This document shows positions 1 through 64,000 of a stretch of DNA of 64,000 nt, piece after piece. Position 1 is the stretch's first letter. The number at the start of each line of letters is the position of its first letter. The notes beneath the pieces are model-generated. The model saw only the letters and a program-made list of their open reading frames with translations, searched no databases and had not been told where the DNA came from. The position numbers and the translations under genes were made by a program. The DNA lies in the IMG/VR virus record IMGVR_UViG_3300028138_000003, positions 429 to 64,428 of that record; one strand, written 5' to 3'. The DNA is from a virus.

Positions 1-397
1 GGAGGCGTAAGCAGCGCTCGCCGACATCTCGACGTTGATCACGCGCTGGTCGCTGAACTCCTTCAGCAGCGTTCCGTCGTTGCCCCCGATCTCGACCACG
101 GTGCTTTCATTGTCGAGAGCCAATCGCGAGATCATGTCGCAGGCGTACTTCACCGCGTTTCTGACCGTGCCAGGAACACTGCCTGAGAAGAACGGATAGT
201 CCGAGCCGAACAGCTCATCGTGCGGCACGTCGTAGTCAAGCTGCAGCAGATTGCAGTGGCGGCACAGCACGAGCCGCAGCGGATACTCCCGACGACCTAT
301 GCTGATGGGGTTGTCCAGTAACGCGTTACTGGCTGGCTGCCTGCCTAGGTTCAGGACCTCGGTGAGCCCGCATGCATTGCAGGCCCGGCAGTGGATG
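1..397 (-). CDS. NDP-hexose C-methyltransferase (TylCIII-like), N-terminal portion; its 3' part runs off the window start
   Basis: GTG start at 397 overlaps the upstream stop (GTGA). The translation VKRIHCRACNACGLTEVLNLGRQPASNALLDNP...LCRHCNLL matches the putative zinc-binding domain of C-methyltransferases (Methyltransf_13-type; recalled pattern CxxC...LG.QP.SNA). It is followed by SAM motif I (VVEIGGNDGTLL). The frame remains open to base 1. Confidence 0.6.
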
Positions 398-401
398 CGT
401 T

Positions 402-701
402 TCACGTGGGCTCCCGGGGCTCTAGGCACATGGAAAGAGGCACGTCGAATCGCGCACGCGCCAGCTCTCTGTGAAGGATCGCGCGCGTCTCGCACTCGGC
501 GAACAGCATGCGTACGACCGCGGCTGCGGAGACCTCCGACACGTGCTTGACCACTTCCGCTTTGTTGTGCGTGAAGTCGACCTCGTCTATGTGCACGCGC
601 GTGAAGACCTGCCCCTTGGCGAAGGTCTCAAGCACGCGCAGCAGTTCCTTGTTGATGGCCTCAAGAGCGGAGATCTCGGATTTGCAGTATGGGCAGTTCA
701 T
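402..701 (-). CDS. hypothetical 99-aa protein (N-terminal CPYC motif)
   Basis: ATG at 701 overlaps the stop of the upstream methyltransferase (ATGA). The product begins MNCPYCKSEISALEAINKELL. Its stop at 402 is followed by the GTG start of the next gene. Confidence 0.45.
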   Translation of the reverse strand: MNCPYCKSEISALEAINKELLRVLETFAKGQVFTRVHIDEVDFTHNKAEVVKHVSEVSAAAVVRMLFAECETRAILHRELARARFDVPLSMCLEPREPT

Positions 702-1264
702 TTGAGCTTCTTGAATGCGAAGAAGAGGGAGTACTCGTCGTTCTGGTCGCAGACCTGATAGTCCACGAGATCCCAGTTCCACGCCGTCTTGGCCATAGCC
801 TCGACGACGCGATCGTAGTTGACGTTCCACAGCTGGCGCGGGTGCGCATCCGGCGCTGCGGGAATGCCGCGCTCGGGCTCGGCGCACTTGGGGTACTGCT
901 TCTCGTCGGGCAGGTAGAGCACGACGTGGGCGTTCGTCTTGATCACGCGCATCCAGTTGCGCAGCGCCTCGGGCACCTGCTTGTACGGGAAGTACTGCAG
1001 CAGGTAGGAGGAGTAGGCGTAGTCCCACTGACCGGCGGAGAACGCCGCTAGCTCCACGGCGTCGATCTGGACGTTCGGGGTGACTGGGAGGCCCATCTCG
1101 CCGTCCCGCCCATTATCTACGCCGCAGACGAACTCGGTTTCGAAGAGCCGCTGGGCTCCGCAGCCTATGTCTAGGCCTCGGCCGGCGGTATAGGGTACGG
1201 CACGCCAGCGCGTCTTGGCCGTCTCATTGACGTTTACGATCGGAAACGCTGGGTTGCGCGCCAT
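698..1264 (-). CDS. class I SAM-dependent methyltransferase (possible sugar O-/N-methyltransferase)
   Basis: Motif I is present (RGLDIGCGAQRLFETEF). The ATG at 1264 has an AGGAAG RBS 6 nt upstream. An alternative TTG start lies at 1291. Confidence 0.6.
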   Translation of the reverse strand: MARNPAFPIVNVNETAKTRWRAVPYTAGRGLDIGCGAQRLFETEFVCGVDNGRDGEMGLPVTPNVQIDAVELAAFSAGQWDYAYSSYLLQYFPYKQVPEALRNWMRVIKTNAHVVLYLPDEKQYPKCAEPERGIPAAPDAHPRQLWNVNYDRVVEAMAKTAWNWDLVDYQVCDQNDEYSLFFAFKKLK

Positions 1265-1300
1265 CAAAGCTTCCTGGTGCTCGAGGGGCAATCATCTTAG

Positions 1301-1331
1301 GGCAAAAGAAAAGGGGCCACAAGGGCCCCTT
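1301..1331 (-). terminator. rho-independent terminator downstream of the fibre-like gene (minus strand)
   Basis: Perfect 8-bp GC-rich stem AAGGGGCC / GGCCCCTT (1311-1318 and 1324-1331) with a 5-nt loop. On the minus strand it is followed by TTCTTTTGCC (1301-1310). Confidence 0.7.
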
Positions 1332-1362
1332 AAAAAGAAAGACAGTTTTTATTGGATTCGTG

Positions 1363-2028
1363 TTACCGGCTGAACGATCCGCCCGGGGTCCAAGTGTACT
1401 CGATTTCCACTGCGTACTGCGCCAGCGTATCGGTTCCACGCGAGACGACGAGAACGTCGTTCGGTCCTACGGTGAGACCACCGTTCGGGCCAGAGGGGAA
1501 CACGTAGTTGCCCTGCGTGTTGGTGCCGGCAGGAGCCGTCACGATCACGGTGCAGGTTCCGCCAACCAGCGGGATCACGGTGGGGTTGTAGGCCACCTGA
1601 GTTCCGAGGCCAACGAACTGCGTGCCGGTGGGTCCAACGTAGCTGCCGGTCAGGGTCCCGACGACGTTGGTGTAGATGCAGAACTGCACCTTGTTGATGC
1701 CGGTGCCGAGGTTCGTCCCGTTGCCGACGGTTACCGCAGTCGCGGTGGCAGTTCCGAAGACCTGCGCGTTGTACGACTGGAGGGTAAGACCGATGAAGTC
1801 AGCAGCCGTGGGGGCCACGAGCGGGATCACGGTGATCGAACGAACCTGCTTGCCCATGAGTCCGCCGCAGAGCGCGGCGTTCGGGCTTCCGCCGTTGTTC
1901 GTCGCGGAGCCGAGAGCTCCGAGAACGAATACGGCAACCTGCGGATCCGGATACTGCTCGTCGTATGCGAACGATCGTCCGCCGCCCGGGAGCAGAAGGG
2001 GTGAATTGACTGACGGTTGGTTAGCCAT
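1363..2028 (-). CDS. Gly/Thr-rich beta-structure (tail-fibre-like) protein, 221 aa
   Basis: The composition resembles fibre and adhesin proteins (GTATATAVTVGNGTNLGTG..., TVIPLVGGTCTVIVTAPAGTNTQGNY). It is a monocistronic unit with its own strong terminator and sits among the glycosylation genes. Confidence 0.5.
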   Translation of the reverse strand: MANQPSVNSPLLLPGGGRSFAYDEQYPDPQVAVFVLGALGSATNNGGSPNAALCGGLMGKQVRSITVIPLVAPTAADFIGLTLQSYNAQVFGTATATAVTVGNGTNLGTGINKVQFCIYTNVVGTLTGSYVGPTGTQFVGLGTQVAYNPTVIPLVGGTCTVIVTAPAGTNTQGNYVFPSGPNGGLTVGPNDVLVVSRGTDTLAQYAVEIEYTWTPGGSFSR

Positions 2029-2175
2029 TGAATGAGTCCTCTATGAGTTGTCGCCACCCGACATACGGAACCAATGCGGGTCCGCAGGGATGGCTGCAGA
2101 GGACTCGCCGACCCCCTGTATAGGCGTACAGGGGCGGCGGGGGAAGCTCGACCGGGTCAGGCTGTGATCAGGCTC

Positions 2176-2391
2176 TCACTTACCGGCGGGGCCGGGGACG
2201 CATCCCTCCGCCCCGTGGACGACCCCGTCATTCGTGGCCCAGTAGTTCGGCCACACGATCCAACCGTGGGGGCAAACGCTGTTCCGGCCGACCCGCTCCA
2301 TATAGCCGGGCTCGGGAGTGACGCAGTTGTTCGGTCGTATGCGCTGCGGGCCGAGATAAGAGGTCGGCTCAATCCTGATCTTCGCTTTCAT
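2176..2391 (-). CDS. hypothetical small Cys-containing protein, 71 aa
   Basis: GGAG RBS lies 8 nt before the ATG at 2391. An ATGA overlap joins it to the stop of the glycosyltransferase gene. Confidence 0.4.
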   Translation of the reverse strand: MKAKIRIEPTSYLGPQRIRPNNCVTPEPGYMERVGRNSVCPHGWIVWPNYWATNDGVVHGAEGCVPGPAGK

Positions 2392-3389
2392 CTGGTCAGC
2401 TCCTTGATTGCTTTGGCAGCCTCGATACACAGGGTCAGGGCGTCCTGCGCACGATAATTGAAGGCCTCCACGCCTCCCGGGAAGACCGAGAGGTTGTAGC
2501 CGCGCAGGCAGCAGTACATGGCGAACATGGACGTGGTCAGCAGCATCGTGTGGAGCCCGGGCGCCTCCACGGCGTCAGTGGCCTCTTCGATCATGGTGTT
2601 GAGCCACTCGATCTGGTTGAGGAAGTCCCGCTCCTTGCACTGGAGCGCTGCGGGGCTGAAGTGCTTGCGGCCGTATTCCGTCATGTTGGAACCAGGCACA
2701 GGCGCCCGCATCACGAGCAGTGGGCGCGGGTCGAACAGGATCGAGCCCTTGACCGCAGCGTGCGCCACGACCATGTGATCCCAGCCGGCGCACATGTGGC
2801 GCACTGGCACCTGCCGGCGGATCTCTTCGTTCCACAGGCCGAATAGCGGCGTGCAGTCGATGCCGCTGATGATCCACTGGGGCACGAAGGGCAGCGGCAT
2901 GTTGCCTGCGGATTGCAGGTAGTTGGCGTACTGCCCGACGAACTGGTCGTCCTCGTTAACCTGCGCCGTGTGCGTGTAGACGAGTGCCGGCTTGTTGCCG
3001 GCCTTGCGCTCGTTGTCCAAGCGGCTCACGAGGGTCGCAAGATGCTCGGAGTTGGGCCAGTAGTCGTGCCCGCCCAGCGTGATGCTGTAATCGACAGGCA
3101 GCGAGGAGATGTATTCCCAGCCAAACTTCATGGCGGGAATGCCAGCGAGGCCCTGCGGCATCGCAACGAACACCACCTTGCCGGGATTCGACTCCACGTA
3201 GTTGAGCGCGATCTGATCCGCTCCGTCGAGGCTGTGGTTATCGAAGATGTAGAGCGTGAAGTCTTTGTAGCTCTGGTTGAGCACGGACTCGATCGCCTTC
3301 GCAATGTGCTTGGCGTTGCCGTAGTTGTTGATCCAGACAGCTACCTCAGACACGAGTCTTCTCCCTTCCGCGACCGAAGTTACCGCCAA
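2388..3389 (-). CDS. family 2 glycosyltransferase (GT-A fold)
   Basis: The N-terminal GT2 signature is present (VWINNYGNAKHIAKAIESVLNQSYKDFTLYIFDNHSLDG, DxD-type). There is no C-terminal TM segment. An alternative GTG start at 3353 has a GGGAGA RBS. Confidence 0.75.
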   Translation of the reverse strand: MAVTSVAEGRRLVSEVAVWINNYGNAKHIAKAIESVLNQSYKDFTLYIFDNHSLDGADQIALNYVESNPGKVVFVAMPQGLAGIPAMKFGWEYISSLPVDYSITLGGHDYWPNSEHLATLVSRLDNERKAGNKPALVYTHTAQVNEDDQFVGQYANYLQSAGNMPLPFVPQWIISGIDCTPLFGLWNEEIRRQVPVRHMCAGWDHMVVAHAAVKGSILFDPRPLLVMRAPVPGSNMTEYGRKHFSPAALQCKERDFLNQIEWLNTMIEEATDAVEAPGLHTMLLTTSMFAMYCCLRGYNLSVFPGGVEAFNYRAQDALTLCIEAAKAIKELTR

Positions 3390-3615
3390 CCGACGGGTGC
3401 TGGGTGTAGATCCCTTGCTTCGATCTGTTCTCTTGCGTCCGCGCTCTGTTGACGAGCGTGCTCACCTTGGAGCGCCGTATGCGCTGAGCCAGATTGAGGC
3501 GCGGGCGCACCGGGTGCAGCAGTGGCAAGGAGCCGCCGCACTCCGTGCAGACTCGCTTCACGAACAGCGTGTCCTTGCCGCAGGGAGCGCAGGGCGCGTT
3601 AACCAGCTTGGCCAT
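3346..3615 (-). CDS. zinc-ribbon protein, 89 aa
   Basis: Two CxxC pairs are present (CAPCGKD...CTECGG). GAGGTG RBS lies 6 nt before the ATG at 3615. The 3' end overlaps the start of the GT2 gene. Confidence 0.4.
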   Translation of the reverse strand: MAKLVNAPCAPCGKDTLFVKRVCTECGGSLPLLHPVRPRLNLAQRIRRSKVSTLVNRARTQENRSKQGIYTQHPSVGGNFGRGREKTRV

Positions 3616-3681
3616 AGAACACCTCAAACAAACCGTCGGTGAAGTCGAACGTCTTCTCGACGTCCGGCAGGTCGTCCATGC

Positions 3682-4014
3682 TCAGGGGCACTTGGTTAGG
3701 TTCCCACCCGGAGCGATATAGATTGCTGTCGGGCAGCCGGCGTCGTTCGCCTTCAGGGTGCTTTGGTCCCATGAGCTACTTACCAGTAAGAGCGTCGCGC
3801 TCTGCGCGCTCGGCGTTGATGACGACGAGGTCGTGCTCGGCTGCGCTGATAAGCTGTTCGACAGCGCTTTCAACGCTTCCGGCAGCTGGAGCTGCTCCCG
3901 ATGCGGGGGCGGCGGGACCTGATAGCACGGGGCAGCTACCGTGAGTGGCTTGGTAGTTGCGCAACCTGCGAGTAAGGTCATCAGCGTTGGTAGCAGCAGC
4001 TTTGAGCTGTTCAT
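3682..4014 (-). CDS. o-spanin (Rz1-like lipoprotein), embedded in and extending past Rz
   Basis: The +1-frame ORF starts MNSSKLLLPTLMTLLAGC (signal peptide with LAGC lipobox). A proline-rich stretch follows (PPPPHREQLQLP). Confidence 0.55.
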   Translation of the reverse strand: MNSSKLLLPTLMTLLAGCATTKPLTVAAPCYQVPPPPHREQLQLPEALKALSNSLSAQPSTTSSSSTPSAQSATLLLVSSSWDQSTLKANDAGCPTAIYIAPGGNLTKCP

Positions 4015-4249
4015 CCTGTTTCTCCTGAATTGTGGCGAGAGCGATCCCGTACTCTTTGTCGAGCCGGTCGATTGTCTCTTGGGCCTCGGCCTTGGTTTTC
4101 TCGCTGGCAGCTTGCACGGCAGCCACTTCATGCGCTGCGCCGATGCGGCGCTCGTGCACGGTGTAACAGCCGAAGGCTGTCAGCAGCGCGACGATCGCGC
4201 CGACGTACAGCCAGTCTTTCAACGGGATCAAATTCAACAGTGCTAACAT
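3776..4249 (-). CDS. i-spanin (Rz-like)
   Basis: The N-terminal TM segment is LALLNLIPLKDWLYVGAIVALLTAF. It is followed by a charged coiled-coil periplasmic domain. An o-spanin ORF is embedded in another frame. Confidence 0.7.
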   Translation of the reverse strand: MLALLNLIPLKDWLYVGAIVALLTAFGCYTVHERRIGAAHEVAAVQAASEKTKAEAQETIDRLDKEYGIALATIQEKQDEQLKAAATNADDLTRRLRNYQATHGSCPVLSGPAAPASGAAPAAGSVESAVEQLISAAEHDLVVINAERAERDALTGK

Positions 4250-4383
4250 TTTGGGTCTCCTGCCGTGTCGTGTTCGGACAGTGGGACCGGGGCCGGCTCC
4301 TCCTGCGAAACCGGCTCCCGATGATGGTATTTATACCTGATATCCGCCCCGAAGAACAGCAGGCCGACTACGAGCCAGATCAT
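4246..4383 (-). CDS. small single-TM protein, 45 aa
   Basis: The product is MIWLVVGLLFFGADIRYKYHH.... GGAGG RBS lies 6 nt upstream. Its stop overlaps the Rz ATG (ATGTTAG). It falls below the 60-aa threshold of the ORF track. Confidence 0.4.
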
Positions 4384-4495
4384 CTGCGCCTCCAGTAGTT
4401 ACCGATCCAGACGCGGTACCGGGACCGGGCCCAGTTCCGGGGATCGGAGTATTCCTTCCACGCGCGCAGCAGCGCGATGCGCACCCTGATAGGGG

Positions 4496-5785
4496 TCACG
4501 GTCCAACCTGCTGCGTGGCGAAGCCCTGAATGCTGTTACCGCTCGCCGTATCGCCCGTGTCGGGCTCGGGCAGCTGCGCGGCAGCGTACGCGGAGAAGAG
4601 GATCCCCACGCTCGCCGTATCGCCCGCGCCGCCCGCCAGGCTATTGCCCGTGACGCTGACGTAGGGGCATCCCTCAAGGAGTATGCCGATTGCGCGCGTG
4701 GCGCCGTTCACGGTGTCCACGTAGGCTAGGTCGTTGTTGCTGATCGCGCCGTCGTGCACGTTATAGAGCGCGTAGATCCCGGCGTTCGCGCTCGCGAGGA
4801 TGCGATTGCCGTTGACGGTGAAGAACGCGGTGCCCAAGTCCAAGCCGATGGCCGGGGAGTTGGTGCTCGACATGGTGTTGCCGGCGAGAGTGAGATCGAC
4901 ACTGGTCGCAAACTCGCTCAGCCCCGCGCCGGTCGTGGTGTTGTTGGCGAACGTCGCGCCCTTTGAGTACTCGCTGTAAAGCGGATCGGCAGTGCCGTGC
5001 GTCGTGACACTGATGCGCTGCACGGTCGCATTCAGCGTGCTGAGAATCGCGACGCCCACTGCGCTGCCGGCGGCAGAGGGATCGACGACTATGCTCAAGT
5101 CCTGCACCGCAAGATCCTGCGTCACGAAGATCTTCTGAAAGCCCACGCCGCTCGTGATCGTGCCGCCGGTGCTTGGCGTATACGGGAATGGCGTGCTGAA
5201 GGCTTGCCGGAACGGCACGGTGACGTTGACTGTCGTGCCGCTGACGTTTGCAACCTGCACCCAGTCGACCGTGGTCGCGTACGAGGTGTGGAAGGTGCCG
5301 TCCTTAATGCCGGGGTCCCAGTTCGTTATCAGCAGCCAATCGCCGGCGCCAATTCCCGCCAGGTCGCTCGAGTTGGCGGCCTGGAACGAGGTGTCGCCCA
5401 CGTTGATGGCGCCAGCCACCTCAAGAGGGATAGTGGCCGAGAGCGCGCAGCGCGTCGTGATGACGCGATCATTCTGGCAGTGCTTGACAGTGCCCGGGGC
5501 GGGCGGCTCGTAGAACAGTACCGTGCTCGCACCGTGGCCCTGCAGCGTCGTGCCGCTATGGGACATCATCAGCGTGCGCGAGATGTGGTACGTGCGCGCG
5601 TCCAGCTGCACGACTCCGCCGGCATCCAGCAGCGCTTGCACGGCTGCGGTGTCGTCGACCACCGGAGGTGGCGGCGGCGCCTTGATATCGGGCGGCGGCA
5701 CGGTAACGTGCGGCGCCGGTGGCGTGACTCCCCCACCGCAAGCGGCGAGGGCGAGTGTTACTGCAATCGGGATTAACTTGTTCAT
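4496..5785 (-). CDS. exported lipoprotein with right-handed beta-helix (pectate-lyase-like) domain
   Basis: The signal is MNKLIPIAVTLALAACGG (lipobox). A Pro-rich linker follows. Repetitive beta-helix segments are present (NVHDGAISNNDLAYVDTVNGA..., GNSLAGGAGDT). ATGA coupling joins it to the upstream small gene. Confidence 0.6.
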   Translation of the reverse strand: MNKLIPIAVTLALAACGGGVTPPAPHVTVPPPDIKAPPPPPVVDDTAAVQALLDAGGVVQLDARTYHISRTLMMSHSGTTLQGHGASTVLFYEPPAPGTVKHCQNDRVITTRCALSATIPLEVAGAINVGDTSFQAANSSDLAGIGAGDWLLITNWDPGIKDGTFHTSYATTVDWVQVANVSGTTVNVTVPFRQAFSTPFPYTPSTGGTITSGVGFQKIFVTQDLAVQDLSIVVDPSAAGSAVGVAILSTLNATVQRISVTTHGTADPLYSEYSKGATFANNTTTGAGLSEFATSVDLTLAGNTMSSTNSPAIGLDLGTAFFTVNGNRILASANAGIYALYNVHDGAISNNDLAYVDTVNGATRAIGILLEGCPYVSVTGNSLAGGAGDTASVGILFSAYAAAQLPEPDTGDTASGNSIQGFATQQVGP

Positions 5786-5910
5786 TTCCACAACCTCATG
5801 ATGACGTTCGCGGCGACATCGACTGCCTTGTTGAGAGCGTAGATGAGAATGCCCGCCAATACGACAGCGATCCCCAGCGCGATGCTGACGATGATCAGTG
5901 CGGTTTTCAT
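5785..5910 (-). CDS. small single-TM protein, 41 aa (holin/antiholin-like)
   Basis: The product is MKTALIIVSIALGIAVVLAGILIYALNKAV.... GGAGAA RBS is present. ATGA overlaps occur at both ends. Confidence 0.4.
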
Positions 5911-6077
5911 TCAGTTCTCCATGGCGTGCTCGTGAGCATTCGCCAGATACGTTTCTGCAGCGCCGCCTCGGCGCGGTATCGGCGTGCGTTGGCCGCGCGC
6001 CGTGCTCTGTTGGCCATCTGCCATGCCCGCTTGCCGGCTTTGTAGGCCTCGTGCTGTTCGGGAGTTAGCTTTCTCAT
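5907..6077 (-). CDS. small basic protein, 56 aa
   Basis: The product is MRKLTPEQHEAYKAGKRAWQMANRARRAANARRYR.... It is ATGA-coupled on both sides. Confidence 0.35.
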   Translation of the reverse strand: MRKLTPEQHEAYKAGKRAWQMANRARRAANARRYRAEAALQKRIWRMLTSTPWRTE

Positions 6078-6235
6078 GGCTCCATTTCCACCAATGCGGT
6101 GATTGCCATGAACACCCAACTGATCGTGGCCAGCAGCGCCCAGCCTGTGGGCAGCACGCTCCACATCAAGCCAAGCGCGCCGAAGAACACGAAGGCTATG
6201 GCGCCGGAGAGCAGTATCCTGATGAGCGTGCTCAT
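6074..6235 (-). CDS. two-TM small membrane protein, 53 aa (class II holin-like)
   Basis: The product is MSTLIRILLSGAIAFVFFGALGLMWSVLPTGWALLATISWVFMAITALVEMEP. It has two hydrophobic helices and is ATGA-coupled. Confidence 0.45.
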   Translation of the reverse strand: MSTLIRILLSGAIAFVFFGALGLMWSVLPTGWALLATISWVFMAITALVEMEP

Positions 6236-6406
6236 CGTGGCATCCCTCGCAGGCAGATGGCGTGCTCCATGCCTACGAGGCCTTGGCCCATCCGCTCGTT
6301 GACCCAGCGGGCCTGCGCCGTGCACTCCGCTTGCGTAGCCTGCGGGATTGCCTGCGATGTGTTCCAGTCCATGCCGAAAATGATCAGATACCAGATCGTG
6401 TTCATG
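6232..6406 (-). CDS. hypothetical 57-aa protein
   Basis: The product is [34 protein letters not shown].... Its start overlaps the DNA methyltransferase stop (ATGA), and its stop overlaps the next ATG. Confidence 0.35.
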
Positions 6407-7370
6407 CTGCGATCTCCATTACGCTTTCGATGAAGGCTTGCGCGACCTGAGGAACGATTGCATTGCCGTAGCCCCGCAGGAGTCCCACTCGACCGGGTAC
6501 CCCATGAGCCAGCGGGAATGTGCCGGGTTCAATTGGCCGCCACTTCCCATCTCGGCAGCCAACCAAGCAGTGCGTCCAAGTAGCGCGTTGATCGGCGCGG
6601 AGCCGTCGCTGGCTCCATCCTTGTGGTCGCGCGTCGTCGGGGTTGGCCAACTCGCCAGCTGGGCTTGCAACGATAGACTCGTAAGACTCACTCCGCAGGC
6701 GCCGTTCAAGTTCCGCTTGCGATTCAGGAACTGCTCCGGCGTGCCGCCCGCTTCCTGTGCGGCTGGGGTGGCCCACGTGGCCAGCTTCGCTGCCCCGCCC
6801 AGCTTCAGACACGGACGGTTGTGATCCCCGTTGCCGTAGCTGTAGTCGCTCCCCTTGCTGTCGTTCACCACCGGCGAGGGCCACCCAATAGAGCCGCTGG
6901 CGGATGTGCGGGGCGCCGACGCTCGCAGCGCACAGATCCGCAGCCCCAACGGCGTAACCCTGTGCTTCCATGTCAGTTGATACAGAGTCGAGCCAGTTGA
7001 GGCCAAGCGGGCTCGCAACTTGCTCTCCAAAGACGACTGGAGGCTTGCACTCGCGAATGAGCGCCTCCCATACGTGCCAAAGGTCTCGGGCATCATTCTC
7101 CCGCCGGCGGCTGTTGGCAACGCTGAAGGGCTGGCACGGACAAGATCCGGTCCAGACTGGTCTGTCGTCGGGCCACCCCGCCATCCGGAGAGCAAGAGGC
7201 CACCCTCCGATGCCAGCGAAGAAATGCGCTTGAGTGTATCCGCTGAGCTCTCCTGGTTTGACCTCTTCGATCGATCGCTCATCGACGTCTCCTGCCGGCA
7301 GATGGCCGGCCAATATCAGTTCGCGCAGCCACGCTGCGGCCTTGGGGTCGAATTCGTTGTAGTAGATCAT
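6402..7370 (-). CDS. DNA (cytosine-5)-methyltransferase, orphan (no cognate restriction gene seen)
   Basis: C5-methyltransferase motifs are present: [47 protein letters not shown] low-complexity target-recognition region lies between them. Confidence 0.8.
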
Positions 7371-7379
7371 CGCGGCTCT

Positions 7380-7808
7380 TTACTCATTGGGAAACCCTTT
7401 CCACTTGTTCCAGCAGGAATGGTCCGCACCCCAAGAGGTGTGGCCTCCTGCTGCCCAGTAGTTCCGCCGGGCGCGTTTGTAGGTGTCGATCCGGTACTTG
7501 AGGGTCTGGATGGTCGCACCCCGGCCTTTCTTCCACGAGTTCCGGCGCCAGTAGCGCTCGCTGATCGCCTTGCAGCGCGGACAGGCGTCGCGCTTTTGCT
7601 GGTCGTCGAACCACTCACTGCTCGGACGCGCAGAGTTCGCATGCTCCGCAGGGCAGCGCTCGTATTCGGAATAGAAAGGCTCGACGTTGCCATCGTGCGG
7701 GTACTGGATCATGTCCATGCGCAGCTTGAGGATCTGCGCGTTGAGTTCGTCCTTGGCCTCGGCGAGGATCCGCGCGAATGACTCGCGTGCTTGTGCTCTG
7801 CTGTTCAT
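7380..7808 (-). CDS. hypothetical basic protein, 142 aa
   Basis: This is an ORF-track call; a CPRC motif is present. Its start overlaps the stop of the upstream gene (ATGA) within the coupled operon. Confidence 0.45.
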   Translation of the reverse strand: MNSRAQARESFARILAEAKDELNAQILKLRMDMIQYPHDGNVEPFYSEYERCPAEHANSARPSSEWFDDQQKRDACPRCKAISERYWRRNSWKKGRGATIQTLKYRIDTYKRARRNYWAAGGHTSWGADHSCWNKWKGFPNE

Positions 7809-8005
7809 TTGCGTAGCAACTCCTCAGTCTCGGCGACAGCCGCCGCCAGTTCAGTGATCGAGTCAGCCCGCCATGCGGCCTCCTCGGCCTCGCTCTGCTC
7901 CGGAAAGTCGTCCAGCACGTCGTGGCACCGGCGCAGCAACTCGCGCGTCTGCGTCTTGAGCTTGCGCAGGTAGCTCGGATCGTTGCGACCCTGTGGGTTA
8001 CTCAT
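7805..8005 (-). CDS. hypothetical acidic protein, 66 aa
   Basis: ATGA overlaps occur at both ends. Confidence 0.4.
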   Translation of the reverse strand: MSNPQGRNDPSYLRKLKTQTRELLRRCHDVLDDFPEQSEAEEAAWRADSITELAAAVAETEELLRK

Positions 8006-8211
8006 TTGATTAACTCCCGTGCTTTGGATGTTGCTTTCTGTAGCTCATCGAGGGCCTTAGTGCGGGCGAAGGTGTCGTCGGCCGACTCTGCTATGAATGT
8101 CTCAGCCGCCAGCACGAGGTTGCGCAGCGCCACTCGCGTCATATCCGCCTTGAGTATTGCGGCCTGCTTGGCATTCTTGGGTACGAAATGCTGCTGTTGT
8201 GACTTAGGCAT
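8002..8211 (-). CDS. hypothetical protein, 69 aa
   Basis: ATGA overlap downstream. The ATG at 8211 lies 8 nt inside the upstream stop (ATGCCTAA). Confidence 0.4.
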   Translation of the reverse strand: MPKSQQQHFVPKNAKQAAILKADMTRVALRNLVLAAETFIAESADDTFARTKALDELQKATSKARELIK

Positions 8212-8665
8212 GGGCCTTCTCCTGCTGCGCCGCCCAGATGCGCGCGATGTCCGCAGCCTTGTAGCACGTGCGTTTGTCGGTGCCCTCGATGGTCACGATG
8301 ACGTTGTACTTGGCACGCAGCCGCGCCCCCGTGACCACCATGCGGCGCTGCCCGTAGTCGGTGATGAGTAGCGTGCCCACCGGCGGCAGCTTGATCCCGG
8401 GCGAATACCATGAGTCTCCCGGCTTGCCGGTGGGTATAGCCTCGACGACGCGCAGGTGCTCGTAGTCGCTGGCCTCGCGGCTCGTGCCGCCCGCGAGCGT
8501 GCCCTCCACCTTGAAGGTGAACGAACCGTCGGGGCGGTACTTGCAGTTGCCAAGCTTGATGCTCAGCCCGTCGAACTCTTCGATCCGGTCAGAGATTCCG
8601 GACAGTAGCGCGTCAATCTCAGTCCTGAGTGTCTTCAGCTGTGCGAGTATCAGTTTGGTTTCCAT
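8204..8665 (-). CDS. hypothetical protein, 153 aa (N-terminal coiled coil)
   Basis: The internal ATG at 8665 has an AGGAGG RBS 6 nt upstream. The product begins METKLILAQLKTLRTEIDALL. Confidence 0.5.
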   Translation of the reverse strand: METKLILAQLKTLRTEIDALLSGISDRIEEFDGLSIKLGNCKYRPDGSFTFKVEGTLAGGTSREASDYEHLRVVEAIPTGKPGDSWYSPGIKLPPVGTLLITDYGQRRMVVTGARLRAKYNVIVTIEGTDKRTCYKAADIARIWAAQQEKAHA

Positions 8666-8813
8666 GGCGCCCTCCTGAGGCGTTACGGATTGGTGAAAGT
8701 GTAGCAGTTCCGCGTGCCCATGCACGCTCCTGGTTTTCGCGGTATCGGCGTAGGTCGTCGAGCCGCGCCCACTCACGGTCGAGCAGGGTGAATTCCCATT
8801 CAGTGAAGCTCAT
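8619..8813 (-). CDS. hypothetical protein, 64 aa
   Basis: GGAGAA RBS is present. Its 3' end overlaps the next gene by 46 nt. Confidence 0.3.
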   Translation of the reverse strand: MSFTEWEFTLLDREWARLDDLRRYRENQERAWARGTATLSPIRNASGGRHGNQTDTRTAEDTQD

Positions 8814-8986
8814 AGGCCGTTCTCCAGTTCGCGCATGGCCATCCCCTTCCAGTACGGGTTGCATATCGACTCTGCCGTCGACGCAGCCTCGTCCGCCGCC
8901 AAGCGGGCATGCTGGATCAGCCTGCGCACCTCCTCGTAGAGATGCTTATCGTCGGGCGAGCTAAGCTGGCGCTTAGTGGATCCCAT
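8810..8986 (-). CDS. hypothetical protein, 58 aa
   Basis: ATGA coupling joins it to the downstream ORF. The product begins MGSTKRQLSSPDDKHLYEEV. Confidence 0.3.
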   Translation of the reverse strand: MGSTKRQLSSPDDKHLYEEVRRLIQHARLAADEAASTAESICNPYWKGMAMRELENGL

Positions 8987-9185
8987 AAGTGGGTGCTCCT
9001 CTGGGCCCGCCACAGCACGCAGGATCGCCGCAGGGCATCTGGGGATGCTGGCTTGCAGGATCGGACAGTCGCGGCTTGCGCGCCGCTCGGAGCACGCGGT
9101 GGAAGTCCTCGGTGCACTCCTTGCACCACCCCGACGGGGTGCGCTCCCGTATGAGGTCACAGATCGCGCAGCGCACGGTTACCAT
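8973..9185 (-). CDS. Cys-rich (zinc-ribbon-like) protein, 70 aa
   Basis: CAICD...CKEC motifs are present. Its start overlaps the RHH gene stop (ATGGTAA). Confidence 0.35.
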   Translation of the reverse strand: MVTVRCAICDLIRERTPSGWCKECTEDFHRVLRAARKPRLSDPASQHPQMPCGDPACCGGPRGAPTYGIH

Positions 9186-9493
9186 GTGTCCATGTCCTTG
9201 CGGTCGAGTGACTGTTCCACGGTCGTCTGGTCGCGCCGCTCGGCGGCCGCCTGGATTGCGGCGAGCGCGTCCCGCTCCTGAGCGATGCAGCGCTCAATGC
9301 ACGCGCCGATACCCGCCGACAGGTTCTCCGTGTAACCGGCCTTGGCAGCCTGCGCCAACGCGTAGTCAGAGTGGCGCGGGGAGAGCGTGATCGACGTTGC
9401 GTACTTGCGTTCGGACAGTGCCTTGCGCCTGCGGCCACGCTTGCGACCGGAGTAGTTGAGGATGCGGGACACGTCTTCGTCGGTGAAAGTCAT
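9179..9493 (-). CDS. ribbon-helix-helix (CopG/Arc-type) DNA-binding protein, first gene of the leftward operon
   Basis: AGGAGA RBS lies 7 nt upstream. The segment ITLSPRHSDYALAQAAKAG matches the RHH beta-strand plus helix. It sits directly downstream of the operator-like inverted repeats. Confidence 0.55.
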   Translation of the reverse strand: MTFTDEDVSRILNYSGRKRGRRRKALSERKYATSITLSPRHSDYALAQAAKAGYTENLSAGIGACIERCIAQERDALAAIQAAAERRDQTTVEQSLDRKDMDTW

Positions 9494-9547
9494 TTTAATC
9501 TCCTATGTGCGATAGTACAGCAAATGAGTCCGGACAGTAGCCCAATC

Positions 9548-9663
9548 TTGACAAAATTGACAGACATTTTGAATTTCAGGTTCTTTTCTTAGGAATACAT
9601 TATAGAACTATTTCCTCACACTAGTACAAAAAGGGAAAATCAACAAAATGTGTCAATTTGTCA
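9548..9663. promoter_or_regulatory. operator-like inverted repeats flanking a candidate leftward promoter
   Basis: TTGACAAAATTGACA (9548-9562) and its near reverse complement TGTCAATTTGTCA (9651-9663) lie in a 270-bp AT-rich intergenic region. A perfect TATAAT (minus strand, plus coordinates 9599-9604) sits between them. Confidence 0.45.
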
Positions 9664-9771
9664 TTGACTTGAATCTCTCGCATAATCAATAGCCTGCAAG
9701 CGGGTACATCTATTTTACCGCCGAAAAATTGAGGGCGGTGCGCACTGAGTGCGCGGCGGGAACGGACAGTG

Positions 9772-9903
9772 TCACAAGCGATCGTCCGGCTTGCCACGCG
9801 AGAGGCGCCATACGATCCAGCTGGCGCCGCCTATGACCACGGTGAGGCTAAACAGGCACCAGAGGGCGAACCATTTAAATAATAGGACAATTAGAGTGAA
9901 CAT
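9772..9903 (-). CDS. small hydrophobic peptide, 43 aa
   Basis: The product is MFTLIVLLFKWFALWCLFSLTVVIGGASWIVWRLSRGKPDDRL. GGAG lies 9 nt upstream. It falls below the ORF-track threshold. Confidence 0.3.
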   Translation of the reverse strand: MFTLIVLLFKWFALWCLFSLTVVIGGASWIVWRLSRGKPDDRL

Positions 9904-9909
9904 GGCGGG

Positions 9910-10005
9910 CTACTCCAGTTTGGTGATGATCCAATTCATGACGGGAAAGCCTACGGCTATCGATAGGGCGGCGAGGCCCAAGGCTTGGAACAGTGCGACT
10001 AGCAT
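9910..10005 (-). CDS. small hydrophobic peptide, 31 aa
   Basis: The product is MLVALFQALGLAALSIAVGFPVMNWIITKLE. Its ATG overlaps the stop of the upstream gene. Confidence 0.25.
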   Translation of the reverse strand: MLVALFQALGLAALSIAVGFPVMNWIITKLE

Positions 10006-10826
10006 GCTGGCCTCGCAAAGTAGGGGCGCACGCCCCGTGAGTTTATGTGCGTCATGACAGCGAACCCGCCATGACCGTTGATGACTATTGAGCCGCGCCG
10101 CCCATCGGCGCCACCGCACGCCATGCACGTGGCGCAGGTAAGCTTCTTTCCCGCCTCTGCGGACGCTGGGCAAGTTATCTCTTTATCTTGCTTGCCGGGA
10201 TCGCAGGGCATGGCTACGCGGAATGTACGCCAGCCCGCCGCTTGTGCCTCACGCGCGTCGATCAGGCTATCGGCTGAAGCCATGCACAGGGTGCGCAGCT
10301 GCGGCGCGTGGCGCCATTGGTGCGTATAGCCAGTGTGCCCGCTGGCATAGAGGGTAAGTTCCCGCCATACAAAGTCAGGTACTGCCGCCGGATCCCCGTA
10401 AGTTCCCAAGCGCACAAGCTTGCCGCGCCCAAGGTGGCTTATGGCTTGCCAGCCTTGCCCGCGCTCCGCGTAGCGTCCCCGTTTCCACGCGCGCCAGACT
10501 CCCAGCGGGCCTTGGCCGACGTTGACGTAGCACGTGCGCGCCTTGTGGGGACCGTCCGCATACGAGCTCGCCTGGCCAGGCTCGAGTGGTGTCTGGACAG
10601 TGCCACGGTGCGGACATTGCCCGCATATGCTGACGTCGGCGCCAGTGCGCAAGGCTGCGATGGGATCAACGTCGGCGCGCAGGATATAGGTTTGCACCAT
10701 GGCGCCCGTTTTGCGGTTGCTACTGCTAGCCGCTAAGCCGGTCGCTATTACCACGATAGGCGCGCCATCGAGTAGCGATGCGCCTTGCCATAGAACTGCG
10801 CCGTTACTTTTTGCCATTGGCGTCAT
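9999..10826 (-). CDS. hypothetical protein, 275 aa (early region)
   Basis: This is a long ORF on the coding strand of the early operon. CGQCPHRG and CATCMACGG Cys clusters are present. Confidence 0.5.
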   Translation of the reverse strand: MTPMAKSNGAVLWQGASLLDGAPIVVIATGLAASSSNRKTGAMVQTYILRADVDPIAALRTGADVSICGQCPHRGTVQTPLEPGQASSYADGPHKARTCYVNVGQGPLGVWRAWKRGRYAERGQGWQAISHLGRGKLVRLGTYGDPAAVPDFVWRELTLYASGHTGYTHQWRHAPQLRTLCMASADSLIDAREAQAAGWRTFRVAMPCDPGKQDKEITCPASAEAGKKLTCATCMACGGADGRRGSIVINGHGGFAVMTHINSRGVRPYFARPAC

Positions 10827-11160
10827 CCCGGTATAGCTGCGGAAACTCCCAGCGGGCTGCCTTCTCTTCTGCGATTAGTCGGGCGTCGGCTTGCATGTGC
10901 CGCTTGCCACGTCGGACAAGGCGCACAAAGTTTGCGGCGTTGACGGTATAGCCGCATGCGCCATAGCGAACCTGCACATGGTCGGCGAACACCAGCAACG
11001 GGAGCACAGACGCGGTGCGCGTGTCACGCCCGCATGCGGGCGCGAATTCCACAACGTCGCCGGCGTATAGGCCAGCGAATCCGGGTCCGTTAGGCGCCGT
11101 CCAATTGCAACCGCGTTCGCGCGCTGCCTTGTCAACGTCTAGATCGTATTTGCTAAGCAT
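10804..11160 (-). CDS. hypothetical protein, 118 aa
   Basis: ORF-track call, in operon context. Confidence 0.4.
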   Translation of the reverse strand: MLSKYDLDVDKAARERGCNWTAPNGPGFAGLYAGDVVEFAPACGRDTRTASVLPLLVFADHVQVRYGACGYTVNAANFVRLVRRGKRHMQADARLIAEEKAARWEFPQLYRDDANGKK

Positions 11161-11531
11161 TAGACTGCCCTCCGAAACATATCAACTTGAACGCTGCAGT
11201 GCGGCGGGATCGCGGGCCATGCTGGCGTCGCGGCATGCTGTTTAGTGTAGAACGCGCGGACAGGTACCAAAGCCTTCCGCAAGTCTGCGGCATGGATAGG
11301 AGTTAGCTTGCCGTAGTCGGGCCCGCCGACGTTGCCAGTGTTCTTGTGTATCAATTCGATTAGGCGCCCAGCCGCACGGCAAGGCTTAGGCCAATAGGCC
11401 CAGCCGTCCGAGTGGTTGTTAGCGTCTTCCATGATGCCCGCGAGTATCAGTACCGCAGACTCTAGGTTATCGCCACGTCCGCGAGTGCGGGCGCGCCAGT
11501 TTGCTATGTCCATTTCGTTAGCGAAAAGCAT
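11160..11531 (-). CDS. hypothetical protein, 123 aa
   Basis: ORF-track call. Its stop abuts the next start. Confidence 0.4.
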   Translation of the reverse strand: MLFANEMDIANWRARTRGRGDNLESAVLILAGIMEDANNHSDGWAYWPKPCRAAGRLIELIHKNTGNVGGPDYGKLTPIHAADLRKALVPVRAFYTKQHAATPAWPAIPPHCSVQVDMFRRAV

Positions 11532-11543
11532 TAGTAGTCACTC

Positions 11544-12242
11544 CTATGCAGTGTATTGGAATCCGGCAGACTCGATAGCCGCGCGGAATTCGCGCAGCAA
11601 TCCTGGTAACCTGGCTTCAAGCCGCTCGCGTAAGTCTGGCGCGGTTAGTTCCGCGTCGGTGGCTTCGGGCCATACGGCAACGCTACGCGCCGCGTCTAAC
11701 TCGCGGGCTTTGCCCTCGCCCGTGCGCAACCATGGCACGTACTGCAGCGTGGCGGTTCCGGGCGGTTGCGTGTCGCTGTCCACGTACTTGGGCAAGCTGT
11801 GCTCTGACAGCTGCCAGCATAGTTGTTTGGTTTTACCGTTGCGGATCTGGCGCGTTTCACCGGCACGCAATCCCCAGCAATCGCGATCGCCGGCAAGGTA
11901 AACAGCATTGGCCACGCAATGCATTGGTCCGTCGCTGCTGACAAGGTGCCATTTTAAGAGCGGCGCCAGTTCCGGAAATACCTTGGCGATATGGTCATGC
12001 GCCGCACCGCCGCCGACGTCGCGCCCGTTTTCGTAAATGGTGCACGTTGCCGAAAATGTGTTGTGGCCATTGCCGCAGTTATCATCGTAGCGCAGTTCTA
12101 CAACGGTGCGCGTCACGCCGTCGGTGCGGCTAGCCTTCCATGTCTGAGTGCCGAATGTACCCTTAGCCGCATCGCGCACGTGACTTGCGAACATGCGGCC
12201 AAGCACGCCGTTAATGGCGTGCGCGCGTTCTAGGTTGCTCAT
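11544..12242 (-). CDS. hypothetical protein, 232 aa
   Basis: ORF-track call. Confidence 0.45.
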   Translation of the reverse strand: MSNLERAHAINGVLGRMFASHVRDAAKGTFGTQTWKASRTDGVTRTVVELRYDDNCGNGHNTFSATCTIYENGRDVGGGAAHDHIAKVFPELAPLLKWHLVSSDGPMHCVANAVYLAGDRDCWGLRAGETRQIRNGKTKQLCWQLSEHSLPKYVDSDTQPPGTATLQYVPWLRTGEGKARELDAARSVAVWPEATDAELTAPDLRERLEARLPGLLREFRAAIESAGFQYTA

Positions 12243-12631
12243 AGGATAACTCCCGCCGCACGTGCGGCTCCTTCAGTAATGAAAAGATGCGCGGTCGCAG
12301 GGCGCCCGCAGAAAACGCCACTCTCTACAACACAGTACGTGTCGCTAAGCGTGACCGTCTCAGAATCGCCACCGGGCCCGAATGGCGGCGCCACCTGGCC
12401 AGGAAACTGGCGCGCTGGCCGCCAGCCTTGGCCGCCAGCATAGCCGCCGAATTCCTTAGACAAGCCGGTATACGTGGCGCGACTGCCGCCGGACCAATAG
12501 CGACCGGACAGTGTGACGCTATCGGTAACCGCCAGCAGAATCGAATGCTTGGCGTACGCGGGCAGTGCAGCGCGCACTATCCGGAGGGCGGCAGCGTATT
12601 CGGCAGTGTGCTGTTTCTTTTTAAGGATCAT
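12239..12631 (-). CDS. hypothetical protein, 130 aa
   Basis: The internal ATG at 12631 has a GGGAG RBS. The product begins MILKKKQHTAEY. ATGA coupling is present. Confidence 0.4.
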   Translation of the reverse strand: MILKKKQHTAEYAAALRIVRAALPAYAKHSILLAVTDSVTLSGRYWSGGSRATYTGLSKEFGGYAGGQGWRPARQFPGQVAPPFGPGGDSETVTLSDTYCVVESGVFCGRPATAHLFITEGAARAAGVIL

Positions 12632-12819
12632 GGGCGATACTCCCTCAGTGCGCGCACAAGGCGCCAATTGGCACGGCGTGCAGCGGTTGCGTACTTACTG
12701 GCGCAATCAATCCACGCGGCACGCACCCCGCCGGCGCTATACGCCGCATAAAACTGTGCGTTGCGAGCACGGCGCAGAAATTCATTGCGCTCCCGAAAGG
12801 ATGCGTATGCGTTGGTCAC
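12628..12819 (-). CDS. hypothetical protein, 63 aa
   Basis: The GTG start at 12819 has an AGGAG RBS 8 nt upstream. It overlaps the upstream stop (GTGA). Confidence 0.35.
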   Translation of the reverse strand: MTNAYASFRERNEFLRRARNAQFYAAYSAGGVRAAWIDCASKYATAARRANWRLVRALREYRP

Positions 12820-13100
12820 GGCAGCGGCTCCTGTAATGTGGCCACGTGGCCAGCCCGCGCGGCATCGTGCAAGCCGGACCATTCGAACCAGTGCGCATCG
12901 CACAGCTGCAGCCATGCGACGTCGGTATGCGCGCAGCCGCAATCAAGCACGGCGCAACCCTCAGAAGAGCGCACGCGCGCCGTAGTGTTGCCATTCAATA
13001 GCCGTACGCTCATGAGCGCACCGCCAGCGCGCAAGCAACCACGACGCCCCAAGCGAACAGTAAGAGTGCAGTCATTGTCAGTCTCCAGTGTGAACAGCAA
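12816..13100 (-). CDS. hypothetical Cys-containing protein, up to 94 aa
   Basis: ORF-track call. The start is uncertain. Confidence 0.35.
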   Translation of the reverse strand: MLFTLETDNDCTLTVRLGRRGCLRAGGALMSVRLLNGNTTARVRSSEGCAVLDCGCAHTDVAWLQLCDAHWFEWSGLHDAARAGHVATLQEPLP

Positions 13101-13134
13101 CCAAAGCGCACCATGGGCGTGCGCTTTCGCGTTG

Positions 13135-13338
13135 CTACTCGCCCTGTATCCAAGCTGAGTGTTTATCGATGCTGGCGGCTAAGCGGCGCGCGACCGTCTC
13201 TCCGCCGATTGCGCCAATGGTTGCGGCAAGCGTGCCGTCGTTGTTGTACAGCTTGACGTTCCAGACAACGGAATTGTCGGATAGCGTTTCGCTGACGGCG
13301 CGGGCGTAGGTGGCGTCTGTTTCTCTTGTGCGTGGCAT
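13135..13338 (-). CDS. hypothetical protein, 67 aa
   Basis: The ATG at 13338 has a GAGGA RBS. The product begins MPRTRETDATYARAV. Confidence 0.4.
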   Translation of the reverse strand: MPRTRETDATYARAVSETLSDNSVVWNVKLYNNDGTLAATIGAIGGETVARRLAASIDKHSAWIQGE

Positions 13339-13401
13339 TGTCCTATCCTCTTGTGAGTGGCAACCAAAGCGCACCGTGGGCGTGCGCTTTCGCGTTGCGG
13401 C

Positions 13402-13632
13402 TCAGCCGCCCATCATGGCGGTGACTATCTGGCGCAATTCCACGTCGGTGAGCGGCGCGCCAAGTTCCGCAGTCGCAGCCGCATCGCTGAAGCAACCACT
13501 ACGGTCATTCCACTCAGCGAACGCGATCAGCAGCGCACGCGATGCGGTATCGATGGGAAAGCTTGCCGTGGCCGCATCGCATGTGCACGTCGGACAGTGC
13601 CGGTCTAAATCCTCATAGTCTGGCGTAGTCAT
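13402..13632 (-). CDS. hypothetical acidic protein, 76 aa
   Basis: ORF-track call. A CPTCTC motif is present. Confidence 0.4.
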   Translation of the reverse strand: MTTPDYEDLDRHCPTCTCDAATASFPIDTASRALLIAFAEWNDRSGCFSDAAATAELGAPLTDVELRQIVTAMMGG

Positions 13633-13646
13633 TAGATGCGCTCCTT

Positions 13647-13967
13647 TCAGTAGTCCACGCCAGCAGCGCGCGCTTGTGCGGGCGTCATGCGCATCATTTC
13701 GGCGACTGTCGGAGCGTGCTTGTCGTTTTCGTATATGCCCTTACGCGGGCCTTGTGACTCGCTCAGAAGCTTGGCGCAAGCCTTAACGATGCGCGCAACG
13801 GTATCGTCGGCGCCGTCGCGGTCTACTGCGACGTCCGAATAGCCAAGCACGGCAAGAGCGGCACGCGCCAAGGCTAGATCGCCGGTCACAGCCTTGTCGG
13901 CTGTCTGGAGTAACAGACGCGCCACGTTAGTGGCGGCGGTCACGGTATGTAGGGACTTGGTCAACAT
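13647..13967 (-). CDS. hypothetical protein, 106 aa; first gene of the early leftward operon
   Basis: AGGAG lies 8 nt upstream of the ATG at 13967. It sits immediately downstream of a strong sigma70-like promoter. Confidence 0.5.
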   Translation of the reverse strand: MLTKSLHTVTAATNVARLLLQTADKAVTGDLALARAALAVLGYSDVAVDRDGADDTVARIVKACAKLLSESQGPRKGIYENDKHAPTVAEMMRMTPAQARAAGVDY

Positions 13968-13982
13968 GGTCTGTGCTCCTAT

Positions 13983-14037
13983 CAATTGATGTACTACAAC
14001 AATTGCATTTTTATCGTATATCAATTGCGTCTGTCAA
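13983..14037 (-). promoter_or_regulatory. early promoter (minus strand) with three CAATTG palindromes
   Basis: On the minus strand: a perfect -35 TTGACA (plus 14032-14037), an 18-nt spacer, and -10 TAAAAAT (plus 14007-14013). CAATTG occurs at 13983-13988, 14000-14005 and 14022-14027, between the RBS and the -35. Confidence 0.55.
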
Positions 14038-14099
14038 CGTCAGCCGACGAACGGTCGTCGTTTTCCGGCAAGTGTGTCGGAAATGGGCAAGTTGAGAAA

Positions 14100-14460
14100 A
14101 TAAGCCAGCCCGCCAGACCCTCTAATGCGCGCGCCTGCAAGCCTTCAGCCGCCCTCCAGCCGCCCTTACTCCCCCGATCCGAGGGTGACTGGCTTGCAGG
14201 GGGAGAGCCTATCGGTAGCATGCTTTCCGGCTGATGGGTCCTTCCTGGAGCTCGAGGCCTGCCTCGAGTCAGCCCCTTTAGGCCGCGCCCCTCCGCGCCT
14301 GGCTTCGTCTGAGACGAACGTAATTTCCGCGCGCGTCAGGGGCCTGCAAGCCATAAGCCCTTAAAATTTATAAAATTATTCCCACGCGCGCCTCAGGTCT
14401 GTCGTTTTCAGGCATGCCGGTCGTTTTTAGATATCGCGCCTCGCGTGCGCGTCAGGTATC
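14100..14460. repeat. repeat-rich non-coding region (origin / regulatory candidate)
   Basis: CCTGCAAGCC occurs at 14134-14143 and 14343-14352, and its reverse complement at 14191-14200. There is a tandem CAGCCGCCCT x2 (14146-14166). A 7-bp perfect inverted repeat TTCGTCT-g-AGACGAA lies at 14304-14318. A GCGCG..TCAGG motif recurs at ~14331, ~14388 and ~14446 (about 57-bp spacing). An AT-rich island TTAAAATTTATAAAATTATT lies at 14361-14380. Confidence 0.5.
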
Positions 14461-14643
14461 CTGCCGCCAAGACTGGAGGCCGGCATAACCGCCGAGCGCT
14501 CGAGAATGCAAGGCGGCGCGGGCTAGGATCCTCCGCGTTAGCCCGGGCTCGAGCTGGAAGCGGCCGCCGTCGAGGGCACATAGCAGTGAGGGCTGATAGC
14601 GCAGCCCGAAGGTTCTATGACCCGAAGCCTCCCAGTCTTTTAA

Positions 14644-14718
14644 GCGCCCGTCGTTGCGGGTCAACGCGCCGGTCTTCCAAACCGTGCAGATGGGGTTCGA
14701 TTCCCCACGGTCGCTCCA
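14644..14718 (+). tRNA. tRNA-like gene, probably tRNA-Gly(TCC), non-canonical
   Basis: Length is 75 nt with encoded CCA. The acceptor stem GCGCCCG/CGGTCGC is 6 of 7 paired. T-arm is TGGGG-TTCGATT-CCCCA. The anticodon loop is CTTCCAA. The D-arm is short and there is one mismatch in the anticodon stem. Confidence 0.4.
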
Positions 14719-14771
14719 TACTCAGCGGCGTAGTCTATAGCCGTCAGCGTTACCCCGGCGCGGGAATACCG

Positions 14772-14846
14772 GGGCGTCTTCTGGCAAGTAGCTCAGCGGT
14801 AGAGCAGCCGGCTGTTAACCGGCCGGTCGCTGGTTCGATTCCAGCC
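14772..14846 (+). tRNA. tRNA-Asn(GTT)
   Basis: Clean cloverleaf. Acceptor stem TGGCAAG/CTTGCCA. D-arm GCTC-AGCGGTA-GAGC. Anticodon arm GCCGG-CTGTTAA-CCGGC. T-arm GCTGG-TTCGATT-CCAGC. Discriminator G and encoded CCA. Confidence 0.8.
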
Positions 14847-14947
14847 TTGCCAGCCAACCTCATCACACTCCCCCCGCCGAGAGCTTGCGGCTTGCCGGCC
14901 ATCTGTGTATCCATACAGTGCGGCGCGAATTCCCATAGTGGGACTCC

Positions 14948-14992
14948 TGGTTCGCGGTTCCGTAGGCCGGCGGGGGCGGCTTTCCGTGCAAT
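14948..14992 (+). other. GC-rich stem-loop between the tRNAs and the first late gene
   Basis: GCCGGCGGGGGCGG...CCCCTCCGCCGGC has an 8-bp perfect outer stem plus more. It is preceded by the palindrome TGTATCCATACA (14910-14921). No U-tract follows. Confidence 0.35.
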
Positions 14993-15035
14993 GCGGTCCC
15001 CTCCGCCGGCCGACTTTCAGGAGAAGGAGGCATCG

Positions 15036-15152
15036 TGAGCGCAGTGGTTAAGGCATTCGTAGCGAAGCAGCTGGCATGGGCCAAGGCTAACAAGGTCGCC
15101 CTCTCCGTCGGAGCGGTGCTCGGCCTCTTGCTGGCCAAGGTGCTCTGATGAC
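15036..15152 (+). CDS. small membrane protein, 38 aa
   Basis: GTG start after AGGAGAAGGAGG. The product is VSAVVKAFVAKQLAWAKANKVALSVGAVLGLLLAKVL. Its stop overlaps the next ATG (TGATG). Confidence 0.4.
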
Positions 15153-15336
15153 GGCCCCCTACGGCACCAACGTCCCGACGGCTCGCCCGCGCAAGCGGAC
15201 GATCGACCTGCGCTCGCTCTCCTTCGGGGTGAGCGGGCCCGAGGTGCCCTACCCCGTGTATCAGTTCAGCGGTTATCGGATCCGGTGGGAGTACCCCCAG
15301 CACAATCCGTTCCTGCACGTTCCGCCGTACTTCTAG
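15148..15336 (+). CDS. hypothetical protein, 62 aa
   Basis: ORF-track call. Coupled by TGATG. Confidence 0.4.
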   Translation: MTAPYGTNVPTARPRKRTIDLRSLSFGVSGPEVPYPVYQFSGYRIRWEYPQHNPFLHVPPYF

Positions 15337-15351
15337 CCCTCAGGAGGGGCC

Positions 15352-16362
15352 GTGGGTAATATTCTCGGCACCAGTTTCGCCCAGACGGGGTTCAGCTGGG
15401 ACCCGAACATCTCGCCGAACAACGAGTCGTTTGCCGCGGCGGTGCGTGCCGTTACTACCCGGCTGGGCCTCGGCACTGGCGGCGGGGGTGGCGGCGGGAC
15501 GCTGTCCAACCCGACGAACAAAGTCTCGACGATCGCCACCAACGGAACCTCGACTGCGGGGATGCGCTCGGACGGCGCGCCGGCCATCGATCAGGCCATG
15601 GCCCCGGTCTGGACGGGGGTGCACAGCTTCGGAACGGACATCCAGTTCACGGACATCACGACGCCCTCGGCTCCGTCGAACGGGACGCTGAAGCTGGCGA
15701 GCGTCGCCTCGCCGGCGGCGAATATCAGCCAGCTCACGGTATTCGATGCCTTCGGCGCGAGCATCATGATCGGCTACGAGAACCACATGCTGGTGTACAA
15801 CGCCGGCACGGCGACGTTCACCCGGGGCAATCTGGCCTATATCAACGGGGGCCACGGCAACCAGCCGACCATCGGGTACGCTCAGGCGAACGATCCCTCG
15901 ACCATGCCGGCCGTCGGCTATGCGCAGTACAACATCGACCCGGGCAGCTTCGGGGTCATCCACGTCTACGGGCTGGTGTCGGGCAACACGAACGCATTCA
16001 GCGTCGGTGATCGGCTCTTCGTCTCGGAGACGACGCCCGGGGCGCTCACGAACACGGTGCCGGCGAGCGGCAAGATCTCGCAGGAAGTCGGCTTCGTGAC
16101 TGTCTCCGCCGGCGGCTTCGGGGGCAAGCTGATCGTTGGCGTGCAGACCGAGGAGCACGCCGTCCTGCAGCCCGAGGCCACGCTCTCCACGGGGGACCTC
16201 TTCTACGCCAGCGGCACGCACTCGGTGAACCGGCTCGCCATTGGCACCAGCACGACGCAAGTCCTGACCGTCAGCGCAGGTATCCCTGCGTGGGGCTCTG
16301 TGCCAGGATATGCTGCGTTCGCTTTCGATAGCGTCTTCTACTCACAAGCAGGGGGCATCTAA
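15352..16362 (+). CDS. tail fibre protein (set 1, proximal)
   Basis: GTG start after AGGAGG. Gly/Thr-rich. Contains MRSDGAPAIDQAMAPVWTGVHSF, a motif repeated twice in the 32136-34064 fibre. Confidence 0.6.
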   Translation: MGNILGTSFAQTGFSWDPNISPNNESFAAAVRAVTTRLGLGTGGGGGGGTLSNPTNKVSTIATNGTSTAGMRSDGAPAIDQAMAPVWTGVHSFGTDIQFTDITTPSAPSNGTLKLASVASPAANISQLTVFDAFGASIMIGYENHMLVYNAGTATFTRGNLAYINGGHGNQPTIGYAQANDPSTMPAVGYAQYNIDPGSFGVIHVYGLVSGNTNAFSVGDRLFVSETTPGALTNTVPASGKISQEVGFVTVSAGGFGGKLIVGVQTEEHAVLQPEATLSTGDLFYASGTHSVNRLAIGTSTTQVLTVSAGIPAWGSVPGYAAFAFDSVFYSQAGGI

Positions 16363-16838
16363 TGCCTGTCACAAGCACACCGATATTCCCGCAGTCGATC
16401 ATCAACACCGGCTGCGCGATCCGCAACGGAACCGGGCTCGTCCAGTTCGGCGGGGCCGGCACGGCCACGGGCACGATGGTGCCCTTCTTCACTCCGGGGG
16501 CGAACGGCTCGATCCTCACCGCCATCACGGTGCAGTGCACCGACACGGCGACCTGCACCATGGCGGTCATCCTGTCCACCGGCGGAGCGGGCGGGACCTT
16601 CGTACAGGTGCTCGGTTACGCCGCGGTCAGCGGCGCCGGCACGGCGACCACGTACAGCGTGCCGCCAGTTAACCTGCTGCAGGGTACGCAGGGCTTCGGC
16701 ACCGCGCTGCCGTTCGATAGCTGCGGCAACAGAATCCTCTATGTCGCCGCGGGGTCGACCCTGAACGTCGGCCTGCTGAGTACGATCATCTGGGGCACCG
16801 GGTATCTCTTCGTCGCGGCGCAGGGTGGGAACCTCTAA
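16362..16838 (+). CDS. tail-fibre-associated protein, 158 aa
   Basis: TAATG overlap. Gly/Thr-rich beta-type composition. Confidence 0.5.
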   Translation: MPVTSTPIFPQSIINTGCAIRNGTGLVQFGGAGTATGTMVPFFTPGANGSILTAITVQCTDTATCTMAVILSTGGAGGTFVQVLGYAAVSGAGTATTYSVPPVNLLQGTQGFGTALPFDSCGNRILYVAAGSTLNVGLLSTIIWGTGYLFVAAQGGNL

Positions 16839-18136
16839 TGTCCGGCATCACGGGCGAAATAGGCTACAAGGTCCACGCTGCCGGCGCGGCCACACCGCGC
16901 GTCAACACACTCAACGTCATCGGGACGCTGAGCATGATGGGCACGATGACCGTAGACGGCTTCGTGGTAATCGCGCCGACGGGCACCACCGGCACCGACA
17001 CCGCGGCGCTCCGGGTTGTAGCTAACCGGCGGGCGCCCGCGATCCTTTGCACCAGCTTCGGCAACGCGGCCATCGGTGCCGCCTACGCGCTGCAGGTTCA
17101 GGGCACGGGGGTAACCGGGTTCTCGTACGGCCTTGAGATATTCGCCGGGAGCAACAGCTCGGATCAGGCCATCGATGTCGGCCCGGCTTCGCAGAGCTCG
17201 CTACGGTTCTTCCAGATATTCGGTGACGGCTCCGGCAAAGCCGGCCCCCAGACCGCCAGCAACAAGGGCATCTCTTGGGGCACCGGCGGTGCGGTCAAGA
17301 TCGACGCCACCAATAGCGTGTCTAACGGCGTGGCGCTGACAGTCAACGCTGCGACGGGCACGGATATCTTCAACGCCAACATCAACAACATCCGCTCGTT
17401 CGCCATAACCGCGCAGGACGGCGCCGTGGTCTTGGGCACGGGCACCGCGTATGCCTGGGGCACGGGCACGCACTACCCGGTAATCCAGCTGGCTGGCGTT
17501 GGAGCGCTATACGGCACAGGCACCGCTGGTGTCGTGCTGCTGGGCGGCGGGCTTTACTACAACGGCACCAGCTACATCTACGGGCAGGCCGGCACAGGGA
17601 TCATAGTGTCCGCGGTGAACGGCAGCCTGTCGGTGCAGTGCGTCGCCACTGCAGGTACGGCCAACGGCACGGCGGCGACGACGGCGGTGTTTGTTATCGC
17701 CGGCACGGTCACTTCCAACAGCATTCAGGGCTACGGCCCCAACGCCGCCGCGCTCACGGACATGACGCCGGACACCATAACTTTCGGAGTGACGCTGACC
17801 GGAGTGACACCATCGGTCACCGGCACGATGACGGCGAAGAAGATGGGCAACCTCGTCACCGTCTACTGCAACTCGCTGCTTGGCACCAGCAACGCTGCCA
17901 CTTGCACGATCACTGGCGTGCCGAATGCGCTGGTACCGACGCAGCGGCAGCTCATACCAATCAACATGCAGAACAACGGCGCCAACATACTGGCCTACGT
18001 GGACCTGGCCAGCACCACCTTCACGCTGGCGGTTAACTCGGTCTCCGGCACGTTCAACGGGTATAACTCCGCCGGCTTCACGGCCAGCGGGCAGAAGGGC
18101 CTTAGCCTGAGTTCCTTCACCTACGCACTCACATGA
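16838..18136 (+). CDS. tail fibre protein (set 1, distal)
   Basis: Gly/Thr-rich. Its C-terminal module (AALTDMTPDT...TFTLAVNSVSGTF) is similar to the C-terminus of the 32136-34064 fibre. Confidence 0.6.
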   Translation: MSGITGEIGYKVHAAGAATPRVNTLNVIGTLSMMGTMTVDGFVVIAPTGTTGTDTAALRVVANRRAPAILCTSFGNAAIGAAYALQVQGTGVTGFSYGLEIFAGSNSSDQAIDVGPASQSSLRFFQIFGDGSGKAGPQTASNKGISWGTGGAVKIDATNSVSNGVALTVNAATGTDIFNANINNIRSFAITAQDGAVVLGTGTAYAWGTGTHYPVIQLAGVGALYGTGTAGVVLLGGGLYYNGTSYIYGQAGTGIIVSAVNGSLSVQCVATAGTANGTAATTAVFVIAGTVTSNSIQGYGPNAAALTDMTPDTITFGVTLTGVTPSVTGTMTAKKMGNLVTVYCNSLLGTSNAATCTITGVPNALVPTQRQLIPINMQNNGANILAYVDLASTTFTLAVNSVSGTFNGYNSAGFTASGQKGLSLSSFTYALT

Positions 18137-18921
18137 CGAGCGTACCCACAATTCCTGCTCGGTTCCCCGACCCGCCCGATAGCCGGGCGCCGGCGAAGAT
18201 CGTCAGCCGCTGGGAGCTGTTCCTCGGCGAGATCGCCACCGGCGTGTCCGTGCCCGACGCGATGCTCAAGTGCCTCATCAAGCGGGCCGAGATTCAGGCC
18301 ATGACCAACCAGCCTTCCGAGCGGAAGCGCTACCGGGATGCCCAGCTTGCAGGCCTGCGGTGCGAGTACTCAGAGATGGACCTCGAGGATTTCTTCGATC
18401 GCGTGGCCACTGGGAAGAAAGTGGTCGAGTCGTTCGTCGAGGTATTCGGTCGCGAGCCTAGGGCGAGCTTCTATCGACTGCTGCGCGACGACCCCGACCT
18501 CGAGGAGCGCTATCAGAGTTCGCTCAAGACCAAGGCCATGCTGGAGATGGAGAAGTCGCTGGAGATCATCGACGACGACTCCAACGACACGCTGCCGGGA
18601 CCGAAGGGCGGGGAGATCCCGAACATGGCCGCGGTGCAGCGATCGCGCCTGCGCTTCGATGGCCGGCACAAGCTCGCCTCCACGTGGTTCCGCCGGGTCT
18701 TCGGCGAGGAGAAGAAGCAGGTCGACGTCAACGTGAACATCGACCTCGCTGCCCGAATTCAGGAAGGCCGCATCCGCGCCAAAGAGCGCAAGGTTGCTAT
18801 TACCGCGCAAGAGCGTAAAGATGCCATCGACGCCTCATTTGCTCCAGTGCCGTCCCCGGAGCCGGATACGAAGTGGATGGATGATCCGGAAGTCTCAACC
18901 GTTTGGAGGGAAGAATCATGA
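18133..18921 (+). CDS. putative terminase small subunit
   Basis: It lies immediately upstream of the terminase-large-subunit region. The N-terminus is HTH-like, followed by a charged coiled-coil middle. The assignment is by position and composition only. Confidence 0.4.
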   Translation: MTSVPTIPARFPDPPDSRAPAKIVSRWELFLGEIATGVSVPDAMLKCLIKRAEIQAMTNQPSERKRYRDAQLAGLRCEYSEMDLEDFFDRVATGKKVVESFVEVFGREPRASFYRLLRDDPDLEERYQSSLKTKAMLEMEKSLEIIDDDSNDTLPGPKGGEIPNMAAVQRSRLRFDGRHKLASTWFRRVFGEEKKQVDVNVNIDLAARIQEGRIRAKERKVAITAQERKDAIDASFAPVPSPEPDTKWMDDPEVSTVWREES

Positions 18922-19547
18922 AGACCGTGTGGGAGGTTTGCTGGGGAGTGGCGCTTGGTTTGGCTACGATTCTTGTGCTTAAGGCCTGTGTGGCGACAGT
19001 TGGCGCAGAGCCCGACGTCAGCACGCCGGATGCGATAGGCATCCTCATGGGGCAGGTCATCACTCCGGATGTGTCCAAGTTTCCCGCGTACGACACGCTC
19101 GAGGAAGCCGCGGTGCATGCGGCCGAGCGGCTATACAAGTGCTCGCAGGTCTACGAGTGCTCGAGCGTCATCGTGAAGCGAACCTCCGACGGCAAGTACA
19201 TCAACGGCCCGGCGCGCTCCGACTACTCCGGCGACAGCGTGCAGGTGAATACTTCGCATCCTGTTGGCAGCACAATGGTCGCATCGGTGCACTCGCATCC
19301 GTGCAATCCCGACGCCCACTATGTCTCGTTCTTCTCGCCAGAGGATCTGATCAGCGACATCTCGCGCAGGCAGATCGGAATCATGGTCGACTTCTGCACC
19401 GGCGACGTTCACGAGTTCGATCCGAGCAGAGACGTTGCCGCCGCTGAAGAACTGGAAAACGATCCGGGCACGTACTCCACGCATGGCCGCATCGTCGGGC
19501 ATATCGAAGTCAGCAAAGAGACCGTCGAGCCTCACGTAGGATTCTGA
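18918..19547 (+). CDS. secreted protein with HSHP motif, 209 aa
   Basis: GGAGGG RBS. N-terminal signal peptide MKTVWEVCWGVALGLATILVLKACVATVGA. Conserved-looking segment VASVHSHPCNPDAHYVSFFSPEDL. ATGA-coupled between the candidate TerS and TerL. Confidence 0.5.
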   Translation: MKTVWEVCWGVALGLATILVLKACVATVGAEPDVSTPDAIGILMGQVITPDVSKFPAYDTLEEAAVHAAERLYKCSQVYECSSVIVKRTSDGKYINGPARSDYSGDSVQVNTSHPVGSTMVASVHSHPCNPDAHYVSFFSPEDLISDISRRQIGIMVDFCTGDVHEFDPSRDVAAAEELENDPGTYSTHGRIVGHIEVSKETVEPHVGF

Positions 19548-21040
19548 TGGCAGCAGTAGCGAAGTCAGGCGACACCGCTCCTGCGCGTGCTGCGCAGGGC
19601 GGCTTCAATCCGTCGCAGTCCGAGGCCGAGCTGGCCGAGGACATGATCCGGTTCTACGACGACCCGGTCGGCTTCGTCTATTACGCGTTCAACTGGGGCC
19701 ACGGCGATCTCGCGGATCAGTCCGGGCCCGACGAGTGGCAGATCAAGTTTCTCGACGAGATTGCGGCGAAGCTGCGAGGTGATCCGGATGGGAACGTCAG
19801 AGAAGCAACCGCCAGCGGACACGGAATCGGTAAGACAGCTTGCACAGCGTGGCTTGTGCTGTGGGCTATGTCGACTCGCCCGCATCTATCGGGTGTTGTC
19901 ACAGCAAACACTATGTCCCAGCTGTCCACTAAAACGTGGAGAGAGCTGGCGCTCTGGTATAAGCGCCTCGTCAACCGTCACTGGTTCAAGTGGTCCGCCA
20001 CGAAATTCTGGCACGTTGACCACCCTGAGACGTGGTTCACCTCCGCCGAACCCAATACTGAGCACAACTCCGAAGCCTTCGCTGGACGGCACGCGTACTA
20101 CAAGCTCATCATATTCGATGAGGCTTCTGCGATACCGGACAAGATTTGGGAGGTCACTGAAGGAGCGATGACGGATCCGCGGTCCCTCTGGTGCGTCTTC
20201 GGGAACCCAACGAAGAACACGGGCCGGTTCAAGGACTGCTTCGAGCATGACAGTGCGCGGTGGGGCACGCGACACATCGACAGCCGCACCTGCAAGATGA
20301 CCAACAAGGCGGAACTGGATGAGTGGATCAAAGCATACGGCATCGACTCGGACTTTGTTAGAGTACGAATTCTTGGCTTATTCCCGCGATTCGGAGCCAT
20401 GCAGTTCATTTCGACTGAGTCAGTGGATCTCGCCATGCTCGGTGAAGTACCCTTTGAAGCCTACTGCCTGGTGCCTGTCGTGCTTGGTGTGGACGTCGCA
20501 CGTTATGGGGACGACAAATCCTGCATTGCCGTTCGCCAAGGCCGGAAGCTACATGAAATCCGGAAGTTCCGAGAACTGAACACGATGCAGCTGGCGGCGC
20601 AGATCGTCGCCTGCGGCAAGGACTACGGCGGCGCGGCGGCTGTATTCGTCGACGGCATCGGCGTCGGGGCCGGGGTGGTCGACCGGCTCCAGATGCTGGG
20701 CCACCCGGTCATCGAGGTCAACGGCGGCGCCGTGGCCTTCATGGAAACCCAGTTCTACAACAAGACCGCCGAGATGTGGTACCGGATGCGGGAGTGGATC
20801 AAGGGGTCCGATCTGCCCGCCAAAGACAGTGAGTTACGTCTCGCTTTGATCGGTCGAGAGTACTACTTCGACGACCGGGAGCGTATACGCTTGGAGAGAA
20901 AGCGCGATATGAAGAAGCGGGGACTGGCGTCCCCTGACGAAGCTGACGCCCTGGCCCATACTTTCGCGGAAGAGCTTGGTGACCTAGTGCGCAACAGCGT
21001 CGAGCCGGAAGATGAAAATTCCGTCGAACCAACGCATTAG
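19547..21040 (+). CDS. terminase large subunit
   Basis: Walker A ASGHGIGKT. Walker B LIIFDEAS. C-terminal nuclease motifs VLGVDVARYGDDKS and ASPDEADALA. Confidence 0.85.
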   Translation: MAAVAKSGDTAPARAAQGGFNPSQSEAELAEDMIRFYDDPVGFVYYAFNWGHGDLADQSGPDEWQIKFLDEIAAKLRGDPDGNVREATASGHGIGKTACTAWLVLWAMSTRPHLSGVVTANTMSQLSTKTWRELALWYKRLVNRHWFKWSATKFWHVDHPETWFTSAEPNTEHNSEAFAGRHAYYKLIIFDEASAIPDKIWEVTEGAMTDPRSLWCVFGNPTKNTGRFKDCFEHDSARWGTRHIDSRTCKMTNKAELDEWIKAYGIDSDFVRVRILGLFPRFGAMQFISTESVDLAMLGEVPFEAYCLVPVVLGVDVARYGDDKSCIAVRQGRKLHEIRKFRELNTMQLAAQIVACGKDYGGAAAVFVDGIGVGAGVVDRLQMLGHPVIEVNGGAVAFMETQFYNKTAEMWYRMREWIKGSDLPAKDSELRLALIGREYYFDDRERIRLERKRDMKKRGLASPDEADALAHTFAEELGDLVRNSVEPEDENSVEPTH

Positions 21041-21051
21041 GTGAGGAGAAT

Positions 21052-21252
21052 ATGGTGAAGTCATTGCAGAAAACGGACACGCACATTGTGGCCCACTCGG
21101 GCCGGCAGGGCGGCGTTCCGACCTACGGAGAGAACGTCTACGCGGTGTACAACAAGCGCACCGGAGAAGAGGTTGAGCGATTCAACAGCTTCCAAGAGGC
21201 GCTGGCCGGGCAGGCCAAGTACGACGCGTACGCCAAGACCCACGGGCTGTAG
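21052..21252 (+). CDS. hypothetical protein, 66 aa
   Basis: AGGTGAGGAG RBS. Confidence 0.45.
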   Translation: MVKSLQKTDTHIVAHSGRQGGVPTYGENVYAVYNKRTGEEVERFNSFQEALAGQAKYDAYAKTHGL

Positions 21253-21255
21253 TCC

Positions 21256-21444
21256 GTGCGCGGCGTTCTCCCCATGGGGGAGTGGACGGCGGAGTTTCAG
21301 ACTACGCTGACGCAGTCGGTCGCGGCCTACGACCTGAAAAGTGCGGCGGCTATCGCCGCCGCCATGGCCAAGAGCAGAGGCTGGAAGCTGATGACGGTGC
21401 AGTCCACCGAGGACTACCAGAAAGCGAAACAGGAGCGCAAGTAG
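21256..21444 (+). CDS. hypothetical protein, about 60 aa
   Basis: ORF-track call. The start is ambiguous (GTG at 21256 or ATG at 21274). Confidence 0.35.
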   Translation: MRGVLPMGEWTAEFQTTLTQSVAAYDLKSAAAIAAAMAKSRGWKLMTVQSTEDYQKAKQERK

Positions 21445-21890
21445 TGGAAAAGCATCGGTTCTATGCCGGCCAAAAAGGCAAGCCGGCAAACCACATTCAG
21501 GATTTCAATGCGCCGGTCATCGGGGACAGCTACGACGCCGACACCATGCGCGTCGAGTTCTGGATCGCGAAGCAGATCGGCACGGACCTCGTGAAGACCT
21601 ACCCCAACCGGCAGTGGCACGTCGACGTGGACTGCCGCAATCAGGTGATCGTCATATCCTGCCCCTCGCTCTCCAAGCGGGAGGGCTATCGCCTGCACAT
21701 GAAGAAAGACCCGATTGCCTCCCTGATCCCGCGCTGCCGCCACGCCGCGGCCGAGATCCTCGAGCGCTTCAACGTATCGCGCGGGCGGATCATCGACCCG
21801 ATGACGATGGAGACTTTCGCGCGAGACATGCGCGACGACGTGATCAGCAGCGATCGCGCCCACACTGTAGAGAAGTTCAACCGTGCCTGA
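21444..21890 (+). CDS. hypothetical protein, 148 aa
   Basis: GTG start overlaps the upstream TAG. AGGAG lies 7 nt upstream. Confidence 0.45.
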   Translation: MEKHRFYAGQKGKPANHIQDFNAPVIGDSYDADTMRVEFWIAKQIGTDLVKTYPNRQWHVDVDCRNQVIVISCPSLSKREGYRLHMKKDPIASLIPRCRHAAAEILERFNVSRGRIIDPMTMETFARDMRDDVISSDRAHTVEKFNRA

Positions 21891-24246
21891 GCCAAGCTAC
21901 GATCGCGAGGACATAGGGCAGACCCGCACCGCGGGCGCCGCTGCCGTTGGTGATTCGAGCTACGGATACTCGCGCACCCCCGCCGACCTGCCGCCGGGCG
22001 ACATGCCTGCCTCGAGCGGCAGCGCGCGGCCTCCGACCAACGGCACGAGCGAGATGACAGTCTCCGACGCCGCGGCTGGCGGCGGCGCCACCGGCGACTC
22101 CATGGGCGGGCCAGCAGGACATAGCGATGCGTGGCTGATTCAGAAGGCTACGCAGTTCTACACGATCGGCCGCAGCTACATGGATTCCAACATCACCCTC
22201 GGGTGGGAACGGAACCTCTATCACTTCCGAGGCGAGCATGGTCCGACTTCACCGTACGTACGTCGTGATTGGAAACGAGCACGGACGTTTCGACCCAAGA
22301 CCCGTGCGAACGTCAAAGCGCAAGAGGCCGCCCTCGCTGCTGCGGCGTTCGCGACGCAGGACTACCTCGACGTAAAGGCGACCGACGCCACCAACGAGAA
22401 GGAAGTTATCTCGGCGTCGATCAACAAGGCTCTGCTGCAGAAGCGGCTGGAACTCGTGCCGTGGAACTGGTTCATCACGTCTTTGGGGGCCTTCCAAGAC
22501 ACTAAGAATTACGGCGTTTGCATATCGCACCAGTACTGGAAGTACCAGGCTGTGAGCGAGGTCGTGCCGGCTTTCGATGACCAAGGCCAGCCGATCATGA
22601 GCGATGACGGCGCGACGCCGATGGGCACCGAGAACAAGACGGTCATCGCCGACATGCCGATGGTCGACCTTATCCCTCCGGAGTGCATGCTCTTCGAGCC
22701 GACCTGCGACTGGCGCAATCCTATGCAGTCGGCAAACTGGATTCAGTACCTCATGGGACTGACAGCCGGCGAAGTGCTGGCCATGATGGAGCAGACCGAT
22801 CCAAAGACGGGACGCTCTGCGTGGCGCAAGTACTCGCTGGCGCAGGTCCTCACGGCCTCCCGCGAGCAGATTGATAACCGCGTGCGGCGCGCTCGAGAAG
22901 GCCGCCACCGCGTAGACCCGGTGACGACTCCCGCGGGAGACGAGTTCACCATGGTCTGGGCGCATCTCAATGTCGCGCGCGAGAAGGGCGTGGATGTTTG
23001 CTGGTGGACCCTCGGCACCAACCTCGTGCTGACGGAGCCCCGGCCGCTGACCGAGGAATACCCGCACCTGCGAGCCGGCGAGCGCCCGTTCCGCATGGGC
23101 TTCTCCGTCATCGAGGCGCACCGCAACTATCCTGACGGCGACGTCGCGCAGATGGCAAACCTGCAGGAAGAAATCAACAGCGTCGCCAACCAGCGCCTCG
23201 ACAACGTGCGGTTGGTGCTGAACAAGCGTTACTTCATCCGCCGCGGCAGCCAGATGGACCTCGAGGCGCTGATGCGCAACGTCCCCGGCGGCGGCGTGAT
23301 GACCAACGATCCCGAGAAGGACGTCCAAGTTGTCAATACGCCAGATGTCACCAGCTCTGCGTATCAGGAACAGGATCGCTTGGCCCAAGACCTCGACGAC
23401 CTGGTGGGCGGCTTTGGTCAGGCCTCAATCAAGGCGGGCGGAAAGCAGATGGACCGTTCAGGCAGCATGGACGTCCTTCAAGGGGCTGCCGGCGCGGTAC
23501 AGGATTACGGCATCAAGATCTTCTTCGAGACATGGATGCAGCCGGTGCTTCGCGACCTCGTGCGGCTCGAGCAGATGTACGAGACCGACGAAGTCATCCT
23601 CGCGGTCGCCGCGAAGAAGTCCCAGTTGTGGGAAAAGTACGGCACGTCCGACGTTACCGACGAGCTGCTGCAGCAGAACCTGACCACCGACATCAACGTC
23701 GGTGTTGGCAACACCGACCCGGTGAAGCGCGTGCAGAAGCTGATCTTCGGTGTCACGCAGGTCGTGCAGTTGCCGGACATGGCCCGCCGTGTGAAGAGCA
23801 CGGAGCTGGCCGACGAGATTTTCGGAGCGCTTGGCTACAAGGATGCCAGCCGCTTCTTCATGAACGATCAGGAGCTGCAGGTGCACATGAAGACCACCCC
23901 GCCTCCGCCGCCTCCACCAGAGATCGCTCTCAAGCAGCAGGAGCTGCAGATCAAGGCGAAGGAGAACGACCAGCGGCACTCGCGCGAGACGCAGTCGATG
24001 AACCTCGACCATCAGTGGCGCATGAAGCAGGTCGAGACTTCGGACTTCCTCGGCCACATGAAGACGGCCACGCAGGAAGAGATCGCGAAGATGAAAGACA
24101 AGACCCAGCGCGACCTCGGCGCCGCGAAGGAAGGCAACCGGCTGGCCGAGGTGAACATGGACCGGGCAGATGCGGCCCACGAGCGCCTCGACAAGAAAAT
24201 GAACCCTCCCAAGCCGCCCCCGGGCAAGGGACCGCCGAAGAAGTGA
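21883..24246 (+). CDS. portal protein
   Basis: 787 aa, encoded just after TerL. Size and composition fit a podovirus portal. It has a polyproline stretch and a basic C-terminus. Confidence 0.7.
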   Translation: MPEPSYDREDIGQTRTAGAAAVGDSSYGYSRTPADLPPGDMPASSGSARPPTNGTSEMTVSDAAAGGGATGDSMGGPAGHSDAWLIQKATQFYTIGRSYMDSNITLGWERNLYHFRGEHGPTSPYVRRDWKRARTFRPKTRANVKAQEAALAAAAFATQDYLDVKATDATNEKEVISASINKALLQKRLELVPWNWFITSLGAFQDTKNYGVCISHQYWKYQAVSEVVPAFDDQGQPIMSDDGATPMGTENKTVIADMPMVDLIPPECMLFEPTCDWRNPMQSANWIQYLMGLTAGEVLAMMEQTDPKTGRSAWRKYSLAQVLTASREQIDNRVRRAREGRHRVDPVTTPAGDEFTMVWAHLNVAREKGVDVCWWTLGTNLVLTEPRPLTEEYPHLRAGERPFRMGFSVIEAHRNYPDGDVAQMANLQEEINSVANQRLDNVRLVLNKRYFIRRGSQMDLEALMRNVPGGGVMTNDPEKDVQVVNTPDVTSSAYQEQDRLAQDLDDLVGGFGQASIKAGGKQMDRSGSMDVLQGAAGAVQDYGIKIFFETWMQPVLRDLVRLEQMYETDEVILAVAAKKSQLWEKYGTSDVTDELLQQNLTTDINVGVGNTDPVKRVQKLIFGVTQVVQLPDMARRVKSTELADEIFGALGYKDASRFFMNDQELQVHMKTTPPPPPPPEIALKQQELQIKAKENDQRHSRETQSMNLDHQWRMKQVETSDFLGHMKTATQEEIAKMKDKTQRDLGAAKEGNRLAEVNMDRADAAHERLDKKMNPPKPPPGKGPPKK

Positions 24247-24310
24247 GTTTGATCACAGTCCAGTAGGTAACCACTGGCTGCCCATACAGCTACCGGAGTA
24301 AACAAGCACC

Positions 24311-24529
24311 ATGCCATACGATCCCACAAAAGCAGAGCCGCGCAACCCCACCACTGGTGGCGAGACCGCGCAGGAGACCGTCGACCGGATGGCGGGCAGC
24401 AAGCCCGGCAAGGACGGCGGCGCCAAGGGCCCGTTGGTCCCGGCCAAGCCCGCTCCGGTTAATACCCATCCCAGCTCGCCCGGTGGCCATAGCTACGGCG
24501 CACCGATCGAGCCGACGATTCTGCACTAA
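24311..24529 (+). CDS. hypothetical protein, 72 aa
   Basis: ORF-track call. Confidence 0.35.
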   Translation: MPYDPTKAEPRNPTTGGETAQETVDRMAGSKPGKDGGAKGPLVPAKPAPVNTHPSSPGGHSYGAPIEPTILH

Positions 24530-24692
24530 TGCCGTCCCCCTCACAGGTCGGGCCGGGGCTGCCAGGCGGGTTCCCGCTTCCCAACTCGGGAAACCCGGGC
24601 ACCGCGTATGGCGTGCAGAAAAGTCTGCATCCCGCCGCGACCGCGGCGCGCGGGCTTTCTAACGGCGGGCGCTCCCCGCGGGTAGGCAAGCG

Positions 24693-24863
24693 ATGAAAAA
24701 GCCCAGCATGAAGATGCCGACGATGCCGCACATTGCGAAGCCAATGGCCCCGAAGACTCGCATTCACCCGGCAGCGCAGATGCGCGTGCGGCTTCCGCTC
24801 GGCGAGGTCAACACCTCCGCCGGCGACCCGGGCGTTTCGGCTCCCGGCATAGGGAAGTTCTGA
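24693..24863 (+). CDS. hypothetical small protein, 56 aa
   Basis: The product begins MKKPSMKMPTMPHIAKPMAPKTRIHP.... Its stop overlaps the next ATG (TGATG). Below the ORF-track threshold. Confidence 0.3.
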   Translation: MKKPSMKMPTMPHIAKPMAPKTRIHPAAQMRVRLPLGEVNTSAGDPGVSAPGIGKF

Positions 24864-25120
24864 TGCCAAGCGTAAGCCGAGCACAGCAGAAGGCCATGCG
24901 CGCCGCAGCGGCTGGCAACTCGACCATCGGGATTCCGAAGTCCGTGGGCGAGGACTTCGCTGCCGCGGACCACGCGCGCGGCCCGACCAAGCTGCCGGCG
25001 CACAAAGGTTTCACCGATGCCATGAAGTCTCATGGCGTCGCCAAGGGGGCCAATAGACGGCACCCCTCGACCGGCCACTACAACATGGGGCCGCAGGGAA
25101 ATAAGTTTACAAAGCGTTGA
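24863..25120 (+). CDS. DUF3008-like phage protein, 85 aa
   Basis: The N-terminus MPSVSRAQQKAMRAAAAGNSTIGIPKSVGEDFA resembles a widespread small phage protein family. Confidence 0.45.
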   Translation: MPSVSRAQQKAMRAAAAGNSTIGIPKSVGEDFAAADHARGPTKLPAHKGFTDAMKSHGVAKGANRRHPSTGHYNMGPQGNKFTKR

Positions 25121-25150
25121 TTTTTCTCGAAAACCAGGAGGGCCTACCGG

Positions 25151-25483
25151 ATGGCGGCCGAACGAGAAGCAGGAATCGAATTCGTCGACGAGCGTGAGCG
25201 CGAGCTCTTCGGAGCCGCCGTTCTTGCGGAGGACGTTCGCACGTTCCTTCGATCCCACCCCGTGGGGCGGTACTTGCACCACCGCGCGAAGCTCGACATT
25301 CAGCAGGCCGAGGCCGACGCGCTTCAGGTCGATCCTGACGCTTGGCCGCTATTCCGGGGCCGCAACAAGTTACGACAGATCCGACAACGCGCCGCCGTCG
25401 CGCGGGCCTTCATAGGCTGGCTGTCCGAAGCCATCATCGACGGAGACAACGCTGCCGGGCAGCTTGAGGAGTACAGGAAATGA
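25151..25483 (+). CDS. hypothetical protein, 110 aa
   Basis: ORF-track call. ATGA overlap with the next gene. Confidence 0.4.
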   Translation: MAAEREAGIEFVDERERELFGAAVLAEDVRTFLRSHPVGRYLHHRAKLDIQQAEADALQVDPDAWPLFRGRNKLRQIRQRAAVARAFIGWLSEAIIDGDNAAGQLEEYRK

Positions 25484-26643
25484 GTGAAGACACATCACAG
25501 AATGCGACTGAAGCACTGGACGGGGCCGCCGCCAAGCCCAAAGCTCCCGTGCGTGATCCCAAGCTGACCGAGCGCGATGAGCTGATTGCTCGTATGGACG
25601 CCCGGGTCGAGGCCCAGCGGAAAGAGGACGACGAGAAGTTCCTCCGCTCGAGCGACGTCGACCCAGCAGCTTGGCTCCTGCACAAGAGGATGCAGGCCGA
25701 GGCCGCCACCCCCGGTGAAGAACCGGCGCCGGCGCCCGAGGAAGGCACCGAGTATGTAGAGCCAATCGAGCCGCAGGCAGCAGCGCCAGTAGCGCGCCCC
25801 GCGGAACGAGTGAGCACGAAGGGCGAGGATCCCCTTGGCCAGTATGTGGTCCGGGTGGATGGCAAGCCGATGTTCAAGACTCTGGTGGACGGGAAAGAGG
25901 AGTTGATACCCCTCGATCGCGCCCGCCAGCAGCTCCAGAAGCACCTGGCAGCGGATGTCCGCTTACAGCAGGCCGCGGAGCTGCGAAAACAGTTGGACGC
26001 CCGAGCGGCTGCACTTCAGGCAACTGAAGCGCAGTTGAGGAACAGGCAGCCCACCGCGCAAGCGCCGGCCGCTCTGGACTTCGATGCAGAGGCAGTTGAG
26101 ATCGTCCGCAGTCTCGTAACAGAGCCTGAGGACAAAGCAGCCGCTAGGCTGGCGCAGACGTTGAAAGCATTCCGGCAAGCTTCGGCCCCGGTAGACGTCG
26201 ACGCCGTAGCCAAGAGGGCTGCCGAAGTAGCGACACGAACGCTTGAAGAGCGTGAGCAGAATCGGGCGCTGAAGAGTGGGTTCGATACCTTCACTTCCAG
26301 CTACCGCGATATTGCCAGCGACCCCGAGCTGTTTGCGATCGCTGACCGCAAGACCGATGCGATAGCCGCGGAGCATCCAGAGTGGAGTCCGGGCGAGGTC
26401 ATGTTGGAAGCTGGAAAGCAGACTCGTGAGTGGCTGAAAAGCATTGGGGCTCCGGTAAAGGATACCGCTGCGCCGAACACTCAGGGTGGAGCGCCCAGCA
26501 ATCGTCAGCAACGCAAAGAGAGTTTAAGGCCCATGCCGACTCCGCGCACGGCGCGACCGGCAGCGACTGAAGAGAATGATCGTAGCCCCTCCGCGTCGGA
26601 CGTGGTGGCGGAAATGAGAAAGTCTCGAGGTCAGGCCTACTAG
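25480..26643 (+). CDS. scaffolding protein
   Basis: 387 aa, acidic and helical, Ala/Glu/Gln-rich. It lies between the portal and the capsid gene. Confidence 0.55.
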   Translation: MSEDTSQNATEALDGAAAKPKAPVRDPKLTERDELIARMDARVEAQRKEDDEKFLRSSDVDPAAWLLHKRMQAEAATPGEEPAPAPEEGTEYVEPIEPQAAAPVARPAERVSTKGEDPLGQYVVRVDGKPMFKTLVDGKEELIPLDRARQQLQKHLAADVRLQQAAELRKQLDARAAALQATEAQLRNRQPTAQAPAALDFDAEAVEIVRSLVTEPEDKAAARLAQTLKAFRQASAPVDVDAVAKRAAEVATRTLEEREQNRALKSGFDTFTSSYRDIASDPELFAIADRKTDAIAAEHPEWSPGEVMLEAGKQTREWLKSIGAPVKDTAAPNTQGGAPSNRQQRKESLRPMPTPRTARPAATEENDRSPSASDVVAEMRKSRGQAY

Positions 26644-26659
26644 CTCAGAGGAGTAGAAA

Positions 26660-27616
26660 ATGGCTGGTCAAGTATGGTCGACTAACTCGCTCGGCGGATT
26701 CATGTTCTCCGTGAATCTGTCACGCAAACTGCGTACGGCGCTGCAGCCCATGGTGCGGTTCCGTCAGTTCTGCGACGCGAAAGAGGCCTTCGGCCTCGGT
26801 ATTGGAGACACGTTCCACTGGAACATATATAGCGACGTGGCAACCGCGGGCGGCGCGCTGGTGGAAAACCAGCTGATGCCCGAAACCAACTTCACGATCA
26901 CCCAGGCTTCGGCCGTGATCACGGAGTACGGCAACAGCGTCCCGTTCACCAAGAAGCTCGACGATCTGTCAGAGCAGCCGGTGACCGAAATCATCCATCG
27001 CGTGCTGAAGAACGACGCGCGTAAGGTCCTCGACCTCGCCGCGTACAACCAGTTCGTACAGACCCCCATCCGGGTAACCGGCAACGGGTCGACCACGGCT
27101 GGCGGCACGGGCATCACTGTCGTGACGAACGGCACCGTGACTGCGACGGCGTCCAGCTTCCTGAGTTCGGCTCAGGTGAAGTTGATCGCTGACCGCATGG
27201 CCGAGGACAACGTCCCGGCGTTCGACGGTGTCAACTACATCGCGATCTTCCGCCCGAGCGCGATCCGCGGCCTCAAGAACAACCTTGAGGCGATCAATCA
27301 GTACACGCCTGAGGGCTGGCACGTCATCATGAACGGCGAGAAGGGCCGTTATGAGGGCATCCGGTTCGTCGAGCAGACCAACGTCCCTGTCGGCACCAAT
27401 GCCGGTGGATCGACGCTGGCCAATACTGACCGCGGGTTCTTCTTCGGTTCAGACACAGTGGCCGAGGTCTTCGCGATTCCTGAGGAAATCCGCGGTAAGA
27501 TCCCGACCGACTACGGCCGCAGCCGTGGTATCGCTTGGTACGCGGAACTGGCATTCGGTATCGCGCACACGGAAGTTCCGGGTGCACGTATCTACTGCTG
27601 GGACAGCGCGGCCTAA
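26660..27616 (+). CDS. major capsid protein
   Basis: 318 aa. Strong RBS. Its position follows the scaffold gene and a terminator lies downstream. Confidence 0.7.
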   Translation: MAGQVWSTNSLGGFMFSVNLSRKLRTALQPMVRFRQFCDAKEAFGLGIGDTFHWNIYSDVATAGGALVENQLMPETNFTITQASAVITEYGNSVPFTKKLDDLSEQPVTEIIHRVLKNDARKVLDLAAYNQFVQTPIRVTGNGSTTAGGTGITVVTNGTVTATASSFLSSAQVKLIADRMAEDNVPAFDGVNYIAIFRPSAIRGLKNNLEAINQYTPEGWHVIMNGEKGRYEGIRFVEQTNVPVGTNAGGSTLANTDRGFFFGSDTVAEVFAIPEEIRGKIPTDYGRSRGIAWYAELAFGIAHTEVPGARIYCWDSAA

Positions 27617-27631
27617 GAGGAGAGAGCAAAC

Positions 27632-27982
27632 ATGGCACGAGCAAAAGGTACTGAGATCCTCCACGCCTCTGGATCGGCGCGTAGCGACGAGATTGGCAAA
27701 GGGATCGTTGGCAAGCCCAGCGAGACCGAAGGCCTGCGCGACAAGCCGAGCCCGAGTGGGGAAGAGACCCTCAACTACGGCGGCGGACACTTCGAGACGG
27801 AGTCTGCTGGTCTTCTGGACGGCGTAAGCGTCCGTGAGACTTGCAATCCTGACGAAGTCGAGCCTGAGTACGACTACACTGTTGATCCGTTCACCGGCAA
27901 TGCGCCTGAGCGCAAGGTCGGACGCGTGAACAACAAGATGGTGTCGGGCAAGGGCAAGAAGTTCTCCCTCGGAGAGTTCTAA
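27632..27982 (+). CDS. capsid-associated / decoration protein candidate, 116 aa
   Basis: Strong RBS AGGAGAGAGC. It lies between the capsid gene and the terminator. Confidence 0.4.
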   Translation: MARAKGTEILHASGSARSDEIGKGIVGKPSETEGLRDKPSPSGEETLNYGGGHFETESAGLLDGVSVRETCNPDEVEPEYDYTVDPFTGNAPERKVGRVNNKMVSGKGKKFSLGEF

Positions 27983-27996
27983 GCAAGGAAGTAGTT

Positions 27997-28032
27997 CCGG
28001 GGGCGCCTGCGGCCCCCGGGACTCATTTCTTG
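27997..28032 (+). terminator. intrinsic terminator / attenuator after the capsid genes
   Basis: Stem CCGGGGGC (27997-28004) / GCCCCCGG (28012-28019) with a 7-nt loop. It is followed by ACTCATTTCTTG. Confidence 0.5.
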
Positions 28033-28045
28033 TAGGAGGCCTCAA

Positions 28046-28471
28046 ATGGCAATGCGAATCCCGATGACGGATTACGAGCAGCGCGACATGGACGCTGGCG
28101 TAACCGAGGACGAGTTCCACAGTCGCAAGAATCTGATGGAAGGCGTCAACGGCATCGACAAGATGAACACCCGTTACGAGAACACCGAGCGCACGCAGGT
28201 GCTGGCTCCCCGCGGCGATAAGCGCGGTCGGCCGATGCCCCGCGATGCGCGATTCAATCAGGCCGGGAACCACGGAGAGTGGGGTCCGGATACGTATCAG
28301 AAGCGTCTTGAGCGCGGCATGGACGGGCCCATGGAGACTCGCTGGTCGCACGGCATGGGACTGCCCAGCCGCGAGGACCTGAAGAGCAATGCGGACCCGC
28401 GACAGGGCGGCGCCGGAGAAGCTGTGCTGACCAACCCTGGCGATCAGGGAGTCGGCAAGAAAGAGATGTAA
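28046..28471 (+). CDS. hypothetical virion protein, 141 aa
   Basis: AGGAGG RBS. Confidence 0.45.
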   Translation: MAMRIPMTDYEQRDMDAGVTEDEFHSRKNLMEGVNGIDKMNTRYENTERTQVLAPRGDKRGRPMPRDARFNQAGNHGEWGPDTYQKRLERGMDGPMETRWSHGMGLPSREDLKSNADPRQGGAGEAVLTNPGDQGVGKKEM

Positions 28472-28483
28472 ACAGGAGGGCCG

Positions 28484-28834
28484 ATGGCCACGCTGAGCTT
28501 GAAGAAGCGTGCCGAGGCGGATGCAAAGCCGGTGTCTATGACGCCGGCTCCTGTATTCGATCGGTCCAAGTTTTACGTGACCGATATCGGCCCGCACCGG
28601 ACGGTCTACATTCAAGGCTCCCACGTGTTCCTGCACACGGGGACGTATCTCGAAGAGACGGACACGCCCGCGGTGCTGTCGCCAGAGCAGGAACGCAATT
28701 TCAATAACGCCAAGCTCCGGACGCAGCTGCAGCAGCTCGCGCGGCATCCCGCGGCGGGCGCGATTCCGCAGAAGGTCATCGAGGCTCAGCGCGAGAACGC
28801 GATGGCCCTCGCCGCCGAAGCGCACTCGGAGTAG
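28484..28834 (+). CDS. hypothetical virion protein, 116 aa
   Basis: AGGAGGG RBS. Confidence 0.45.
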   Translation: MATLSLKKRAEADAKPVSMTPAPVFDRSKFYVTDIGPHRTVYIQGSHVFLHTGTYLEETDTPAVLSPEQERNFNNAKLRTQLQQLARHPAAGAIPQKVIEAQRENAMALAAEAHSE

Positions 28835-28837
28835 CCC

Positions 28838-29656
28838 ATGGCATTGACCCCAGTAGCCTCCCGAACATTCATCCAGCTGGTGCAGGACCTCTTCCGTGAG
28901 GTCGGCGCCGCGGGCGTGGCGCCCGTGACGATCGCCGGCGCGACCGGCGAGGCCGCGCGCCTCGTCAACTACGTCCACGACGCGGAGCTGGAGATCCAGA
29001 ACCTCTGGGTCGACTGGAAGTGGCTGCGCAAGACGCTGACCTTCTACACCGGCACGCAGGACAGAACCGGCATCTTCACTACGCTGAATGGCGCGACCAC
29101 AGCGTACCCGACGGACGCCGCAGAGTGGGACTGGAAGAGCTTCCAGATCTACCCCGCGGGCAATACGACGACTCCGCAGCCGCTGCAGACAGACGAGTGG
29201 CAGGACGTGCGCGACGAGATCTTCGACGTCACGGACTTCAACCAGCCGTGGCGCGTGATCGTGATGCCGGACAATACGTTCCGGTTCGACAACATTCCGG
29301 ATCAGTCGTATCAGTGCTACGCCGAGTACCGCTCGGTGCCATACGACCTCAAGGCCGATACCGACGTGTCCAACATTCCCGCGCGCTTCGCCAACCGCAT
29401 CATCGTCGAGTGGGCGCGCATGAAGTACGGCCTGTTCGAAAGCGCCGCGGAGCAGACTGCTGCCGCGAAGCTGCACATTTACGGCACCTTGGACGACGCC
29501 GGCATCCCGACCAACAATGGGCTGCTCGCCGCGCTCGAGAACGACCAGCTGCCCAACCGCAAGAACAGCCGCCGGCAGCAGGGCAACAACATCGTCATCT
29601 CCACAGATTACGGCGATAGCTGGGACGGCCCGGGTGACTGGCACGGGGGCTGGTAA
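28838..29656 (+). CDS. tail tubular protein A-like (adaptor)
   Basis: Assigned by position in the T7-order structural module, immediately before the 827-aa nozzle-like gene. Confidence 0.45.
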   Translation: MALTPVASRTFIQLVQDLFREVGAAGVAPVTIAGATGEAARLVNYVHDAELEIQNLWVDWKWLRKTLTFYTGTQDRTGIFTTLNGATTAYPTDAAEWDWKSFQIYPAGNTTTPQPLQTDEWQDVRDEIFDVTDFNQPWRVIVMPDNTFRFDNIPDQSYQCYAEYRSVPYDLKADTDVSNIPARFANRIIVEWARMKYGLFESAAEQTAAAKLHIYGTLDDAGIPTNNGLLAALENDQLPNRKNSRRQQGNNIVISTDYGDSWDGPGDWHGGW

Positions 29657-32139
29657 TGGCTGGCGGGCCGCTCATCAAGGGCAACACGCAGTCTAAGTAC
29701 TACCCCTTCAACGGTGGACTTGATGTCGTAACGCCCGCGTTGTCTGTTGACCCCGGCTTCGCGCTGGCGATGGTCAACTACGAGCCGTTCTTCAACGGCG
29801 GCTACCGCCGTATCGACGGGTACGAACGCTTCGACGGGCATGCCAAGCCGAGCCTCGGCACGGCCTACGGCGTCACGATGAGTTCGCTGTCGGGCATCAC
29901 CGGCGTCGGAACCAGCACGACCACCAATCCGAATGCCTATCAAGCCGGCACCGGGATTACGTCGGCAGCCACCTGCATAGTTGTCGCCGCGATCGCAACC
30001 GTCACCGGGACGACCACGCAGTACTGGCTTGGCATCACCAACGTCGCAGGCACCTTTACCGCCGGCGAGAAGATCGTCGTCGGCACGACTACGTCCACCG
30101 GGACGATACTGGTCGCCCCCTCGGTGGGCTTCGGGCCCGCCGGCACCGGCACCGACGGATACTCGTACACCAATGAGTTCCTGGCGGGCGCGCAGAACTA
30201 CTACCGCCAGCAGATCAACGTGGTGCCCGGCACCGGCAACATTCTGGGCGCGTGGCAGCGCGGCACGAACATCTACGCGATCCGGGGCACGAGCACAACC
30301 TCGGCGCTGCTGTGGCGCTCGAGCGCGAGCGGCTGGTCGACCGCCGGCATCAGCTACGGGATATCGGTCTACTACCAAGGGCTGCTGAACAGCGTTCAGA
30401 CCGCGAACTTCACCGCGACGCTGGACACTGGCGGGATACTCAACGTCACCGCCATGACCAACGGCACGATCTACGTCGGGGCCACACTGGCGGACACCGC
30501 CGGGCTCACGCCGATCGGGGCCACGATCATCTCTACCATTGGCACGGCCACGGGGCAGACTGGGCAGTATCAGATCAGCGTCGCCCCCTCGATACCGGTG
30601 GCCTCCGAGGCCATGCTGACTCTCAACCCGGCAGCCCAGTTGCCGACGGCCGGGCAGGTGGTGGTTGGCGCCACGAGCTCTGCGACGGGCACAGTGGCCT
30701 ACGCCATCCCGCACGACACCACGGTTGGGTACATCATACTCAGCACCGCGACGTACCCGGGCGGCACGGCGACCTTCGTCAGCGGCGAGTTGCTGAAGAC
30801 GGTCATCGGCGGCACCGGCACTGTGTGGGGCACGGCGGCGTCCAACGGCACGGCATTCTCTCTGCCGCCGAATGGCTTCTACCGCTTCAAGAATTCCAAC
30901 TTCTACGCCACCTCGGCCACGTACAACACGTACGCGTGCAACGGGAAGGGGCCTGCGTTCCAGATTGACAACAACCAGCTCGTCGCGCCGATCCTCATGC
31001 CGCTCACGCAGCAGCCGGGACAGCCGGGCAACGGCGTATGGCCGTTCCTGCTTGAGGCGCACGTCGGCTTCCTGTTCTTGGCGTTCCCGGGCGGCATCTA
31101 CCAGCAGTCAGTGCAGGGCTCTCCCTTGCAGTTCGACGGCTTCCTTGGCGCGGCGGAGTTCAGCACCGGCGACGAGATCACCGGCATGATCAGCACCCTC
31201 GGGCCCAACCTCGTGCTGCCGACGGTGCACGCGACCTTCTCGCTGGCGGGCAATTCGGACGCCGACTTCGTACAGACGCTGATCGCCGAAAAAGCCGGAA
31301 TGGTCCTGTACTCGGGGCAGCTGCTCGACACGGTATACGCCCTCAACAACCTCGGTATCACCTCGTTGTCGCGCACGCAGTCCTACGGTAACTTCGTAGG
31401 CTCGACGGTGTCGCAGCTGGTGCAGCCGATCGTGACGGCGCTGCGCAATCACTTCACCGACGCGACCATCGTGCGCGCCACCAACCAAGCGCGCTTCTAC
31501 TTCGATGACGGCACTTGCCTCATCATGTACGTCCCGGGGCTTGGCCAGCAGAACAAGGCCTGGTCTGCGATCGAGAGCGGCGTGACGGCGCAGTTCGGCT
31601 ACGCAAGCTATCCGCACCCCATACTGTGCGCGTATAACTCGGAGGATCAAAATGACCTCGAAGTCGGCTACTTTGCCTTCAACAATGCAGACGGTTTTGT
31701 ATATCAAGATCGAAGTGGCACATCCTTTGATGGTGCCGCCGTCACCTCGTACGTTCGCTTGGCCTTCAACAATGTTGGTTCGCCGGCCTTGCGAAAATAC
31801 TTCCGTCGTCTGGACTTGGAGCTGAACTCGTCGGCGCAGGTCGCGCTGAAGTTCGCAGCGGACTTCTCATACAATGCCGAGGCAGCCTCTAGTGCGGTGA
31901 CTAACATCACCGCCAACGACATCCCGGCAATCACGGTCTTCGGCGGCGGCGGATACTGGAACAGCATCTTCTGGAACCAGTTCCTGTGGGACGGGCAGAC
32001 GATCTCCTCGGCACGCGCTGTGATTAACGGCACCGGGCAGAACGTCAGCTTCCTGATCTTCCATCAGGCCATCGTCGACAATCCCTTCGTGCTGCAAGGC
32101 GCGACCATCTACTACGACCCGCGGAGACTGCAGCGATGA
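29656..32139 (+). CDS. tail tubular protein B-like (nozzle)
   Basis: 827 aa. TAATG coupling. Gly/Thr-rich insertions. Assigned by position and size. Confidence 0.5.
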   Translation: MAGGPLIKGNTQSKYYPFNGGLDVVTPALSVDPGFALAMVNYEPFFNGGYRRIDGYERFDGHAKPSLGTAYGVTMSSLSGITGVGTSTTTNPNAYQAGTGITSAATCIVVAAIATVTGTTTQYWLGITNVAGTFTAGEKIVVGTTTSTGTILVAPSVGFGPAGTGTDGYSYTNEFLAGAQNYYRQQINVVPGTGNILGAWQRGTNIYAIRGTSTTSALLWRSSASGWSTAGISYGISVYYQGLLNSVQTANFTATLDTGGILNVTAMTNGTIYVGATLADTAGLTPIGATIISTIGTATGQTGQYQISVAPSIPVASEAMLTLNPAAQLPTAGQVVVGATSSATGTVAYAIPHDTTVGYIILSTATYPGGTATFVSGELLKTVIGGTGTVWGTAASNGTAFSLPPNGFYRFKNSNFYATSATYNTYACNGKGPAFQIDNNQLVAPILMPLTQQPGQPGNGVWPFLLEAHVGFLFLAFPGGIYQQSVQGSPLQFDGFLGAAEFSTGDEITGMISTLGPNLVLPTVHATFSLAGNSDADFVQTLIAEKAGMVLYSGQLLDTVYALNNLGITSLSRTQSYGNFVGSTVSQLVQPIVTALRNHFTDATIVRATNQARFYFDDGTCLIMYVPGLGQQNKAWSAIESGVTAQFGYASYPHPILCAYNSEDQNDLEVGYFAFNNADGFVYQDRSGTSFDGAAVTSYVRLAFNNVGSPALRKYFRRLDLELNSSAQVALKFAADFSYNAEAASSAVTNITANDIPAITVFGGGGYWNSIFWNQFLWDGQTISSARAVINGTGQNVSFLIFHQAIVDNPFVLQGATIYYDPRRLQR

Positions 32140-34064
32140 GCAATCCTTATTACACATACAGCGGTGCCTTTATCCCCGGCATCCTTGCCCGCGCGGAGGC
32201 CGAGTCGACCGAGTTCCAGTCAGTGCAGCAGGGCTTCGCGCTGCTGGCGACCAACGGCACCGACAGCGGTGCGGCGAATGCATATGTGGTCGTGACGCAG
32301 GGCGGCCAGAACGGCTCATATGCCGATGGCATGGTAGTGCAGTTCAAAGCGATGAACGCCAACACCGGGGCATCGACTATATCTGTCGATGGCGGCAGCA
32401 CGATATCGCTGACCGATTTCCAAGGGCAGTCCCTAGCCGGGGGTGCGATAAAAGCGAACAGTTGGGTGCGGCTTGTCTACAACTCGACATTCGTCGCTTG
32501 GACGCTGATTGCTCCGACGTCGCAGGTCATCACCAGCAACACGATCTCCGCCTCCGCGCCGACCAACAAGGTAGGCTTGGTGGCAGCGGGCGGCGTCTCG
32601 ACGGCGTGCGCGCCGATCGATGTGACGTTCGCGATCGACCAAGGCATCGCGCCGACGTGGACCGGGGCACATACCTTCAGCGCTGCAGTAACCTTCAGCT
32701 CCACCGTGACCTTCAGCGGCGGGCTCAGCCTGACCGGGGGCGCGAATCAGTACGCTGCCACTCTGACGGGCAGCAGCGCCTCAGGCCAGTCGCTCGGCCT
32801 ACGCGTCAACGCCGGCACGAACGCCAGCGACTTCGCCGTAAGAATCAGCAGCCAGTCAGCCGCAACGGACTACTTCAAGATCCTCGGCGAAGGCAGCATA
32901 GTGGCGGGAAGCGCCACCGGCGGCGGCCAAGGCGTCGGCACCATCAATGCGCAGGGGTTGTACGTCAATGGTGTAGCCGTGTCCAACGCGGTAGCGGCCA
33001 ACCCCGGCACTAACGTAGGTCTCTCCGTGGTCAACGGCACGGCGACGACGTACATGCGCAGCGACGGCGCTCCCGCGCTCTCGCAGGCCATCGCGCCGAC
33101 GTGGACAGGCAATCACACGTTCACGCCAACCTCTGGCGTGGCGCTCACGGTCAATGCCAAGCTCAACTCCGTGGGCGTAAGCATTGCAGGCGGCACGAAC
33201 ACTTCGAACACCTACATGATGCAGTTGGTGTCGGCGCAGGCATCTGGCTTCTCTAGTGGCCTTTCGCTGAAAGCCGGCACGACAAGCGCCGACTCAGCGA
33301 TCAACGTGCAGAACGCCGCGGGCACTGCAACGTACTTCAACGTCAACGGCGACGGCTCAGGATCGCTGGGCCCGACCTCGGCCTTGGGCGCCTCGTGGGC
33401 TACGACCACCGGCATATTCACCTTCACGCCCGCCGCTGGCAGCTCGTTCATCATCGGCTCCGGCGACAACACGGGCCTGACCACAAAGAACGCCGGAGGC
33501 ACTAGCGTCGGCGTATTCGGCACGAAGAAGTTCTGGGACGGCAGCGGGACCAACGTAACAGACCTAGCCATTGGCGCGGTCGGCAATATGTTCCTTGCCG
33601 CCAACAATCAGATCAACCCCTCAATGAAGCTTCTGGGCATCTCCGCACCGACTATTCAGGGGTGGGGACCGACTGCTTCGGGGCTCGTGGACATGACGCC
33701 CGATACCGGGTCGTTCACCCTGACCAGCACCGGTGGCCCCAACCTCGTATGCGTATGGGCGCGCGTGGGCAACCTCGTACTGCTGTTCATACCCACCGGC
33801 ACGGTCAGCACTGGGGTCACCTCTTGGACGGCCACGGGGCTGCCTTCGGCCATCCAGCCGACCCGCACGCAGCTCCTTCCCTTTGGCCCGTCGGTTATAG
33901 AGGACAACTCGGTTTCGCTCCCGGGAGCCATCCGGGTCAACGCCAGCTCCGGCACGGTGACGTTCCTGCAGAACAACGGTAGCACCTGGACGACTGCTTT
34001 CAGCAACGCGGGCGGGGTCAGAGGCATGCTGCAGGTCGCAACCGTGACATACCTGCTGAACTGA
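32136..34064 (+). CDS. tail fibre protein (set 2)
   Basis: Two copies of the (SDGAPAL)xQAIAPTWTGxHTF motif. The C-terminal module is shared with the 16838-18136 fibre (DMTPDT). Confidence 0.6.
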   Translation: MSNPYYTYSGAFIPGILARAEAESTEFQSVQQGFALLATNGTDSGAANAYVVVTQGGQNGSYADGMVVQFKAMNANTGASTISVDGGSTISLTDFQGQSLAGGAIKANSWVRLVYNSTFVAWTLIAPTSQVITSNTISASAPTNKVGLVAAGGVSTACAPIDVTFAIDQGIAPTWTGAHTFSAAVTFSSTVTFSGGLSLTGGANQYAATLTGSSASGQSLGLRVNAGTNASDFAVRISSQSAATDYFKILGEGSIVAGSATGGGQGVGTINAQGLYVNGVAVSNAVAANPGTNVGLSVVNGTATTYMRSDGAPALSQAIAPTWTGNHTFTPTSGVALTVNAKLNSVGVSIAGGTNTSNTYMMQLVSAQASGFSSGLSLKAGTTSADSAINVQNAAGTATYFNVNGDGSGSLGPTSALGASWATTTGIFTFTPAAGSSFIIGSGDNTGLTTKNAGGTSVGVFGTKKFWDGSGTNVTDLAIGAVGNMFLAANNQINPSMKLLGISAPTIQGWGPTASGLVDMTPDTGSFTLTSTGGPNLVCVWARVGNLVLLFIPTGTVSTGVTSWTATGLPSAIQPTRTQLLPFGPSVIEDNSVSLPGAIRVNASSGTVTFLQNNGSTWTTAFSNAGGVRGMLQVATVTYLLN

Positions 34065-34156
34065 TAGGGAGATCACGCTTTGAGGCCACAACTGTATAGG
34101 CATCCAGCCGTCCGGGGTAAGCTCGGGCGGCCTCTCATTCACGGGGGATCAGTCTA

Positions 34157-35113
34157 ATGGGTGTTCTTGCTTCCGGTGCGACCACGACTTCGCCTCCGCC
34201 TAATCAAAATCGGCAGACGACCCCGGCTGCGCCGGCCACCCCGTCGCTGGATAGCCTTACGCCCCCGACGCCCACAGCCGACACTTTCCAAGCCTCTACC
34301 GCTACAGCGTCCGACGTCGGTGCGGCTCCGGTAGCCAAAGCACAGGACACGGGCCCGGTTGCCGGCATCAGCAACGGGATGATGAACCCGAACGACTCGA
34401 CCAACGCGGCGAGCCAGCTCGACACGATCACCTCTTCGAACAGCCCGTACATGCAGCTCGCTAGGCAGCAGGGCATGCTCTCGGCGGCGAACCGCGGACT
34501 CGGCAACTCCAGTATCGCTGCAGGTGCGTCGGAGGCTGCAGCCACTGCCGCCGCGGCACCGCTCGCCGAGCAGAACGCCGGCGCGGCCACCAACGCTGCG
34601 CTTCAGAACTCGCAGCTCGAGACGCAGGCGAACGAGTTCAACGCGGGGGAGGAGAACCAGAATCAGCAGATGAACGCCCAGCTGAACACGCAGACCAGCC
34701 AGTTCAATGCCGGGCAGACGCAGCAGGCGAACGCGACCAATGCGGCGGCGCAGAATGCGATGATCCAGCAGATTACACAGATCAAAGGCGCCCTCTCGGG
34801 GCAGTTGCTCTCCAACGTCGGATCGCAGCAGCTGGCCGAGATTCAGGGCGCCGTGACACAGAACGTCGCCACCACGCAGTCGACGGCGGCCATGGTGCAG
34901 ACGATGCTGTCGGGGGTGGGCGCTATCCTGAACAACAAGGATATCGACGCGACTCGCTCCGGTGTCGCCGTTACCGCGGTCATCAACACGCTCAACGCGG
35001 CGCTCAAGGCGGTGAACGTGGTATTCGGAGGCCCGGCCGCAGGCACCGTCAGTACCAGCGGCACCACGCCCCCGGTACCGGGTGCGCCGACGCCCGTAAG
35101 ACCAAAGTTGTGA
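34157..35113 (+). CDS. internal virion protein (Gln/Ala/Asn-rich), 318 aa
   Basis: Low-complexity helical protein, positioned before the giant ejection protein. Confidence 0.45.
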   Translation: MGVLASGATTTSPPPNQNRQTTPAAPATPSLDSLTPPTPTADTFQASTATASDVGAAPVAKAQDTGPVAGISNGMMNPNDSTNAASQLDTITSSNSPYMQLARQQGMLSAANRGLGNSSIAAGASEAAATAAAAPLAEQNAGAATNAALQNSQLETQANEFNAGEENQNQQMNAQLNTQTSQFNAGQTQQANATNAAAQNAMIQQITQIKGALSGQLLSNVGSQQLAEIQGAVTQNVATTQSTAAMVQTMLSGVGAILNNKDIDATRSGVAVTAVINTLNAALKAVNVVFGGPAAGTVSTSGTTPPVPGAPTPVRPKL

Positions 35114-35123
35114 GGAGAGCATA

Positions 35124-36320
35124 GTGGGACTGTTCAGCAAAATTCTTCCGGCCCTTGAAGTAGTAGGCGGCATCGCGCTGATCGCGACCGGCGCCGGCGC
35201 ACTCGCGGGCGGCCTGCTCATCACGCAGGGCTTGGCGTCCAGCGGACTCATCGGCGGCAGCGTGGGTAAGTTCCTCAAGTCGGATGTGGGGCAGGGCCTC
35301 ATGATGGCTGCGAGCTTGGGCAGCACCGCGTACGCGATGTTTGGCCAGAGCGCACTGCAATCCGCGGGCACGGAACTGAGCAATACCGTAGCAGATCAGG
35401 CTAGCGAAGCGGCCGGCCAAGCGGGCGCATCCAGCGCCGGAAACATGGTGGAAGCCAATCAAGCCGCGGCGGACGCCAGCGGATCGCTTGCCAAGACCGG
35501 CGTGTCCTTCTCCAACAGCGTAGGCGTCAACACCGCCGCGTTTCCTGACGCTTCTACCGCCGCGTACAACGGGGCGCCAATGACTGAGATGACTGGCTCT
35601 ACAGCAGTGTCGGACAACATCAGCCCGCAGGCCAATCTGGCGCAGACTCAGGCGCTCAACGCCGACCGGGGCGCCGTGGCGCAGGCATCAGGGCAGAGCA
35701 TGCCCGGCATGGGTGAAGGGGGCTCCTCCTCCTACAACGGCTCGGCCCCGGCTGGTAACACCGGCCAGCCGACAGGCAACTTCGGAACTACCCCGCCTCA
35801 GGGTGCGGCACCTCCGGACTCGCTGGCCGCGCCGACTGGACCCAACGCGCCGACGATGCCGTCGAGCGGCCCGCCAAGCCCGGATCTCGAGGGAGCGTCG
35901 TACGCGCAGGCGCACGGCATGCCTTACGGCAATCCCGATGCGGCGGCGACCGATACTTCGGGCGGCGGATTCGGCAGCAATCTCCTCAAGTTCGCCAATA
36001 CCAAACTGGGCCAGTCGGCCATACAGGGCGCTGGCAGCGCGATCGGTGGTCTGGGTCAGGGCATGATGCAGGAAGCTGCGATGAACAAGCAGCTAAACTT
36101 CCTGCGCGAGCCCAACCAGTCGTTCGGCGGGCCAGCCGGGCAACAGGTGCTCGCGGCTTCGCAGTCGCCGATCACCGTGCCGAGTGGATACCTGCAGCGC
36201 GCACAGGCGCTCAAGCAGATGCTGGGTTCGAATGGTGCGGGCGCAGTGCCGAGCGCAAACTCGCCTGTTCCCGTGTGGGGCATGGGTTCAACGCCGCGCG
36301 GCGGCGTACCGGGAGGCTAA
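35124..36320 (+). CDS. internal virion protein (Gly/Ala/Ser-rich), 398 aa
   Basis: The N-terminal TM-like segment is LIATGAGALAGGLLIT. Low complexity. Confidence 0.45.
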   Translation: MGLFSKILPALEVVGGIALIATGAGALAGGLLITQGLASSGLIGGSVGKFLKSDVGQGLMMAASLGSTAYAMFGQSALQSAGTELSNTVADQASEAAGQAGASSAGNMVEANQAAADASGSLAKTGVSFSNSVGVNTAAFPDASTAAYNGAPMTEMTGSTAVSDNISPQANLAQTQALNADRGAVAQASGQSMPGMGEGGSSSYNGSAPAGNTGQPTGNFGTTPPQGAAPPDSLAAPTGPNAPTMPSSGPPSPDLEGASYAQAHGMPYGNPDAAATDTSGGGFGSNLLKFANTKLGQSAIQGAGSAIGGLGQGMMQEAAMNKQLNFLREPNQSFGGPAGQQVLAASQSPITVPSGYLQRAQALKQMLGSNGAGAVPSANSPVPVWGMGSTPRGGVPGG

Positions 36321-36321
36321 C

Positions 36322-37467
36322 GTGGCACTACTTGAAAAAGCCAAGAATGACGCCGGCAAGAAAGACAAACCCGCCGACGATAAAAAGCCCGTCGAAGACA
36401 AGGCAAAGCACAAGAAACCAGTCAAGCACGCTGCGCCTCCGAAGGCATCAGCTCAGCAGGCTGACAGCCAAGCCGACGCCGATGGCGGCGACGAGCAGGA
36501 CAGCGGCCCCGAGGCTAATGACCAGCAGGCCCCAAGTGAATCCCAAGACAGCGCCGCACCAGCGGGTGGGGATGATGGGGAACAGCAGGATGATGGCCAA
36601 GCTGGCGGCGGCGCCGCCCAGCCCGAAGAAGCCCAAGACGGCCAGCAGGGTGGTCAGAATGCTCAAGGTGGTTCTCCTGTTCCGGATCCCAACGCTCCTG
36701 GCGCCGGGATTTCTACGGGAGAGGATACCGCCGATGACGACAGCGACGCAAATGCTGGGCCTGCCGGGGCACAGAGCGCCATGGGCGGGCCGCAGTCGGC
36801 CAGCACGGCTAACGTGCCGCTGAGCCCGTCCCTGAAGGAAGCCTACCAGTCGCTCGACAAGGAACTCGTGGAGACGCTATACCAGAAGGGCGCGGCCGAG
36901 CACCTGCTGCCCGCGCTGTACGCGCAGGGCCCGGACAAGATCAAGTCGATCGTCACTGTGTCAGTGATGCTCGCCAAGGCGATCTTCACCAAGCAGAAGG
37001 CTCCCTTGCCGCTGGCGTTGCCGTTTGCCCGCGACACCGCGGCTCACGTCATGCAGATTGGCGAGCAGGTGAAACAGATTCAGTACTCCGATCAGGAGTG
37101 CACGGCCGTGTTCGGCGCGGTCTACGAGGGGATGCTGCGCGCGTTCGGCGTAACCAAGCAGCAGTTCACCCACGCACAGCACATGATGCCGAAGAGCCAG
37201 ATGAGCAAGCACGCGCAGGCCTACGTGTCGGCGCATCAGCATGCCATGGGCGCGATCGAGAAGAACAACACCACCCCGCACGCGGACCACGCTGGCCCCG
37301 CAGGCCCGCCAGCGCAGGCTGCCGGCCCGCAGGGACCGCAGGGTGCCCCGCAGGGCGGCATGCTAGCGCAGGGCGCGCAGCAGAGCGGCGGAGCCCCGGA
37401 AGGCTCGCCTCAGGAAGAAGCGGCGGAGTCGCCGCAGGAAGAGGCACAGGAGCAGGCTAATGGGTAG
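36322..37467 (+). CDS. internal virion protein with acidic low-complexity N-terminal region, 381 aa
   Basis: GTG at 36322 follows GGGAGG. It is in frame with ORF-track call 36184-37467. Confidence 0.45.
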   Translation: MALLEKAKNDAGKKDKPADDKKPVEDKAKHKKPVKHAAPPKASAQQADSQADADGGDEQDSGPEANDQQAPSESQDSAAPAGGDDGEQQDDGQAGGGAAQPEEAQDGQQGGQNAQGGSPVPDPNAPGAGISTGEDTADDDSDANAGPAGAQSAMGGPQSASTANVPLSPSLKEAYQSLDKELVETLYQKGAAEHLLPALYAQGPDKIKSIVTVSVMLAKAIFTKQKAPLPLALPFARDTAAHVMQIGEQVKQIQYSDQECTAVFGAVYEGMLRAFGVTKQQFTHAQHMMPKSQMSKHAQAYVSAHQHAMGAIEKNNTTPHADHAGPAGPPAQAAGPQGPQGAPQGGMLAQGAQQSGGAPEGSPQEEAAESPQEEAQEQANG

Positions 37468-38398
37468 TCTGGCATTCGCAGCTGGCGGCGCGCTCGAGGG
37501 CGGCGGCAAGGGCATTGCCGACGCTGCGTCGCAGAACCTCAAGGAGATGATGGAAGAGAAGCTCATGAACCTCAAGGAGGGGTATGAGAACCAGCGGCAG
37601 CAGGCCGAGTTCGGTCAGCAGACCGCGCTGGCGGGGCGCCGCGAGGAATTCGAGCGTGGCATGAAGGAGCGCGAGTTCGAAGTTGGCCGGCAGTCTGCCG
37701 AGGCCACGCGCGGCTTCGAGAAGTGGAAGGAAGAGCAGAACGTCGACGCGAAGAAGTACGCGTCCGATTCGTCCTACGCGGCGCGCGTCGACTCGGCGTA
37801 CCTGCGCGGCGCCATGTCTGAGCGCGCGGCTGCGAACAAGCCGGGTAGCGGCGACTGGGTTAAGGCCCCCGTCAATATCGCGGCGATGAAGATGAACCCG
37901 GAAACCCACCAGATGGAGCCGGACCTCACTGCGCCGCCCAGTCAGAAGCAGGGTATGGCCAACAAGCGCACGGGTCGCGTCTATGCTCCGCAGGGCGAAA
38001 AGTACGTGCCTTGGGATAACGAAAAGTATGGCCCGTCACCTAGCAAGGGGACCGCCAAGGCTCCGCCTACCTCCGCGGAGATCGCGGACTTGGTCAAGGA
38101 CCCCGACGGCGTGATTCCGCCGGATCCGAAGAATCCGAATAATCCCAACGTTGGCCTGCGCAAAGCGGACGTGTTCGAAGCTGTGCACGGGTTCTTGCCT
38201 GCGCCTTACTTCAACGCGGTCAACCGCGGGCAGGGTGGCGGCAGCGCTGCGAGCATGAGCAAGACCGAGTCCCTGCAGATGCCTTCCGGGCGTGTGTTCA
38301 AGGGGCATGTTCCCGCGGCGAACGTAGGCCCGGATCCGTACGGCGAGAACAGCGACACCCCGACAGCGCAGGACAGCGACAACACGCCCGCACAGTAG
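37460..38398 (+). CDS. internal virion protein, 312 aa
   Basis: ORF-track call. ATGG overlap. Charged coiled-coil N-terminus. Confidence 0.45.
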   Translation: MGSLAFAAGGALEGGGKGIADAASQNLKEMMEEKLMNLKEGYENQRQQAEFGQQTALAGRREEFERGMKEREFEVGRQSAEATRGFEKWKEEQNVDAKKYASDSSYAARVDSAYLRGAMSERAAANKPGSGDWVKAPVNIAAMKMNPETHQMEPDLTAPPSQKQGMANKRTGRVYAPQGEKYVPWDNEKYGPSPSKGTAKAPPTSAEIADLVKDPDGVIPPDPKNPNNPNVGLRKADVFEAVHGFLPAPYFNAVNRGQGGGSAASMSKTESLQMPSGRVFKGHVPAANVGPDPYGENSDTPTAQDSDNTPAQ

Positions 38399-38407
38399 GA
38401 GAACTCT

Positions 38408-41400
38408 ATGGCTGCTGCGGAAGACGCTCCGGCCGAACAACAACCTGCACGCCCAGCATACTGGGATGCCCCGATGGGCGAAGGCGCTCCCGCGCCGCAG
38501 CACGATGACGCCGCCTCCATGGGCCGGCAGTCTGTCGCGGGTCCCGACGCCGAGCAGGAAGCGCCCCGGCCCGCCTACTGGGACGCCCCGCTAGCCGCGG
38601 CGCCCGAGCCAGAAGCCAAGCCGACCGAGGCCCCCAAGCCCGCTGAGAGCACTTTCGGTACTGACGTTCTGACGGGCATCGGTGCGCGCGGCGCGCAGAT
38701 GTATCACGGCGCCAAGGAAGCCATGGCGAACCACCAATTCTCTTCAGCGCGCGAAGAATTCTACCGAACCATGGTCCTTGGCGACGCCGTCCGCGACGCG
38801 GGCAAGGCAGGCATCGCGCTTATCGACGACCCGGTGGTGCAGGAGATCTCCAAGCACGTAGGCATGCGCCCTGACCAGTTCGTCCGCGGATGGTACAACT
38901 ACGTCAACCTGTCCGAGGAAGAGAAGCAGAAGCGCCTCGGCGAGCTCCAGCAGCAGATGGTCGAAGCCACCGGCAACATCGCCGAGGCGTCGCACGGTCG
39001 CGCGCTGGCGGGGCAGGTGTCACGCGAGGCCATGCCGCGAGAACACCAGTTTGCCTACAAGGCCCTGACGATGGCCCCCGAGATACTGGGCGGGCTGGGC
39101 ATTTCCATGATCCCCGGTGGCCAAGCCCCGGCAGCTGCGATGTTCATGTCCGACTTCGGACTCACCAGCTACGCCCAAGCGCGCGACAGCGGCGCATCCG
39201 ACGACCAAGCCAAGGTCTACGGCGTGCTCTCGGGACTCGCGGCCACCGTGCCTCAGGTACCCGTCATGACGGCCCTGCAGAAGACCCCCGCGGCGCAGGC
39301 GCTTATGCAGACTGCGATCGGCAAGGTACTGGCCCAGAACGCCGCCGGCCGCGTAGCGGGCGCCGTAGCGAGCCAGGCGACCAACGAGTCGCTGGCGCTT
39401 GCCGTCCAGAACACCCTCCAGATCGCCATCGACAAGGGAGTGCTCGACCAGAACACCACCCTCGGCGAGGCGCTGCGCACGATCGGGGAAGGCGCGCTCA
39501 TGGGCGCGACCTTCGGCTCCTTCAGCGGCGCCGCACACAGCGGCGTCAACCGGCTGGTCAATGGTCCTGCCGCTACGCAGGGCCCGGGCGCCAGCGACGC
39601 AATGACCAACCGCATCCTCGAGGCGCAGCACACGGCCATGGACGCCGCGCAGACTGACGCCGAGCAGGCGGCCTTGGCGGCAGGCGGCGACGCCCTCGAC
39701 GGCAAGGTAGCCGCCATTCAGGCGAACGCCCATGTCAGTGCCGAGCACGACGCCGCGACAGTGCACCAGACCCGGGTCGAGGCAGCCCGCAAGTCGGCCG
39801 AGGACGAGATCGCCAACGCGCAGGCGGCCGAAGACGAGCTGAAGAAGGATCAGGACTTCGGCGCCGCCGAGCGGCAGGCCGGCAAGGTCGGCAATGCCCC
39901 GAGCGCCGATGAGGCGTTCGCCCAGCGTGAGCAGGAGGGAGCGCTCGCCGCCAAGCGCGCGGAGGCCCAGAAGGACCGGGACTTCGTTCCCGCCAAGAAC
40001 CAGGCGGCCGATCAGGATGTCGCGCAGGCAGAGGTCGCCGAGGAGAAGGGCGGGGCCTCACCGGCCAAGCCGACGCTGGCCGAGGCGCTGCCGACCGAGC
40101 AGGTGAACGCCCTGCAGGCACTTAGGGACCGGCTGGCGGCCCAAAGATCGGCCAACGAACCGGCCAAAGAGACTACCGCCGCGGAGCGCCTCAAGGCGCA
40201 GAACCCGGAGGACGACTTCCAGCAGCTGGGTCCTGAGGTGCCTAAAGCCACCAAGGGCGAGCCCAAGTTCATCCTCGACCCGCTCGACGAGCTAGCCCCG
40301 GGCAAGGCCAAAGCCCCGGAGAAGGCCCCAGAGCCGACCGAGGATGAGGAGGAGCCAACGGGCGGCCCGCCCCCCGTAACGGCGCAGACGCTGGCTGAGC
40401 GCCGGCAGCAGGCCTTGGACGCAGCTATGGCCGCCAAGGTCCGCGGTCCCGTGGCCAAGGAAGCTCCGATAGCCGCCCACCGGCGCGACCTCACCGCACT
40501 GGAGCGGGATCTGCCCGCGCCGGCGGAGGGCACCACGCGCCTGTGGCGCGGCGGCAAGAAAGGGGAAGGCCCGGGTGAGCAGACCCGCTTTACTGACGAT
40601 CCGGCCGGCATCGCGATGCCCTTCGAGAAGGGATACGGCGGTAGGCTGTTCCACGTAGACGTCCCCACCGACCAGTTGGAAGGGTACCGCAACGGGCCGA
40701 ACGACCCGGGTGCTTTCAACCTACCCAAAGAACTGGCTGCAAAGGCGCAGGACTCTCGCAATCTAGCCAAGGACAAAGTAGCGCCGAAGGGCGCGCTGGC
40801 CGAGCGCCGCGCCGCCGCCCGACCGCCGCTGCAGCAGGGGGTCGACCCGGCCGAGCGGCTCCTCGAGGAGCAGGTCAAGAAGGACGCCGACGCCGCCGCT
40901 GCCAACCCGAAGGGCAAGCGACCCCCGCTGGTGCAGGGCCGAGACCTTGCGGGGCCGCTGATTGAGGCGAAAGCTCGCAGAGACGCCGAAGCCGCGGCGG
41001 CGCCTACGACCACCGAAGAGGCCCCTGCCCCAGCTACCGCCGAGGCACCGATCGCCGCTCCTGAAGCCGCTGAAAAAGAGTCGGCTCGCATAGAAGCCGA
41101 ACGCACGCGCCCAACCGATGCCCTGTCGGCGGCCCCGGCCAAACCGAACCGGCTGGCCGCGATCCGCGCTGCGCAGGAAAAGCGCAACCAGCGCATCCGT
41201 ACCCCGGCCGAGCAGAGCATCATCGACGACCTGCGCGCGGGGCGGGCGAAGAAGGGCGAAGAGCCGCCACGCTTCGCCGACGTGCGGCAAGCCAATGTGT
41301 GGAAGCGCATGAACGACGAGCTTGCCGAGCACCGAGCGGCAATGGACAAGGCGCGCGACGCCGGAGACGTGCGCGGGTATAACGCCGCAGCAGACAAGTA

Positions 41401-44400
41401 CGACGCGCTGCACGAGCGCATCATGCGTGTCGCCAAGCAGCAGGCCGAGGCACCCCCGGAGCGTCCGGCGCCCGGCTCCAAGCCCACTGGCCGGTTCGCG
41501 GCAATCAAAGATCGCGCCGCCAACCTAAAGCGTTGGTTCGGCAAGAGCGTGGTCAAGAACGCCGACGGCTCGCCGAAGGTCGTATACCATGGCACCCCGG
41601 TGTGGGAGCGCAACGGCAAGAGTCTCGGAGACGTCACGAGCTTCGATCGCAATGCTGCCGGCAAGGCGCTGAACCGCACGCCAGGGATGGACGCCGTTGG
41701 CTCGTGGTTCACAGATAGTCCTGAGGGCGCGGGCGACTTCTCGGGTAGCGAAGGCGTAGTCTACCCAACGCACCTCAAGATCGAGAACCCGTGGCGCCCC
41801 ACGAGCTTCGACGAGTTCCTTGCCCGTGGCCGCAAGGCTGCCGGCCTGCCGCCCAAGGGCAATCCAATGGGCCGGTTCGATCCGCAGTACCTGCGCAACG
41901 AGCTGAAGAGGGCTGGGCACGACGGCATTATCTTCCCGAGCATGAAGATCGATGGCCGCGAGCAGCAGTACCACGTCGCCTTCGAGCCAGAGCAGGTGAA
42001 GTCAGCTGTCGGCAATAGTGGCGACTTCGATCCAGCCAATCCCGACATCCGCAGCAAGACGGCCGAAGAGAATATAGCCGAGGACATGGACCGCGCGACT
42101 AACCCGCGCATGACCAAGGACGAGGCGACCGAGCACCTCAAGCCGGTGCTCGCCAAGATCCACCCCGCGGTGGCCGCGCGCACGCACGTGCACGGCGACA
42201 AGAATGACGCACTGGCCCTGCCCGATAGCCAGCTGTCTGCGCGCACCAAGGAGCAGTTGCGCAACTACGAGGGCACGCCGGCGGGCCTGTACGACCCCGA
42301 CACGAACACTGTGCACGTCTTCGGCGACGGGCATCTGGCCAGCCCGACAGACGACGGACGTCCGGGCGGGCAGAGCGAAATCATCAAGACGCTGGCCCAC
42401 GAGTACACGCACATGGGTCTGCGTAACATATTGGGCGCCGACTATCGGAAGACCATGCTCGACCTCGCCAACAAAGTGAAGAATCGACAGCTCGCCAAGG
42501 ACCTCATCGAAGCGCGCGGATTCGACGTAGGCAGCGAGGAACACATGACCGCCCTTGGCGATGAGTACGCGGCGCACTTGGCCGAGGACGCCAACGCCGA
42601 TCCGGGCCTCTGGCGAACGGTCGTCGACGGCGTGCGGCGTGCGCTCCGCAAAGTCGGCTTGGTGCGCAACTGGACCGACGACGATATTCGCGATCTGGTA
42701 CGGCGCAACAACCCGATGCTAGGCGAGACCGATGCCGCGGCTCGAGCGGGCCTCGCGTACAAGGGCGACGTCCCGCGGTTCGCCGACAACAAGGCGACGG
42801 ACCACCAGATCGATCGCGATCTCGACCCGACGGATCCCAAGGCGATCCAGTACAAGCTGGCGCGCACTGTGGAAGAGCAGATGGACGCCAACCGGGGCTC
42901 GATCGACTCCCGCACAGCGTGGGACAACTTCGTGGCGCAGGCCCAGAAGACAGGACGCAACTTGGCCGAGTGGGGCCGGGGCACCAATGACAACAAGCGG
43001 CTGGGCTGGATCGGGCTTCGCAACATGATGGACTTCATGCGCAAGGACCTAATGCCGGACCTCCATGGCTTCATCGACGACCACGACGCGATGGATGGCA
43101 TGCGTGGGCGCCTCGTCAACGAGGGCGCGGACATCGCGCGCAAGTGGTCGAAGTGGCAGGCCAAGCAGGACGACCGAGGCTGGGGCTTGTCCGAACTCAT
43201 GCACTCCTCGACGCTGCTGGGGCACGACGCCTCGAAGCCGTACGAGTCGCAGTACACCAAGGAAGAGCTGGCCGAGTCGCCCGACAAGCGTCAGGACGAT
43301 CGGTATCAGCGCGCCCTGCATGCAGGGCTGAAGAAGACTTACGACTCCGACGCTCTCGGCTCCGAAGGCCGCGAACTCTACAACACGGTGCGCGACCACT
43401 ACGCGACTGCCCGGCAGCGCATCTTCGACGCGCTCACCCGGCGTATCGAGGAGACTGGCGCAGACGAGAACACGAAGAAGCAGCTCATGGCGGAACTCCG
43501 GCAGCGGTTCGAATCTGGCCGGGTCAAGGGCGTGTACTTCCCGCTGCAGCGCTTCGGCAACCGCTGGGCCCGCGCGATGGACGCCGAGGGCAACCACGTC
43601 GCCTTCTCTCGCTTCGAGAACAAGGACGACCAAGACCAGTGGCTCAAGCACATGCGCGATCAGGGGCTGGAGGTCGACAAGGGTCAGCAGATCGATTCGA
43701 AGTCTGAGATGGAGCGCATCGATCCCGACTTCGTGAAGAAGGTCATGTCGCTGGCGCACGACGCGGACGGCTCCGGCGAGCTGGAGAAAGAGATCTGGCA
43801 GACCTACCTCAAGGCCATGCCTGAGATGTCGATGCGCAAGCACTTCATCATGCGGCAGGGGCGGCTCGGCTTCTCGCAGGACGCGCTGCGCGCGTTCGCC
43901 TACAACTCATTCCATGGCGCTCACCAGCAAGCACGGCTGGAGTATGGCAATAGACTAGATACTCGACTAGCAAATGTGAAGAAGCAGGCCGAGGCGCTGG
44001 CGACCGTAAGTGCCCAGAATCCCGGCGATAAGCTTGCAGATAAGAACTCCGAGTGGGGCGCTGCGCTGGCCAAAGAACTAGAACAGCGACTAGATTGGAT
44101 CAAGAATCCGCGGTCCTCGCCGTGGGCGTCGAACCTCACTAAGTTTGGCTTCCTCTGGTACCTCGCCGCGGCACCGGCGACGGCGCTGCGCATCTCGCTG
44201 CAGAACACCATGCTGGCCCAGCCACAGATTGCCCGGCACTTCGGGCAGATCGGGGCGACCAAGGAACTGAGCAAGGCGGTGCTGCAGTGGGCCGGCGCCC
44301 GCGGCAAGCTCTCCGACAAGCTCCGCGGCGATGAGCGCGCGGCCTTCGAGCGCGCGGCCGACATGGGGATCTTCTCCAACACGAACACGACCATGCTGGC

Positions 44401-45625
44401 CTCGGGCGGCGAGGGCGCGCCGATGACTGGCGCGTATGATAAGTTCCAGCGCGTGGCCGGCTACCTGTTCAATGCGATGGAGCACAAGAACCGCATGACG
44501 ACCTTCCTCGCCACGTACCGGCTGGGGGTCAAGAAGGGCATGAGCACCGACGATGCGTTCAAGCTCGCCCGCAACGTGACGTGGGACAGCCACTTCGACT
44601 ACACCAACGCCAACCGCCCGGGCGTGCTGCAGAACGACTTCGCCAAGGTGGCGGGGCTCTTCCGCCAGTACGCTTGGGGCGTAACGTATCGGCTGGGGCG
44701 CGACCTGCGCGACTCCTTTAAGGCCGACTCCACGAAGGAAGAGCGCTTGTCCGCGGCGCACGCGTTCAGCAACACGATGGCGCGCATGATGCTGTACGCG
44801 GGCGTCACGGGAGTTGGTATCGGCTTCCCGGTCTACGGACTCATCTCCGGGCTGACCAACGCGATCATGAACCAGGTCGACCCCGACCGGCCGTTCGACA
44901 TGACTCAGGCGCTGCACGAGCACCTGCAGGATCACCTCGGCAAGACGGCAGCCGACTCGATCATGACCGGGCCTGCCAGCCAGATCACCGGCGCAGCACT
45001 CAGCCGCGGCGCGAGCTACAACGACATGTGGTACAAGCCACCCGATCGGGAGATGAAGGGCCGCGATCAGGTCATGGACGCCATGGGGCAGTTCCTGGGC
45101 CCGGTGGCTGCCATCCCGATCAACGCCGTCACCGGCGCGGACATGATGGCGCAGGGGCACTTCGAGCGCGGGCTCGAGCACTTCCTGCCGCCTGAGTCGG
45201 CGGCGCTCGCCAAGTCACTACGTTATAGCCAAGAAGGCGCTAAAAATCTAAAAGGCGATACAGTGGTCGACAAGAAAGAGCTGTCGAAGTGGGACATCGC
45301 GGTGCAGGGCGCGGGCTTCACGCCGCAGAAGATCGCCGCGCAGAACGAGATCAATACCCAGAAGCAGAACTACATCGACCGCGTGCAGACGCGCAAGCAG
45401 GCGCTCAGCACCAACCTGCGAGCCGCCATCGTGGCGAGCGACGACAAGGAAGAGAAGTCAGTGCTGAAGCAGGTCGACCACTTCAACACCGCGCACCCGG
45501 GCGATGCGATCGGCTGGCGCGAGGTGCAACAGATTCGCTCGGAGGCCCGCGCTGCGGCGCTCTCCGATCGCGGCGTCAGAGAGCCAAAGGGGCTTCGTGA
45601 GGAAGTCCAGAGGAAGTTCAAATGA
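38408..45625 (+). CDS. giant polyvalent virion / ejection protein (2405 aa) with an ADP-ribosyltransferase-like segment and a HExxH Zn-peptidase domain
   Basis: The ADP-ribosyltransferase-like segment lies at about nt 41570-42010 (VVYHGT...GxxF...HVAFEPE; H-Y-E-type signature with YHGT as in diphtheria toxin). The metallopeptidase motif TLAHEYTHMG lies at 42391-42420. The N-terminus is an Ala/Glu-rich coiled coil. The C-terminal roughly 1000 aa carry hydrophobic segments. Confidence 0.75.
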   Translation: MAAAEDAPAEQQPARPAYWDAPMGEGAPAPQHDDAASMGRQSVAGPDAEQEAPRPAYWDAPLAAAPEPEAKPTEAPKPAESTFGTDVLTGIGARGAQMYHGAKEAMANHQFSSAREEFYRTMVLGDAVRDAGKAGIALIDDPVVQEISKHVGMRPDQFVRGWYNYVNLSEEEKQKRLGELQQQMVEATGNIAEASHGRALAGQVSREAMPREHQFAYKALTMAPEILGGLGISMIPGGQAPAAAMFMSDFGLTSYAQARDSGASDDQAKVYGVLSGLAATVPQVPVMTALQKTPAAQALMQTAIGKVLAQNAAGRVAGAVASQATNESLALAVQNTLQIAIDKGVLDQNTTLGEALRTIGEGALMGATFGSFSGAAHSGVNRLVNGPAATQGPGASDAMTNRILEAQHTAMDAAQTDAEQAALAAGGDALDGKVAAIQANAHVSAEHDAATVHQTRVEAARKSAEDEIANAQAAEDELKKDQDFGAAERQAGKVGNAPSADEAFAQREQEGALAAKRAEAQKDRDFVPAKNQAADQDVAQAEVAEEKGGASPAKPTLAEALPTEQVNALQALRDRLAAQRSANEPAKETTAAERLKAQNPEDDFQQLGPEVPKATKGEPKFILDPLDELAPGKAKAPEKAPEPTEDEEEPTGGPPPVTAQTLAERRQQALDAAMAAKVRGPVAKEAPIAAHRRDLTALERDLPAPAEGTTRLWRGGKKGEGPGEQTRFTDDPAGIAMPFEKGYGGRLFHVDVPTDQLEGYRNGPNDPGAFNLPKELAAKAQDSRNLAKDKVAPKGALAERRAAARPPLQQGVDPAERLLEEQVKKDADAAAANPKGKRPPLVQGRDLAGPLIEAKARRDAEAAAAPTTTEEAPAPATAEAPIAAPEAAEKESARIEAERTRPTDALSAAPAKPNRLAAIRAAQEKRNQRIRTPAEQSIIDDLRAGRAKKGEEPPRFADVRQANVWKRMNDELAEHRAAMDKARDAGDVRGYNAAADKYDALHERIMRVAKQQAEAPPERPAPGSKPTGRFAAIKDRAANLKRWFGKSVVKNADGSPKVVYHGTPVWERNGKSLGDVTSFDRNAAGKALNRTPGMDAVGSWFTDSPEGAGDFSGSEGVVYPTHLKIENPWRPTSFDEFLARGRKAAGLPPKGNPMGRFDPQYLRNELKRAGHDGIIFPSMKIDGREQQYHVAFEPEQVKSAVGNSGDFDPANPDIRSKTAEENIAEDMDRATNPRMTKDEATEHLKPVLAKIHPAVAARTHVHGDKNDALALPDSQLSARTKEQLRNYEGTPAGLYDPDTNTVHVFGDGHLASPTDDGRPGGQSEIIKTLAHEYTHMGLRNILGADYRKTMLDLANKVKNRQLAKDLIEARGFDVGSEEHMTALGDEYAAHLAEDANADPGLWRTVVDGVRRALRKVGLVRNWTDDDIRDLVRRNNPMLGETDAAARAGLAYKGDVPRFADNKATDHQIDRDLDPTDPKAIQYKLARTVEEQMDANRGSIDSRTAWDNFVAQAQKTGRNLAEWGRGTNDNKRLGWIGLRNMMDFMRKDLMPDLHGFIDDHDAMDGMRGRLVNEGADIARKWSKWQAKQDDRGWGLSELMHSSTLLGHDASKPYESQYTKEELAESPDKRQDDRYQRALHAGLKKTYDSDALGSEGRELYNTVRDHYATARQRIFDALTRRIEETGADENTKKQLMAELRQRFESGRVKGVYFPLQRFGNRWARAMDAEGNHVAFSRFENKDDQDQWLKHMRDQGLEVDKGQQIDSKSEMERIDPDFVKKVMSLAHDADGSGELEKEIWQTYLKAMPEMSMRKHFIMRQGRLGFSQDALRAFAYNSFHGAHQQARLEYGNRLDTRLANVKKQAEALATVSAQNPGDKLADKNSEWGAALAKELEQRLDWIKNPRSSPWASNLTKFGFLWYLAAAPATALRISLQNTMLAQPQIARHFGQIGATKELSKAVLQWAGARGKLSDKLRGDERAAFERAADMGIFSNTNTTMLASGGEGAPMTGAYDKFQRVAGYLFNAMEHKNRMTTFLATYRLGVKKGMSTDDAFKLARNVTWDSHFDYTNANRPGVLQNDFAKVAGLFRQYAWGVTYRLGRDLRDSFKADSTKEERLSAAHAFSNTMARMMLYAGVTGVGIGFPVYGLISGLTNAIMNQVDPDRPFDMTQALHEHLQDHLGKTAADSIMTGPASQITGAALSRGASYNDMWYKPPDREMKGRDQVMDAMGQFLGPVAAIPINAVTGADMMAQGHFERGLEHFLPPESAALAKSLRYSQEGAKNLKGDTVVDKKELSKWDIAVQGAGFTPQKIAAQNEINTQKQNYIDRVQTRKQALSTNLRAAIVASDDKEEKSVLKQVDHFNTAHPGDAIGWREVQQIRSEARAAALSDRGVREPKGLREEVQRKFK

Positions 45626-46221
45626 TCGTGTATCTAATGAGACATGGGCGAACCGCGATGGACGTGCTCAAGCGTTCAGACGGCTGGCTGGACCTACCGC
45701 TCTCGGACAAGGGCCGCATGGGCCTCATCCCCGCGCAGCAGCACCTCAAGCTCGAGCCGCTGAGTGACATCTTCGCTCCGCCGTTGAAGCGCACGACCGA
45801 GACCGCGCACATCATTCAGTCGGGCGTGATCAAGGCGCCCAGCGTCGTGCCGTCGCCGGCAGCGATGACGTGGAACCTCGGCGTGATCTGCGGGCTCCCT
45901 AAGACCGAAGCCAGGCCCAAGGTCAAGGAGCTGCTCGGCCATCCGGATACCAAGCCGATCGGCGGCGAGTCGTACAACGAGTTCAAGAAGCGCGTCATGA
46001 CATGGTTCAGGGCGCGAGTGAAGGAAGCCAAGGCCAGTGGCAAGCCGATCCTGATCGTCTGCTCTGGATCCAACCTCCGACTGCTCGGCACGGTGCTGTT
46101 CAAGAACCGGGACGAGTTCAATCTGGATGAGGGCGGGCTCGTCAAGCTGACGCAGATCGATGGCAAGTGGCACGCGCAGACACTGATTGGCGACGGCGCT
46201 GATCCGGAGGAGATCTCGTGA
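45622..46221 (+). CDS. histidine phosphatase superfamily (phosphoglycerate mutase / SixA-like) protein
   Basis: N-terminal catalytic motif LMRHGRT and second Arg motif PLKRTTETA are present. The C-terminal conserved HG position reads IVCSGSN (His to Ser). ATGA-coupled to the giant protein. Confidence 0.55.
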   Translation: MIVYLMRHGRTAMDVLKRSDGWLDLPLSDKGRMGLIPAQQHLKLEPLSDIFAPPLKRTTETAHIIQSGVIKAPSVVPSPAAMTWNLGVICGLPKTEARPKVKELLGHPDTKPIGGESYNEFKKRVMTWFRARVKEAKASGKPILIVCSGSNLRLLGTVLFKNRDEFNLDEGGLVKLTQIDGKWHAQTLIGDGADPEEIS

Positions 46222-46694
46222 TGACGTCGAACGAGCTACGGGCGCTGATTCAGAAGACGCTCAAGCCGGTGCAACTTTGGTCGCCTGACGCCGAGGAGCT
46301 CCTCATGGCGACCGCGGCGCAGGAGAGCCACCTAGGGCAATACCGCCGGCAAACCGGTGGCGGGCCGGCACTGGGGATCTTCCAGATGGAGCCGGCGACG
46401 TTCAACGACATCTGGCTGAACTACCTCGCCTATCACAAGAACCTTGAGGCGGACCTGTGCGCGCTGGCGACCACGCAGCCGCCGCGCCCGGTCGAGATGG
46501 TCACTAACGACGCGTTCGCCATCCTCATGGCACGCGTGCATTACCTTCGGGCACCGGGGAGCTTGCCGGCTGCCAGTGACCTCGAGGGGCTCTGGGCCTA
46601 CTACAAGGCGCACTGGAACACCCCGCTGGGCGCCGCCACGCACGATCAGTTCACCAACAACTACAGAATGTTGGTCAACGGAGACGCAAGATGA
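46218..46694 (+). CDS. lytic transglycosylase (SLT-domain lysozyme), likely endolysin
   Basis: SLT catalytic region AAQESHLGQYRRQTGGGPALGIFQMEPATF (E-S...GLMQ-type) is present. A holin-like gene follows. Confidence 0.7.
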   Translation: MMTSNELRALIQKTLKPVQLWSPDAEELLMATAAQESHLGQYRRQTGGGPALGIFQMEPATFNDIWLNYLAYHKNLEADLCALATTQPPRPVEMVTNDAFAILMARVHYLRAPGSLPAASDLEGLWAYYKAHWNTPLGAATHDQFTNNYRMLVNGDAR

Positions 46695-46876
46695 AGAACG
46701 ATTGCCGAGACTGGTTCGTGATGCTGCTCGTGGCCGGGGCGTGGATCTTCGCCAGCGTCTACCTGTGGAAGCACGCCAGCACTGCCGATTTCAGTATCTG
46801 GGCCGGTGTCTGCGGAACCCTGACCGCGGTCTACCACTGGCTAAACATCAGGGACCAAAAGGAAAAGGATCAGTGA
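46691..46876 (+). CDS. holin-like two-TM protein, 61 aa
   Basis: Two TM helices and a charged C-terminus (NIRDQKEKDQ). ATGA-coupled to the lysozyme gene. Confidence 0.5.
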   Translation: MKNDCRDWFVMLLVAGAWIFASVYLWKHASTADFSIWAGVCGTLTAVYHWLNIRDQKEKDQ

Positions 46877-46877
46877 C

Positions 46878-47120
46878 ATGAGCGACGAAATAATGATGGA
46901 CATCCAACGCACTCTCGGCCGCATCGAGCAGAAGATCGACAGCCACGTGGAAGCGTTCGACAAGCATGTCACCATGGACATGGAGGCCTACAAGGCCATC
47001 GGTGCGCTCAGGACTGATACGGCGAAGCAGAAGGGTTACATGACGGCCATGGGGGCCATCGGTGGCGTTGTGGTTACTGCGCTAGGATACCTAGTCGATA
47101 GGATGTTCGGCCAGCACTAA
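46878..47120 (+). CDS. small protein with C-terminal TM anchor, 80 aa
   Basis: The TM anchor is GAIGGVVVTALGYLV. It could be an antiholin, or a partner of the SPFH protein. Confidence 0.4.
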   Translation: MSDEIMMDIQRTLGRIEQKIDSHVEAFDKHVTMDMEAYKAIGALRTDTAKQKGYMTAMGAIGGVVVTALGYLVDRMFGQH

Positions 47121-47143
47121 CCCCACGGATACTGAGGTGACTC

Positions 47144-47701
47144 GTGTTTGATAAAATCTTCGAGATCATCCAGGCGTGCTTCGAGGCGCTGATTCCGTGC
47201 GTCATCATCTACCCTTTTGAAAGGGGACTCCTGATCCGGCTCGGGAAGTTCAAGCGCGAGCTGGCCCCCGGCTTCCACTGGTGCTTCCCGCTCCACATCG
47301 ACGCTGTTCTGCATGAGCACATTACCGTGCGCACGGAACACCTCTCGGGACTCGCCACAACCACAGCGGACGGTAAGAGCGTAGGTTTTGACGCCATAGT
47401 CACGTACCGAATATCTAACCTCGAGAAGGCACTCCTCGAGGTGACTGATCTCAAGGACGCGGTCGCAGACACGTGCACCGGGCAGATCGGCACCACACTT
47501 GCCGAATCGGACTGGGGCGCCATTTGCCGCGGCGAGGTTCTCGACAATCTTGCTGCAGTATGCCGCAAGCGGGGATGGAAATACGGAGTAGAAATAATCT
47601 CTGTTCAGCTGGCGGGCGTAGCGCTTGTACGCAACTTCCGGATCAGTACTGGTCAGTCCCAACCACACGTCACGCATATCGTTCCTAGTCCCGGGATGTA
47701 A
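47144..47701 (+). CDS. SPFH / band-7 domain protein (HflK-like)
   Basis: ERGLLIRLGKFKRELAPGFHWCFPLHIDAV parallels the HflK stretch ERGVVLRFGKFSHLVEPGLNWKPTFIDEV. VTYRISNLEKALLEV parallels VQYRVTNPEKYLYSV. An N-terminal hydrophobic segment is present. Confidence 0.7.
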   Translation: MFDKIFEIIQACFEALIPCVIIYPFERGLLIRLGKFKRELAPGFHWCFPLHIDAVLHEHITVRTEHLSGLATTTADGKSVGFDAIVTYRISNLEKALLEVTDLKDAVADTCTGQIGTTLAESDWGAICRGEVLDNLAAVCRKRGWKYGVEIISVQLAGVALVRNFRISTGQSQPHVTHIVPSPGM

Positions 47702-47779
47702 TTTTCCAATTGTAGATCCGGGCCAGAGGATAGCTTTCAAGAGATCTGGGGTCATTGCGATTGCTCTTGCGTCGGGGGC

Positions 47780-49252
47780 CTACCACTCGATCGACGTCAG
47801 TTTCGGCTCTGAAGGGAAGGGGGAGCCCGGAGTCAATATACCTGTCGTCGTCGGGCTTGCGCATGCTAGTTCCCCTTTCAGTTTCTCGGCCACACGTATC
47901 TGCGCAGCCACCTGCTGCTCTCCTTTGAAGTCTAGTAGCGCTACGGCTTCTTCGTCAATCGTGCCCTCAGAGACGATATGATGAATGCAAACCGTTCTTC
48001 CAGTACGCCGATGTCCTCCGGCGATGCGACCGTTAAGCTGGTCATAGAACTCTCGGTTGTTTGTGAATCCGAACCATACCAGGTTTTCGGCCCCCGAGAG
48101 GTATAGGTCATTGAGACCGTGGCCTGCGCTTGCAGGATGCATGATTCCATAGTCGATTTCTCCTTTGCGCCATGCGTCGAGGGACGCGTTGGACCTAAGG
48201 ACAGCGAGCTTGCCAAGACGCCGGGGGAAAGATGCGAACACTCGTTCCACGTCGTGGACATATCCGTACCCTATGATGACCGGCTTCGGGAGGCTTTCGA
48301 GGAGTTCCCAGAGCGCCTCGAGCTTCTGGTCGTGGATCTTGTGCCACTTGTGCTCGGAGTCGTAGATCGCCCCGTTTGCCATCTGAAGTAGCTTTCCCCA
48401 TAGAACTCCAGCATTAACTGCACTGATCGGTTGATCTCCCACTCCTTCAAGAACGCTGGTCCGTACCATTTTGCGGTAAAGGGCCATTTCGGACTTCGTG
48501 AGCTGGACCTTGACGAAGTTGGTCGGCGCAGGAGGTTGGGCATCTCGCATGACGTGGAAGACGTCGGAGATGAGGGCGTCGATCTTGACTGGCGATCCGG
48601 GGAGGATCTCTCTGCTCGGGATGCCATCTCTTACCTCACACTTGAAGAAATTCTCGTGATAAGCCGTTTCAGTGCGGCCCAGGCGCTGGCCCTGATCAAT
48701 GAGATAGAGCTGCGCCCAGAGATCGGTATAGCCGTTGGGCATGAGCGATCCCGTGAGAAGCCAGCAACGAGAGAAGAGGCGACGCAACCGCCGCAGTGAC
48801 TTGAATCGCTTGGAGGACTGATGTTTGAAGCTCTGACATTCGTCGACGATAACGAGGTCCCACGGCCAGCGCCGGTACTGCTTCTTGTCTTTGATGAATT
48901 GTTCTCCCAACCAGACGACATTGTCTCGCGTGATTGTGTAAACGTCCGCATCCACATCCATCGCTCGTAGGCGCTGTTCTCGGCTTCCAACAATGCGCGA
49001 GACACGTAATCCTTGGAGGTGCTCCCACTCTTGGGCTTCTGTGTGCCAGACGCGCTCGGCCACCAGTCGGGGTCCAATAACGAGTACCCGTCGAATGTCG
49101 AATCTGTTAAGGAGGTGCTTGACTGCGGTGAGGGCGGAGACCGTTTTGCCTGTCCCCACGTCCGCCCATAGTCCTCCGGTCGGATGATCTTGCAGGAACC
49201 GGATTGCGTCATGCTGGTCCCCAGTAAGCTGCGAGAATCTTTTTAAAGCCAC
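47780..49252 (-). CDS. SNF2-family helicase
   Basis: Walker A DVGTGKT, DECQ box, and C-terminal helicase motifs are present. Confidence 0.75.
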   Translation of the reverse strand: MALKRFSQLTGDQHDAIRFLQDHPTGGLWADVGTGKTVSALTAVKHLLNRFDIRRVLVIGPRLVAERVWHTEAQEWEHLQGLRVSRIVGSREQRLRAMDVDADVYTITRDNVVWLGEQFIKDKKQYRRWPWDLVIVDECQSFKHQSSKRFKSLRRLRRLFSRCWLLTGSLMPNGYTDLWAQLYLIDQGQRLGRTETAYHENFFKCEVRDGIPSREILPGSPVKIDALISDVFHVMRDAQPPAPTNFVKVQLTKSEMALYRKMVRTSVLEGVGDQPISAVNAGVLWGKLLQMANGAIYDSEHKWHKIHDQKLEALWELLESLPKPVIIGYGYVHDVERVFASFPRRLGKLAVLRSNASLDAWRKGEIDYGIMHPASAGHGLNDLYLSGAENLVWFGFTNNREFYDQLNGRIAGGHRRTGRTVCIHHIVSEGTIDEEAVALLDFKGEQQVAAQIRVAEKLKGELACASPTTTGILTPGSPFPSEPKLTSIEW

Positions 49253-49526
49253 GACGGCTGCTCGTCCACGTTACTCGGAGACCGGCGGCGCGCATGGCTC
49301 TGATTTCGAGCCACTGCAGCTCGGTAGGGGTGTTGCCGGGGAGCTTGAACTCGATCCAGAGGGCTCGTCCGCCTTTGGCGAAGAGTCGGTCGGGGTGGCT
49401 GCGGCGTCCGGGGCCTTTGTACTTGCGGTGGAAGATTCCCGCAGTCGCTGCCACGCGGCAGCACGCTTGCTCCAACTCGCTTTCGAGTCGATAGATTCTT
49501 TCTTCACTTGCGATACCTCTTTCCAC
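49209..49526 (-). CDS. VRR-NUC domain nuclease
   Basis: AGIFHRKYKGPGRRSHPDRLFAKGGRALWIEFK is typical of VRR-NUC. Confidence 0.55.
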   Translation of the reverse strand: MERGIASEERIYRLESELEQACCRVAATAGIFHRKYKGPGRRSHPDRLFAKGGRALWIEFKLPGNTPTELQWLEIRAMRAAGLRVTWTSSRRGFKKILAAYWGPA

Positions 49527-51618
49527 GGTGCATCTCTATTGCTAGGGGGAAGCCCTCGGCCCAATCCGGTACTGCGCACATGACCTGCTCTACGCTCTGG
49601 TCGGAGAGAATGCCCTCATGGTACTCCAAGACCGGCTCATCGTGCACGTGCATCACGATCGGAGCCTTGAGCATGTCGAACCGCAGCATGGCGTCGGCGA
49701 GGAGGTCGCGGCAGCCCGCCTGCGTCTCGTTCTCGCAGGTCTTGCCCCCGTAGGTGGCCGTGTCGCCGTAGAGCCGGGTGTCCGTGTCGACGCCACGGTA
49801 GTGCAGCGCGTTGTCCCTGATGTACGGCTTGAAGTAGCGGACCTTGCGGCCCGATGGCAAGCGCATGATCAGGAACTGGCCCTCGACCTTGAACATGAGG
49901 CGCTTCTGCGCCACGTCGTAAATCTTCCCGGGGTTGGCCACGGCGTTGAGGCCGGCTTCCTTGAGCTGCCACCAGCCGCGGACGATCTTGGGGTGCGCCT
50001 CGCGCCACATCAGCTTGACGGCCTCGCAGGCGACCCACGTGTTCGCTGGCAGGTCACCAACGCGGCCCTGCTGCGCCATGAATTCGTAGTTGTGGAGGGC
50101 TTGGTCTTGGATGGACCGCGGCGCCTGTTCGAAGGCCGGGATCAGGTCCTCCAGATTGAGGCCATATGTCTTCGCCATCTTGACGAGGGCTCCGACGCCG
50201 CCTTCGTAGCCCATGGAGAGGTCGAGTACCTTTCCAATAAGGAGCTGAAGCTTGGTGATGGTAGTAGGGTCAACGCCGAAAGCGCGGCCATATACCACAG
50301 CGTACGGCTTTGGTCCCGTGCCGGCGTCGAACTGGCGATACGCATCGAGCTTCCACTCCTCCCCAAACATCCAAGCGTTCCAGCGGGACTCGATTCCCGA
50401 GAAGTCGGGGAACACGAGCTCGTGGCCTTCTTTTGCAATCAGGAGACCCCGCATGCAGGATGCAAACACTTTCATCGGATCGACGCCAGGATATAGCGCA
50501 CGAATCCAATCGAGATCGCGGGCGCGGCACGCCTCGATCGCCGCATCCGGGTCGGGGATCACAGACCGGAACATGTTGTGGAGCTGGACGATCACCGCTG
50601 ACCAGCGGCCGGTGCCTGCGGCTTGGTAGAGGAACATCCCGCGGATGCGGCCGTCCTTGCAGACGGCGTTGCGCATGGCCGTAACCTTGCTAACGGCTTT
50701 CATGCCGTATGTGCCATAAAGTGCGATTATGCTCTTTACTGCATGCGGCACGGCCGGGTCCGCCTGCATGCGGCGGACGGTATCTGCTTGCAGGTTCTCC
50801 AGCTGCGGGTAGCCGTTGGCGCGGATCCACGCCGCGAGCTGCGCGTGCTGGGTGGGCCCGATGCCAGTCAGCTCCTTGCACTTCGCCTTGAGCTGCTCCT
50901 TGTACGTGTCGATCAGATGCTCGAGGTCGGCTAGTGCGTCGAGATCGATTTGCACGCCTCGATCGTTGATAGCCTGGTCGAGTTCCCAGATTCGCTGCTC
51001 TTTTGGCGACATCTCGGGCAGGACTGCGTCCACGCAGCGCTCCGCACGAACGTCGTCAGCACAGTACGGGACAAGTGTAAGGAAGCGCTCTCGCTCCTCA
51101 ACAATGGTCGGACGCGTGCCGTCAGCTCGCGGCTTACACAGGTAACGCATGGCGTTGACGCCGGCGACCCGCTTCTTGATCGGGGTGTTGAGCTCATTAG
51201 CGGCATCCTCCAGCCCCCCGGGTAGCGAGCAATAGCGTGAGCGCGCCATGGAGCAGCGCATCTGTTTGATTTCGAGCTTGGGGAAACCGTACCTCTGGCC
51301 TGCGGGGCCATTGAGCACGGCGCGCTCGAAGGCGGCGTTCCAGCAGTGGACCTCTTTGCCTTCCTGTATCCACGCGGCCAGCTCGGTAGGGATGCCCGCG
51401 CTACCGCACAGGATCTGGCCATCGACATCGGCCACCTCGAAAGCGAAGCTGGCATCGGCGGACGGGATCCACGTGGATACGGGGCCGTCATCGATCGCCC
51501 AGCAGACGCACAGCAGGTCCGTGCTCTCGTCCTCGGCGTAGCGGTAGAGGCCCGCCGTCTTGAGGTTGACCCGGCTGAACGTCTCGATGTCGAGGGTGAG
51601 CTTCACCGTGTACTCCAC
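49504..51618 (-). CDS. family A DNA polymerase with 3'-5' exonuclease domain
   Basis: Exo I motif LTLDIETFS. Polymerase motifs A, B and C are present (...RGMFLYQAAGTGRWS..., KVLDLSMGYEGG, HVHDE). Confidence 0.85.
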   Translation of the reverse strand: MEYTVKLTLDIETFSRVNLKTAGLYRYAEDESTDLLCVCWAIDDGPVSTWIPSADASFAFEVADVDGQILCGSAGIPTELAAWIQEGKEVHCWNAAFERAVLNGPAGQRYGFPKLEIKQMRCSMARSRYCSLPGGLEDAANELNTPIKKRVAGVNAMRYLCKPRADGTRPTIVEERERFLTLVPYCADDVRAERCVDAVLPEMSPKEQRIWELDQAINDRGVQIDLDALADLEHLIDTYKEQLKAKCKELTGIGPTQHAQLAAWIRANGYPQLENLQADTVRRMQADPAVPHAVKSIIALYGTYGMKAVSKVTAMRNAVCKDGRIRGMFLYQAAGTGRWSAVIVQLHNMFRSVIPDPDAAIEACRARDLDWIRALYPGVDPMKVFASCMRGLLIAKEGHELVFPDFSGIESRWNAWMFGEEWKLDAYRQFDAGTGPKPYAVVYGRAFGVDPTTITKLQLLIGKVLDLSMGYEGGVGALVKMAKTYGLNLEDLIPAFEQAPRSIQDQALHNYEFMAQQGRVGDLPANTWVACEAVKLMWREAHPKIVRGWWQLKEAGLNAVANPGKIYDVAQKRLMFKVEGQFLIMRLPSGRKVRYFKPYIRDNALHYRGVDTDTRLYGDTATYGGKTCENETQAGCRDLLADAMLRFDMLKAPIVMHVHDEPVLEYHEGILSDQSVEQVMCAVPDWAEGFPLAIEMHRGKRYRK

Positions 51619-51797
51619 CAGTTGAATACTCTCCGCACGATAAAGCTGCGGATGAATGAGACCGCGGTGAGTACCACGGTCAGCCAGAAGCTTGTCTTGG
51701 GCGATAGGCCAACGGCCATGTTGGCGTACCAGCCGATGCCTGCGCCGAGGACCGTGCTGACGGTCACCTCAGTGAGGCTTTGTAGTCTGGTTTGCAT
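51603..51797 (-). CDS. small two-TM membrane protein, 64 aa
   Basis: ORF-track call. Hydrophobic helices are present. Confidence 0.35.
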   Translation of the reverse strand: MQTRLQSLTEVTVSTVLGAGIGWYANMAVGLSPKTSFWLTVVLTAVSFIRSFIVRRVFNWWSTR

Positions 51798-51885
51798 GAG
51801 GAAGATGGGGGCTGCAGCGGCGTATTTAAGAAACCCTGCTGGCCTTCAGGCACGCGGGTCTCGGCTTCCGCAGCCCCCAAACCTG

Positions 51886-52560
51886 TTAGTCGTCGAACGC
51901 GCTCGTCGCGGTGGTGGCCTGTGCCGGCTCGTCTTCGAGGGCTTGGAAGCCCGCGTCGTCCACCTCATCCGTGCGGAACGGCTCGTTGTCGGACACGAAC
52001 TGCACGCCGCGGAGGTTGGAGCCGATCAGCTTGCCAGTCTCCTGCGCGCTCTTGCCCATCAGCAGCCAGAGGTTGATGCAGCCCTTCACGTTCGCGCCGT
52101 CGTACGGGAACTGCGGCTCGCCCTTACGAACCTTGGCGCCCGTGCGATTGCGGATGTCGGGACGGAACCGGGAGTTGTTGGCAGCAACGATGAAGTTGCC
52201 TTTGTACCCGGCGTATTCCTTGGTGTCCCCATCGAGGAGGCAGAAGTTGCGAATGCCATCCGGCTCGTTCTTGGGATCGTTGAGGTCGAGCTTCGGAGTG
52301 CCGGGAACGAACTTCACGGCGAGCTTCTTGATCGTCAGGGCGACCTTTCCGTAGTGCTCCTTGGAGAGTGCCGCGGCGGCCTCGAGGATCTTCTTGATGT
52401 CGGCAGCCTGCTTGGCGTCCGTCGGGTCGAGCACGAACGCGCTCTCCCACCGGGGGTCCTGTCCGGGCTTGAAGGGTTTCGGCTCATCCAGTACCGGGTA
52501 TCGCAGCCGGGCCGAGAACATGATGTCCGGGCTCTGCGGGCTCTTGAGTTCTGATGCCAT
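51886..52560 (-). CDS. phage ssDNA-binding protein candidate (DUF2815-like)
   Basis: N-terminus RLRYPVLDEPKPF. Acidic C-terminal tail DDAGFQALEDEP...SAFDD, typical of SSBs. Confidence 0.45.
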   Translation of the reverse strand: MASELKSPQSPDIMFSARLRYPVLDEPKPFKPGQDPRWESAFVLDPTDAKQAADIKKILEAAAALSKEHYGKVALTIKKLAVKFVPGTPKLDLNDPKNEPDGIRNFCLLDGDTKEYAGYKGNFIVAANNSRFRPDIRNRTGAKVRKGEPQFPYDGANVKGCINLWLLMGKSAQETGKLIGSNLRGVQFVSDNEPFRTDEVDDAGFQALEDEPAQATTATSAFDD

Positions 52561-52562
52561 GT

Positions 52563-53714
52563 CTACTCCTCGTCGTCTAGGTTGGTAAAATCAACTTGGG
52601 ACAAATTGGTCATTGCTGGTCTTGGATCTTCGGGGCTTGCAAGTTTCGGTCGGCCGGGAGGCTTCACGACAAGATCTCCTAAAATCTTCTTGAAGCGCGG
52701 CTTGCCCATCAGTTTCTCAAGCTGGCTCGGCGAACGCAACTTCTTTTCGAAGGCATCGTCCGGGCTCACGCGCTTGACCACTGCGTCCTTGTCGGAGAAC
52801 GCGCGGTTGCTGCGCCCCTCGACGAGCTTCCACCCGCCGACGTCTTTGCCGGATACGAGATCGGCAATCACGCCTTTCTCGAAATCCGCCAGCCAGGATT
52901 TAATGACGCCCAGCTTGGGCAGGATCGCAGCCTTCTCGGCGGGATCGAGAATCTGGCTCTTGGGTTCGGGTGCGTCAAGGTTCCCGAAGGCCACCGTGAG
53001 CCCGACGTTCGCGCGCACAGCGCAGTCCCGCTTGAACTTGCAGAACTGGCACCACTCCCCGGCTTGGAATTCCGTTCCGGCTTTGATCTTCTCCAGCACC
53101 GGGACCAGCGTGGCCCGGGCCCAGCGGCGGACGTCGGCGGCGCTGATGCGCCATGCGTCCTTGTGGTCCAGCCGCGGCTGGTGAATACCCAGCTCGAATT
53201 CTTGGATGTCTTCCATCCAGTGCGTGCCGAGCACGCCGAGCGCCTGCATGAGCAGCTGCTCGTTGTCCTTCGCCCAGACTTGCACGCCCTTGCCGAACTT
53301 GAGATCGCGCAGCGTGCAGAGGCCGTCCTTGATCATGCCGCGGTCGACCCAGCCGAAGCCGCCGGGCACCCACTCCTCGTAGGAGACCTTGATTTCGGAG
53401 AACGACACGTCCGCCGGCACCTCGGCGCACCACTCAAGGTACTCATTTACGGCGCCAGCGAACTCCTCGGTCACCCCGAATTTGTGCTTGCCGACTACGA
53501 TGATGCGCCCGAGAAAGTCCATCGGGTGCATGTTGTGCTTGAAGCAGTGGTCGGCGAGCCAGTGGGCCGCGGATCCCTCCGCGGCAAACACCGACTCCTC
53601 GTCCGTCTTACCCTTACTGGCGTTGACGCTGCCCGGGCAGTTGATCCACCGCGGAGCCCCGGAGGGGCCCAGCGGGCTATGCTCGACCGGCTGCACTACG
53701 ATATCGTTGTTCAA
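52563..53714 (-). CDS. PD-(D/E)XK nuclease, DUF2800 / Cas4-like with Cys cluster
   Basis: N-terminus RWINCPGS and C-terminal CQFCKFKRDC are present. The arrangement DUF2800-SSB-polymerase is common in phage replication modules. Confidence 0.5.
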   Translation of the reverse strand: MNNDIVVQPVEHSPLGPSGAPRWINCPGSVNASKGKTDEESVFAAEGSAAHWLADHCFKHNMHPMDFLGRIIVVGKHKFGVTEEFAGAVNEYLEWCAEVPADVSFSEIKVSYEEWVPGGFGWVDRGMIKDGLCTLRDLKFGKGVQVWAKDNEQLLMQALGVLGTHWMEDIQEFELGIHQPRLDHKDAWRISAADVRRWARATLVPVLEKIKAGTEFQAGEWCQFCKFKRDCAVRANVGLTVAFGNLDAPEPKSQILDPAEKAAILPKLGVIKSWLADFEKGVIADLVSGKDVGGWKLVEGRSNRAFSDKDAVVKRVSPDDAFEKKLRSPSQLEKLMGKPRFKKILGDLVVKPPGRPKLASPEDPRPAMTNLSQVDFTNLDDEE

Positions 53715-54253
53715 GTCCAGTCCTTCCAGTTAACGAACTTGCCGGTTCCCTGCCGCCACGCGGTGCTGGTGTCGTCGAACGGATAGAAGCCCCACGAGCT
53801 TTGCTTCGGGCCCGTCAGCACGATCGTCCACCACGGCGCGTGCGCCCGACTGGCCCACCACCATTGCCGGCCCAGCACGAAGTGCTCGTAGTTCGCCGGC
53901 CGGTAGTGGAAGCGCCACGCAGTGACATTGCGCATGCACGGCCGGGCGGGCTTTCCCTTGTGATAGACGAGTTCAATGTACGAGGTCAGCGGGAATGTGA
54001 TGAACCACCACGGGTGCGTATGCGATGCGCGATCGTCATCGCCTCGCCAGAAGCGATGTAGGCGGAGAGTGTACCCAGCCACATACAGGATCCACCGATC
54101 CAGATACCGATCACCGTTGATGAGCACCGTGGATCGGTCGAAGCCAAATCGACGCCCCAGCACATCGAAGCCGACAAACCAGCCAACCGCCCCTCCTCTG
54201 CCGAAGGGGCTGTATATGTAGCTGGCATTGCGGATCAGCTTGCGGCGTTGCAT
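53711..54253 (-). CDS. hypothetical Trp-rich protein, 180 aa
   Basis: ATGA coupling. Unusual aromatic composition (QWWWASRAHAPWWT, HTHPWWF). Confidence 0.45.
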   Translation of the reverse strand: MQRRKLIRNASYIYSPFGRGGAVGWFVGFDVLGRRFGFDRSTVLINGDRYLDRWILYVAGYTLRLHRFWRGDDDRASHTHPWWFITFPLTSYIELVYHKGKPARPCMRNVTAWRFHYRPANYEHFVLGRQWWWASRAHAPWWTIVLTGPKQSSWGFYPFDDTSTAWRQGTGKFVNWKDWT

Positions 54254-54696
54254 TCGTTGATCACCTTGGCGCGATCCGCCTCGGCGAGACTGCCCAGCGT
54301 CCCGGTCTTGGCGTACTTCGCGAGGATCTTGCGGGCCTCGGTGGCGTCGCCGCCATCGCGGTTCTGTCGCGCCGTCAGCGCAGCGCGCACGTCATCCACG
54401 CTCGGCAACTTGGACTCCGGCGAGGTACCAGATGCGGGCGTACTTGCGGCCTCTTTTGCTGTTGATTCGCTTGCAGTTGACGTAGAGGACGTAGCTGCCG
54501 GTGGCTCCGATGCGGCTGGCGTCGAAGCTGACGACGCCTTTGCGGCCTTCGCCTTTACTGATGTCGCCGGTTTCGAAGCGGATTTCGATGAGTCCTCGAG
54601 GAAGGCGAGAACTTTCGCTGCGCCCTCGACCAGCTCGTCTGCCGTCTTGCTGACGCATATCGCCAGCTCGACTGCCTTGATTCTCAGATCGCTCAT
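54235..54696 (-). CDS. hypothetical protein with Ala/Ser/Thr-rich linker, 153 aa
   Basis: ORF-track call. A promoter-like TATAAT lies upstream (minus strand, plus coordinates 54713-54718). Confidence 0.4.
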   Translation of the reverse strand: MSDLRIKAVELAICVSKTADELVEGAAKVLAFLEDSSKSASKPATSVKAKAAKASSASTPAASEPPAATSSTSTASESTAKEAASTPASGTSPESKLPSVDDVRAALTARQNRDGGDATEARKILAKYAKTGTLGSLAEADRAKVINECNAAS

Positions 54697-54777
54697 TGGA
54701 ACTCCTTGGTGGATTATATCTAGGTGTCTTGGTTTCGGTAAAAGGTTTCTCGGGTGGCTTGTACGCCCACCGGCGTC

Positions 54778-55750
54778 TTACAGCCAGTGGGGGTTTTCTA
54801 GTGTCCATGTGACAGTCTTGAATAAGGCCTGCTGGAACGTCGCTGGCGGTCGCCAGCCCATGCGCGCAAGTTTGCTACCGTCGAGCGCGTAACGCAAGTC
54901 GTGCCCGGGCCGGTTGCCGTCCCCGGTCAGCTCGTACCGCAAGCCCTCGCTCATGATGAAAGCGATGCTCTTGGCCAGCTCGGCGTTGTCCACCTCGCGC
55001 TCGCCGACGATATTGTACTTGTCGCCGGGCACGCCATTCTGCAGCACGAACAGCACCGCGTCGGCCACAGCCTTGGCGTGAATGTAGAACCGCGAGCCGG
55101 CCTTCGTGCGCTCCGGGTTGGAGTGGATCTGCACCGTTTCGCCGTCGCGGATCTTGCGGATGGTGCTCGGGATGAACTTCTCGGGGTGCTGCCGCTCGCC
55201 CATGACATTCATGGTGTGCGTGATCAGCGCGGGCACGCCGTAGGTATTGTGGAACGCGATCGCGAGTTCCTCGCCTCCAGCCTTGCTAGCACTGTAGGGG
55301 TTAGTTGACTTGTATCGATCCCATTCTTTGTAAGCAACGCCCGGAGGAGCGCTGCCGAAGACCTCATCAGTAGAGAAGTAGAGAAGCCGCCCGCAGCCAA
55401 CTTGTCGAGCGTAGTTAAGTAGGTTGCAAGTGCCAACGACGTTCTCTTCGACAAACGAGAGCGGGTCCGCGATGCTGCGGTCGACGTGCGTCGCCGCCGC
55501 GAGGTGGATGATGTGGTCAAAGGGGCCTCCTAGCTGGCTGACGAGCTGCCCGTTGAGCGGTGCGCGCAGGTCGTGATAGAAGAAGCGGACGCGCGGGTTC
55601 TTTACCGCGCCAACCTCGGCCAGGCGATTCAGATTGCCGGAGATGTCGAGGCGGTCGATCAGCGTCAGGTCCCAGTCGGTGTAGTTGAGCAGCTCCTCGA
55701 CGAGGTGGTGCCCGATGAAGCCAGCGCCGCCGGTGATAAGGGCTTTCATG
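54778..55750 (-). CDS. NAD-dependent NDP-sugar 4,6-dehydratase (RmlB-like)
   Basis: The internal ATG at 55750 gives a 324-aa product. Motifs MKALITGGAGFIGHH, STDEVFG and YSASK are present (Rossmann GxxGxxG, catalytic YxxxK). Confidence 0.75.
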
Positions 55751-56147
55751 CTGTGTTCCTCTCCCGCTTCTCGATGAGCAGCTGCAGCTCCGCGCGCAGG
55801 CGCCAGATGGCCTTGGCCAAGTGGTAGGTTCCGTCGGTGTCCATGATCTGGCCCGTGCCGTGATCGAAGATATGCCGGAACGCTTTGTTCAGGTGGTCCG
55901 TGCTCTTCTCGCGGGCCCAGTGCATCTTCGTGCCGGGGTTGTGCTGCTTGTTGCCTTCCCATGCGACGCGCACCTCCTCGCGGAACGACAGCGGGAAGTA
56001 CCCGAACATGTAGTCCCACATGGGGAGCCGCTCTCGCTCCGTGGGCGGCTTGGCTGTCGCCGGCTGCAGCACTGGCGGCTCGGTGCGGATCACGTTGGGC
56101 ACCTCGTCGTAAGCGCAGTCCAAGCACTTGTGCTCGCTCACTGCTTG
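55746..56147 (-). CDS. hypothetical protein, 133 aa
   Basis: GTG start overlaps the upstream stop (GTGA). The product begins VSEHKCLDCAYDE. Confidence 0.35.
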   Translation of the reverse strand, partial: QAVSEHKCLDCAYDEVPNVIRTEPPVLQPATAKPPTERERLPMWDYMFGYFPLSFREEVRVAWEGNKQHNPGTKMHWAREKSTDHLNKAFRHIFDHGTGQIMDTDGTYHLAKAIWRLRAELQLLIEKRERNTA

Positions 56148-56416
56148 CGCTCCATGGTGTCCTCGCCATCGGAGTAGAAGATCTTTGGCGTCTTGGTCTC
56201 GCGCGTCAGAGCGGTCACCATGGCCTCCGCGAACACTCGAGCGATCGTCTCGGGGGTGTAGATCTTGCCGGTGCGCAGCAGCCCGCCGATGTACGCCCCC
56301 TCGGCCACGATGCAGGCGAACAGCAGTCGCGAGTCGTGGACGAGCGCTAGTGGGCCTAAGGCGGCGCCAACGGCATCGCTGCAAGCCAGCAGCGCGTCTT
56401 GCTCAATATTGCTCAC
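56138..56416 (-). CDS. hypothetical protein, 92 aa
   Basis: ORF-track call. ATGA overlap with the phosphoesterase gene stop. Confidence 0.35.
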   Translation of the reverse strand: MSNIEQDALLACSDAVGAALGPLALVHDSRLLFACIVAEGAYIGGLLRTGKIYTPETIARVFAEAMVTALTRETKTPKIFYSDGEDTMERKQ

Positions 56417-57981
56417 AGTCGGTACTCCCCATTGATGTAGTTGATCAGGGTTCGCTTGGAATTCGCGTAGGTCAGAATGTCGCTGTTCAGCCAGCTGCTG
56501 GGCCCGATATTGTAGCCGAGGCGCAGGAAGGTCGACGTGCCGGCACGGAACGCGCCCTCGTCGATCTCCGGCGAGTGGCTGTGCCCGGTGTTCGACTTGA
56601 CGCCAATCCGGCGCAGGTTGCGCACGGTGCCACGGCTGCCATTGGGCCCGTGGTGGCCGTGCATACCGTGCTCGATATTGCCGATCATGCAGCTCTCATC
56701 GTACTCCAGCACCTTCACGTTTTTGGTTTTCGCGAAGCGCTGCTTGGCCCAGTAGATGAAGGCATTGAGCCTCTCCGCTTGGAAACCGTTACCCCGTGCG
56801 GCCAATCGGGCCAGCGCGAGAGCAGTCTCAAGATAGAATTCACGGTCATTGCTTCCAACCATGCGCCAGTCATTAGACTCGATCCACCGCTGGAGGAAGT
56901 CGTTGTGGTTGGAGGGGACGATGACCGACGTGATGTCCGACGGCGTGCGGAGCGCGACGTGTTCGAACGAGTCCCAGACTTCTTGGCGGACACTTGATGC
57001 TCCTAAGGCCGATCGCTCGATCGGCGCAAACGGGTTCTTCACGAGGTGGTGGTTGAACGCGTAGCCGTCAGTCAGGTCGTGCCAGACGCGGTGCCGCGGG
57101 CGCAGCGCGTTCACAAGCTCGCCCTGCAGCCGGTCGACCACCGGGTCGATAGCGCGGACGTGCGTGTCGCCGTGCGTGATGCTCAGCGGGCGATCCGCGA
57201 TGTCGACGCCTTCCGGCGTGCACCGCATTTCGAGGTCGTAGAAAGAGCCCTCTTTATCGGCATTAATTTGTCGTAGATGGAAGATGTTTCCGCGAACTTC
57301 AACGACAGCAGCACCGAGGGTGTGGTGGAATTCTCCAAGCTTCCCCGCCTTGCTGTCAGTGTAATTCGGTACGGTGCATGCGCCCGTAGTGGTGAGGATT
57401 TTGGGAAGTCTTCCTTGCGGAGCAGCAATTGTGCGGAGCTGAAGCTTGGTGTGCCCCAGAATTCCAGATTCGCCGGCCGTGATAGCTTCAAAGCCAGAGA
57501 GAGGCTGACTTGCCGTGGGCTGCGTCTTGACGTCACCTATCACCTCCATATTCTTGCAGAGCTTGACACGCACGTTGCAGAGATCGGCATCGGGCACGTG
57601 CCACACGTCCTCATTCTCTTGGCTCTTCGTCCAGCGCGACGTCGGGTTCTTGTACCGCGTCGGGATAACCAGGAGCTCGGCGCTGCGGAAGTTGCAGTAC
57701 TGCCGGAGCGAGGCGTAGAAGCCCTTGTGTACCGGCGTAGCGTTCTGCGCGCAGGTCACCACGAACACCTCGGCCTTGCCGCGGGTGCGCTTGAAGATCG
57801 GCTGCTTGCCCTTGGTGCGGCCGGCGAAGTCGCGCACTTTCACGATGTTGCTGGTTTGCCGGGTGCTGTAGCACAGCTTACGATCGCCGCTACCCTCGCG
57901 GCAGCGCCATGCGGGCTTGCCGTCCGGGGACCAGCGCTGCATGGGCTTGCCGCACTTTGGACACTTCGGTCTAGTCTTCAC
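56413..57981 (-). CDS. calcineurin-like metallophosphoesterase with N-terminal zinc ribbon
   Basis: N-terminus CPKCGKP...CREG. Metallophosphoesterase motifs ITHGDTHV, SNHNDF, GMHGHHG and GHSHSPE are present. Confidence 0.55.
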   Translation of the reverse strand: MKTRPKCPKCGKPMQRWSPDGKPAWRCREGSGDRKLCYSTRQTSNIVKVRDFAGRTKGKQPIFKRTRGKAEVFVVTCAQNATPVHKGFYASLRQYCNFRSAELLVIPTRYKNPTSRWTKSQENEDVWHVPDADLCNVRVKLCKNMEVIGDVKTQPTASQPLSGFEAITAGESGILGHTKLQLRTIAAPQGRLPKILTTTGACTVPNYTDSKAGKLGEFHHTLGAAVVEVRGNIFHLRQINADKEGSFYDLEMRCTPEGVDIADRPLSITHGDTHVRAIDPVVDRLQGELVNALRPRHRVWHDLTDGYAFNHHLVKNPFAPIERSALGASSVRQEVWDSFEHVALRTPSDITSVIVPSNHNDFLQRWIESNDWRMVGSNDREFYLETALALARLAARGNGFQAERLNAFIYWAKQRFAKTKNVKVLEYDESCMIGNIEHGMHGHHGPNGSRGTVRNLRRIGVKSNTGHSHSPEIDEGAFRAGTSTFLRLGYNIGPSSWLNSDILTYANSKRTLINYINGEYRL

Positions 57982-58192
57982 TGTCGGGGTCCTCGTCCAG
58001 AACGGACTGGCTTACGTCCCCCGTGATCTTGTAGCCCCGGGGCGCCTGAGGCAGCTCGGTGCAGAGCACACGGGAGGGATTGAAGGGGCCCGAGATCTGC
58101 TCAACCAGCCGGATGGCTACGTTGCGATTCGGGGCCACGGCGTAGTACGAAATCGTGTCGTCTTTCGTACCGACTTTCCAGTATTTGATCAT
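57971..58192 (-). CDS. hypothetical acidic protein, 73 aa
   Basis: GAGGAG RBS lies 8 nt upstream. Confidence 0.4.
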   Translation of the reverse strand: MIKYWKVGTKDDTISYYAVAPNRNVAIRLVEQISGPFNPSRVLCTELPQAPRGYKITGDVSQSVLDEDPDSED

Positions 58193-58214
58193 TCGGAACT
58201 CCTCGGCATAGAAT
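58185..58214 (+). promoter_or_regulatory. sigma70-like promoter for the lone plus-strand gene
   Basis: TTGATC (58185-58190), an 18-nt spacer, then TAGAAT (58209-58214). The ATG lies about 37 nt downstream. Confidence 0.45.
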
Positions 58215-58250
58215 ACGGGCTCACTTCTTCACCGTCAACAGGAGACAAAC

Positions 58251-58523
58251 ATGAAGGGTCTTTTCTTTATCGCGATCATTCCGCAGGGCAACCGTGCCAA
58301 CATCCAGACCGGGATCGTCAAGGACAAGCTCGGCGAGACTCATCTGCTTCTCGAATTCGATGGCAACAAGTTCAAGTACAAGCGCACGGTCCCCGTGGCG
58401 CAGCTTGAGGCCTTCTCGTTCTTCGACACGCAGGCTGAGCAGCGTCTCGCTGTCGATGAGCTGCTGGCGCAGAACCAGGCCGTGGCCGACGGGGGCATCG
58501 AACTCACCGACCTTACTCAGTAA
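58251..58523 (+). CDS. hypothetical protein, 90 aa, encoded antisense to the replication operon
   Basis: AGGAGA RBS lies 6 nt upstream. It has its own promoter. Its 3' end converges on the primase gene stop, overlapping by about 10 nt. Confidence 0.5.
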   Translation: MKGLFFIAIIPQGNRANIQTGIVKDKLGETHLLLEFDGNKFKYKRTVPVAQLEAFSFFDTQAEQRLAVDELLAQNQAVADGGIELTDLTQ

Positions 58524-61002
58524 CGTCGCTGTCGCGGGCAAGGCGTATTCCGAGGAACCCTCGATACGTCTTGCCCTTCTCCGTCCACCTGCCTTCACCT
58601 GTCGTGGGCAGGGCCTCTCTGACATTCTTCATGAACTTCCCCCGGGCGAATGCCTTGTGCCCGTTCTCGTGCACCCAGCCCTTGTAGGCTTGGTAGATAG
58701 ACTCTGTGGAGTCACTGAACGGCAGCTTGCCGGCGGGATCCTTCACGATCCGCTCCCGCACGAACTGCGCCAGCACGTCCTGCTCGGCGCGCAGGCGCGC
58801 GGTGTCCTTCAGCACGCTCGGCGGCGCGTTCAGCTCGGCGCGGTACCACTCGCGGGCCCCCTCGACTAGCCAGCGCAGGATGCCCGGGGCCTCGGCCTTG
58901 AGGGTGTCCTCCAGCTTGGCATCGCGGAGCTTCTGGTACTCGCCGGTGGCCACCTGCGCCGCGGTGCCGTAGCGCACGCGGTACCGCAGCAGCAGCATGC
59001 GGCGCCACATGCCGCCGTCGTCCCCGATGATCGTGGGCTCGTGGTTGGTGAAGATCTGCAGCTTGTGGGTAGGGTTGAACTCAAAGAACTCCTTGTGCAG
59101 GAACCGGGCGGAGAGCTTGTCGCCCCCGGTGAGCTCCTTGAGCTGGGCTTGGTCGAACTCCTCGTTCTGCTTGGTCTCGTTCAGGGTGATCATACGCTTG
59201 CCCACGAGGGCCGCCACGTCGTTCCGGATCTCTCCCTTGCCCGTGAGCAGGGACCGGGGCCCCATGGCCGCATAGGAGCCCAGAACGTGCCCTAGAACCC
59301 TCATCAGCGTGGACTTGCCGTTGCCGCCCTTGCCGACGTGGAACACCAGCGCCTGCTCGCGGCTCTCGCCGGTGACGCAGTAGCCCAGCCAGCGGCGTAC
59401 GAAGGCCACCACGTCGGGCTTGTCTTCGAATATCTCCGAGACGAAGGCTTCGAACCGGTCGCACTTTGCGGCCGGATCATAGTCGGTAGGCGCGCACGCC
59501 GTAATCAGGTCTGCCGGGTCGTGCGGCTTGGTCTCGCTGGTCTCGAGGTTGATCGTGCCGTTGCGGGCGTTGAAGAGCCGGCGATCGGTGTTCAGCAGCT
59601 CGCCGTCGACGTTCAGCAGCTTGCGCAGCATCTCGCGGCAGGCATCGAGGGCGGGCTTGTTGGAGCACTTGGTGGCCCACTTCAGCAGCCCCTCGACCTC
59701 GCCCTGCTGCTCGTCGGTCATCGTCGGGCCGTACTTGTCCGCGAGCGACACGGCCTCGGCTTTGATCATCAGAGGCAGTTTGGTAATTGTACGCCAGACT
59801 TCCCCTTCGTGAGTATCCAGCTTCCAATGTGATTCGTGCCAGATATAGAAGTTCCCCGCCACTGAAATGATGCGCTTACCGAAGGCTCGCTGGATTCGGC
59901 GAGCATTTTCGAGATCGGTACACGGGCCAACTCCTCGATCAATTGTGCTCGGGAGGCATTCCGCTGTTTCTGGAGCACTTCCGTCAGCGACATCTTCGAT
60001 GGCTGTAAATCCAACATTGAAGATTCCGTCGAACTCGGGGAGTCCGCTGCAGAAGTCGTGCATGGCCCGCGTGCTGGGGCGATCGCCAATTGGAGTATCT
60101 GCATCAAATTCATCAAGACGGCCAAAGCGGTGGAGTCGAACGAGATCGTAAGCGTTGTGTTGCCCGCGTGCTGGATCTGTGTCGTGGTGGGAGTGGAGTT
60201 TGGTGTCGTCGTCGTAGATGACGGCGCCATCCGCCCGGGAACCACCGGTGTAGGTCCATCGATCTTCGGAGGAGCCAGGCCCATACGGGAGGTCAAATCG
60301 CGCAATAGCCTCGGTAATTCGGAACGTCCGACAGAAATCTCCCACAAACCCGGGTTTATCAAGCGGGGATCCGACATCGTCCGTATTGTAAAGCTCGTCG
60401 TGATCGGCACGTCGGGGCCATTGGGACTTGTCTTTCCAGTCACTGTACTCTCCTAGGACTTTGTCGACGTCGAGGTACGGGCTCGTCGTGTCTTGCCAGC
60501 TTTGGAACGGCGCGTTGGTGCTCGCTGTGGGCCGGTACATGAACTGGCACGGCGTGTGGGACTCTCTGGCGGCGAGTTCAATTCCAGCACGGGCCGCAAC
60601 TCGACGAGAAACTGCTTGAAATTCCTCCGATGTAGCAGGACGTGAAAGTGGTATCCAAAGCCGGAGGCGTGGGCTAGCAGGAGTGTGTGACCAAGTGGTA
60701 TACGCGAGAAAGGCGGTGCCTTTGACAGCTCCAATAATCCGGTCGTGATCATCTGGGGTGATTTGGTCATAGTCCAGACTCAGGAAGTGGCGGGCCACGA
60801 AGTTTTCGGAATGCCTGTAGGCAGGCTTGAAGTGAACGCCGCAGACCCATCCGGCGCTCGCTTTGTCTTCGACGATCGGGACCTTGGTGATGATGGCCTT
60901 CACGAATTCCGCGAAGGTCCCCTCCCACTCCTTTGTCACCTCGGCAGGGTGCAGCTTGCCGATGCTGGCGCGCAGCTTCACTCCTGCTCCCTCAGTGGGC
61001 AC
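58513..61002 (-). CDS. primase-polymerase / SF3 helicase (P4-alpha-like primase-helicase)
   Basis: GTG start. N-terminal prim-pol region. C-terminal D5_N/helicase region with Walker A GKGGNGKST. Confidence 0.7.
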   Translation of the reverse strand: MPTEGAGVKLRASIGKLHPAEVTKEWEGTFAEFVKAIITKVPIVEDKASAGWVCGVHFKPAYRHSENFVARHFLSLDYDQITPDDHDRIIGAVKGTAFLAYTTWSHTPASPRLRLWIPLSRPATSEEFQAVSRRVAARAGIELAARESHTPCQFMYRPTASTNAPFQSWQDTTSPYLDVDKVLGEYSDWKDKSQWPRRADHDELYNTDDVGSPLDKPGFVGDFCRTFRITEAIARFDLPYGPGSSEDRWTYTGGSRADGAVIYDDDTKLHSHHDTDPARGQHNAYDLVRLHRFGRLDEFDADTPIGDRPSTRAMHDFCSGLPEFDGIFNVGFTAIEDVADGSAPETAECLPSTIDRGVGPCTDLENARRIQRAFGKRIISVAGNFYIWHESHWKLDTHEGEVWRTITKLPLMIKAEAVSLADKYGPTMTDEQQGEVEGLLKWATKCSNKPALDACREMLRKLLNVDGELLNTDRRLFNARNGTINLETSETKPHDPADLITACAPTDYDPAAKCDRFEAFVSEIFEDKPDVVAFVRRWLGYCVTGESREQALVFHVGKGGNGKSTLMRVLGHVLGSYAAMGPRSLLTGKGEIRNDVAALVGKRMITLNETKQNEEFDQAQLKELTGGDKLSARFLHKEFFEFNPTHKLQIFTNHEPTIIGDDGGMWRRMLLLRYRVRYGTAAQVATGEYQKLRDAKLEDTLKAEAPGILRWLVEGAREWYRAELNAPPSVLKDTARLRAEQDVLAQFVRERIVKDPAGKLPFSDSTESIYQAYKGWVHENGHKAFARGKFMKNVREALPTTGEGRWTEKGKTYRGFLGIRLARDSDVTE

Positions 61003-61133
61003 TGCTCGACCGGCGCCTTAGCGGACTCGGCTATCATGTTGCTCACGATCATGAGGCAGAGCCCCATGGCGAGCATCTGCAACGCGGTGAGGCACGCCCG
61101 CGCGAACGGGCGCTCATTGCTCGGCTCATCCAC
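60978..61133 (-). CDS. possible small membrane protein, 32-51 aa
   Basis: The frame contains LTALQMLAMGLCLMIVSNMIA. A GTG start would overlap the upstream stop. The 3' end overlaps the primase gene start by 27 nt. Confidence 0.2.
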   Translation of the reverse strand: MDEPSNERPFARACLTALQMLAMGLCLMIVSNMIAESAKAPVEQCPLREQE

Positions 61134-61362
61134 TCTTAGGCTCCAGTGCTGTCTCAGGAAGGCCCTTGTACAGTTTCTTCGCTTCCTTGTAGGCGCGGCG
61201 GAAGCACGGCAGCATGACCATGGGCGGCAGAGTGCCGTTCTGATCGCAGCGCCGCGGGCCGTACATGGCCCGGACTGGCTTGGAGGGCCCGTATCTAGTC
61301 TTGGCGTCGAGTCCCACTCCGCGGGCGATCTTGCGCAGCTTCTTGGCTAGTTTCGCGTTCAT
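61126..61362 (-). CDS. hypothetical basic protein, 78 aa
   Basis: ATG at 61362 with AAGGAAAG upstream. The product begins MNAKLAKKLRKIARG. Confidence 0.4.
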   Translation of the reverse strand: MNAKLAKKLRKIARGVGLDAKTRYGPSKPVRAMYGPRRCDQNGTLPPMVMLPCFRRAYKEAKKLYKGLPETALEPKSG

Positions 61363-61483
61363 TACGTCTTTCCTTGCGGGCCATACGGCGGGCGTGAGCT
61401 TGCTCTTCCCGGTGTCTGCGGTCAACTGCTTCGTCTTCCACCCAGTCGTGGGTACGGAAGTCGTGTCTGTCTCTGGCCATGTC

Positions 61484-61852
61484 TCATTTCCCGCACGGAT
61501 TGATTGACGGCTCGAGGCGCACGCAGTCTGCCGGCGCGTCCGAGGACGAGGCTTCGAAGATCCTCCCGCCCTGCTCCGACAGGCACCTCACACGGTGCGC
61601 GGTGCGCGGGTACAGCACGAGCGTGGCGCCGGGGCCAAAGGTCTTGCGGCCCTTGGTGTGCTTGTCGTCGAGCATCTCCCACGTGATCTCAAACTCGCCC
61701 TCCACGACGCAGAAGGTCTCGTGCTTGTGCTCGTGGTAGTGCTTCGATGACGTGTGCGGGCCGGTGTAGACCAGCATCTTTGCGCAGTATTCGTCATCGT
61801 ACAGGATGATTTCGTAGCCCCACATCTTGGGGACTTTCTTCCACGGTCTCAT
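61484..61852 (-). CDS. cupin-fold sugar isomerase/epimerase candidate (FdtA / WxcM-like)
   Basis: Cupin motif SKHYHEHKHETFCVVEG. About 120 aa. AAGGAG RBS. ATGA-coupled. Confidence 0.55.
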   Translation of the reverse strand: MRPWKKVPKMWGYEIILYDDEYCAKMLVYTGPHTSSKHYHEHKHETFCVVEGEFEITWEMLDDKHTKGRKTFGPGATLVLYPRTAHRVRCLSEQGGRIFEASSSDAPADCVRLEPSINPCGK

Positions 61853-62055
61853 GTCCGCTCCTTACTTCGTTGAATGAGCTGCTGGGCCAGCTGCTTGGTT
61901 GTCTCTTGGATTGCCGGGTTCTGATCTGCAACGTGCGTCGACTTGAACTCCCGCCAAGCCTCGATGAGGCTCTCCGCCCCGTAGCCGTGCTTCGGGATCC
62001 ACACCCTAAGATAGCTCAGGAAGACGACGATGTCGTCGTTGCAGAACTGTCTCAT
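61849..62055 (-). CDS. hypothetical protein, 68 aa
   Basis: ATGA coupling at both ends. Confidence 0.4.
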   Translation of the reverse strand: MRQFCNDDIVVFLSYLRVWIPKHGYGAESLIEAWREFKSTHVADQNPAIQETTKQLAQQLIQRSKERT

Positions 62056-62193
62056 TTCGCCCGGATCGCGTCGATGGCGCACCATACACCTACTGCGGCG
62101 CAGACTGCAGCCATTACGTGGTTCTGGTGGTATATGATCACCCCTGTGGCGAAGTTCATCATGGCAAGCGCTTTATCAGTTACGCGAGTCATT
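62052..62193 (-). CDS. small membrane protein, 46 aa
   Basis: The product is MTRVTDKALAMMNFATGVIIYHQNHVMAAVCAAVGVWCAIDAIRAK. TAATG coupling. Confidence 0.35.
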
Positions 62194-62407
62194 AGTGCAT
62201 CCTCGGTAGCAATTGTCCAGTTCCAAGGCACCGCGGGCAGCCGCTGCCCTTGCGCACCGTGGTCTTCTCGGCGATGCCCTCCTCGTCGCGCGTGCGCCGT
62301 GTGAGCGGCGCGCCCTCTGAGTCGAGCATGGAGTCGCATGTGGCCGCAGTGTATCCGATGCCTTGGCACTCGGGACACTCGGTGTGGGAGGCTTTCGTGG
62401 TTCTCAT
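62192..62407 (-). CDS. Cys-rich protein, 71 aa
   Basis: CPECQG and CPRCLG motifs (zinc-ribbon-like). ATGA overlap with the GT9 gene stop. Confidence 0.4.
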   Translation of the reverse strand: MRTTKASHTECPECQGIGYTAATCDSMLDSEGAPLTRRTRDEEGIAEKTTVRKGSGCPRCLGTGQLLPRMH

Positions 62408-63504
62408 GCCGGCGGACTCCATACAGGGGCCTTCCCCGTGTTCATACATTCTTGCAGGGCCGACCACACCCACTCGGGCTTGGTCTCAGTGGTGCACTGC
62501 GCCACCTGCGTCTGCTTGTTCTGCAGGCAGCCCTCGAAACCAGGCAGCAGCTTGTGGCATGCTGGGACTTCGTTAGCGCCGCGCCCGGGGCAGTGCGTGT
62601 TCGGCGCCCAGATGCTCGTGGTGTTGACCCAGTCACGGGTCAGGTTCTCGATCGTGCTGTGGGTCAGCAGGCAGATCTTCGGCATGGGGTAGAACGCAGA
62701 GGCCGACATCACGCCGGTCTCGGGCCCTACGACCACGTCGGCCGACTCCATCATGAGCATCACCTGCCGCATGGTGTACTTGCCCGCAGTCAGCCACATG
62801 CGTGGCCGGCCATCGAACCCCTGTTCTAACGGCGTGCAGGTCGCGTCGCCCACAGTCAGGACGCCCCACGACGGGTAGTGCCGCAGCACGTGCTCCCACA
62901 CCTTGTTGGCGTGCGGGTAGACCTTGTGCCCTCGGCTGCTGCCGGCGAGGTTCCACAGGATGTACTTCTCGATGCCGGCTTTCTTCATCTTGGCCAGCTC
63001 GCGCTGCCGCCACTCCTGCTCCTCGTCTGTCGAGTAGAACTTGAAGCTCGGCACGTATGCGCATTCCGCCAAGCGGTGCTGGTGCTCGAGGTAGTTGACA
63101 TTCATGAGCGCGTGGCGCGCCTTAGCCGGCCACACGAAGCGGATGTTGCCCGGCATGGCCAGCAGGTTGGCCTCCACCGACTCGGTGAGGTTCACCCACT
63201 TGTCGAATTTCTTGCCGCCCGGGGCGCCGTAGTTCTCAAACCAAGGCCAGAAGAGGCCGAGGTGCGCCATGGGGACTTGGTTGATCGTCTGCACGACGAG
63301 CCGGTCGATCGACGGATCGTGGATCACGATCTCGTGGCTCGGGTGCTGCGACACGAGGGTCACGTGGTACCCGTCTTTCTTTAGCTGCGTGATGATGCTC
63401 ATCGCCTGCGCGACGTCGCCGAAGGCACCGTAGCGCACGACGCACGCTGTGGGCAGCCCCTGCGGGTTTTTCTTTTCTTTCCAGCTGAATCGTTGCGTAC
63501 TCAT
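62404..63504 (-). CDS. GT-B glycosyltransferase, family 9-like (heptosyltransferase-type)
   Basis: The C-terminal region MESADVVVGPETGVMSASAFYPMPKICLLTHST resembles the GT9 donor-binding motif (D-SG..HLA.A.G.P...LFG). TGATG-coupled to the C-methyltransferase gene. Confidence 0.6.
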   Translation of the reverse strand: MSTQRFSWKEKKNPQGLPTACVVRYGAFGDVAQAMSIITQLKKDGYHVTLVSQHPSHEIVIHDPSIDRLVVQTINQVPMAHLGLFWPWFENYGAPGGKKFDKWVNLTESVEANLLAMPGNIRFVWPAKARHALMNVNYLEHQHRLAECAYVPSFKFYSTDEEQEWRQRELAKMKKAGIEKYILWNLAGSSRGHKVYPHANKVWEHVLRHYPSWGVLTVGDATCTPLEQGFDGRPRMWLTAGKYTMRQVMLMMESADVVVGPETGVMSASAFYPMPKICLLTHSTIENLTRDWVNTTSIWAPNTHCPGRGANEVPACHKLLPGFEGCLQNKQTQVAQCTTETKPEWVWSALQECMNTGKAPVWSPPA

Positions 63505-64000
63505 CAGAACACCTTCAGCTCAGGGATTGCGGTTACGAACTGTCCGCCCCAGCCGCGGATGCAGTGGAGCTTGTCGACGATGTTGTCCTTCCAGTTCCAC
63601 GGCAGGATCACCACATATGCCGGCTGGCGCACGAGTAACTCCGCTTCCGAGATGATCGGAATGTTGCTGCCCGGGAGGAACTTGCCGATCTTGGCCGGCG
63701 TGCTATCGCCCACCGCGAGGATCTCCTCCGCGCTGACGTGCAGCCAGTTGAGGAACGTGTTGCCCTTGGCGGCGGCGCCGTAGGCGTACACGGGCGCGTG
63801 CTGCGAGAGGAACGCTTCGAAGTCCCCGCGGATGCTCCATGCGCGCTCGCGGAACTTCCAGTATGTCTCAAGCTTGTCGAGCCCGGCTTCGCGCTCGCGC
63901 GCGAGGAAGTCCGCGATGCGAATGCTCGGGATCATCGCCCCGGTGTGGGCCACCATGATCTGCAGCGAGCCGCCATGGATCGGCAGCTCCTCCACGCCGT
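63504..64000 (-). CDS. NDP-hexose C-methyltransferase, C-terminal portion (partial; its 5' part lies off the window end)
   Basis: HGGSLQI follows the end of the methyltransferase domain. The Methyltransf_14-type C-terminal domain is present (YAYGAAAKGNTFLNW...IPIISEAELLVRQPAYVVILPWNWKDNI). The frame is open to the window edge. Confidence 0.65.
   Translation of the reverse strand, partial: GVEELPIHGGSLQIMVAHTGAMIPSIRIADFLAREREAGLDKLETYWKFRERAWSIRGDFEAFLSQHAPVYAYGAAAKGNTFLNWLHVSAEEILAVGDSTPAKIGKFLPGSNIPIISEAELLVRQPAYVVILPWNWKDNIVDKLHCIRGWGGQFVTAIPELKVF

Follow-up and report, generated by a model that had tools for sequence, protein, structure and literature searches.

What a phage might do with a single protein of 2405 amino acids, encoded at the end of its structural genes, is the question raised by the locus described here. 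The source is an uncultivated soil phage, known from metagenomes only, and the analysis covered a stretch of 64,000 nucleotides of its genome (the window). We found that the giant protein is a predicted polyvalent virion protein with an ADP-ribosyltransferase (ART) and a zinc protease; it belongs to a class described in 2017 and does not represent a new class of system. The reading that we favour, with a probability of about 0.7, is that a podophage-like phage of ~60-64 kb packages this polyvalent protein, with the ART in a cargo slot, in its virion and delivers it at infection.

The giant gene is an uninterrupted open reading frame (ORF), stop codon included, and it is the longest both in the ORF list for 30-50 kb and in that for the whole window, in agreement with the first-pass annotation. 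Its GC3 of 0.83 is typical for genes in the window. An AGGAG Shine-Dalgarno sequence lies 6 nt 5' of the ATG and overlaps the stop of the preceding gene. An identical protein (P0007) is found on metagenome contigs of 60-64 kb. Megablast of the giant gene against isolated phages gave no match, so that no close relative of the phage is in culture. A search of the whole protein against PDB sequences gave no match either. The gene closes the terminase-portal-capsid-tail block and precedes a holin-like gene. It had been said to come right after internal virion proteins, which was not borne out, the ORFs at 32136-38398 having no Pfam, PHROG or NCBIfam match; those at 32136-34061 and 37460-38395 had no informative match among isolated phages. 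These ORFs lie after the tail genes and before the giant gene and have 0-1 cysteines, which would be in keeping with such a label. The start of the next gene, of the histidine-phosphatase family, overlaps the stop of the giant gene (ATGA), and this gene order is kept in a syntenic relative (L007). A functional tie between the histidine phosphatase and the ART was considered and rejected, as the same gene also comes after the giant gene of the relative that has no ART. Furthermore, no macro or ARH domain, as expected of a cognate ADP-ribosyl hydrolase, was found in the ~40 phage ORFs scanned against Pfam.

Table 1 Features of the giant gene and its 3' neighbour; nucleotide positions are those of the window.
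Feature	Residues	Position (nt)	Strand	Basis
Giant gene	2405 aa	38408..45625	+	ORF call; AGGAG at 38397-38401
RPAYWDAP, two copies	15-22 and 54-61	38450..38590	+	Motif inspection
Conserved N-terminal scaffold	~42-686	38531..40465	+	Identity to P0075, P0040
Variable cargo region	~690-1233	40475..42106	+	Differs or missing in closest full-length relatives
ART-PolyVal domain	1040-1218 (Pfam match 1052-1207)	41525..42061	+	PF18760
Zincin-like module	1239-1460; HEYTH 1331-1335 (nt 42398-42412)	42122..42787	+	HExxH...E signature
LPD39	1530-1712	42995..43543	+	PF18858, E = 5e-28
PLxRFG domain	1708-2390; PLQRFG motif 1712-1717	43529..45577	+	NF032893
Histidine-phosphatase family gene		45622..46221	+	PF00300, E = 8e-25

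The giant protein can be described as five consecutive parts, an N-terminal scaffold, a cargo slot, a zincin-like module, LPD39 and the PLxRFG domain. The first-pass annotation had proposed a polyvalent protein that combines an ART with a HExxH zinc peptidase, and this architecture is supported by the ART-PolyVal match, an invariant HExxH...E signature and the PLxRFG C-terminus. The RPAYWDAP pair at the N-terminus is possibly a virion-incorporation signal; paired P-x-[YFW]-W-[DE] motifs are also present in the first 80 residues of three relatives (P0036, P0083 and P0094). The scaffold consists of a Gly/Ala-rich, moderately hydrophobic part, followed by an Ala/Glu-rich helical part. It has sequence identities of 41.6% to residues 18-635 of the syntenic relative P0075 and of 32.8% to P0040, and no match in Pfam or among isolated phages. 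Besides the ART domain, the cargo region contains a small domain (residues 707-801) and linkers of low complexity. Relatives have residues 42-686, and those from 1234 to the end, in common with the giant protein and diverge in between: P0075 has ~120 residues in the slot and no ART, while another relative (P0023) has an InPase domain (PF18823) there. The small domain was considered as a second, degenerate ART ('LWRGG...FTDDP') and rejected, as the ART profile did not pick it up even when every filter was switched off.

The ART-PolyVal model of Pfam (PF18760) aligns with the giant protein over model positions 2-140 of 140. It scores 69.1 bits (E = 9e-19) against the ART segment and 63.6 bits against the whole protein, where the gathering cutoff is 31.2, so that the profile-HMM search proposed by the first-pass annotation places the domain above the curated threshold. 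The YHGT motif pointed out there is found at residue 1060 (nt 41585). Its histidine, H1061 (nt 41588-41590), aligns with H21 of diphtheria toxin and is kept in 36 of 36 aligned domains. At the downstream aromatic position, W1100 (nt 41705-41707) aligns with Y54 of diphtheria toxin, and its column holds F, Y or W in 36 of 37 domains (W in 10). The claim of an H-Y-E signature with an FEPE acid had to be corrected. The FEPE motif is present at residue 1192 (nt 41981), but it does not qualify as the catalytic acid, since its glutamates are variable (E1193 in 10/37 and E1195 in 16/37 homologous domains) while D1172 (nt 41921-41923), in 'GHDG', is invariant in all 37. This makes it a domain of the H-Y-D rather than the H-Y-E type, and D1172, as judged from the alignment, is almost certainly the catalytic acid. 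The ARTs of polyvalent proteins have been described as having an H-Y-D configuration, with the Asp in strand 5 (PMC5512222); D1172 was placed in strand 5 from this published description and not from a model. A single-sequence AlphaFold (AF2) prediction of residues 1030-1500 had a pLDDT of 41. No Pfam match to the R-S-E ART families was found in the giant protein, and the predicted active site has H, W and D. The set H1061/W1100/D1172 is intact and is predicted to be catalytic. YHGT, FEPE and the HEYTH motif described below are more than chance occurrences; the segments that carry them all have profile matches that are significant. For annotation, this means that the catalytic acid of ART-PolyVal should be sought in 'G-[YH]-D-G', whose Asp is invariant, and not in the 'FEP' motif. 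No biochemical study of the ART-PolyVal family was found in the literature searched.

Profile matches of the ART domain in the PDB are almost only to ARTs of the H-Y-[ED] group, namely diphtheria toxin, cholix toxin, exotoxin A and PARPs. None of these matches is significant by itself (best E = 0.023), and they extend over no more than the N-terminal half of the domain. The RNA 2'-phosphotransferase Tpt1 is also among these weak matches. The H-Y-[ED] clade includes nucleic-acid modifiers, the giant protein would enter alongside DNA, and the sequence itself holds no target information; an ART that modifies nucleic acid in the manner of DarT or Tpt1, or that hydrolyses NAD+, instead of acting on host proteins, would fit these points. 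Such an enzyme might forestall defences that depend on NAD+, or it might mark DNA. We consider this unlikely, however, as those who described ART-PolyVal group the family with protein-modifying toxins and PARPs, of the diphtheria and cholix toxin type (PMC5512222), and the best PDB profile matches, the diphtheria and cholix toxins, target protein.

The zincin-like module follows the cargo slot. Its HEYTH motif at residue 1331 (nt 42398), recognized at first pass, is the sole HExxH in the protein. The distance of about 110 residues given there is roughly right, the motif lying 139 residues after FEPE and ~113 beyond the last residue of the ART domain. A third zinc ligand is predicted at E1386 (nt 42563-42565), and H1331, E1332, H1335 and E1386 are invariant in 27 of 27 diverse sequences. 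In a confident AF2 model of the module, helix 84-119 holds the HExxH and helix 139-155 holds E148 (model numbering), and the zincin core fold is present, with an N-terminal helix, a three-stranded sheet and two C-terminal helices. Zincins are the structural neighbours of this model; the nearest include anthrax lethal factor and Pro-Pro endopeptidases, and the neighbours in BFVD are phage polyvalent proteins. The reading as a zinc peptidase is thus upheld by the invariant signature and the model. A search with peptidase profile HMMs, also proposed at first pass, came out negative: the HExxH segment has no Pfam match at E <= 10, neither MPTase-PolyVal (PF18818) nor another peptidase model, and 27 members of the family gave only sub-threshold matches (DUF6647, DUF6782 and Peptidase_M10). 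The module has a zincin fold and is outside Pfam family PF18818.

The homologue family came from an exhaustive representative search, in which the module matched 678 representative clusters at E <= 1e-3, and not from word-indexed searches, which returned 6 matches for the ART and HExxH segment together, none for a two-sequence HExxH profile and 2 for a 27-sequence profile. That a widespread zincin module matched no Pfam model is of consequence for annotation. Vibrio phage douglas, with a tblastn alignment from residue 1288, appeared to share the HExxH module and was rejected. There is no HExxH in its protein, in which a search with the segment by itself gave no match, so the overlap is an alignment extension only.

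Two roles for the zincin were weighed, the processing of the giant protein itself and the cleavage of host proteins as an effector. Polyvalent proteins contain 12 clades of peptidases, for which host cleavage is one possible role, and some are delivered uncleaved (PMC5512222). Autoprocessing is no safe default, because the N4 virion RNA polymerase (vRNAP) and ArdC carry such peptidases and are delivered unprocessed (PMC5512222). The toxin proteases among the nearest structural neighbours, anthrax lethal factor and the Pro-Pro endopeptidases, would also suit an effector. However, the zincin is part of the conserved scaffold, with the variable slot always immediately before it and LPD39-PLxRFG immediately after it, a placement that fits a housekeeping role in cis better than a fast-evolving effector. 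Furthermore, the borders between modules repeatedly show a short motif, R-[FYW]-[AS]-x, as 'PRFAD' at R955 and R1457, and as 'NPDIR[FY]SR', which closes ART-PolyVal domains. On balance, an effector zincin seems rather improbable to us. These border motifs enter into a further idea, which we regard as rather improbable: the N-terminal module, the zincin, LPD39 and PLxRFG would form a fixed delivery scaffold with one exchangeable enzyme slot directly upstream of the zincin, filled by the ART here, by an inorganic pyrophosphatase in P0023 and by next to nothing in P0075, and R-[FYW]-[AS]-x could be the site at which the zincin releases the cargo. If true, the giant protein would be a definable and engineerable effector-release system instead of a loose 'polyvalent' fusion.

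The C-terminus of the protein consists of LPD39, which was flagged by its describers as possibly enzymatic (PMC5512222), and the PLxRFG domain. The latter matches NCBIfam NF032893 with E = 9e-160 (533 bits, where the cutoff is 100). Over ~620-1080 residues, the C-terminal region is 24-33% identical to the giant proteins found in phages of ~55-63 kb. The best PHROG, phrog_10089 (E = 5e-126), is annotated as 'DarB-like antirestriction', a name that many homologues share, and by these PHROG and RefSeq labels the giant protein would be an antirestriction protein that shields incoming DNA from restriction. However, the PHROG match is limited to the PLxRFG C-terminus, at residues 1681-2401, and no methyltransferase or helicase domain was found in Pfam scans of the whole protein and of its segments; in the larger homologues, the 'DarB-like' name accompanies depositor labels of DNA methylase and Snf2-family helicase. 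The label is an annotation transfer that does not fit the giant protein, and we regard a DarB-like function as highly improbable.

A structural role first and foremost was also weighed: the N-terminal scaffold and PLxRFG would build or extend a DNA conduit across the envelope for a short-tailed phage, and the enzymes would be dispensable, possibly inactive passengers. This explanation, which overlaps the favoured one, would account for the conservation of the scaffold regions, for the lack of an ART in the closest relatives and for the place of the gene at the end of the structural block. The giant protein has no cysteine in its 2405 residues, as is the case in 69 of 116 giant relatives, which would suit a protein that unfolds through the tail. 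One moderately hydrophobic stretch in the PLxRFG domain, residues 2128-2154 (nt 44789-44869), also counts in its favour. However, with a Kyte-Doolittle value of 1.5 this sole peak is too weak for a clear transmembrane helix, and Pfam, PHROG and PDB searches gave no homology to ejection proteins that are known. Moreover, all catalytic residues of the ART and of the zincin are intact, and their invariance speaks for selection on activity. A mainly structural protein with idle enzymes is therefore, in our view, an unlikely account.

For the favoured reading of a packaged and delivered ART, the following course of events can be proposed from homologues and the literature rather than from the sequence. 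The giant protein would be made late, with the structural genes, and built into the particle. At infection, it would exit the particle with the DNA. The zincin may cut the polypeptide before or after delivery and so free the modules. With T4 Alt as the analogue, the ART would then consume NAD+ of the host in modifying one of its macromolecules at an early stage of infection, in a role of host takeover or anti-defence. If this mechanism holds, an NAD+-consuming enzyme enters the host at infection as an early takeover or counter-defence tool, of the type proposed in 2017.

The closest known systems are the phage polyvalent proteins with ART-PolyVal domains of the Tox-ART-HYD2 clade (Iyer, Burroughs, Anand, de Souza & Aravind 2017; PMC5512222). 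Like the giant protein, these are very large, multidomain and encoded in the phage morphogenesis block; they have a PF18760 ART with H, an aromatic residue and D, alongside a zincin-like peptidase and an LPD domain (here LPD39), and their delivery with the DNA was predicted. The giant protein differs in that its 'Y' position is a W, its zincin is outside the Pfam MPTase-PolyVal model, and its specific combination of domains and N-terminal scaffold is found in metagenomic relatives only. The Bcep22-like and related ~60 kb podophages (Bcep22 gp75, JC1 gp69, Pavtok, PEp14, PBC5 and SopranoGao) have the LPD39 and PLxRFG C-terminus in common with it. Their giant genes are also at the end of the structural genes and near the lysis genes, with only two short genes between in the Bcep22-like phages, and in Pseudomonas phage USP_18 the giant gene is directly before the lysis genes. 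Among isolated-phage homologues, the ART segment also aligned only in Pseudomonas phages USP_18 and USP_25. The giant proteins of this group of podophages have 3000-4900 residues and depositor labels of DNA methylase, Snf2-family helicase, transglycosylase and DarB-like, whereas the giant protein, with its 2405 residues, has none of those enzymes and an ART instead. Within this protein class, virion association has been shown only for JC1 gp69, the second-highest-scoring protein in purified virions by mass spectrometry (PMC9144972), while the phage described here has been read from metagenomes only. The methyltransferase and helicase domains of P1 DarB have no counterpart in the giant protein in Pfam scans. 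The zincin module is only 14-16% identical to the metalloprotease domain of ArdC (R388; PDB 6sna) and to the anthrax lethal factor protease, and it has conserved elements of its own, such as 'RG-x-YDP-x-TD' ahead of the HExxH and D1424, which is invariant. T4 Alt is a functional analogue, an ART that is packaged in the particle, delivered with the DNA and modifies host proteins early. However, Alt is a stand-alone protein of the R-S-E clade, while the ART described here is of the H-Y-D type and embedded in a multidomain protein, and the two have no sequence relationship.

The giant gene is a genuine open reading frame, as the first-pass annotation had claimed: the frame is uninterrupted by internal stops, its GC3 of 0.83 is in line with the rest of the window's genes, and an AGGAG ribosome-binding site, which shares bases with the stop of the preceding gene, lies 6 nt upstream of it. 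The motifs named in that annotation are also where it placed them, with YHGT at residue 1060, FEPE at residue 1192 and HEYTH, the only HExxH of the protein, at residue 1331. The window is a phage genome; the giant gene is located in the late structural block, and the replication genes occupy the minus strand of the right-hand part. None of the five ORFs between the amidase-like gene and the giant gene could be annotated. Downstream there are a histidine-phosphatase gene, small ORFs, one of them holin-like, and an SPFH/Band_7 gene, with no recognisable endolysin from the giant gene to the holin-like/Band_7 pair. The histidine-phosphatase gene also follows the ART-less giant gene of L007, the contig of a syntenic relative, and is therefore tied to the scaffold of the protein, not to its ADP-ribosyltransferase (ART). 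An identical protein was found on 60-64 kb contigs of JGI and ENA metagenomes, and the giant gene has no DNA-level relative among 50,697 phage records; the source phage is thus uncultivated. Elsewhere in the window there are sugar-related and modification-type genes; they encode a methyltransferase, a beta-helix protein, a GT2 glycosyltransferase, a GT9-like protein and an N-terminally extended NAD-dependent epimerase/dehydratase, and could have a role in DNA or surface-glycan modification.

Features of the window and of the giant gene
Feature	Position (nt)	Strand	Remark
Sugar-related and modification-type genes	698-5791, 54778-56169, 62404-63504	-	
tRNA-Asn (GTT)	14782-14856	+	single gene, in gap separating two divergent gene blocks
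Small terminase	18133	+	
Large terminase	19547	+	
Portal	21883	+	
Major head protein	26660	+	
Tail protein	28838	+	
827-aa protein, amidase-like C-terminus	29656	+	next after tail protein
Giant gene	38408-45625	+	2405 aa
RPAYWDAP, first copy	38450-38473	+	aa 15-22
RPAYWDAP, second copy	38567-38590	+	aa 54-61
Small globular segment	40526-40810	+	aa 707-801
PRFAD, first copy	~41261-41275	+	P954-D958 (R955)
PRFAD, second copy	~42767-42781	+	P1456-D1460 (R1457)
His_Phos_1 histidine phosphatase	45622-46221	+	ATG overlaps giant gene's TGA
Holin-like 80-aa ORF, then SPFH/Band_7 protein (185 aa)	46878-47701	+	pair kept in L007

The segment proposed to be an ART is, judged from its sequence, correctly identified. 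The Pfam model ART-PolyVal (PF18760) aligns over essentially its whole length with residues 1052-1207 and scores 69 bits in the segment scan against a cutoff of 31.2, and toxins and PARPs are found among the PDB matches. The top PDB match of a six-sequence profile of the domain is diphtheria toxin (E = 0.023), in an alignment that pairs YHGT with SYHGT (His21), W1100 with Tyr54 and F1111 with Tyr65. A 19-sequence profile matched 40 PDB sequences at E ≤ 10, of which 37 are cholix toxin, exotoxin A and related PE-like toxins, PARP12/15, tankyrase or Tpt1; these profile matches are individually weak, yet the enrichment in ARTs is unambiguous. Residue conservation was assessed in an alignment of 37 homologous domains from 36 proteins. 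H1061 is kept in all 36 domains that align at its column, which bears out the role given to the YHGT histidine, position 1100 is Phe, Tyr or Trp in 36 of 37 domains, and D1172, within G-[YH]-D-G, is present in all 37. The acidic motif FEPE, in contrast, was wrongly taken for the catalytic acid, as its glutamates occur in only 10/37 and 16/37 domains; 'F-x-P-x-Q-I-K-S-A' is a family motif whose acidic residues vary. This pattern agrees with the arrangement published for the ARTs of polyvalent proteins, which belong to the Tox-ART-HYD2 clade and have His on strand 1, Tyr on strand 2 and Asp on strand 5 (PMC5512222).

Residues 1215-1520 had no match in Pfam, NCBIfam or PDB sequences. In the metagenomic protein P0004, the region after an ART-PolyVal domain can be aligned to the HExxH segment of the window protein, including 'GLYDPDT' and 'HExxH-x-GLR'. 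An exhaustive HMM search with a profile of these two sequences yielded 678 representative clusters with E ≤ 1e-3, 137 of them at E ≤ 1e-10, and nearly all carriers among the 150 matches listed are 1,500-6,000 residues long. Seven columns of a 27-sequence alignment are invariant (H1331, E1332, H1335, G1337, E1386, A1389 and D1424), and an HExxH with a Glu about 50 residues further on is, at the level of motifs, a gluzincin arrangement. The AlphaFold model made from this alignment (mean pLDDT 84.5, pTM 0.79) starts with a helix and three strands, which are followed by the long helix of the HExxH motif and by more helices, including the one that bears E1386. Foldseek gave no significant match to this model in the PDB; among viral models, it matched parts of phage polyvalent proteins with a probability of ~1. 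We conclude from the model that the segment is a predicted zincin-fold module typical of polyvalent proteins and absent from Pfam; the modelled fold and the invariant HExxH and Glu support the peptidase originally assigned to it.

The C-terminal part is composed of LPD39 (residues 1530-1712) and the NCBIfam PLxRFG domain (residues 1708-2390, E = 9e-160). In tblastn, giant proteins encoded by phages of ~55-63 kb, among them Pavtok, PEp14, PBC5, Atu_ph08, Parlo, Skulduggery and SopranoGao, match it at 24-33% identity; their labels vary (DarB-like, DNA methylase, transglycosylase, PLxRFG protein). In PHROG, 'DarB-like antirestriction' is a label based on this region only, and it should not be transferred, because Pfam scans find no methyltransferase or helicase domain in the window protein.

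The six closest full-length relatives, the metagenomic proteins P0075, P0040, P0030, P0023, P0021 and P0036 (1,671-2,379 aa), all match the window protein from residues ~1221-1235 to its end, with 41-50% identity. Their N-terminal alignments fall inside residues ~42-690 (42-685 at 41.6% for P0075, 83-686 at 32.8% for P0040, shorter stretches for the other four), and most of the segment ~690-1233, the cargo slot, is left unaligned. P0075 is located on a syntenic soil-phage contig, which has the same upstream genes as the window and, downstream, the same histidine phosphatase, small ORFs, Band_7 and SNF2 genes; its middle region has only ~120 residues and lacks an ART. In P0023, an InPase domain (PF18823, residues ~985-1107) is found where the window protein has its ART. 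Since the relatives share both ends and vary in the middle, the ART can be described, on these alignments, as exchangeable cargo of a conserved scaffold. Among the 150 zincin-module representatives listed, 36 have an ART, in 10 cases no more than 200 residues before the module and in several others directly after it, and 56 have a PLxRFG motif, typically 230-400 residues past the module. The cargo slot also contains a small globular segment, 'TRLWRGG...RFTDDP...FHVDVP', which is 46% identical to part of another protein, P0060, has no Pfam match and is undetected by the ART profile.

Several short features can be noticed in the protein. RPAYWDAP occurs twice at the extreme N-terminus, and P-x-[YFW]-W-[DE] is likewise found twice in the first ~80 residues of P0036, P0083 and P0094; this duplicated motif could act as a signal for packaging or docking. 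Of the two PRFAD copies, one precedes the ART within the cargo region and the other lies where the zincin module ends. In the window protein, R[FYW][AS][DERMQ] is present four times against 0.6 expected, a count reached by 3 of 1000 shuffles, and 122 times against 71.5 expected in 115 giant relatives; ART-PolyVal domains terminate in NPDIR[FY]SR. The pattern may mark domain boundaries or cleavage sites. The window protein has no cysteine, as is the case for 69 of 116 giant relatives. The four ORFs directly upstream (34157-38398) have 0-1 Cys, and the replication genes 1.3-2.4%. This scarcity may have to do with transit through the tail or periplasm.

The domains are identified, the catalytic residues of both enzymes are intact and conserved, and a protein of the same class is virion-associated in a cultured phage: 51 unique peptides of gp69, the giant protein of the Bcep22-like phage JC1, were detected in virions purified on CsCl (PMC9144972). 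The window protein would be packaged and then exit the particle together with the DNA, the zincin would cut the polypeptide, and the ART, by analogy with T4 Alt, would modify a macromolecule of the host at the expense of host NAD+; its target could be protein, nucleic acid or NAD+ itself. Autoprocessing should not be taken for granted, as N4 vRNAP and ArdC have related peptidases aboard, yet are delivered intact (PMC5512222).

Large phage proteins with an ART, a zincin peptidase and LPD domains, predicted to be co-injected with DNA, have been a defined class since 2017 (PMC5512222, which distinguishes 12 peptidase clades), and a further review appeared in 2022 (PMC9503650). The class is known already, and additions might be limited to the N-terminal scaffold, the arrangement of the cargo slot and the boundary motif. 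When compared with known systems, the window protein has the tested defining features of both ART-PolyVal and PLxRFG proteins, and it belongs neither with DarB nor with T4 Alt. Its peptidase module has the predicted zincin fold, yet falls outside the Pfam model of MPTase-PolyVal.

Follow-up and report, generated by a model that had tools for sequence, protein, structure and literature searches.

A phage-only clade of histidine-phosphatase-fold proteins with a remodelled pocket, encoded mainly among head genes

Results

The gene at 45622..46221 of the 64,000-nucleotide stretch analysed here (positions 429 to 64,428 of IMG/VR virus record IMGVR_UViG_3300028138_000003, hereafter the window) encodes a histidine-phosphatase-fold protein (HP). 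Profile and structure comparisons assign it to branch 1 of the histidine phosphatase superfamily, with a phosphoglycerate-mutase-like alpha/beta fold. HP and its closest relatives form a discrete, uncharacterised, phage-only clade, in every member of which the pocket is altered at the same three places. With a probability of about 0.5, we consider HP a late-made, probably head-packaged phosphoryl-transfer enzyme, delivered to the infected cell, or acting there, with a polyvalent protein. The gene and its neighbours are as follows.

38408..45625, + strand: polyvalent/internal virion effector gene, 2405 aa (Pfam; PHROG 10089, DarB-like antirestriction, E 5.5e-126)
45622..45625, + strand: ATGA start/stop overlap of HP with the upstream polyvalent-protein gene (sequence, ORF ends)
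45622..46221, + strand: HP gene, 199 aa, 21.9 kDa, pI 9.4 (ORF list, Pfam, AF2, Foldseek)
46218..46694, + strand: probable lytic-transglycosylase-like lysin, 158 aa, its start overlapping the HP stop (PHROG 3108, E 4e-43; SLT, 15.4 bits)
46691..47120, + strand: two small genes, 61 aa and 80 aa, the second holin-like (PHROG 689, holin, E 3.5e-5; weak XhlA-like match)

Gene, product and fold

The HP product lacks the N-terminal extension present in many of its relatives and is unfused, which counts against its being packaged. It matches Pfam PF00300 (His_Phos_1) with 88 bits (E 8.2e-25; curated gathering cut-off 21.7 bits), residues 3-187 covering profile positions 1-190 of 194. The AF2 model (pLDDT 89.9, pTM 0.87) gave 298 PDB matches at E <= 0.001 with Foldseek, the best 50 of which all have the histidine-phosphatase fold (PhoE, TIGAR, phosphoglycerate mutases, alpha-ribazole phosphatase). 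PhoE is the top match (E 1.4e-13, TM 0.79), and the matches to PhoE, TIGAR and dPGM lie at E about 1e-13 and TM 0.76-0.79. The family assignment made in the original prediction is borne out as true homology, and a chance RHG match in a protein without such a predicted fold is excluded by Pfam, AF2 and Foldseek alike. HP has the HMM score, fold, RHG motif, second Arg and Glu proton donor of branch 1. The second catalytic His of the 'two His + two Arg' cluster is missing, Ser148 being aligned with the second His of PhoE, so that HP is to be regarded as a homologue with the fold and not as a canonical catalytic member.

The ATG of HP (45622-45624) overlaps the TGA (45623-45625) of the 2405-aa ORF to give ATGA, as had been described, and a Shine-Dalgarno-like run (GAGGA) lies 7 nt upstream of the start; translational coupling of the two genes is predicted. 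At the other end, the HP stop codon TGA (46219-46221) overlaps the GTG of the next ORF at 46218. The 2405-aa protein contains the ART-like domain proposed for it (ART-PolyVal, aa 1052-1207, 63.6 bits), together with LPD39 (aa 1530-1712, 91.4 bits) and a DarB-like C-terminal region. The downstream gene announced as a lysozyme is present; the label itself is less secure, as the SLT match (15.4 bits) stays under the cut-off of 21.3 and PHROG 3108 is of unknown function. Homologues of this 158-aa lysin follow the HP gene in the loci L006, L009, L010 and L016. The two small genes beyond it mark the lysis cassette bounding the structural module.

Active site

Conservation was assessed in 141 relatives with 40-100% identity. 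The codons concerned are listed below.

45640..45648, + strand: Arg7-His8-Gly9, RHG motif with the phospho-accepting His (sequence; invariant in 138 of 141, the remaining 3 being gaps)
45661..45681, + strand: Asp14-Asp20, D-V-L-K-R-S-D (PhoE alignment; Asp14 and Asp20 invariant in 141 of 141)
45790..45792, + strand: Arg57, second catalytic Arg in L-K-R-T-x-E-T-A (alignment; invariant in 141 of 141)
45967..45969, + strand: Glu116 in G-G-E-S, aligned with the PhoE proton-donor Glu (alignment; invariant in 140 of 141)
46060..46080, + strand: C147-S148-G149-S150-N151-L152-R153, with Ser148 at the position of the second catalytic His (sequence)

The motifs read as originally predicted: R7-H8-G9 is intact, the R-T-x-E-T-A motif is K56-R57-T-T-E60-T61-A62, and C147-S148-G149-S150 (46060-46071) occupies the C-terminal HG position. 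In the profile alignment to PhoE (1h2e/1ebb), the family segment 'LIVlSGSnlR' falls on 'LIVTHGVVLK' and 'GGES' on 'RGER', placing Ser148 at the second-His position and Glu116 at that of the proton donor. Of the 141 sequences, 140 share Ser148, Gly149 and Arg153, and the one exception for Ser148 is a gap. Invariance in the set, down to about 40% identity, thus extends to R7, H8, D14, R18, D20, R57, E116, S148, G149 and R153. Asp14 replaces the usual Asn and Asp20 the usual Arg or Gln, while Arg18 is kept; outside the clade, 104 of 132 sequences have Asn at position 14, and position 20 holds Arg in 77 and Gln in 19. Both Asp positions presumably line the phosphate pocket. 'Degenerate', the term first used for the second catalytic motif, is the wrong word here: since Ser148, Asp14 and Asp20 are fixed alongside the invariant nucleophile His, both Arg and Glu, the pattern points to a selected, clade-defining remodelling and not to decay. 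The HP pocket is predicted to be much less positive than that of the canonical enzymes. A phosphate dianion would be repelled by two carboxylates so close to its site if no metal or cationic group lay between them, which counts against the catalysis proposed below.

The best match in both sequence (profile E 1.8e-19) and fold is PhoE (YhfR), a broad-specificity enzyme of Geobacillus stearothermophilus, which like HP has about 200 aa and carries the RHG nucleophile motif, the second Arg and the Glu proton donor at aligned positions. The two share only about 24% identity, and PhoE has Asn, Gln and His at the pocket positions occupied by Asp14, Asp20 and Ser148 in the alignment (presumably Asn16, Gln22 and His151 in PhoE numbering, beside Arg59 and Glu83). 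PhoE is also a cellular enzyme, whereas the HP clade is phage-only and head-associated. The fold, the Arg-His-Gly nucleophile, the second Arg and the Glu acid/base are likewise shared with dPGM, TIGAR, PGAM5, Sts-1 and CobC, and structures of TIGAR, dPGM and CobC match the HP model at E about 1e-12 (Foldseek). The canonical quartet of two His and two Arg is described as the invariant catalytic cluster of the superfamily (PMC5501728), in contrast to the one His, two Arg and two extra Asp of the HP clade.

Distribution of the clade

A profile search of 1.84 billion representatives returned approximately 20 representatives at 183-306 bits, after which scores fall to 148 bits or less. The Ser148/Asp20 signature is found in the high-scoring representatives that span these positions, 17 in number, the others being fragments or truncated, while the next matches below the clade have His, Asn and Arg or Gln at the altered positions. 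Clade members occur at 39 loci in IMG/VR. None was found among 50,697 GenBank phage records, there is no cultured relative in GenBank phages, and 185,579 species genomes yielded only 4 MAG contigs, all phage-like. One of these is the IMG/VR contig of L039, and a size of 57,124 bp is common to contigs of two unrelated MAGs.

The next-best matches to the clade profile (97-119 bits) form a sister group with the motif R-x-R-G-W ... H-Y-R-N-L (for example P0254, P0252, P0196, P0216 and P0223), which, in contrast to the clade, keeps the canonical Asn, Arg and second His. Its settings resemble those of the clade: HP follows a putative portal (L053) or precedes a lysin (L054), is fused to lambda-type and HK97-type portals (P0196, P0216), or lies inside a polyvalent protein, as in P0223, where His_Phos_1 begins 17 residues after ART-PolyVal. 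Differing from the clade, the sister group is also fused to end-processing domains (LigD 3'-phosphoesterase, topoisomerase IB, InPase).

Genomic context

The HP gene is located in a head/virion module in approximately 41 of 48 loci, representing at least six lineages, and stands downstream of TerL, of the portal or adaptor gene or of a gene for an internal or polyvalent protein, or else upstream of the capsid gene. In approximately 20 loci it adjoins TerL or portal. The following gene orders were found.

TerL, HP, portal, MCP: L003, L008, L011-14, L017, L022, L023
Portal, scaffold-size gene, HP, MCP: L018, L019
Portal, three genes, HP, one gene, MCP: eight loci
SU10 portal then HP, overlapping: L007
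MCP, one gene, SU10 adaptor, HP: five loci
TerL, one gene, HP: L034 group
Internal virion/polyvalent protein, HP, lysin: window, L006, L009, L010, L016

Two lineages have HP among genes of replication and nucleotide metabolism, after a helicase in L020 and near ThyX, RNR and NADAR in L004. Fusions of Phage_portal with His_Phos_1 are encoded in L030/L032, L033, L039, P0106 and P0108, and HP and portal were joined at least three independent times. A 2H phosphoesterase is fused to HP in L027/L028, and in L039 a 2H gene that matches MuF weakly (24.5 bits, cut-off 29.6) comes after the portal-HP fusion; the link between HP and 2H is confined to one phage lineage. Unrelated 'moron' insertions are also tolerated at late-operon positions, which counts against a packaging reading of position.

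In published work, enzymes are regarded as head-packaged and injected when they are fused to portal, MuF or terminase proteins or encoded next to them (PMC9503650; PMC5512222), and the head packaging proposed for HP follows the same genomic logic. Fusion or adjacency of this kind is seen in the relatives and not in the window gene itself, which is linked instead to a giant multidomain virion protein with LPD and ART domains. The resemblance to known polyvalent, MuF- and portal-linked effectors (PMC5512222, PMC9503650) lies in the coupling of HP to a polyvalent protein with ART-PolyVal and LPD39, and in relatives that are portal-fused, neighbour a 2H gene weakly matching MuF, or form part of a polyvalent protein; the window HP differs in being a separate 199-aa gene outside the giant polypeptide. 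The words 'phosphatase', 'PGAM' and 'histidine phosphatase' are all absent from the main text of the 2017 polyvalent survey (Iyer et al., PMC5512222), and none of the histidine-phosphatase terms looked for occurs in the 2022 NAD/ADPr survey (Iyer et al., PMC9503650). The earlier suggestion of a virion component is materially strengthened by the portal fusions and head-module synteny of the relatives, and packaging of the window protein itself is probable. A portal-fused domain is not simply ejectable, so that a head-internal location could be correct and injection nevertheless mistaken.

Discussion

In the preferred reading, His8 would take the phosphoryl group, Arg7 and Arg57 would hold the phosphate and Glu116 would act as acid/base, while the other pocket positions would have been rebuilt alike throughout the clade (Asn to Asp14, Arg/Gln to Asp20, second His to Ser148). 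The enzyme would still be active, but towards another type of phospho-substrate or with the help of a bridging metal ion; candidate substrates are pyrophosphate or a nucleotide phosphate with bound Mg, or a compound bearing a cationic group. A low-confidence guess is a 2'-, 3'- or 1''-phosphate derived from a nucleotide or from NAD, such as 2H phosphoesterases generate. Expression is expected to be late and, in the window, to include co-translation with the giant polyvalent effector. HP would most likely be head-internal cargo, a free-standing module of the injected effector set of the phage.

The alternative that survives best, though we regard it as a minor possibility, is an unpackaged cytoplasmic late or auxiliary phosphatase, acting for example on a sugar-phosphate or nucleotide-sugar intermediate alongside phage glycosyltransferases and epimerases in glycosylation of virion, DNA or cell envelope. 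Glucosyl-3-phosphoglycerate phosphatase, which works after its glycosyltransferase, is a model for such a role and is among the PDB matches (E 6e-10). A GT2 glycosyltransferase gene lies directly 5' of HP in seven loci, all of one lineage, which limits the weight of this adjacency. Several of the phages that carry HP also encode sugar-nucleotide enzymes (DegT, GT17 and Galactosyl_T in L001; NTP_transferase, DegT and epimerases in L004; an epimerase in L006, L048 and the window, at 54778-56169, where a weak GT9 match is also found at 62404-63504), and HP lies outside the head module in L004 and L020. Against this, portal fusions in at least three portal families place the domain physically in the capsid, and the acidic remodelled pocket is unlike those of known sugar-phosphate histidine phosphatases.

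It is improbable that HP is a non-catalytic phospho-ligand binder, a pseudo-enzyme or 'sponge' trapping a phosphorylated or cationic small molecule, in which loss of the second His and gain of two carboxylates would have converted the fold, as in phage sponges for immune signals. In some family members, measurable activity survives mutation of the second His, and a pure binder would not need all four of His8, both Arg and Glu116, which are absolutely conserved in the 141 sequences. In favour of a binder, the second His is one of the four residues reported to form an invariant cluster (PMC5501728), so its loss may cripple catalysis. A parallel is found in flea salivary acid-phosphatase-like proteins, which carry a substitution at a catalytic His (His257 to Ser in XcAP-1) and have acquired a new function under selection (PMC10728186). 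These are branch 2 homologues, proven inactive, that bind amines and leukotrienes and have lost the RHG His itself (PMC10728186), whereas the nucleophile and the rest of the catalytic residues are retained in the HP clade.

Quite improbable is a phospho-protein phosphatase (phospho-His, phospho-Arg or phospho-Ser/Thr) whose targets would be host proteins of signalling or phosphotransfer, for instance two-component HPt domains, NPr of the PTS or nucleoside diphosphate kinase, even though this would be compatible with virion delivery. Protein phosphatases are known in branch 1, namely SixA, reported to act on NPr and on Ndk (PMC7948535, PMC12934123), and PGAM5 (PMC5501728), and a cationic N-linked leaving group might be accommodated by the acidic residues of the pocket. 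The SixA-type activity first suggested finds no echo in the structural matches: by chain names, neither the 60 PDB sequence matches listed per search nor the best 50 Foldseek matches include SixA or another phosphohistidine phosphatase. SixA is short (about 160 aa) and has no cap domain, whereas HP keeps a full cap region (residues ~80-140, aligned with PhoE residues ~85-135), typical of small-molecule enzymes like PhoE. Nor is there a contextual link to kinase or signalling genes.

Very improbable is the proposed dedicated partnership with the upstream ART-PolyVal, in which HP would dephosphorylate ADP-ribose-1''-phosphate or 2'-phospho-ADP-ribose; it would fit the ATGA coupling, the P0223 fusion, the 2H phosphoesterase fused or adjacent in L027/L028 and L039 (ADP-ribose-1''-phosphate being a product of 2H phosphoesterases in tRNA splicing) and the NADAR gene 6 kb off in L004. 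The closest syntenic relatives L006, L009 and L010, however, keep the order of polyvalent protein, HP and lysin without an ART domain (precomputed Pfam gives LPD39 only and tblastn with the window ART segment is empty), most lineages have HP by terminase, portal and capsid genes with no ART within 20 kb, P0223 belongs to the His-containing sister group, a search for a second fusion of ART-PolyVal and His_Phos_1 gave none, and domains of polyvalent proteins are generally viewed as independent weapons (PMC5512222).

Returning to the packaged phosphoryl-transfer enzyme, a decidedly speculative extension is that the clade is a mechanistically new branch with a metal- or cation-assisted Asp-Asp-Ser site, packaged in the capsid, delivered with the DNA and destroying a phosphorylated host molecule. 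Such an enzyme would be portal-tethered in some phages, and its targets would be, for example, a phosphate-terminated nucleotide immune-signal product or a damaged RNA or DNA end. If true, this would constitute a previously unrecognised class of injected anti-defence enzyme.

Gene organization and fold

The window is a phage genome. Its plus strand has genes for an Sf6-like TerS, TerL, an SU10-type portal, the major head protein, a polyvalent protein, the histidine-phosphatase-fold protein studied here (HP), a lysin-like protein, a holin-like protein and an SPFH protein. The replication block on the minus strand encodes an SNF2 helicase, a PolA-like polymerase, an ssDNA-binding protein, a DUF2800 protein, an epimerase and a D5-type primase-helicase.

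Features of the window discussed in the text
38408-45625, plus strand: polyvalent protein, 2405 aa, with ART-PolyVal and LPD39 domains
45622-46221, plus strand: HP gene, ORF of 199 aa
47144-47701, plus strand: SPFH/Band_7 protein (53 bits)
47117-47755, minus strand: ORF of 212 aa, no family match
54778-56169, minus strand: NAD-dependent epimerase/dehydratase (167 bits)
62404-63504, minus strand: weak GT9 heptosyltransferase-like match (20.8 bits, below the cut-off)

The ATG of HP is preceded by a GAGGA run 7 nt upstream and overlaps the TGA of the 2405-aa ORF as ATGA, so that the junction with the giant gene described in the original prediction is present in the sequence; the TGA of HP in turn overlaps the GTG start (46218) of the next ORF. 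The protein begins with MIVYLM-RHG-RTAMDVLKRSDGW and contains LKRTTETA (residues 55-62) and IVCSGSNLR (residues 145-153), in agreement with the RHG, R-T-x-E-T-A and CSGS motifs read from it earlier. That observation is confirmed, while the interpretation attached to it is supported in part.

The polyvalent protein starts with a duplicated motif (aa ~12-62: ...ARPAYWDAPMGEGAP... and ...APRPAYWDAPLAAAP...), has an HExxH-like HEYTH at approximately aa 1330 between its ART-PolyVal and LPD39 domains, and matches the DarB-like antirestriction PHROG 10089 with its last 700 aa (E 5.5e-126). Directly after the holin-like gene, a long plus-strand ORF overlaps a long minus-strand one. The former is likely the real gene because it alone has a family match; an SPFH protein adjoining the lysis cassette is unusual. 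The epimerase and GT9-like genes of the window, together with an epimerase adjoining a dGTP_diPhyd_N gene in a related phage (L006:19129-20438), may have sugar-nucleotide or DNA-modification functions.

HP is a true histidine-phosphatase homologue. Pfam His_Phos_1 matches it over nearly the full length with 88 bits (cut-off 21.7, E 8e-25), and it belongs to the unannotated PHROG family 12933. Sequence searches of the PDB placed PhoE/YhfR on top (E 2e-8 with the single sequence, 1.8e-19 with the profile), followed by TIGAR, dPGMs, alpha-ribazole phosphatase, phosphoserine phosphatase and glucosyl-3-phosphoglycerate phosphatase. The AF2 model built from 38 homologues (pLDDT 89.9) matches PhoE in Foldseek with E 1.4e-13 and TM 0.79, and 50 of 50 among the PDB matches listed are histidine-phosphatase-fold enzymes. 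Since Pfam, PDB, AF2 and Foldseek results all support the fold, a chance RHG match in an unrelated protein is refuted. An Ais-like periplasmic heptose-phosphate phosphatase with a role in lysis or the envelope is unlikely: in the model, the first beta-strand starts at residue 2 and runs up to the RHG motif, so that a signal peptide would not fit. HP might instead be a phospho-protein phosphatase, a reading disfavored by the PDB matches listed, among which no chain is named SixA or phosphohistidine phosphatase.

A conserved change of the active site

A search of 5.8 billion clusters with HP returned 98 clusters with 43-100% identity, all of them metagenomic. In alignments of 38 of these clusters, and then of 141 sequences including the IMG/VR loci, Arg7, His8, Arg18, Arg57, Glu116, Gly149 and Arg153 are invariant apart from gaps, and Asp14, Asp20 and Ser148 are likewise unvarying. 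The profile of this group (HP clade) retrieved 25,721 superfamily matches from 1.84 billion representatives, approximately 20 of which score between 183 and 306 bits, the next reaching 148 bits at most. Asp14, Asp20 and Ser148 were found together in all 17 high-scoring representatives spanning these positions (the other high scorers are fragments or truncated sequences). The other top matches have Asn at position 14 (104 of 132), Arg or Gln at position 20, and His at position 148. The second catalytic motif, previously regarded as degenerate, is therefore not an isolated loss, as Ser148 is fixed clade-wide alongside Asp14 and Asp20.

In the profile-to-PhoE alignment, Ser148 takes the place of the second His, Glu116 that of the proton-donor Glu, Asp14 that of an Asn and Asp20 that of a Gln (His151, Glu83, Asn16 and Gln22 of PhoE). 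All three positions changed in the HP clade presumably contact the bound phosphate in PhoE and dPGM complexes. With the residues placed by this alignment and by published PhoE and dPGM structures, the pocket would exchange about three hydrogen-bond donors, positive or neutral, for two carboxylates, and a metal-bridged or cation-bearing substrate is inferred.

In the PGAM5 structure paper, two His and two Arg are described as an "invariant positively charged catalytic cluster" (PMC5501728). The HP clade, in contrast, breaks the two-His rule in a conserved manner and retains the nucleophile, both Arg and the acid/base. This pattern fits an active enzyme of altered chemistry better than decay. 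By analogy to the branch 2 proteins of fleas, HP might also be a non-catalytic binder; however, the flea proteins have lost the RHG His as well (PMC10728186), whereas HP keeps all remaining catalytic residues invariant.

Distribution and genomic placement

The HP clade was absent from 50,697 GenBank phage records: tblastn with the HP protein gave only matches of 26-38% identity in unannotated contigs, a 20-kb piece of the window gave no megablast match, and a protein (P0254) of the sister group, the His-containing phage histidine phosphatases that form the next-best matches, retrieved nothing useful from the same phages. IMG/VR contains 39 loci of the clade, and only four contigs carrying it were found among 185,579 species-representative genomes, all of them MAG contigs and one identical to the IMG/VR contig of locus L039. 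Since GenBank phages are negative, IMG/VR is positive and MAG contigs are few, the clade is effectively limited to uncultured phages. Two MAG contigs, L049 (DASYXW010000091.1) and L050 (DASZAN010000214.1), are both 57,124 bp long with identical query matches, carry TerL, HP, portal and capsid genes, and are located in MAGs of unrelated taxa (Terriglobia and Stellaceae); this phage contig appears to be mis-binned into two bacterial genomes.

The synteny of 48 loci was surveyed by marker mapping and neighbour clustering.

Gene arrangements around HP (L numbers denote loci; the classes leave out L001/L002 and L025/L026)
TerL, HP, one gene, T7-type portal, MCP: 9 loci
Portal, three genes (the third a GT2), HP, one gene, MCP: 8 loci
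TerL, one gene, HP: 6 loci
MCP, one gene, SU10 adaptor, HP: 5 loci
Internal virion or polyvalent protein, HP, lysin: window, L006, L009, L010, L016
Portal, one gene, 331-aa gene, HP, MCP: 2 loci
SU10 portal, then HP, overlapping: L007 (protein 64% identical; phage related to that of the window)

Outside this pattern are L004, where HP lies among nucleotide metabolism genes, and L020, where it follows a helicase gene. These arrangements show that HP generally lies in the head or virion module, and that the ATGA coupling to a giant gene is specific to the lineage of the window. The clade has a strong contextual tie to the capsid interior. The 158-aa lysin-like gene downstream is no conserved partner of HP: in L001 and L003 unrelated genes come next, and outside the lineage of the window a lysin follows HP only in L016.

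HP could also be a late metabolic enzyme that is not packaged, acting for example with the GT2 that adjoins HP in one lineage or with the epimerases encoded in several HP phages. As a general association, the link to glycosyltransferases and epimerases was discarded because it is lineage-specific, and it counts only in support of this rival.

Many stand-alone members of the TerL-HP-portal class (P0027-P0063) have an N-terminal extension of 20-35 residues with the tandem motif SL[VLI]D...(G/D)SSL[VLI]D (e.g. MAGKSLVDEADGSSLVDP), which may act as a signal for targeting or cleavage; HP of the window is devoid of it. In two other relatives (P0100, aa 1-245; P0101, aa 1-213) the N-terminal region is long, basic (pI 9.6-10) and of low complexity, and both have the stretch KNNxxVFxxKPEPNRGxGxxR; a Pfam scan of P0100 gave no domain in this region.

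Domain fusions

At several loci, the HP domain forms the C-terminal part of the portal protein (Phage_portal, 276 and 302 bits, in L030/L032 and L033), and the P0106-type portal of L039 ends in the same way.

Portal-HP fusion genes
L030: 1112-3556
L032: 2278-4722
L033: 8276-10603
L039: 6839-10609

Counting L030, L032, L033, L039, P0106, P0108, P0196 and P0216, a C-terminal His_Phos_1 domain follows a long flexible linker in at least three portal types (HK97-type PF04860, lambda-type PF05136 and unclassified). No description of portal-phosphatase fusions was found in the literature searched. The L039 portal contains a LAGLIDADG intein, and another intein (Intein_splicing/Hom_end_hint) lies within a PG_binding lysin (L054:8130-10121).

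The portal gene of L027/L028 is followed by a gene (8999-10597) that encodes a linker, a 2H phosphoesterase (matching 2_5_RNA_ligase2, Acb1-like and LigT), a Cys-rich segment and the Ser-variant HP domain; the Cys-rich segment of L027 is zinc-ribbon-like. In L039, a separate 2H gene (10609-11997), which matches Phage_Mu_F weakly (24.5 bits), comes directly after the portal-HP gene. In an iterative jackhmmer survey of all ORFs of 47 loci and the window, 2H was confined to L027/L028 and L039, one lineage, and a general link was rejected.

The sister group shows the same habit of fusion to portal and polyvalent proteins. Its portal fusions are of the lambda and HK97 types (P0196, P0216), and its genes likewise occupy positions behind a putative portal or ahead of a lysin. 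Further fusions with topoisomerase IB, LigD 3'-phosphoesterase, InPase (PF18823) and DUF5661 (P0212, P0143, P0175, P0189, P0188) suggest that mobile elements use the fold more widely, in the chemistry of nucleotides or nucleic-acid ends. P0118 (1161 aa), with a class I aminoacyl-tRNA synthetase-like start (HLGH motif, ValRS/IleRS-like) and four tandem canonical histidine-phosphatase domains, is an odd architecture unrelated to the finding on HP.

In P0223 (L048:1346-8572), a 2408-aa polyvalent protein unrelated to that of the window except for the ART domain, ART-PolyVal (aa 1519-1763) is directly followed by a canonical His_Phos_1 domain (aa 1780-1927). This single fusion and the ATGA coupling of HP to an ART-bearing gene speak for HP as a dedicated partner of the ART domain, as first proposed, yet this is very improbable and was rejected as a general link, since L006, L009 and L010 retain the synteny with polyvalent proteins showing no ART domain, and no ART is nearby in most HP lineages. 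Polyvalent protein domains are often functionally independent.

Possible function and significance

Where phages fuse enzymes to portal, MuF or terminase proteins, or encode them next to these, the literature infers packaging in the head and delivery along with the DNA (PMC9503650; PMC5512222); the main texts of both papers do not mention a histidine phosphatase. Literature searches on phage histidine phosphatases, virion proteins of the phosphoglycerate mutase family and anti-defence histidine phosphatases returned nothing relevant. HP would be made late and probably be carried as cargo inside the capsid, and early in infection it may act on a host or defence-derived phospho-compound. Catalysis would proceed via a phospho-His8 intermediate, on a substrate probably different from canonical phosphomonoester dianions and possibly with a divalent metal. 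The associations with 2H (one lineage), LigD 3'-phosphoesterase and topoisomerase IB hint at 2'/3'-phosphates of nucleotides or nucleic acids as the target.

The HP clade is phage-specific, with an unusual conserved active site within a known kind of enzyme. Large and strongly selected, it represents a natural experiment in rewiring the histidine-phosphatase active site, and its pattern points to a substrate class not yet assayed or to a metal-assisted mechanism. The fusions of the clade and its sister group to portal, polyvalent and end-processing domains add a phosphatase to the enzymes apparently carried in phage heads, for which no describing paper was found. HP would represent a new anti-defence activity should it target a host defence molecule, and a new kind of accessory function of the portal should the portal-tethered form act within the capsid.

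Follow-up and report, generated by a model that had tools for sequence, protein, structure and literature searches.

SPFH proteins in cells and viruses

SPFH proteins are universal membrane organisers, and their action is usually explained by closed cages. HflK and HflC, of 419 and 334 aa respectively, are the FtsH modulators of Proteobacteria; they enclose FtsH, which they contact from the periplasmic side. Peptides that form amphipathic helices, such as lambda CIII, inhibit FtsH. QmcA-YbbJ and PH1511-PH1510 are stomatin-NfeD operon pairs, QmcA being from E. coli and PH1511 an archaeal stomatin. There are also precedents for a role as adaptor: the SPFH domain of stomatin on channels, and FliL around flagellar stators.

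SPFH proteins are also encoded by viruses. They have been annotated in Pakpunavirus and in Bruynoghevirus-related Pseudomonas phages (PMC8540360), and SPFH ORFs occur in the T4-like phages 44RR, Aeh1 and RB43 (PMC1524935). The Kayvirus SPFH protein MbpS is encoded in the lysis region and was suggested to help lytic enzyme secretion (PMC7150955). Other annotations concern the Burkholderia phage CSP3, the Xanthomonas phage X1, DLP5, Vi01-like and jumbo phages and a Pseudomonas satellite prophage. Besides MbpS and the Pakpunavirus/Bruynoghevirus and RB43/44RR/Aeh1 proteins, virus-encoded SPFH domains are known from Pasto (Rhizobium phage), pVa5 (Vibrio phage) and the giant-virus Band-7 proteins; for phages, the literature searched contains annotations and speculation and no experimentally characterised SPFH protein. 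A preliminary description of the DNA analysed here, made from its sequence without database searches, considered SPFH proteins rare in phages. This goes too far for the class as a whole, whose members are uncommon and repeatedly annotated, but it holds for the family described below, which is absent from sequenced isolates. SPFH proteins in phages being already known, what is new here is architecture and scale: a widespread family of minimal SPFH proteins (mini-SPFH), in phage-like metagenomic contexts only, of which no description was found in the literature searched.

The mini-SPFH gene and its coding evidence

The window, i.e. the whole stretch of DNA analysed, is 64,000 nucleotides long (positions 429 to 64,428 of IMG/VR virus record IMGVR_UViG_3300028138_000003). 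The SPFH gene lies exactly where the preliminary description placed it (Table 1). Its start is backed by the N-terminus M-[FL]-[DE]-[KR]-L, which is conserved family-wide, and the holin-like gene that precedes it on the same strand ends 23 nt earlier. Co-transcription of these two genes is likely because of this short spacing. No promoter-like site was found on the plus strand 5' of the SPFH gene, including between the holin-like gene and SPFH, and terminator and promoter signals around the gene do not rise above shuffled expectation. The downstream neighbour is a convergent gene located 78 nt away.

Table 1. Position of the mini-SPFH gene, of its parts and of neighbouring genes in the window
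Feature	Position	Strand	Remarks
Histidine phosphatase gene	45622-46221		Downstream of the polyvalent protein
Putative endolysin, 158 aa, lytic-transglycosylase-like (AAQES...GIFQM)	46218-46694	+	phrog_3108, E 4e-43, function unnamed
Small membrane protein, 61 aa, candidate holin	46691-46876	+	Strong TM 8-26, weaker second hydrophobic stretch
Tail-anchored holin-like/XhlA-like protein, 80 aa	46878-47120	+	Soluble N-terminal helix region and C-terminal TM
Antisense ORF, 212 aa	47117-47755	-	In-register shadow of the SPFH frame
Shine-Dalgarno-like GAGGTG	47134-47139	+	Read from the sequence; GAGG at 47134-47137, 6 nt spacing to GTG
Minimal SPFH (Band_7) protein gene, 185 aa	47144-47701	+	GTG start, TAA stop
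N-terminal amphipathic helix (predicted) FDKIFEIIQACFEA	47147-47188	+	Codons 2-15; AF2 helix 2-15
SPFH1+SPFH2 core (predicted)	47198-47626	+	Codons 19-161; strands 19-90, helices 93-147, last strand 149-161
Basic/aromatic motif CRKRGWKYG	47561-47587	+	Codons 140-148; C140, R141 and G148 invariant in a 50-sequence alignment
Disordered tail (predicted)	47657-47698	+	Codons 172-185; pLDDT <50; short, poorly conserved in the alignment
SNF2-family helicase gene	47780-49252	-	Convergent; end of replication operon; Pfam SNF2-rel_dom E 5.9e-18

Nucleotide changes in the SPFH gene concentrate at third codon positions. Comparison with a 94% identical homologue (L040) gives 0.04, 0.03 and 0.26 differences at the three codon positions and a dN/dS of 0.066; comparison with an 83% identical one (L039) gives 0.14, 0.08 and 0.48 differences and a dN/dS of 0.086. 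The low dN/dS values and the third-position differences indicate that the plus strand is coding and under strong purifying selection. The SPFH gene is thus a real, functional phage gene. With a GC3 of 0.68 it lies below the upstream late genes (0.77-0.85) and resembles the adjacent SNF2 gene.

The opposite strand carries a long ORF that shares its codon register with the plus-strand ORF and is therefore open whenever the sense strand is free of TTA, CTA and TCA codons. It was rejected as a true or second gene: neither Pfam nor PHROG gives a match, the frame is open at just 7 of the 37 homologous loci, and the third-position variation fits the plus frame instead.

A stomatin-type SPFH domain

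The preliminary description called the product an HflK-like SPFH (band-7) protein and held that failure of a profile search to recover the SPFH domain would speak against it. Such a search recovers the domain: residues 21-160 match Pfam Band_7 (PF01145) with an E-value of 5.3e-14 and 53.1 bits, against a gathering cut-off of 23.6. The motifs on which the first identification relied are all present (FERGLLIRLGKF, PGFHW, HIDAV and VTYRISNLEKALLEV). An AlphaFold2 (AF2) model computed from a 50-sequence alignment has a mean pLDDT of 84 and consists of a helix (2-15), the strands and helices of SPFH1 and SPFH2 (19-161) and a disordered tail (172-185); in this predicted structure the 185-aa protein has the SPFH1+SPFH2 alpha/beta fold. 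In a Foldseek comparison of the model with the PDB, human stomatin ranks highest (E 6e-14, TM 0.74); next come HflC/HflK, prohibitin, QmcA, erlin and flotillin, and the top matches range from E 6e-14 to 1e-10. Domain profile, predicted fold and structural neighbours thus bear out the assignment to the SPFH/Band-7 class.

The more specific affiliation with HflK did not survive. HflK is the sole NCBIfam model matched, and the scores against its equivalogs are 40.9 bits for a cut-off of 159.4 and 30.8 for a cut-off of 660 (TIGR01933 / NF008181), i.e. 4- to 20-fold below the cut-offs. Among proteins of solved structure, the best match of the family profile is stomatin, over the full length (1.4e-15); QmcA (4.6e-12), HflK (1e-10, positions 18-128 only) and HflC (1e-6) come next. 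Orthology with HflK was rejected since the equivalog scores are far under the cut-off and stomatin and QmcA match better. As judged from profiles and the predicted structure, the phage protein is an SPFH protein of stomatin type and not an HflK orthologue. It shares with HflK and HflC the SPFH fold and generic motifs (E.G...RfGK, PG, D..V, T.D and YrI), but it is less than half as long as HflK and differs from both in lacking a convincing TM anchor, a signal for periplasmic export, a coiled coil and a second subunit to pair with. The type II topology of HflK, with a periplasmic SPFH domain, is not predicted either, the protein having an acidic N-terminus and no signal-anchor-like segment. Neither HflC nor a second Band_7 protein was found among the window ORFs scanned. 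Likewise, no NfeD partner was found among these ORFs or in the precomputed Pfam annotation of related loci, and in this the phage locus differs from the stomatin-NfeD operon pairs. The label HflK-like is therefore not supported in any specific sense, given the failing equivalog scores and the lack of a convincing TM anchor, of coiled coil and cap, and of an HflC/NfeD partner among the ORFs scanned.

Identity with stomatin, PH1511 and QmcA is about 15-20%. These proteins have a hydrophobic hairpin or TM segment where the phage protein has a charged amphipathic helix. FliL possesses a genuine N-terminal TM segment and a periplasmic domain, matches the SPFH2-like half only and has no sequence similarity to the phage protein.

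A predicted amphipathic N-terminal helix and no convincing TM anchor

The N-terminus of the family follows the pattern M-[FL]-[DE]-[KR]-L-phi-[DE]-phi-phi-x-x-phi-phi-[ED]-x-phi. Column statistics over 227 members show that positions 3, 4 and 7 are charged in 88-94% of them and position 14 in 59%; the conserved acidic residues are those at helix positions 3, 7 and 14. The median hydrophobic moment of the helix is 0.59 in the same 227 members. The counterpart of the helix in the alignment with stomatin is the latter half of the membrane hairpin, the segment just before SPFH1.

A 19-residue Kyte-Doolittle window reaches 1.88 in the window protein, which passes a crude threshold that just 30% of the family reach. 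Summed insertion energies amount to +5.5 kcal/mol for the window protein, with a family median of +8.1 and none of 256 members at or below 1; these energies use values of the Hessa biological scale and are indicative only, the 61-aa phage TM protein serving as positive control (-0.43). A classical N-terminal TM anchor is accordingly not supported, insertion energies and conserved acidic residues pointing to an amphipathic helix. The most economical reading is that this segment is probably an in-plane membrane or protein-contact helix and not a TM anchor. Because the helix appears too charged to span the membrane, the protein would probably be cytoplasmic and docked in-plane on the inner leaflet. 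Membrane association is deduced from hydropathy arithmetic and from homology to the stomatin hairpin.

Conserved residues and absence of the coiled coil

The chain stops 24 residues past the last SPFH strand. The C-terminal coiled coil (CC1/CC2) and the cap are absent from the window protein and across the family, according to the AF2 model and the alignments. The tail occupies the place of the 70-200 residues that form the coiled-coil wall and the cap in canonical SPFH proteins, and target lengths indicate that stomatin, QmcA, HflK/C, prohibitin, erlin and flotillin all run on for 70-250 residues at this point. Being devoid of coiled coil, a mini-SPFH protein presumably cannot build an HflK/C-like cage alone, and a cage of 16 to 26 subunits of the stomatin/PH1511/QmcA type is not expected here. 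Identity and architecture of the protein are near certain.

Ten residues are invariant among members that are 39-94% identical: R32, G34, P49, D53, D76, D109, C140, R141, G148 and R166. Three of them belong to the basic/aromatic motif (Table 1), whose family-specific form is CRKRGWKWGVEI. This motif is a candidate lipid-headgroup or partner-binding patch.

A large family found in metagenomes

Among 5.8 billion proteins searched, 111 relatives were found, all in metagenome assemblies with contigs of up to 64 kb. They are 170-228 aa long, apart from a few partial ones, and every full-length one carries PF01145. In a profile search of 1.84 billion cluster representatives, E<=1e-30 gave 293 clusters and E<=1e-10 gave 2533, of which the best 150 are almost all 166-190 aa long and matched end to end. 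This uniformity across clusters implies that the short length is the native architecture of the family and does not result from a truncation in the window.

Genes of phage type, such as those of a polyvalent protein, lysozyme, DNA polymerase A and SNF2, are present on the contigs examined. Among 185,579 species genomes there were two matches only, both on MAG contigs (in a Solirubrobacterales and a Nocardiaceae bin). With prophage copies limited to these two contigs, there is no reliable clue to the host. No member was found in sequenced phage isolates: tblastn searches with three members gave weak matches only, either SPFH genes unrelated to the family or bacterial hflK from Salmonella records that are mislabelled in the phage collection. 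The family has no proper PHROG, and the SPFH protein matches none of the PADLOC defence-system models at E<=0.1. The mini-SPFH proteins thus form a large metagenome-only family, located on phage-like contigs wherever the context was examined.

The window phage and its putative lysis genes

The assignment of the gene to a phage in the preliminary description is borne out by the rest of the window. Small and large terminase, portal and major head protein genes are found at 18-28 kb, and a polyvalent protein of 2405 aa contains ART-PolyVal and LPD39 domains. The opposite strand encodes the SNF2 helicase, DNA polymerase A, an Enc34-type SSB, a DUF2800 protein and a D5-like primase-helicase. There is no close DNA relative among 50,697 phage records. 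The DNA polymerase A is ~35% identical to that of Bordetella BPP-1, Caulobacter and BcepC6B-like phages, and the capsid protein 50% identical to that of Vibrio phages.

On the 3' side of the polyvalent protein gene are found, in this order, the genes of the histidine phosphatase, the 158-aa, 61-aa and 80-aa proteins and the SPFH protein. The 158-aa putative endolysin scores below the cut-off against SLT (E 0.014), and a PDB sequence search returned no match. Relatives hold a PF00959 phage lysozyme in the same slot, which supports the reading of this region as a lysis cassette. The 61-aa candidate holin has no Pfam or PHROG match above threshold and is conserved in three other loci (L008, L009 and L011). 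The 80-aa protein matches phrog_689 'holin' (E 3.5e-5) and, below the Pfam cut-off, XhlA (E 0.044); its hydrophobic segment covers residues 55-73. In L001/2, L008 and L011 a homologue immediately precedes the SPFH gene, and this tail-anchored protein is a candidate SPFH partner. No spanin-like lipoprotein ORF was found in the lysis region. The late operon ends with the SPFH gene, right after the putative lysis cassette.

Placement across 41 loci

A further 40 loci were collected, so that 41 were compared with the window included. The arrangement of the window (late operon, lysis genes, SPFH and convergent SNF2) occurs in 10 of the 41, the window being one of them, and in each of these a small C-terminally anchored membrane protein is encoded immediately upstream of SPFH. 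A neighbour-joining tree of the SPFH proteins places the lysis-adjacent arrangement in three separate lineages with the replication-operon arrangement interspersed; the deepest lineage (L006/L035, 38-40% identity) is among the lysis-adjacent ones. The preliminary description had located the gene at the end of the lysis cluster. This describes the window fairly, the lysis functions being putative, but it is not a family-wide trait.

At least 15 of the 41 loci have the SPFH gene at the end of a replication/nucleotide-metabolism operon with no lysis gene nearby. The order on one strand is PolA, SNF2, exonuclease or metallophosphoesterase, DUF7220, DUF4406, a dGTP-pyrophosphohydrolase-like gene and SPFH. 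Start codons often overlap in these operons, and SPFH is often translationally coupled to the dGTP-pyrophosphohydrolase-like gene. The operon converges on JAB-like, possibly tail-associated genes and on large genes (about 1000-1500 aa).

The other 16 loci show varied contexts. In three of them (L003/4/25), SPFH directly follows the polyvalent protein and precedes an exonuclease. It sits in the middle of a replication module, between a PD-(D/E)XK nuclease and a 542-aa protein, in L007; it follows an RNA ligase in L037 and a terminase in L036. These non-lysis placements suggest that the conserved feature may be the module junction rather than lysis. A position at the junction between late and replication modules, which most of the related phages share, is the most consistent feature of the family, with a linkage to lysis that is recurrent and not universal.

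Possible roles of the mini-SPFH proteins

One possible role, proposed here tentatively, is that of a membrane adaptor on the cytoplasmic face which would tune the lysis proteins of the phage itself. The N-terminal helix would dock the protein in-plane on the inner leaflet while the protein stays cytoplasmic, and the SPFH domain would act as a small membrane-surface adaptor or clamp on the cytoplasmic part of a membrane protein. The likeliest target in the window phage would be the 80-aa tail-anchored protein immediately upstream and/or the 61-aa holin, and the outcome would be a tuned timing of the lethal membrane lesion. An action on lysis proteins is the only specific hypothesis with comparative support, owing to the adjacency in three lineages, the tail-anchored candidate upstream and the Kayvirus precedent. 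The replication-operon loci, at least 15 in number and without nearby lysis gene, and the variety of the other contexts count against it. We give the same weight, and the same tentative standing, to a general membrane or host-takeover accessory, independent of lysis and docked on the inner membrane from mid-infection. Such a protein would bind a conserved host factor or lipid and might stabilise the energised membrane, organise replication or assembly, or blunt membrane-acting abortive-infection effectors; the vicinity of lysis genes in the window would then merely reflect insertion at a module junction. This agrees with the fact that most loci pair SPFH with DNA-metabolism genes or with other non-lysis contexts that vary by locus, and that both main arrangements place it at a late/replication junction. 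The two arrangements would imply different times of expression, and this speaks against a role confined to the late phase. The family-specific CRKRGWKWG could be the lipid- or partner-binding patch, and the GC3 of SPFH (0.68) is under that of the upstream late genes, like that of the adjacent SNF2 gene. However, no specific target can be named for an accessory of this kind, there is no match to known defence or anti-defence models, and adjacency to lysis genes recurs in three lineages.

Other explanations are less probable. The preliminary description suggested a manipulation of FtsH. A mimic or decoy of HflK/HflC might gate or inhibit host FtsH, either as a cap-less 'poison' ring subunit or by binding FtsH directly, and so change how fast membrane proteins or a phage regulator are turned over. 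The fold permits it, a weak partial similarity to HflK models exists, and both the enclosure of FtsH by HflK/C and its inhibition by amphipathic peptides of the lambda CIII type are general knowledge. We nevertheless consider it unsupported and improbable: the HflK equivalog scores are far under the cut-off, with stomatin and QmcA closer, and a TM signal-anchor is indicated in none of 256 members, so that the SPFH domain is predicted to be cytoplasmic whereas HflK/C meet FtsH from the periplasmic side. Co-assembly into a ring would also predict a closer resemblance than ~20% identity to cellular SPFH proteins combined with invariant motifs of the family's own, and no repressor or integrase was found among the window ORFs scanned, so that there is no CII-type lysogeny switch to protect. 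A membrane protein for superinfection exclusion or for blocking entry is very improbable. The protein is maybe membrane-associated, it is conserved in genomes of lytic-type phages, and the replication-operon arrangement would give expression before the late genes; yet the window and nine further loci have it at the very end of the late genes, too late for a useful exclusion, and the predicted cytoplasmic, non-TM topology differs from that of known exclusion proteins, whose site of action is the membrane or the periplasm. Finally, the truncation relative to all cellular SPFH proteins could recall a decaying, functionless fragment of a captured host gene. This is effectively refuted by a dN/dS of 0.07-0.09, a uniform short length over hundreds of clusters, ten invariant residues and a conserved N-terminal helix.

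Mini-SPFH proteins might also be phage-invented, cage-less SPFH 'clamps' which would dock at the inner membrane on its cytoplasmic face and hold a holin/XhlA-like lesion protein inactive, or else cap or poison a host SPFH-protease cage. We regard this as speculative and rather doubtful. Were it true, a function would be demonstrated for the first time for an SPFH protein encoded by a virus, and phages would have a novel means to set the lysis clock. If these proteins are functional, as selection indicates, they show what an SPFH domain does without a cage and represent a compact tool for probing the recognition between SPFH domains and their partners. Their gene is a widespread accessory of uncultured phages with DNA polymerase A, SNF2 helicase and polyvalent protein, and could affect lysis timing or host membrane physiology.

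Annotation and relatives among viral SPFH proteins

The results also correct an annotation habit, namely the label 'HflK/HflC, regulator of protease activity' and the role in lysogeny inferred from it. The viral structure library BFVD holds ~30 viral SPFH-like models, mostly of 260-500 aa. Most other viral SPFH proteins are in this range of length, apparently keep the C-terminal region and have no similarity to the mini-SPFH family detectable by tblastn. MbpS of Kayvirus resembles the window protein in being a virus-encoded SPFH protein of the lysis region, but is unrelated to the mini-SPFH family in sequence. The only close structural twin is a 173-aa BFVD protein of an uncultured phage, A0A6J7WFI0, which is labelled 'HflK' (28% identity, TM 0.86). 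A short 'prohibitin-like' ORF is also present in MW202733.

Putative lysis stretch and host

In the putative lysis stretches of three related SPFH-gene loci (L002, L008 and L006), the small holin and the tail-anchored protein are separated by an Rz-like i-spanin candidate of 120-168 aa, composed of an N-terminal TM and a long helical region. In the window, the 61-aa holin candidate gene is directly followed by the 80-aa tail-anchored protein gene, with no i-spanin candidate between them, and a search for an o-spanin-like ORF (lipobox) at 46-48 kb identified none. The spanin function is either encoded elsewhere, missing or performed in another way.

The Rz-like candidates of the related loci would point to a Gram-negative host. 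This contrasts with the only two matches among 185,579 species-representative genomes, L034 and L035. Both are MAG contigs, whose bins are assigned to the Solirubrobacterales and the Nocardiaceae (Actinomycetota).

Upstream genes

A histidine-phosphatase gene, also kept in the related loci L009 and L039, is flanked by the genes of a giant polyvalent protein and of the putative endolysin, an unusual location for such a gene. The polyvalent protein, whose ART-PolyVal domain is an ADP-ribosyltransferase domain, is probably an ejected virion protein. Many related loci have a homologue of it (1100-2300 aa) upstream of their SPFH gene.

Base composition

Third-position GC is 0.68 in the SPFH gene and 0.64 in the adjoining SNF2 helicase gene (window 47144-49252), clearly below the values of the upstream late genes (0.77-0.85) and of DNA polymerase A (0.81). 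The nearest clades (L001, L008, L009 and L011) also have SPFH genes with low values, 0.60-0.63, but in others the gene is at 0.8-0.93.

Nucleotide, sugar and left-arm genes

In related phages the SPFH gene is adjoined by dGTP_diPhyd_N, dATP-dGTP_PPHyd and DUF4406 genes, families linked to nucleotide-pool editing for non-canonical DNA bases. None of the three was matched among the scanned ORFs of the window. The window carries a set of sugar-nucleotide-type enzymes, which suggests sugar-based DNA hypermodification or remodelling of host surface glycans. The left arm includes, at a distance from the structural operon, a C-5 cytosine DNA methylase gene and that of a right-handed beta-helix protein, possibly a depolymerase or tailspike.

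Coordinates of features in the window and in related SPFH-gene loci
Feature	Locus	Position	Strand	Detail
GT2 glycosyltransferase	window	2388-3389	-	
Right-handed beta-helix protein	window	4496-5791	-	NosD/Beta_helix
C-5 cytosine DNA methylase	window	6402-7370	-	E 9e-15
Polyvalent protein, 2405 aa	window	38408-45625	+	ART-PolyVal, residues 1052-1207; LPD39, residues 1530-1712
Histidine-phosphatase-superfamily protein	window	45622-46221	+	His_Phos_1, E 8e-25
Putative lysis stretch	window	46218-47120		
Putative lysis stretch	L002	4693-5991		
Putative lysis stretch	L008	7010-7991		
Putative lysis stretch	L006	7131-7955		
NAD-dependent epimerase/dehydratase	window	54778-56169	-	GDP-mannose-4,6-dehydratase-like
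GT9-like glycosyltransferase	window	62404-63504	-	match slightly under cut-off
Sugar C-methyltransferase	window	63504-63995	-	C-terminal domain
SPFH-adjoining nucleotide-pool-type genes	L007	10796-13568		
SPFH-adjoining nucleotide-pool-type genes	L005	6980-7941		
SPFH-adjoining nucleotide-pool-type genes	class B loci in general
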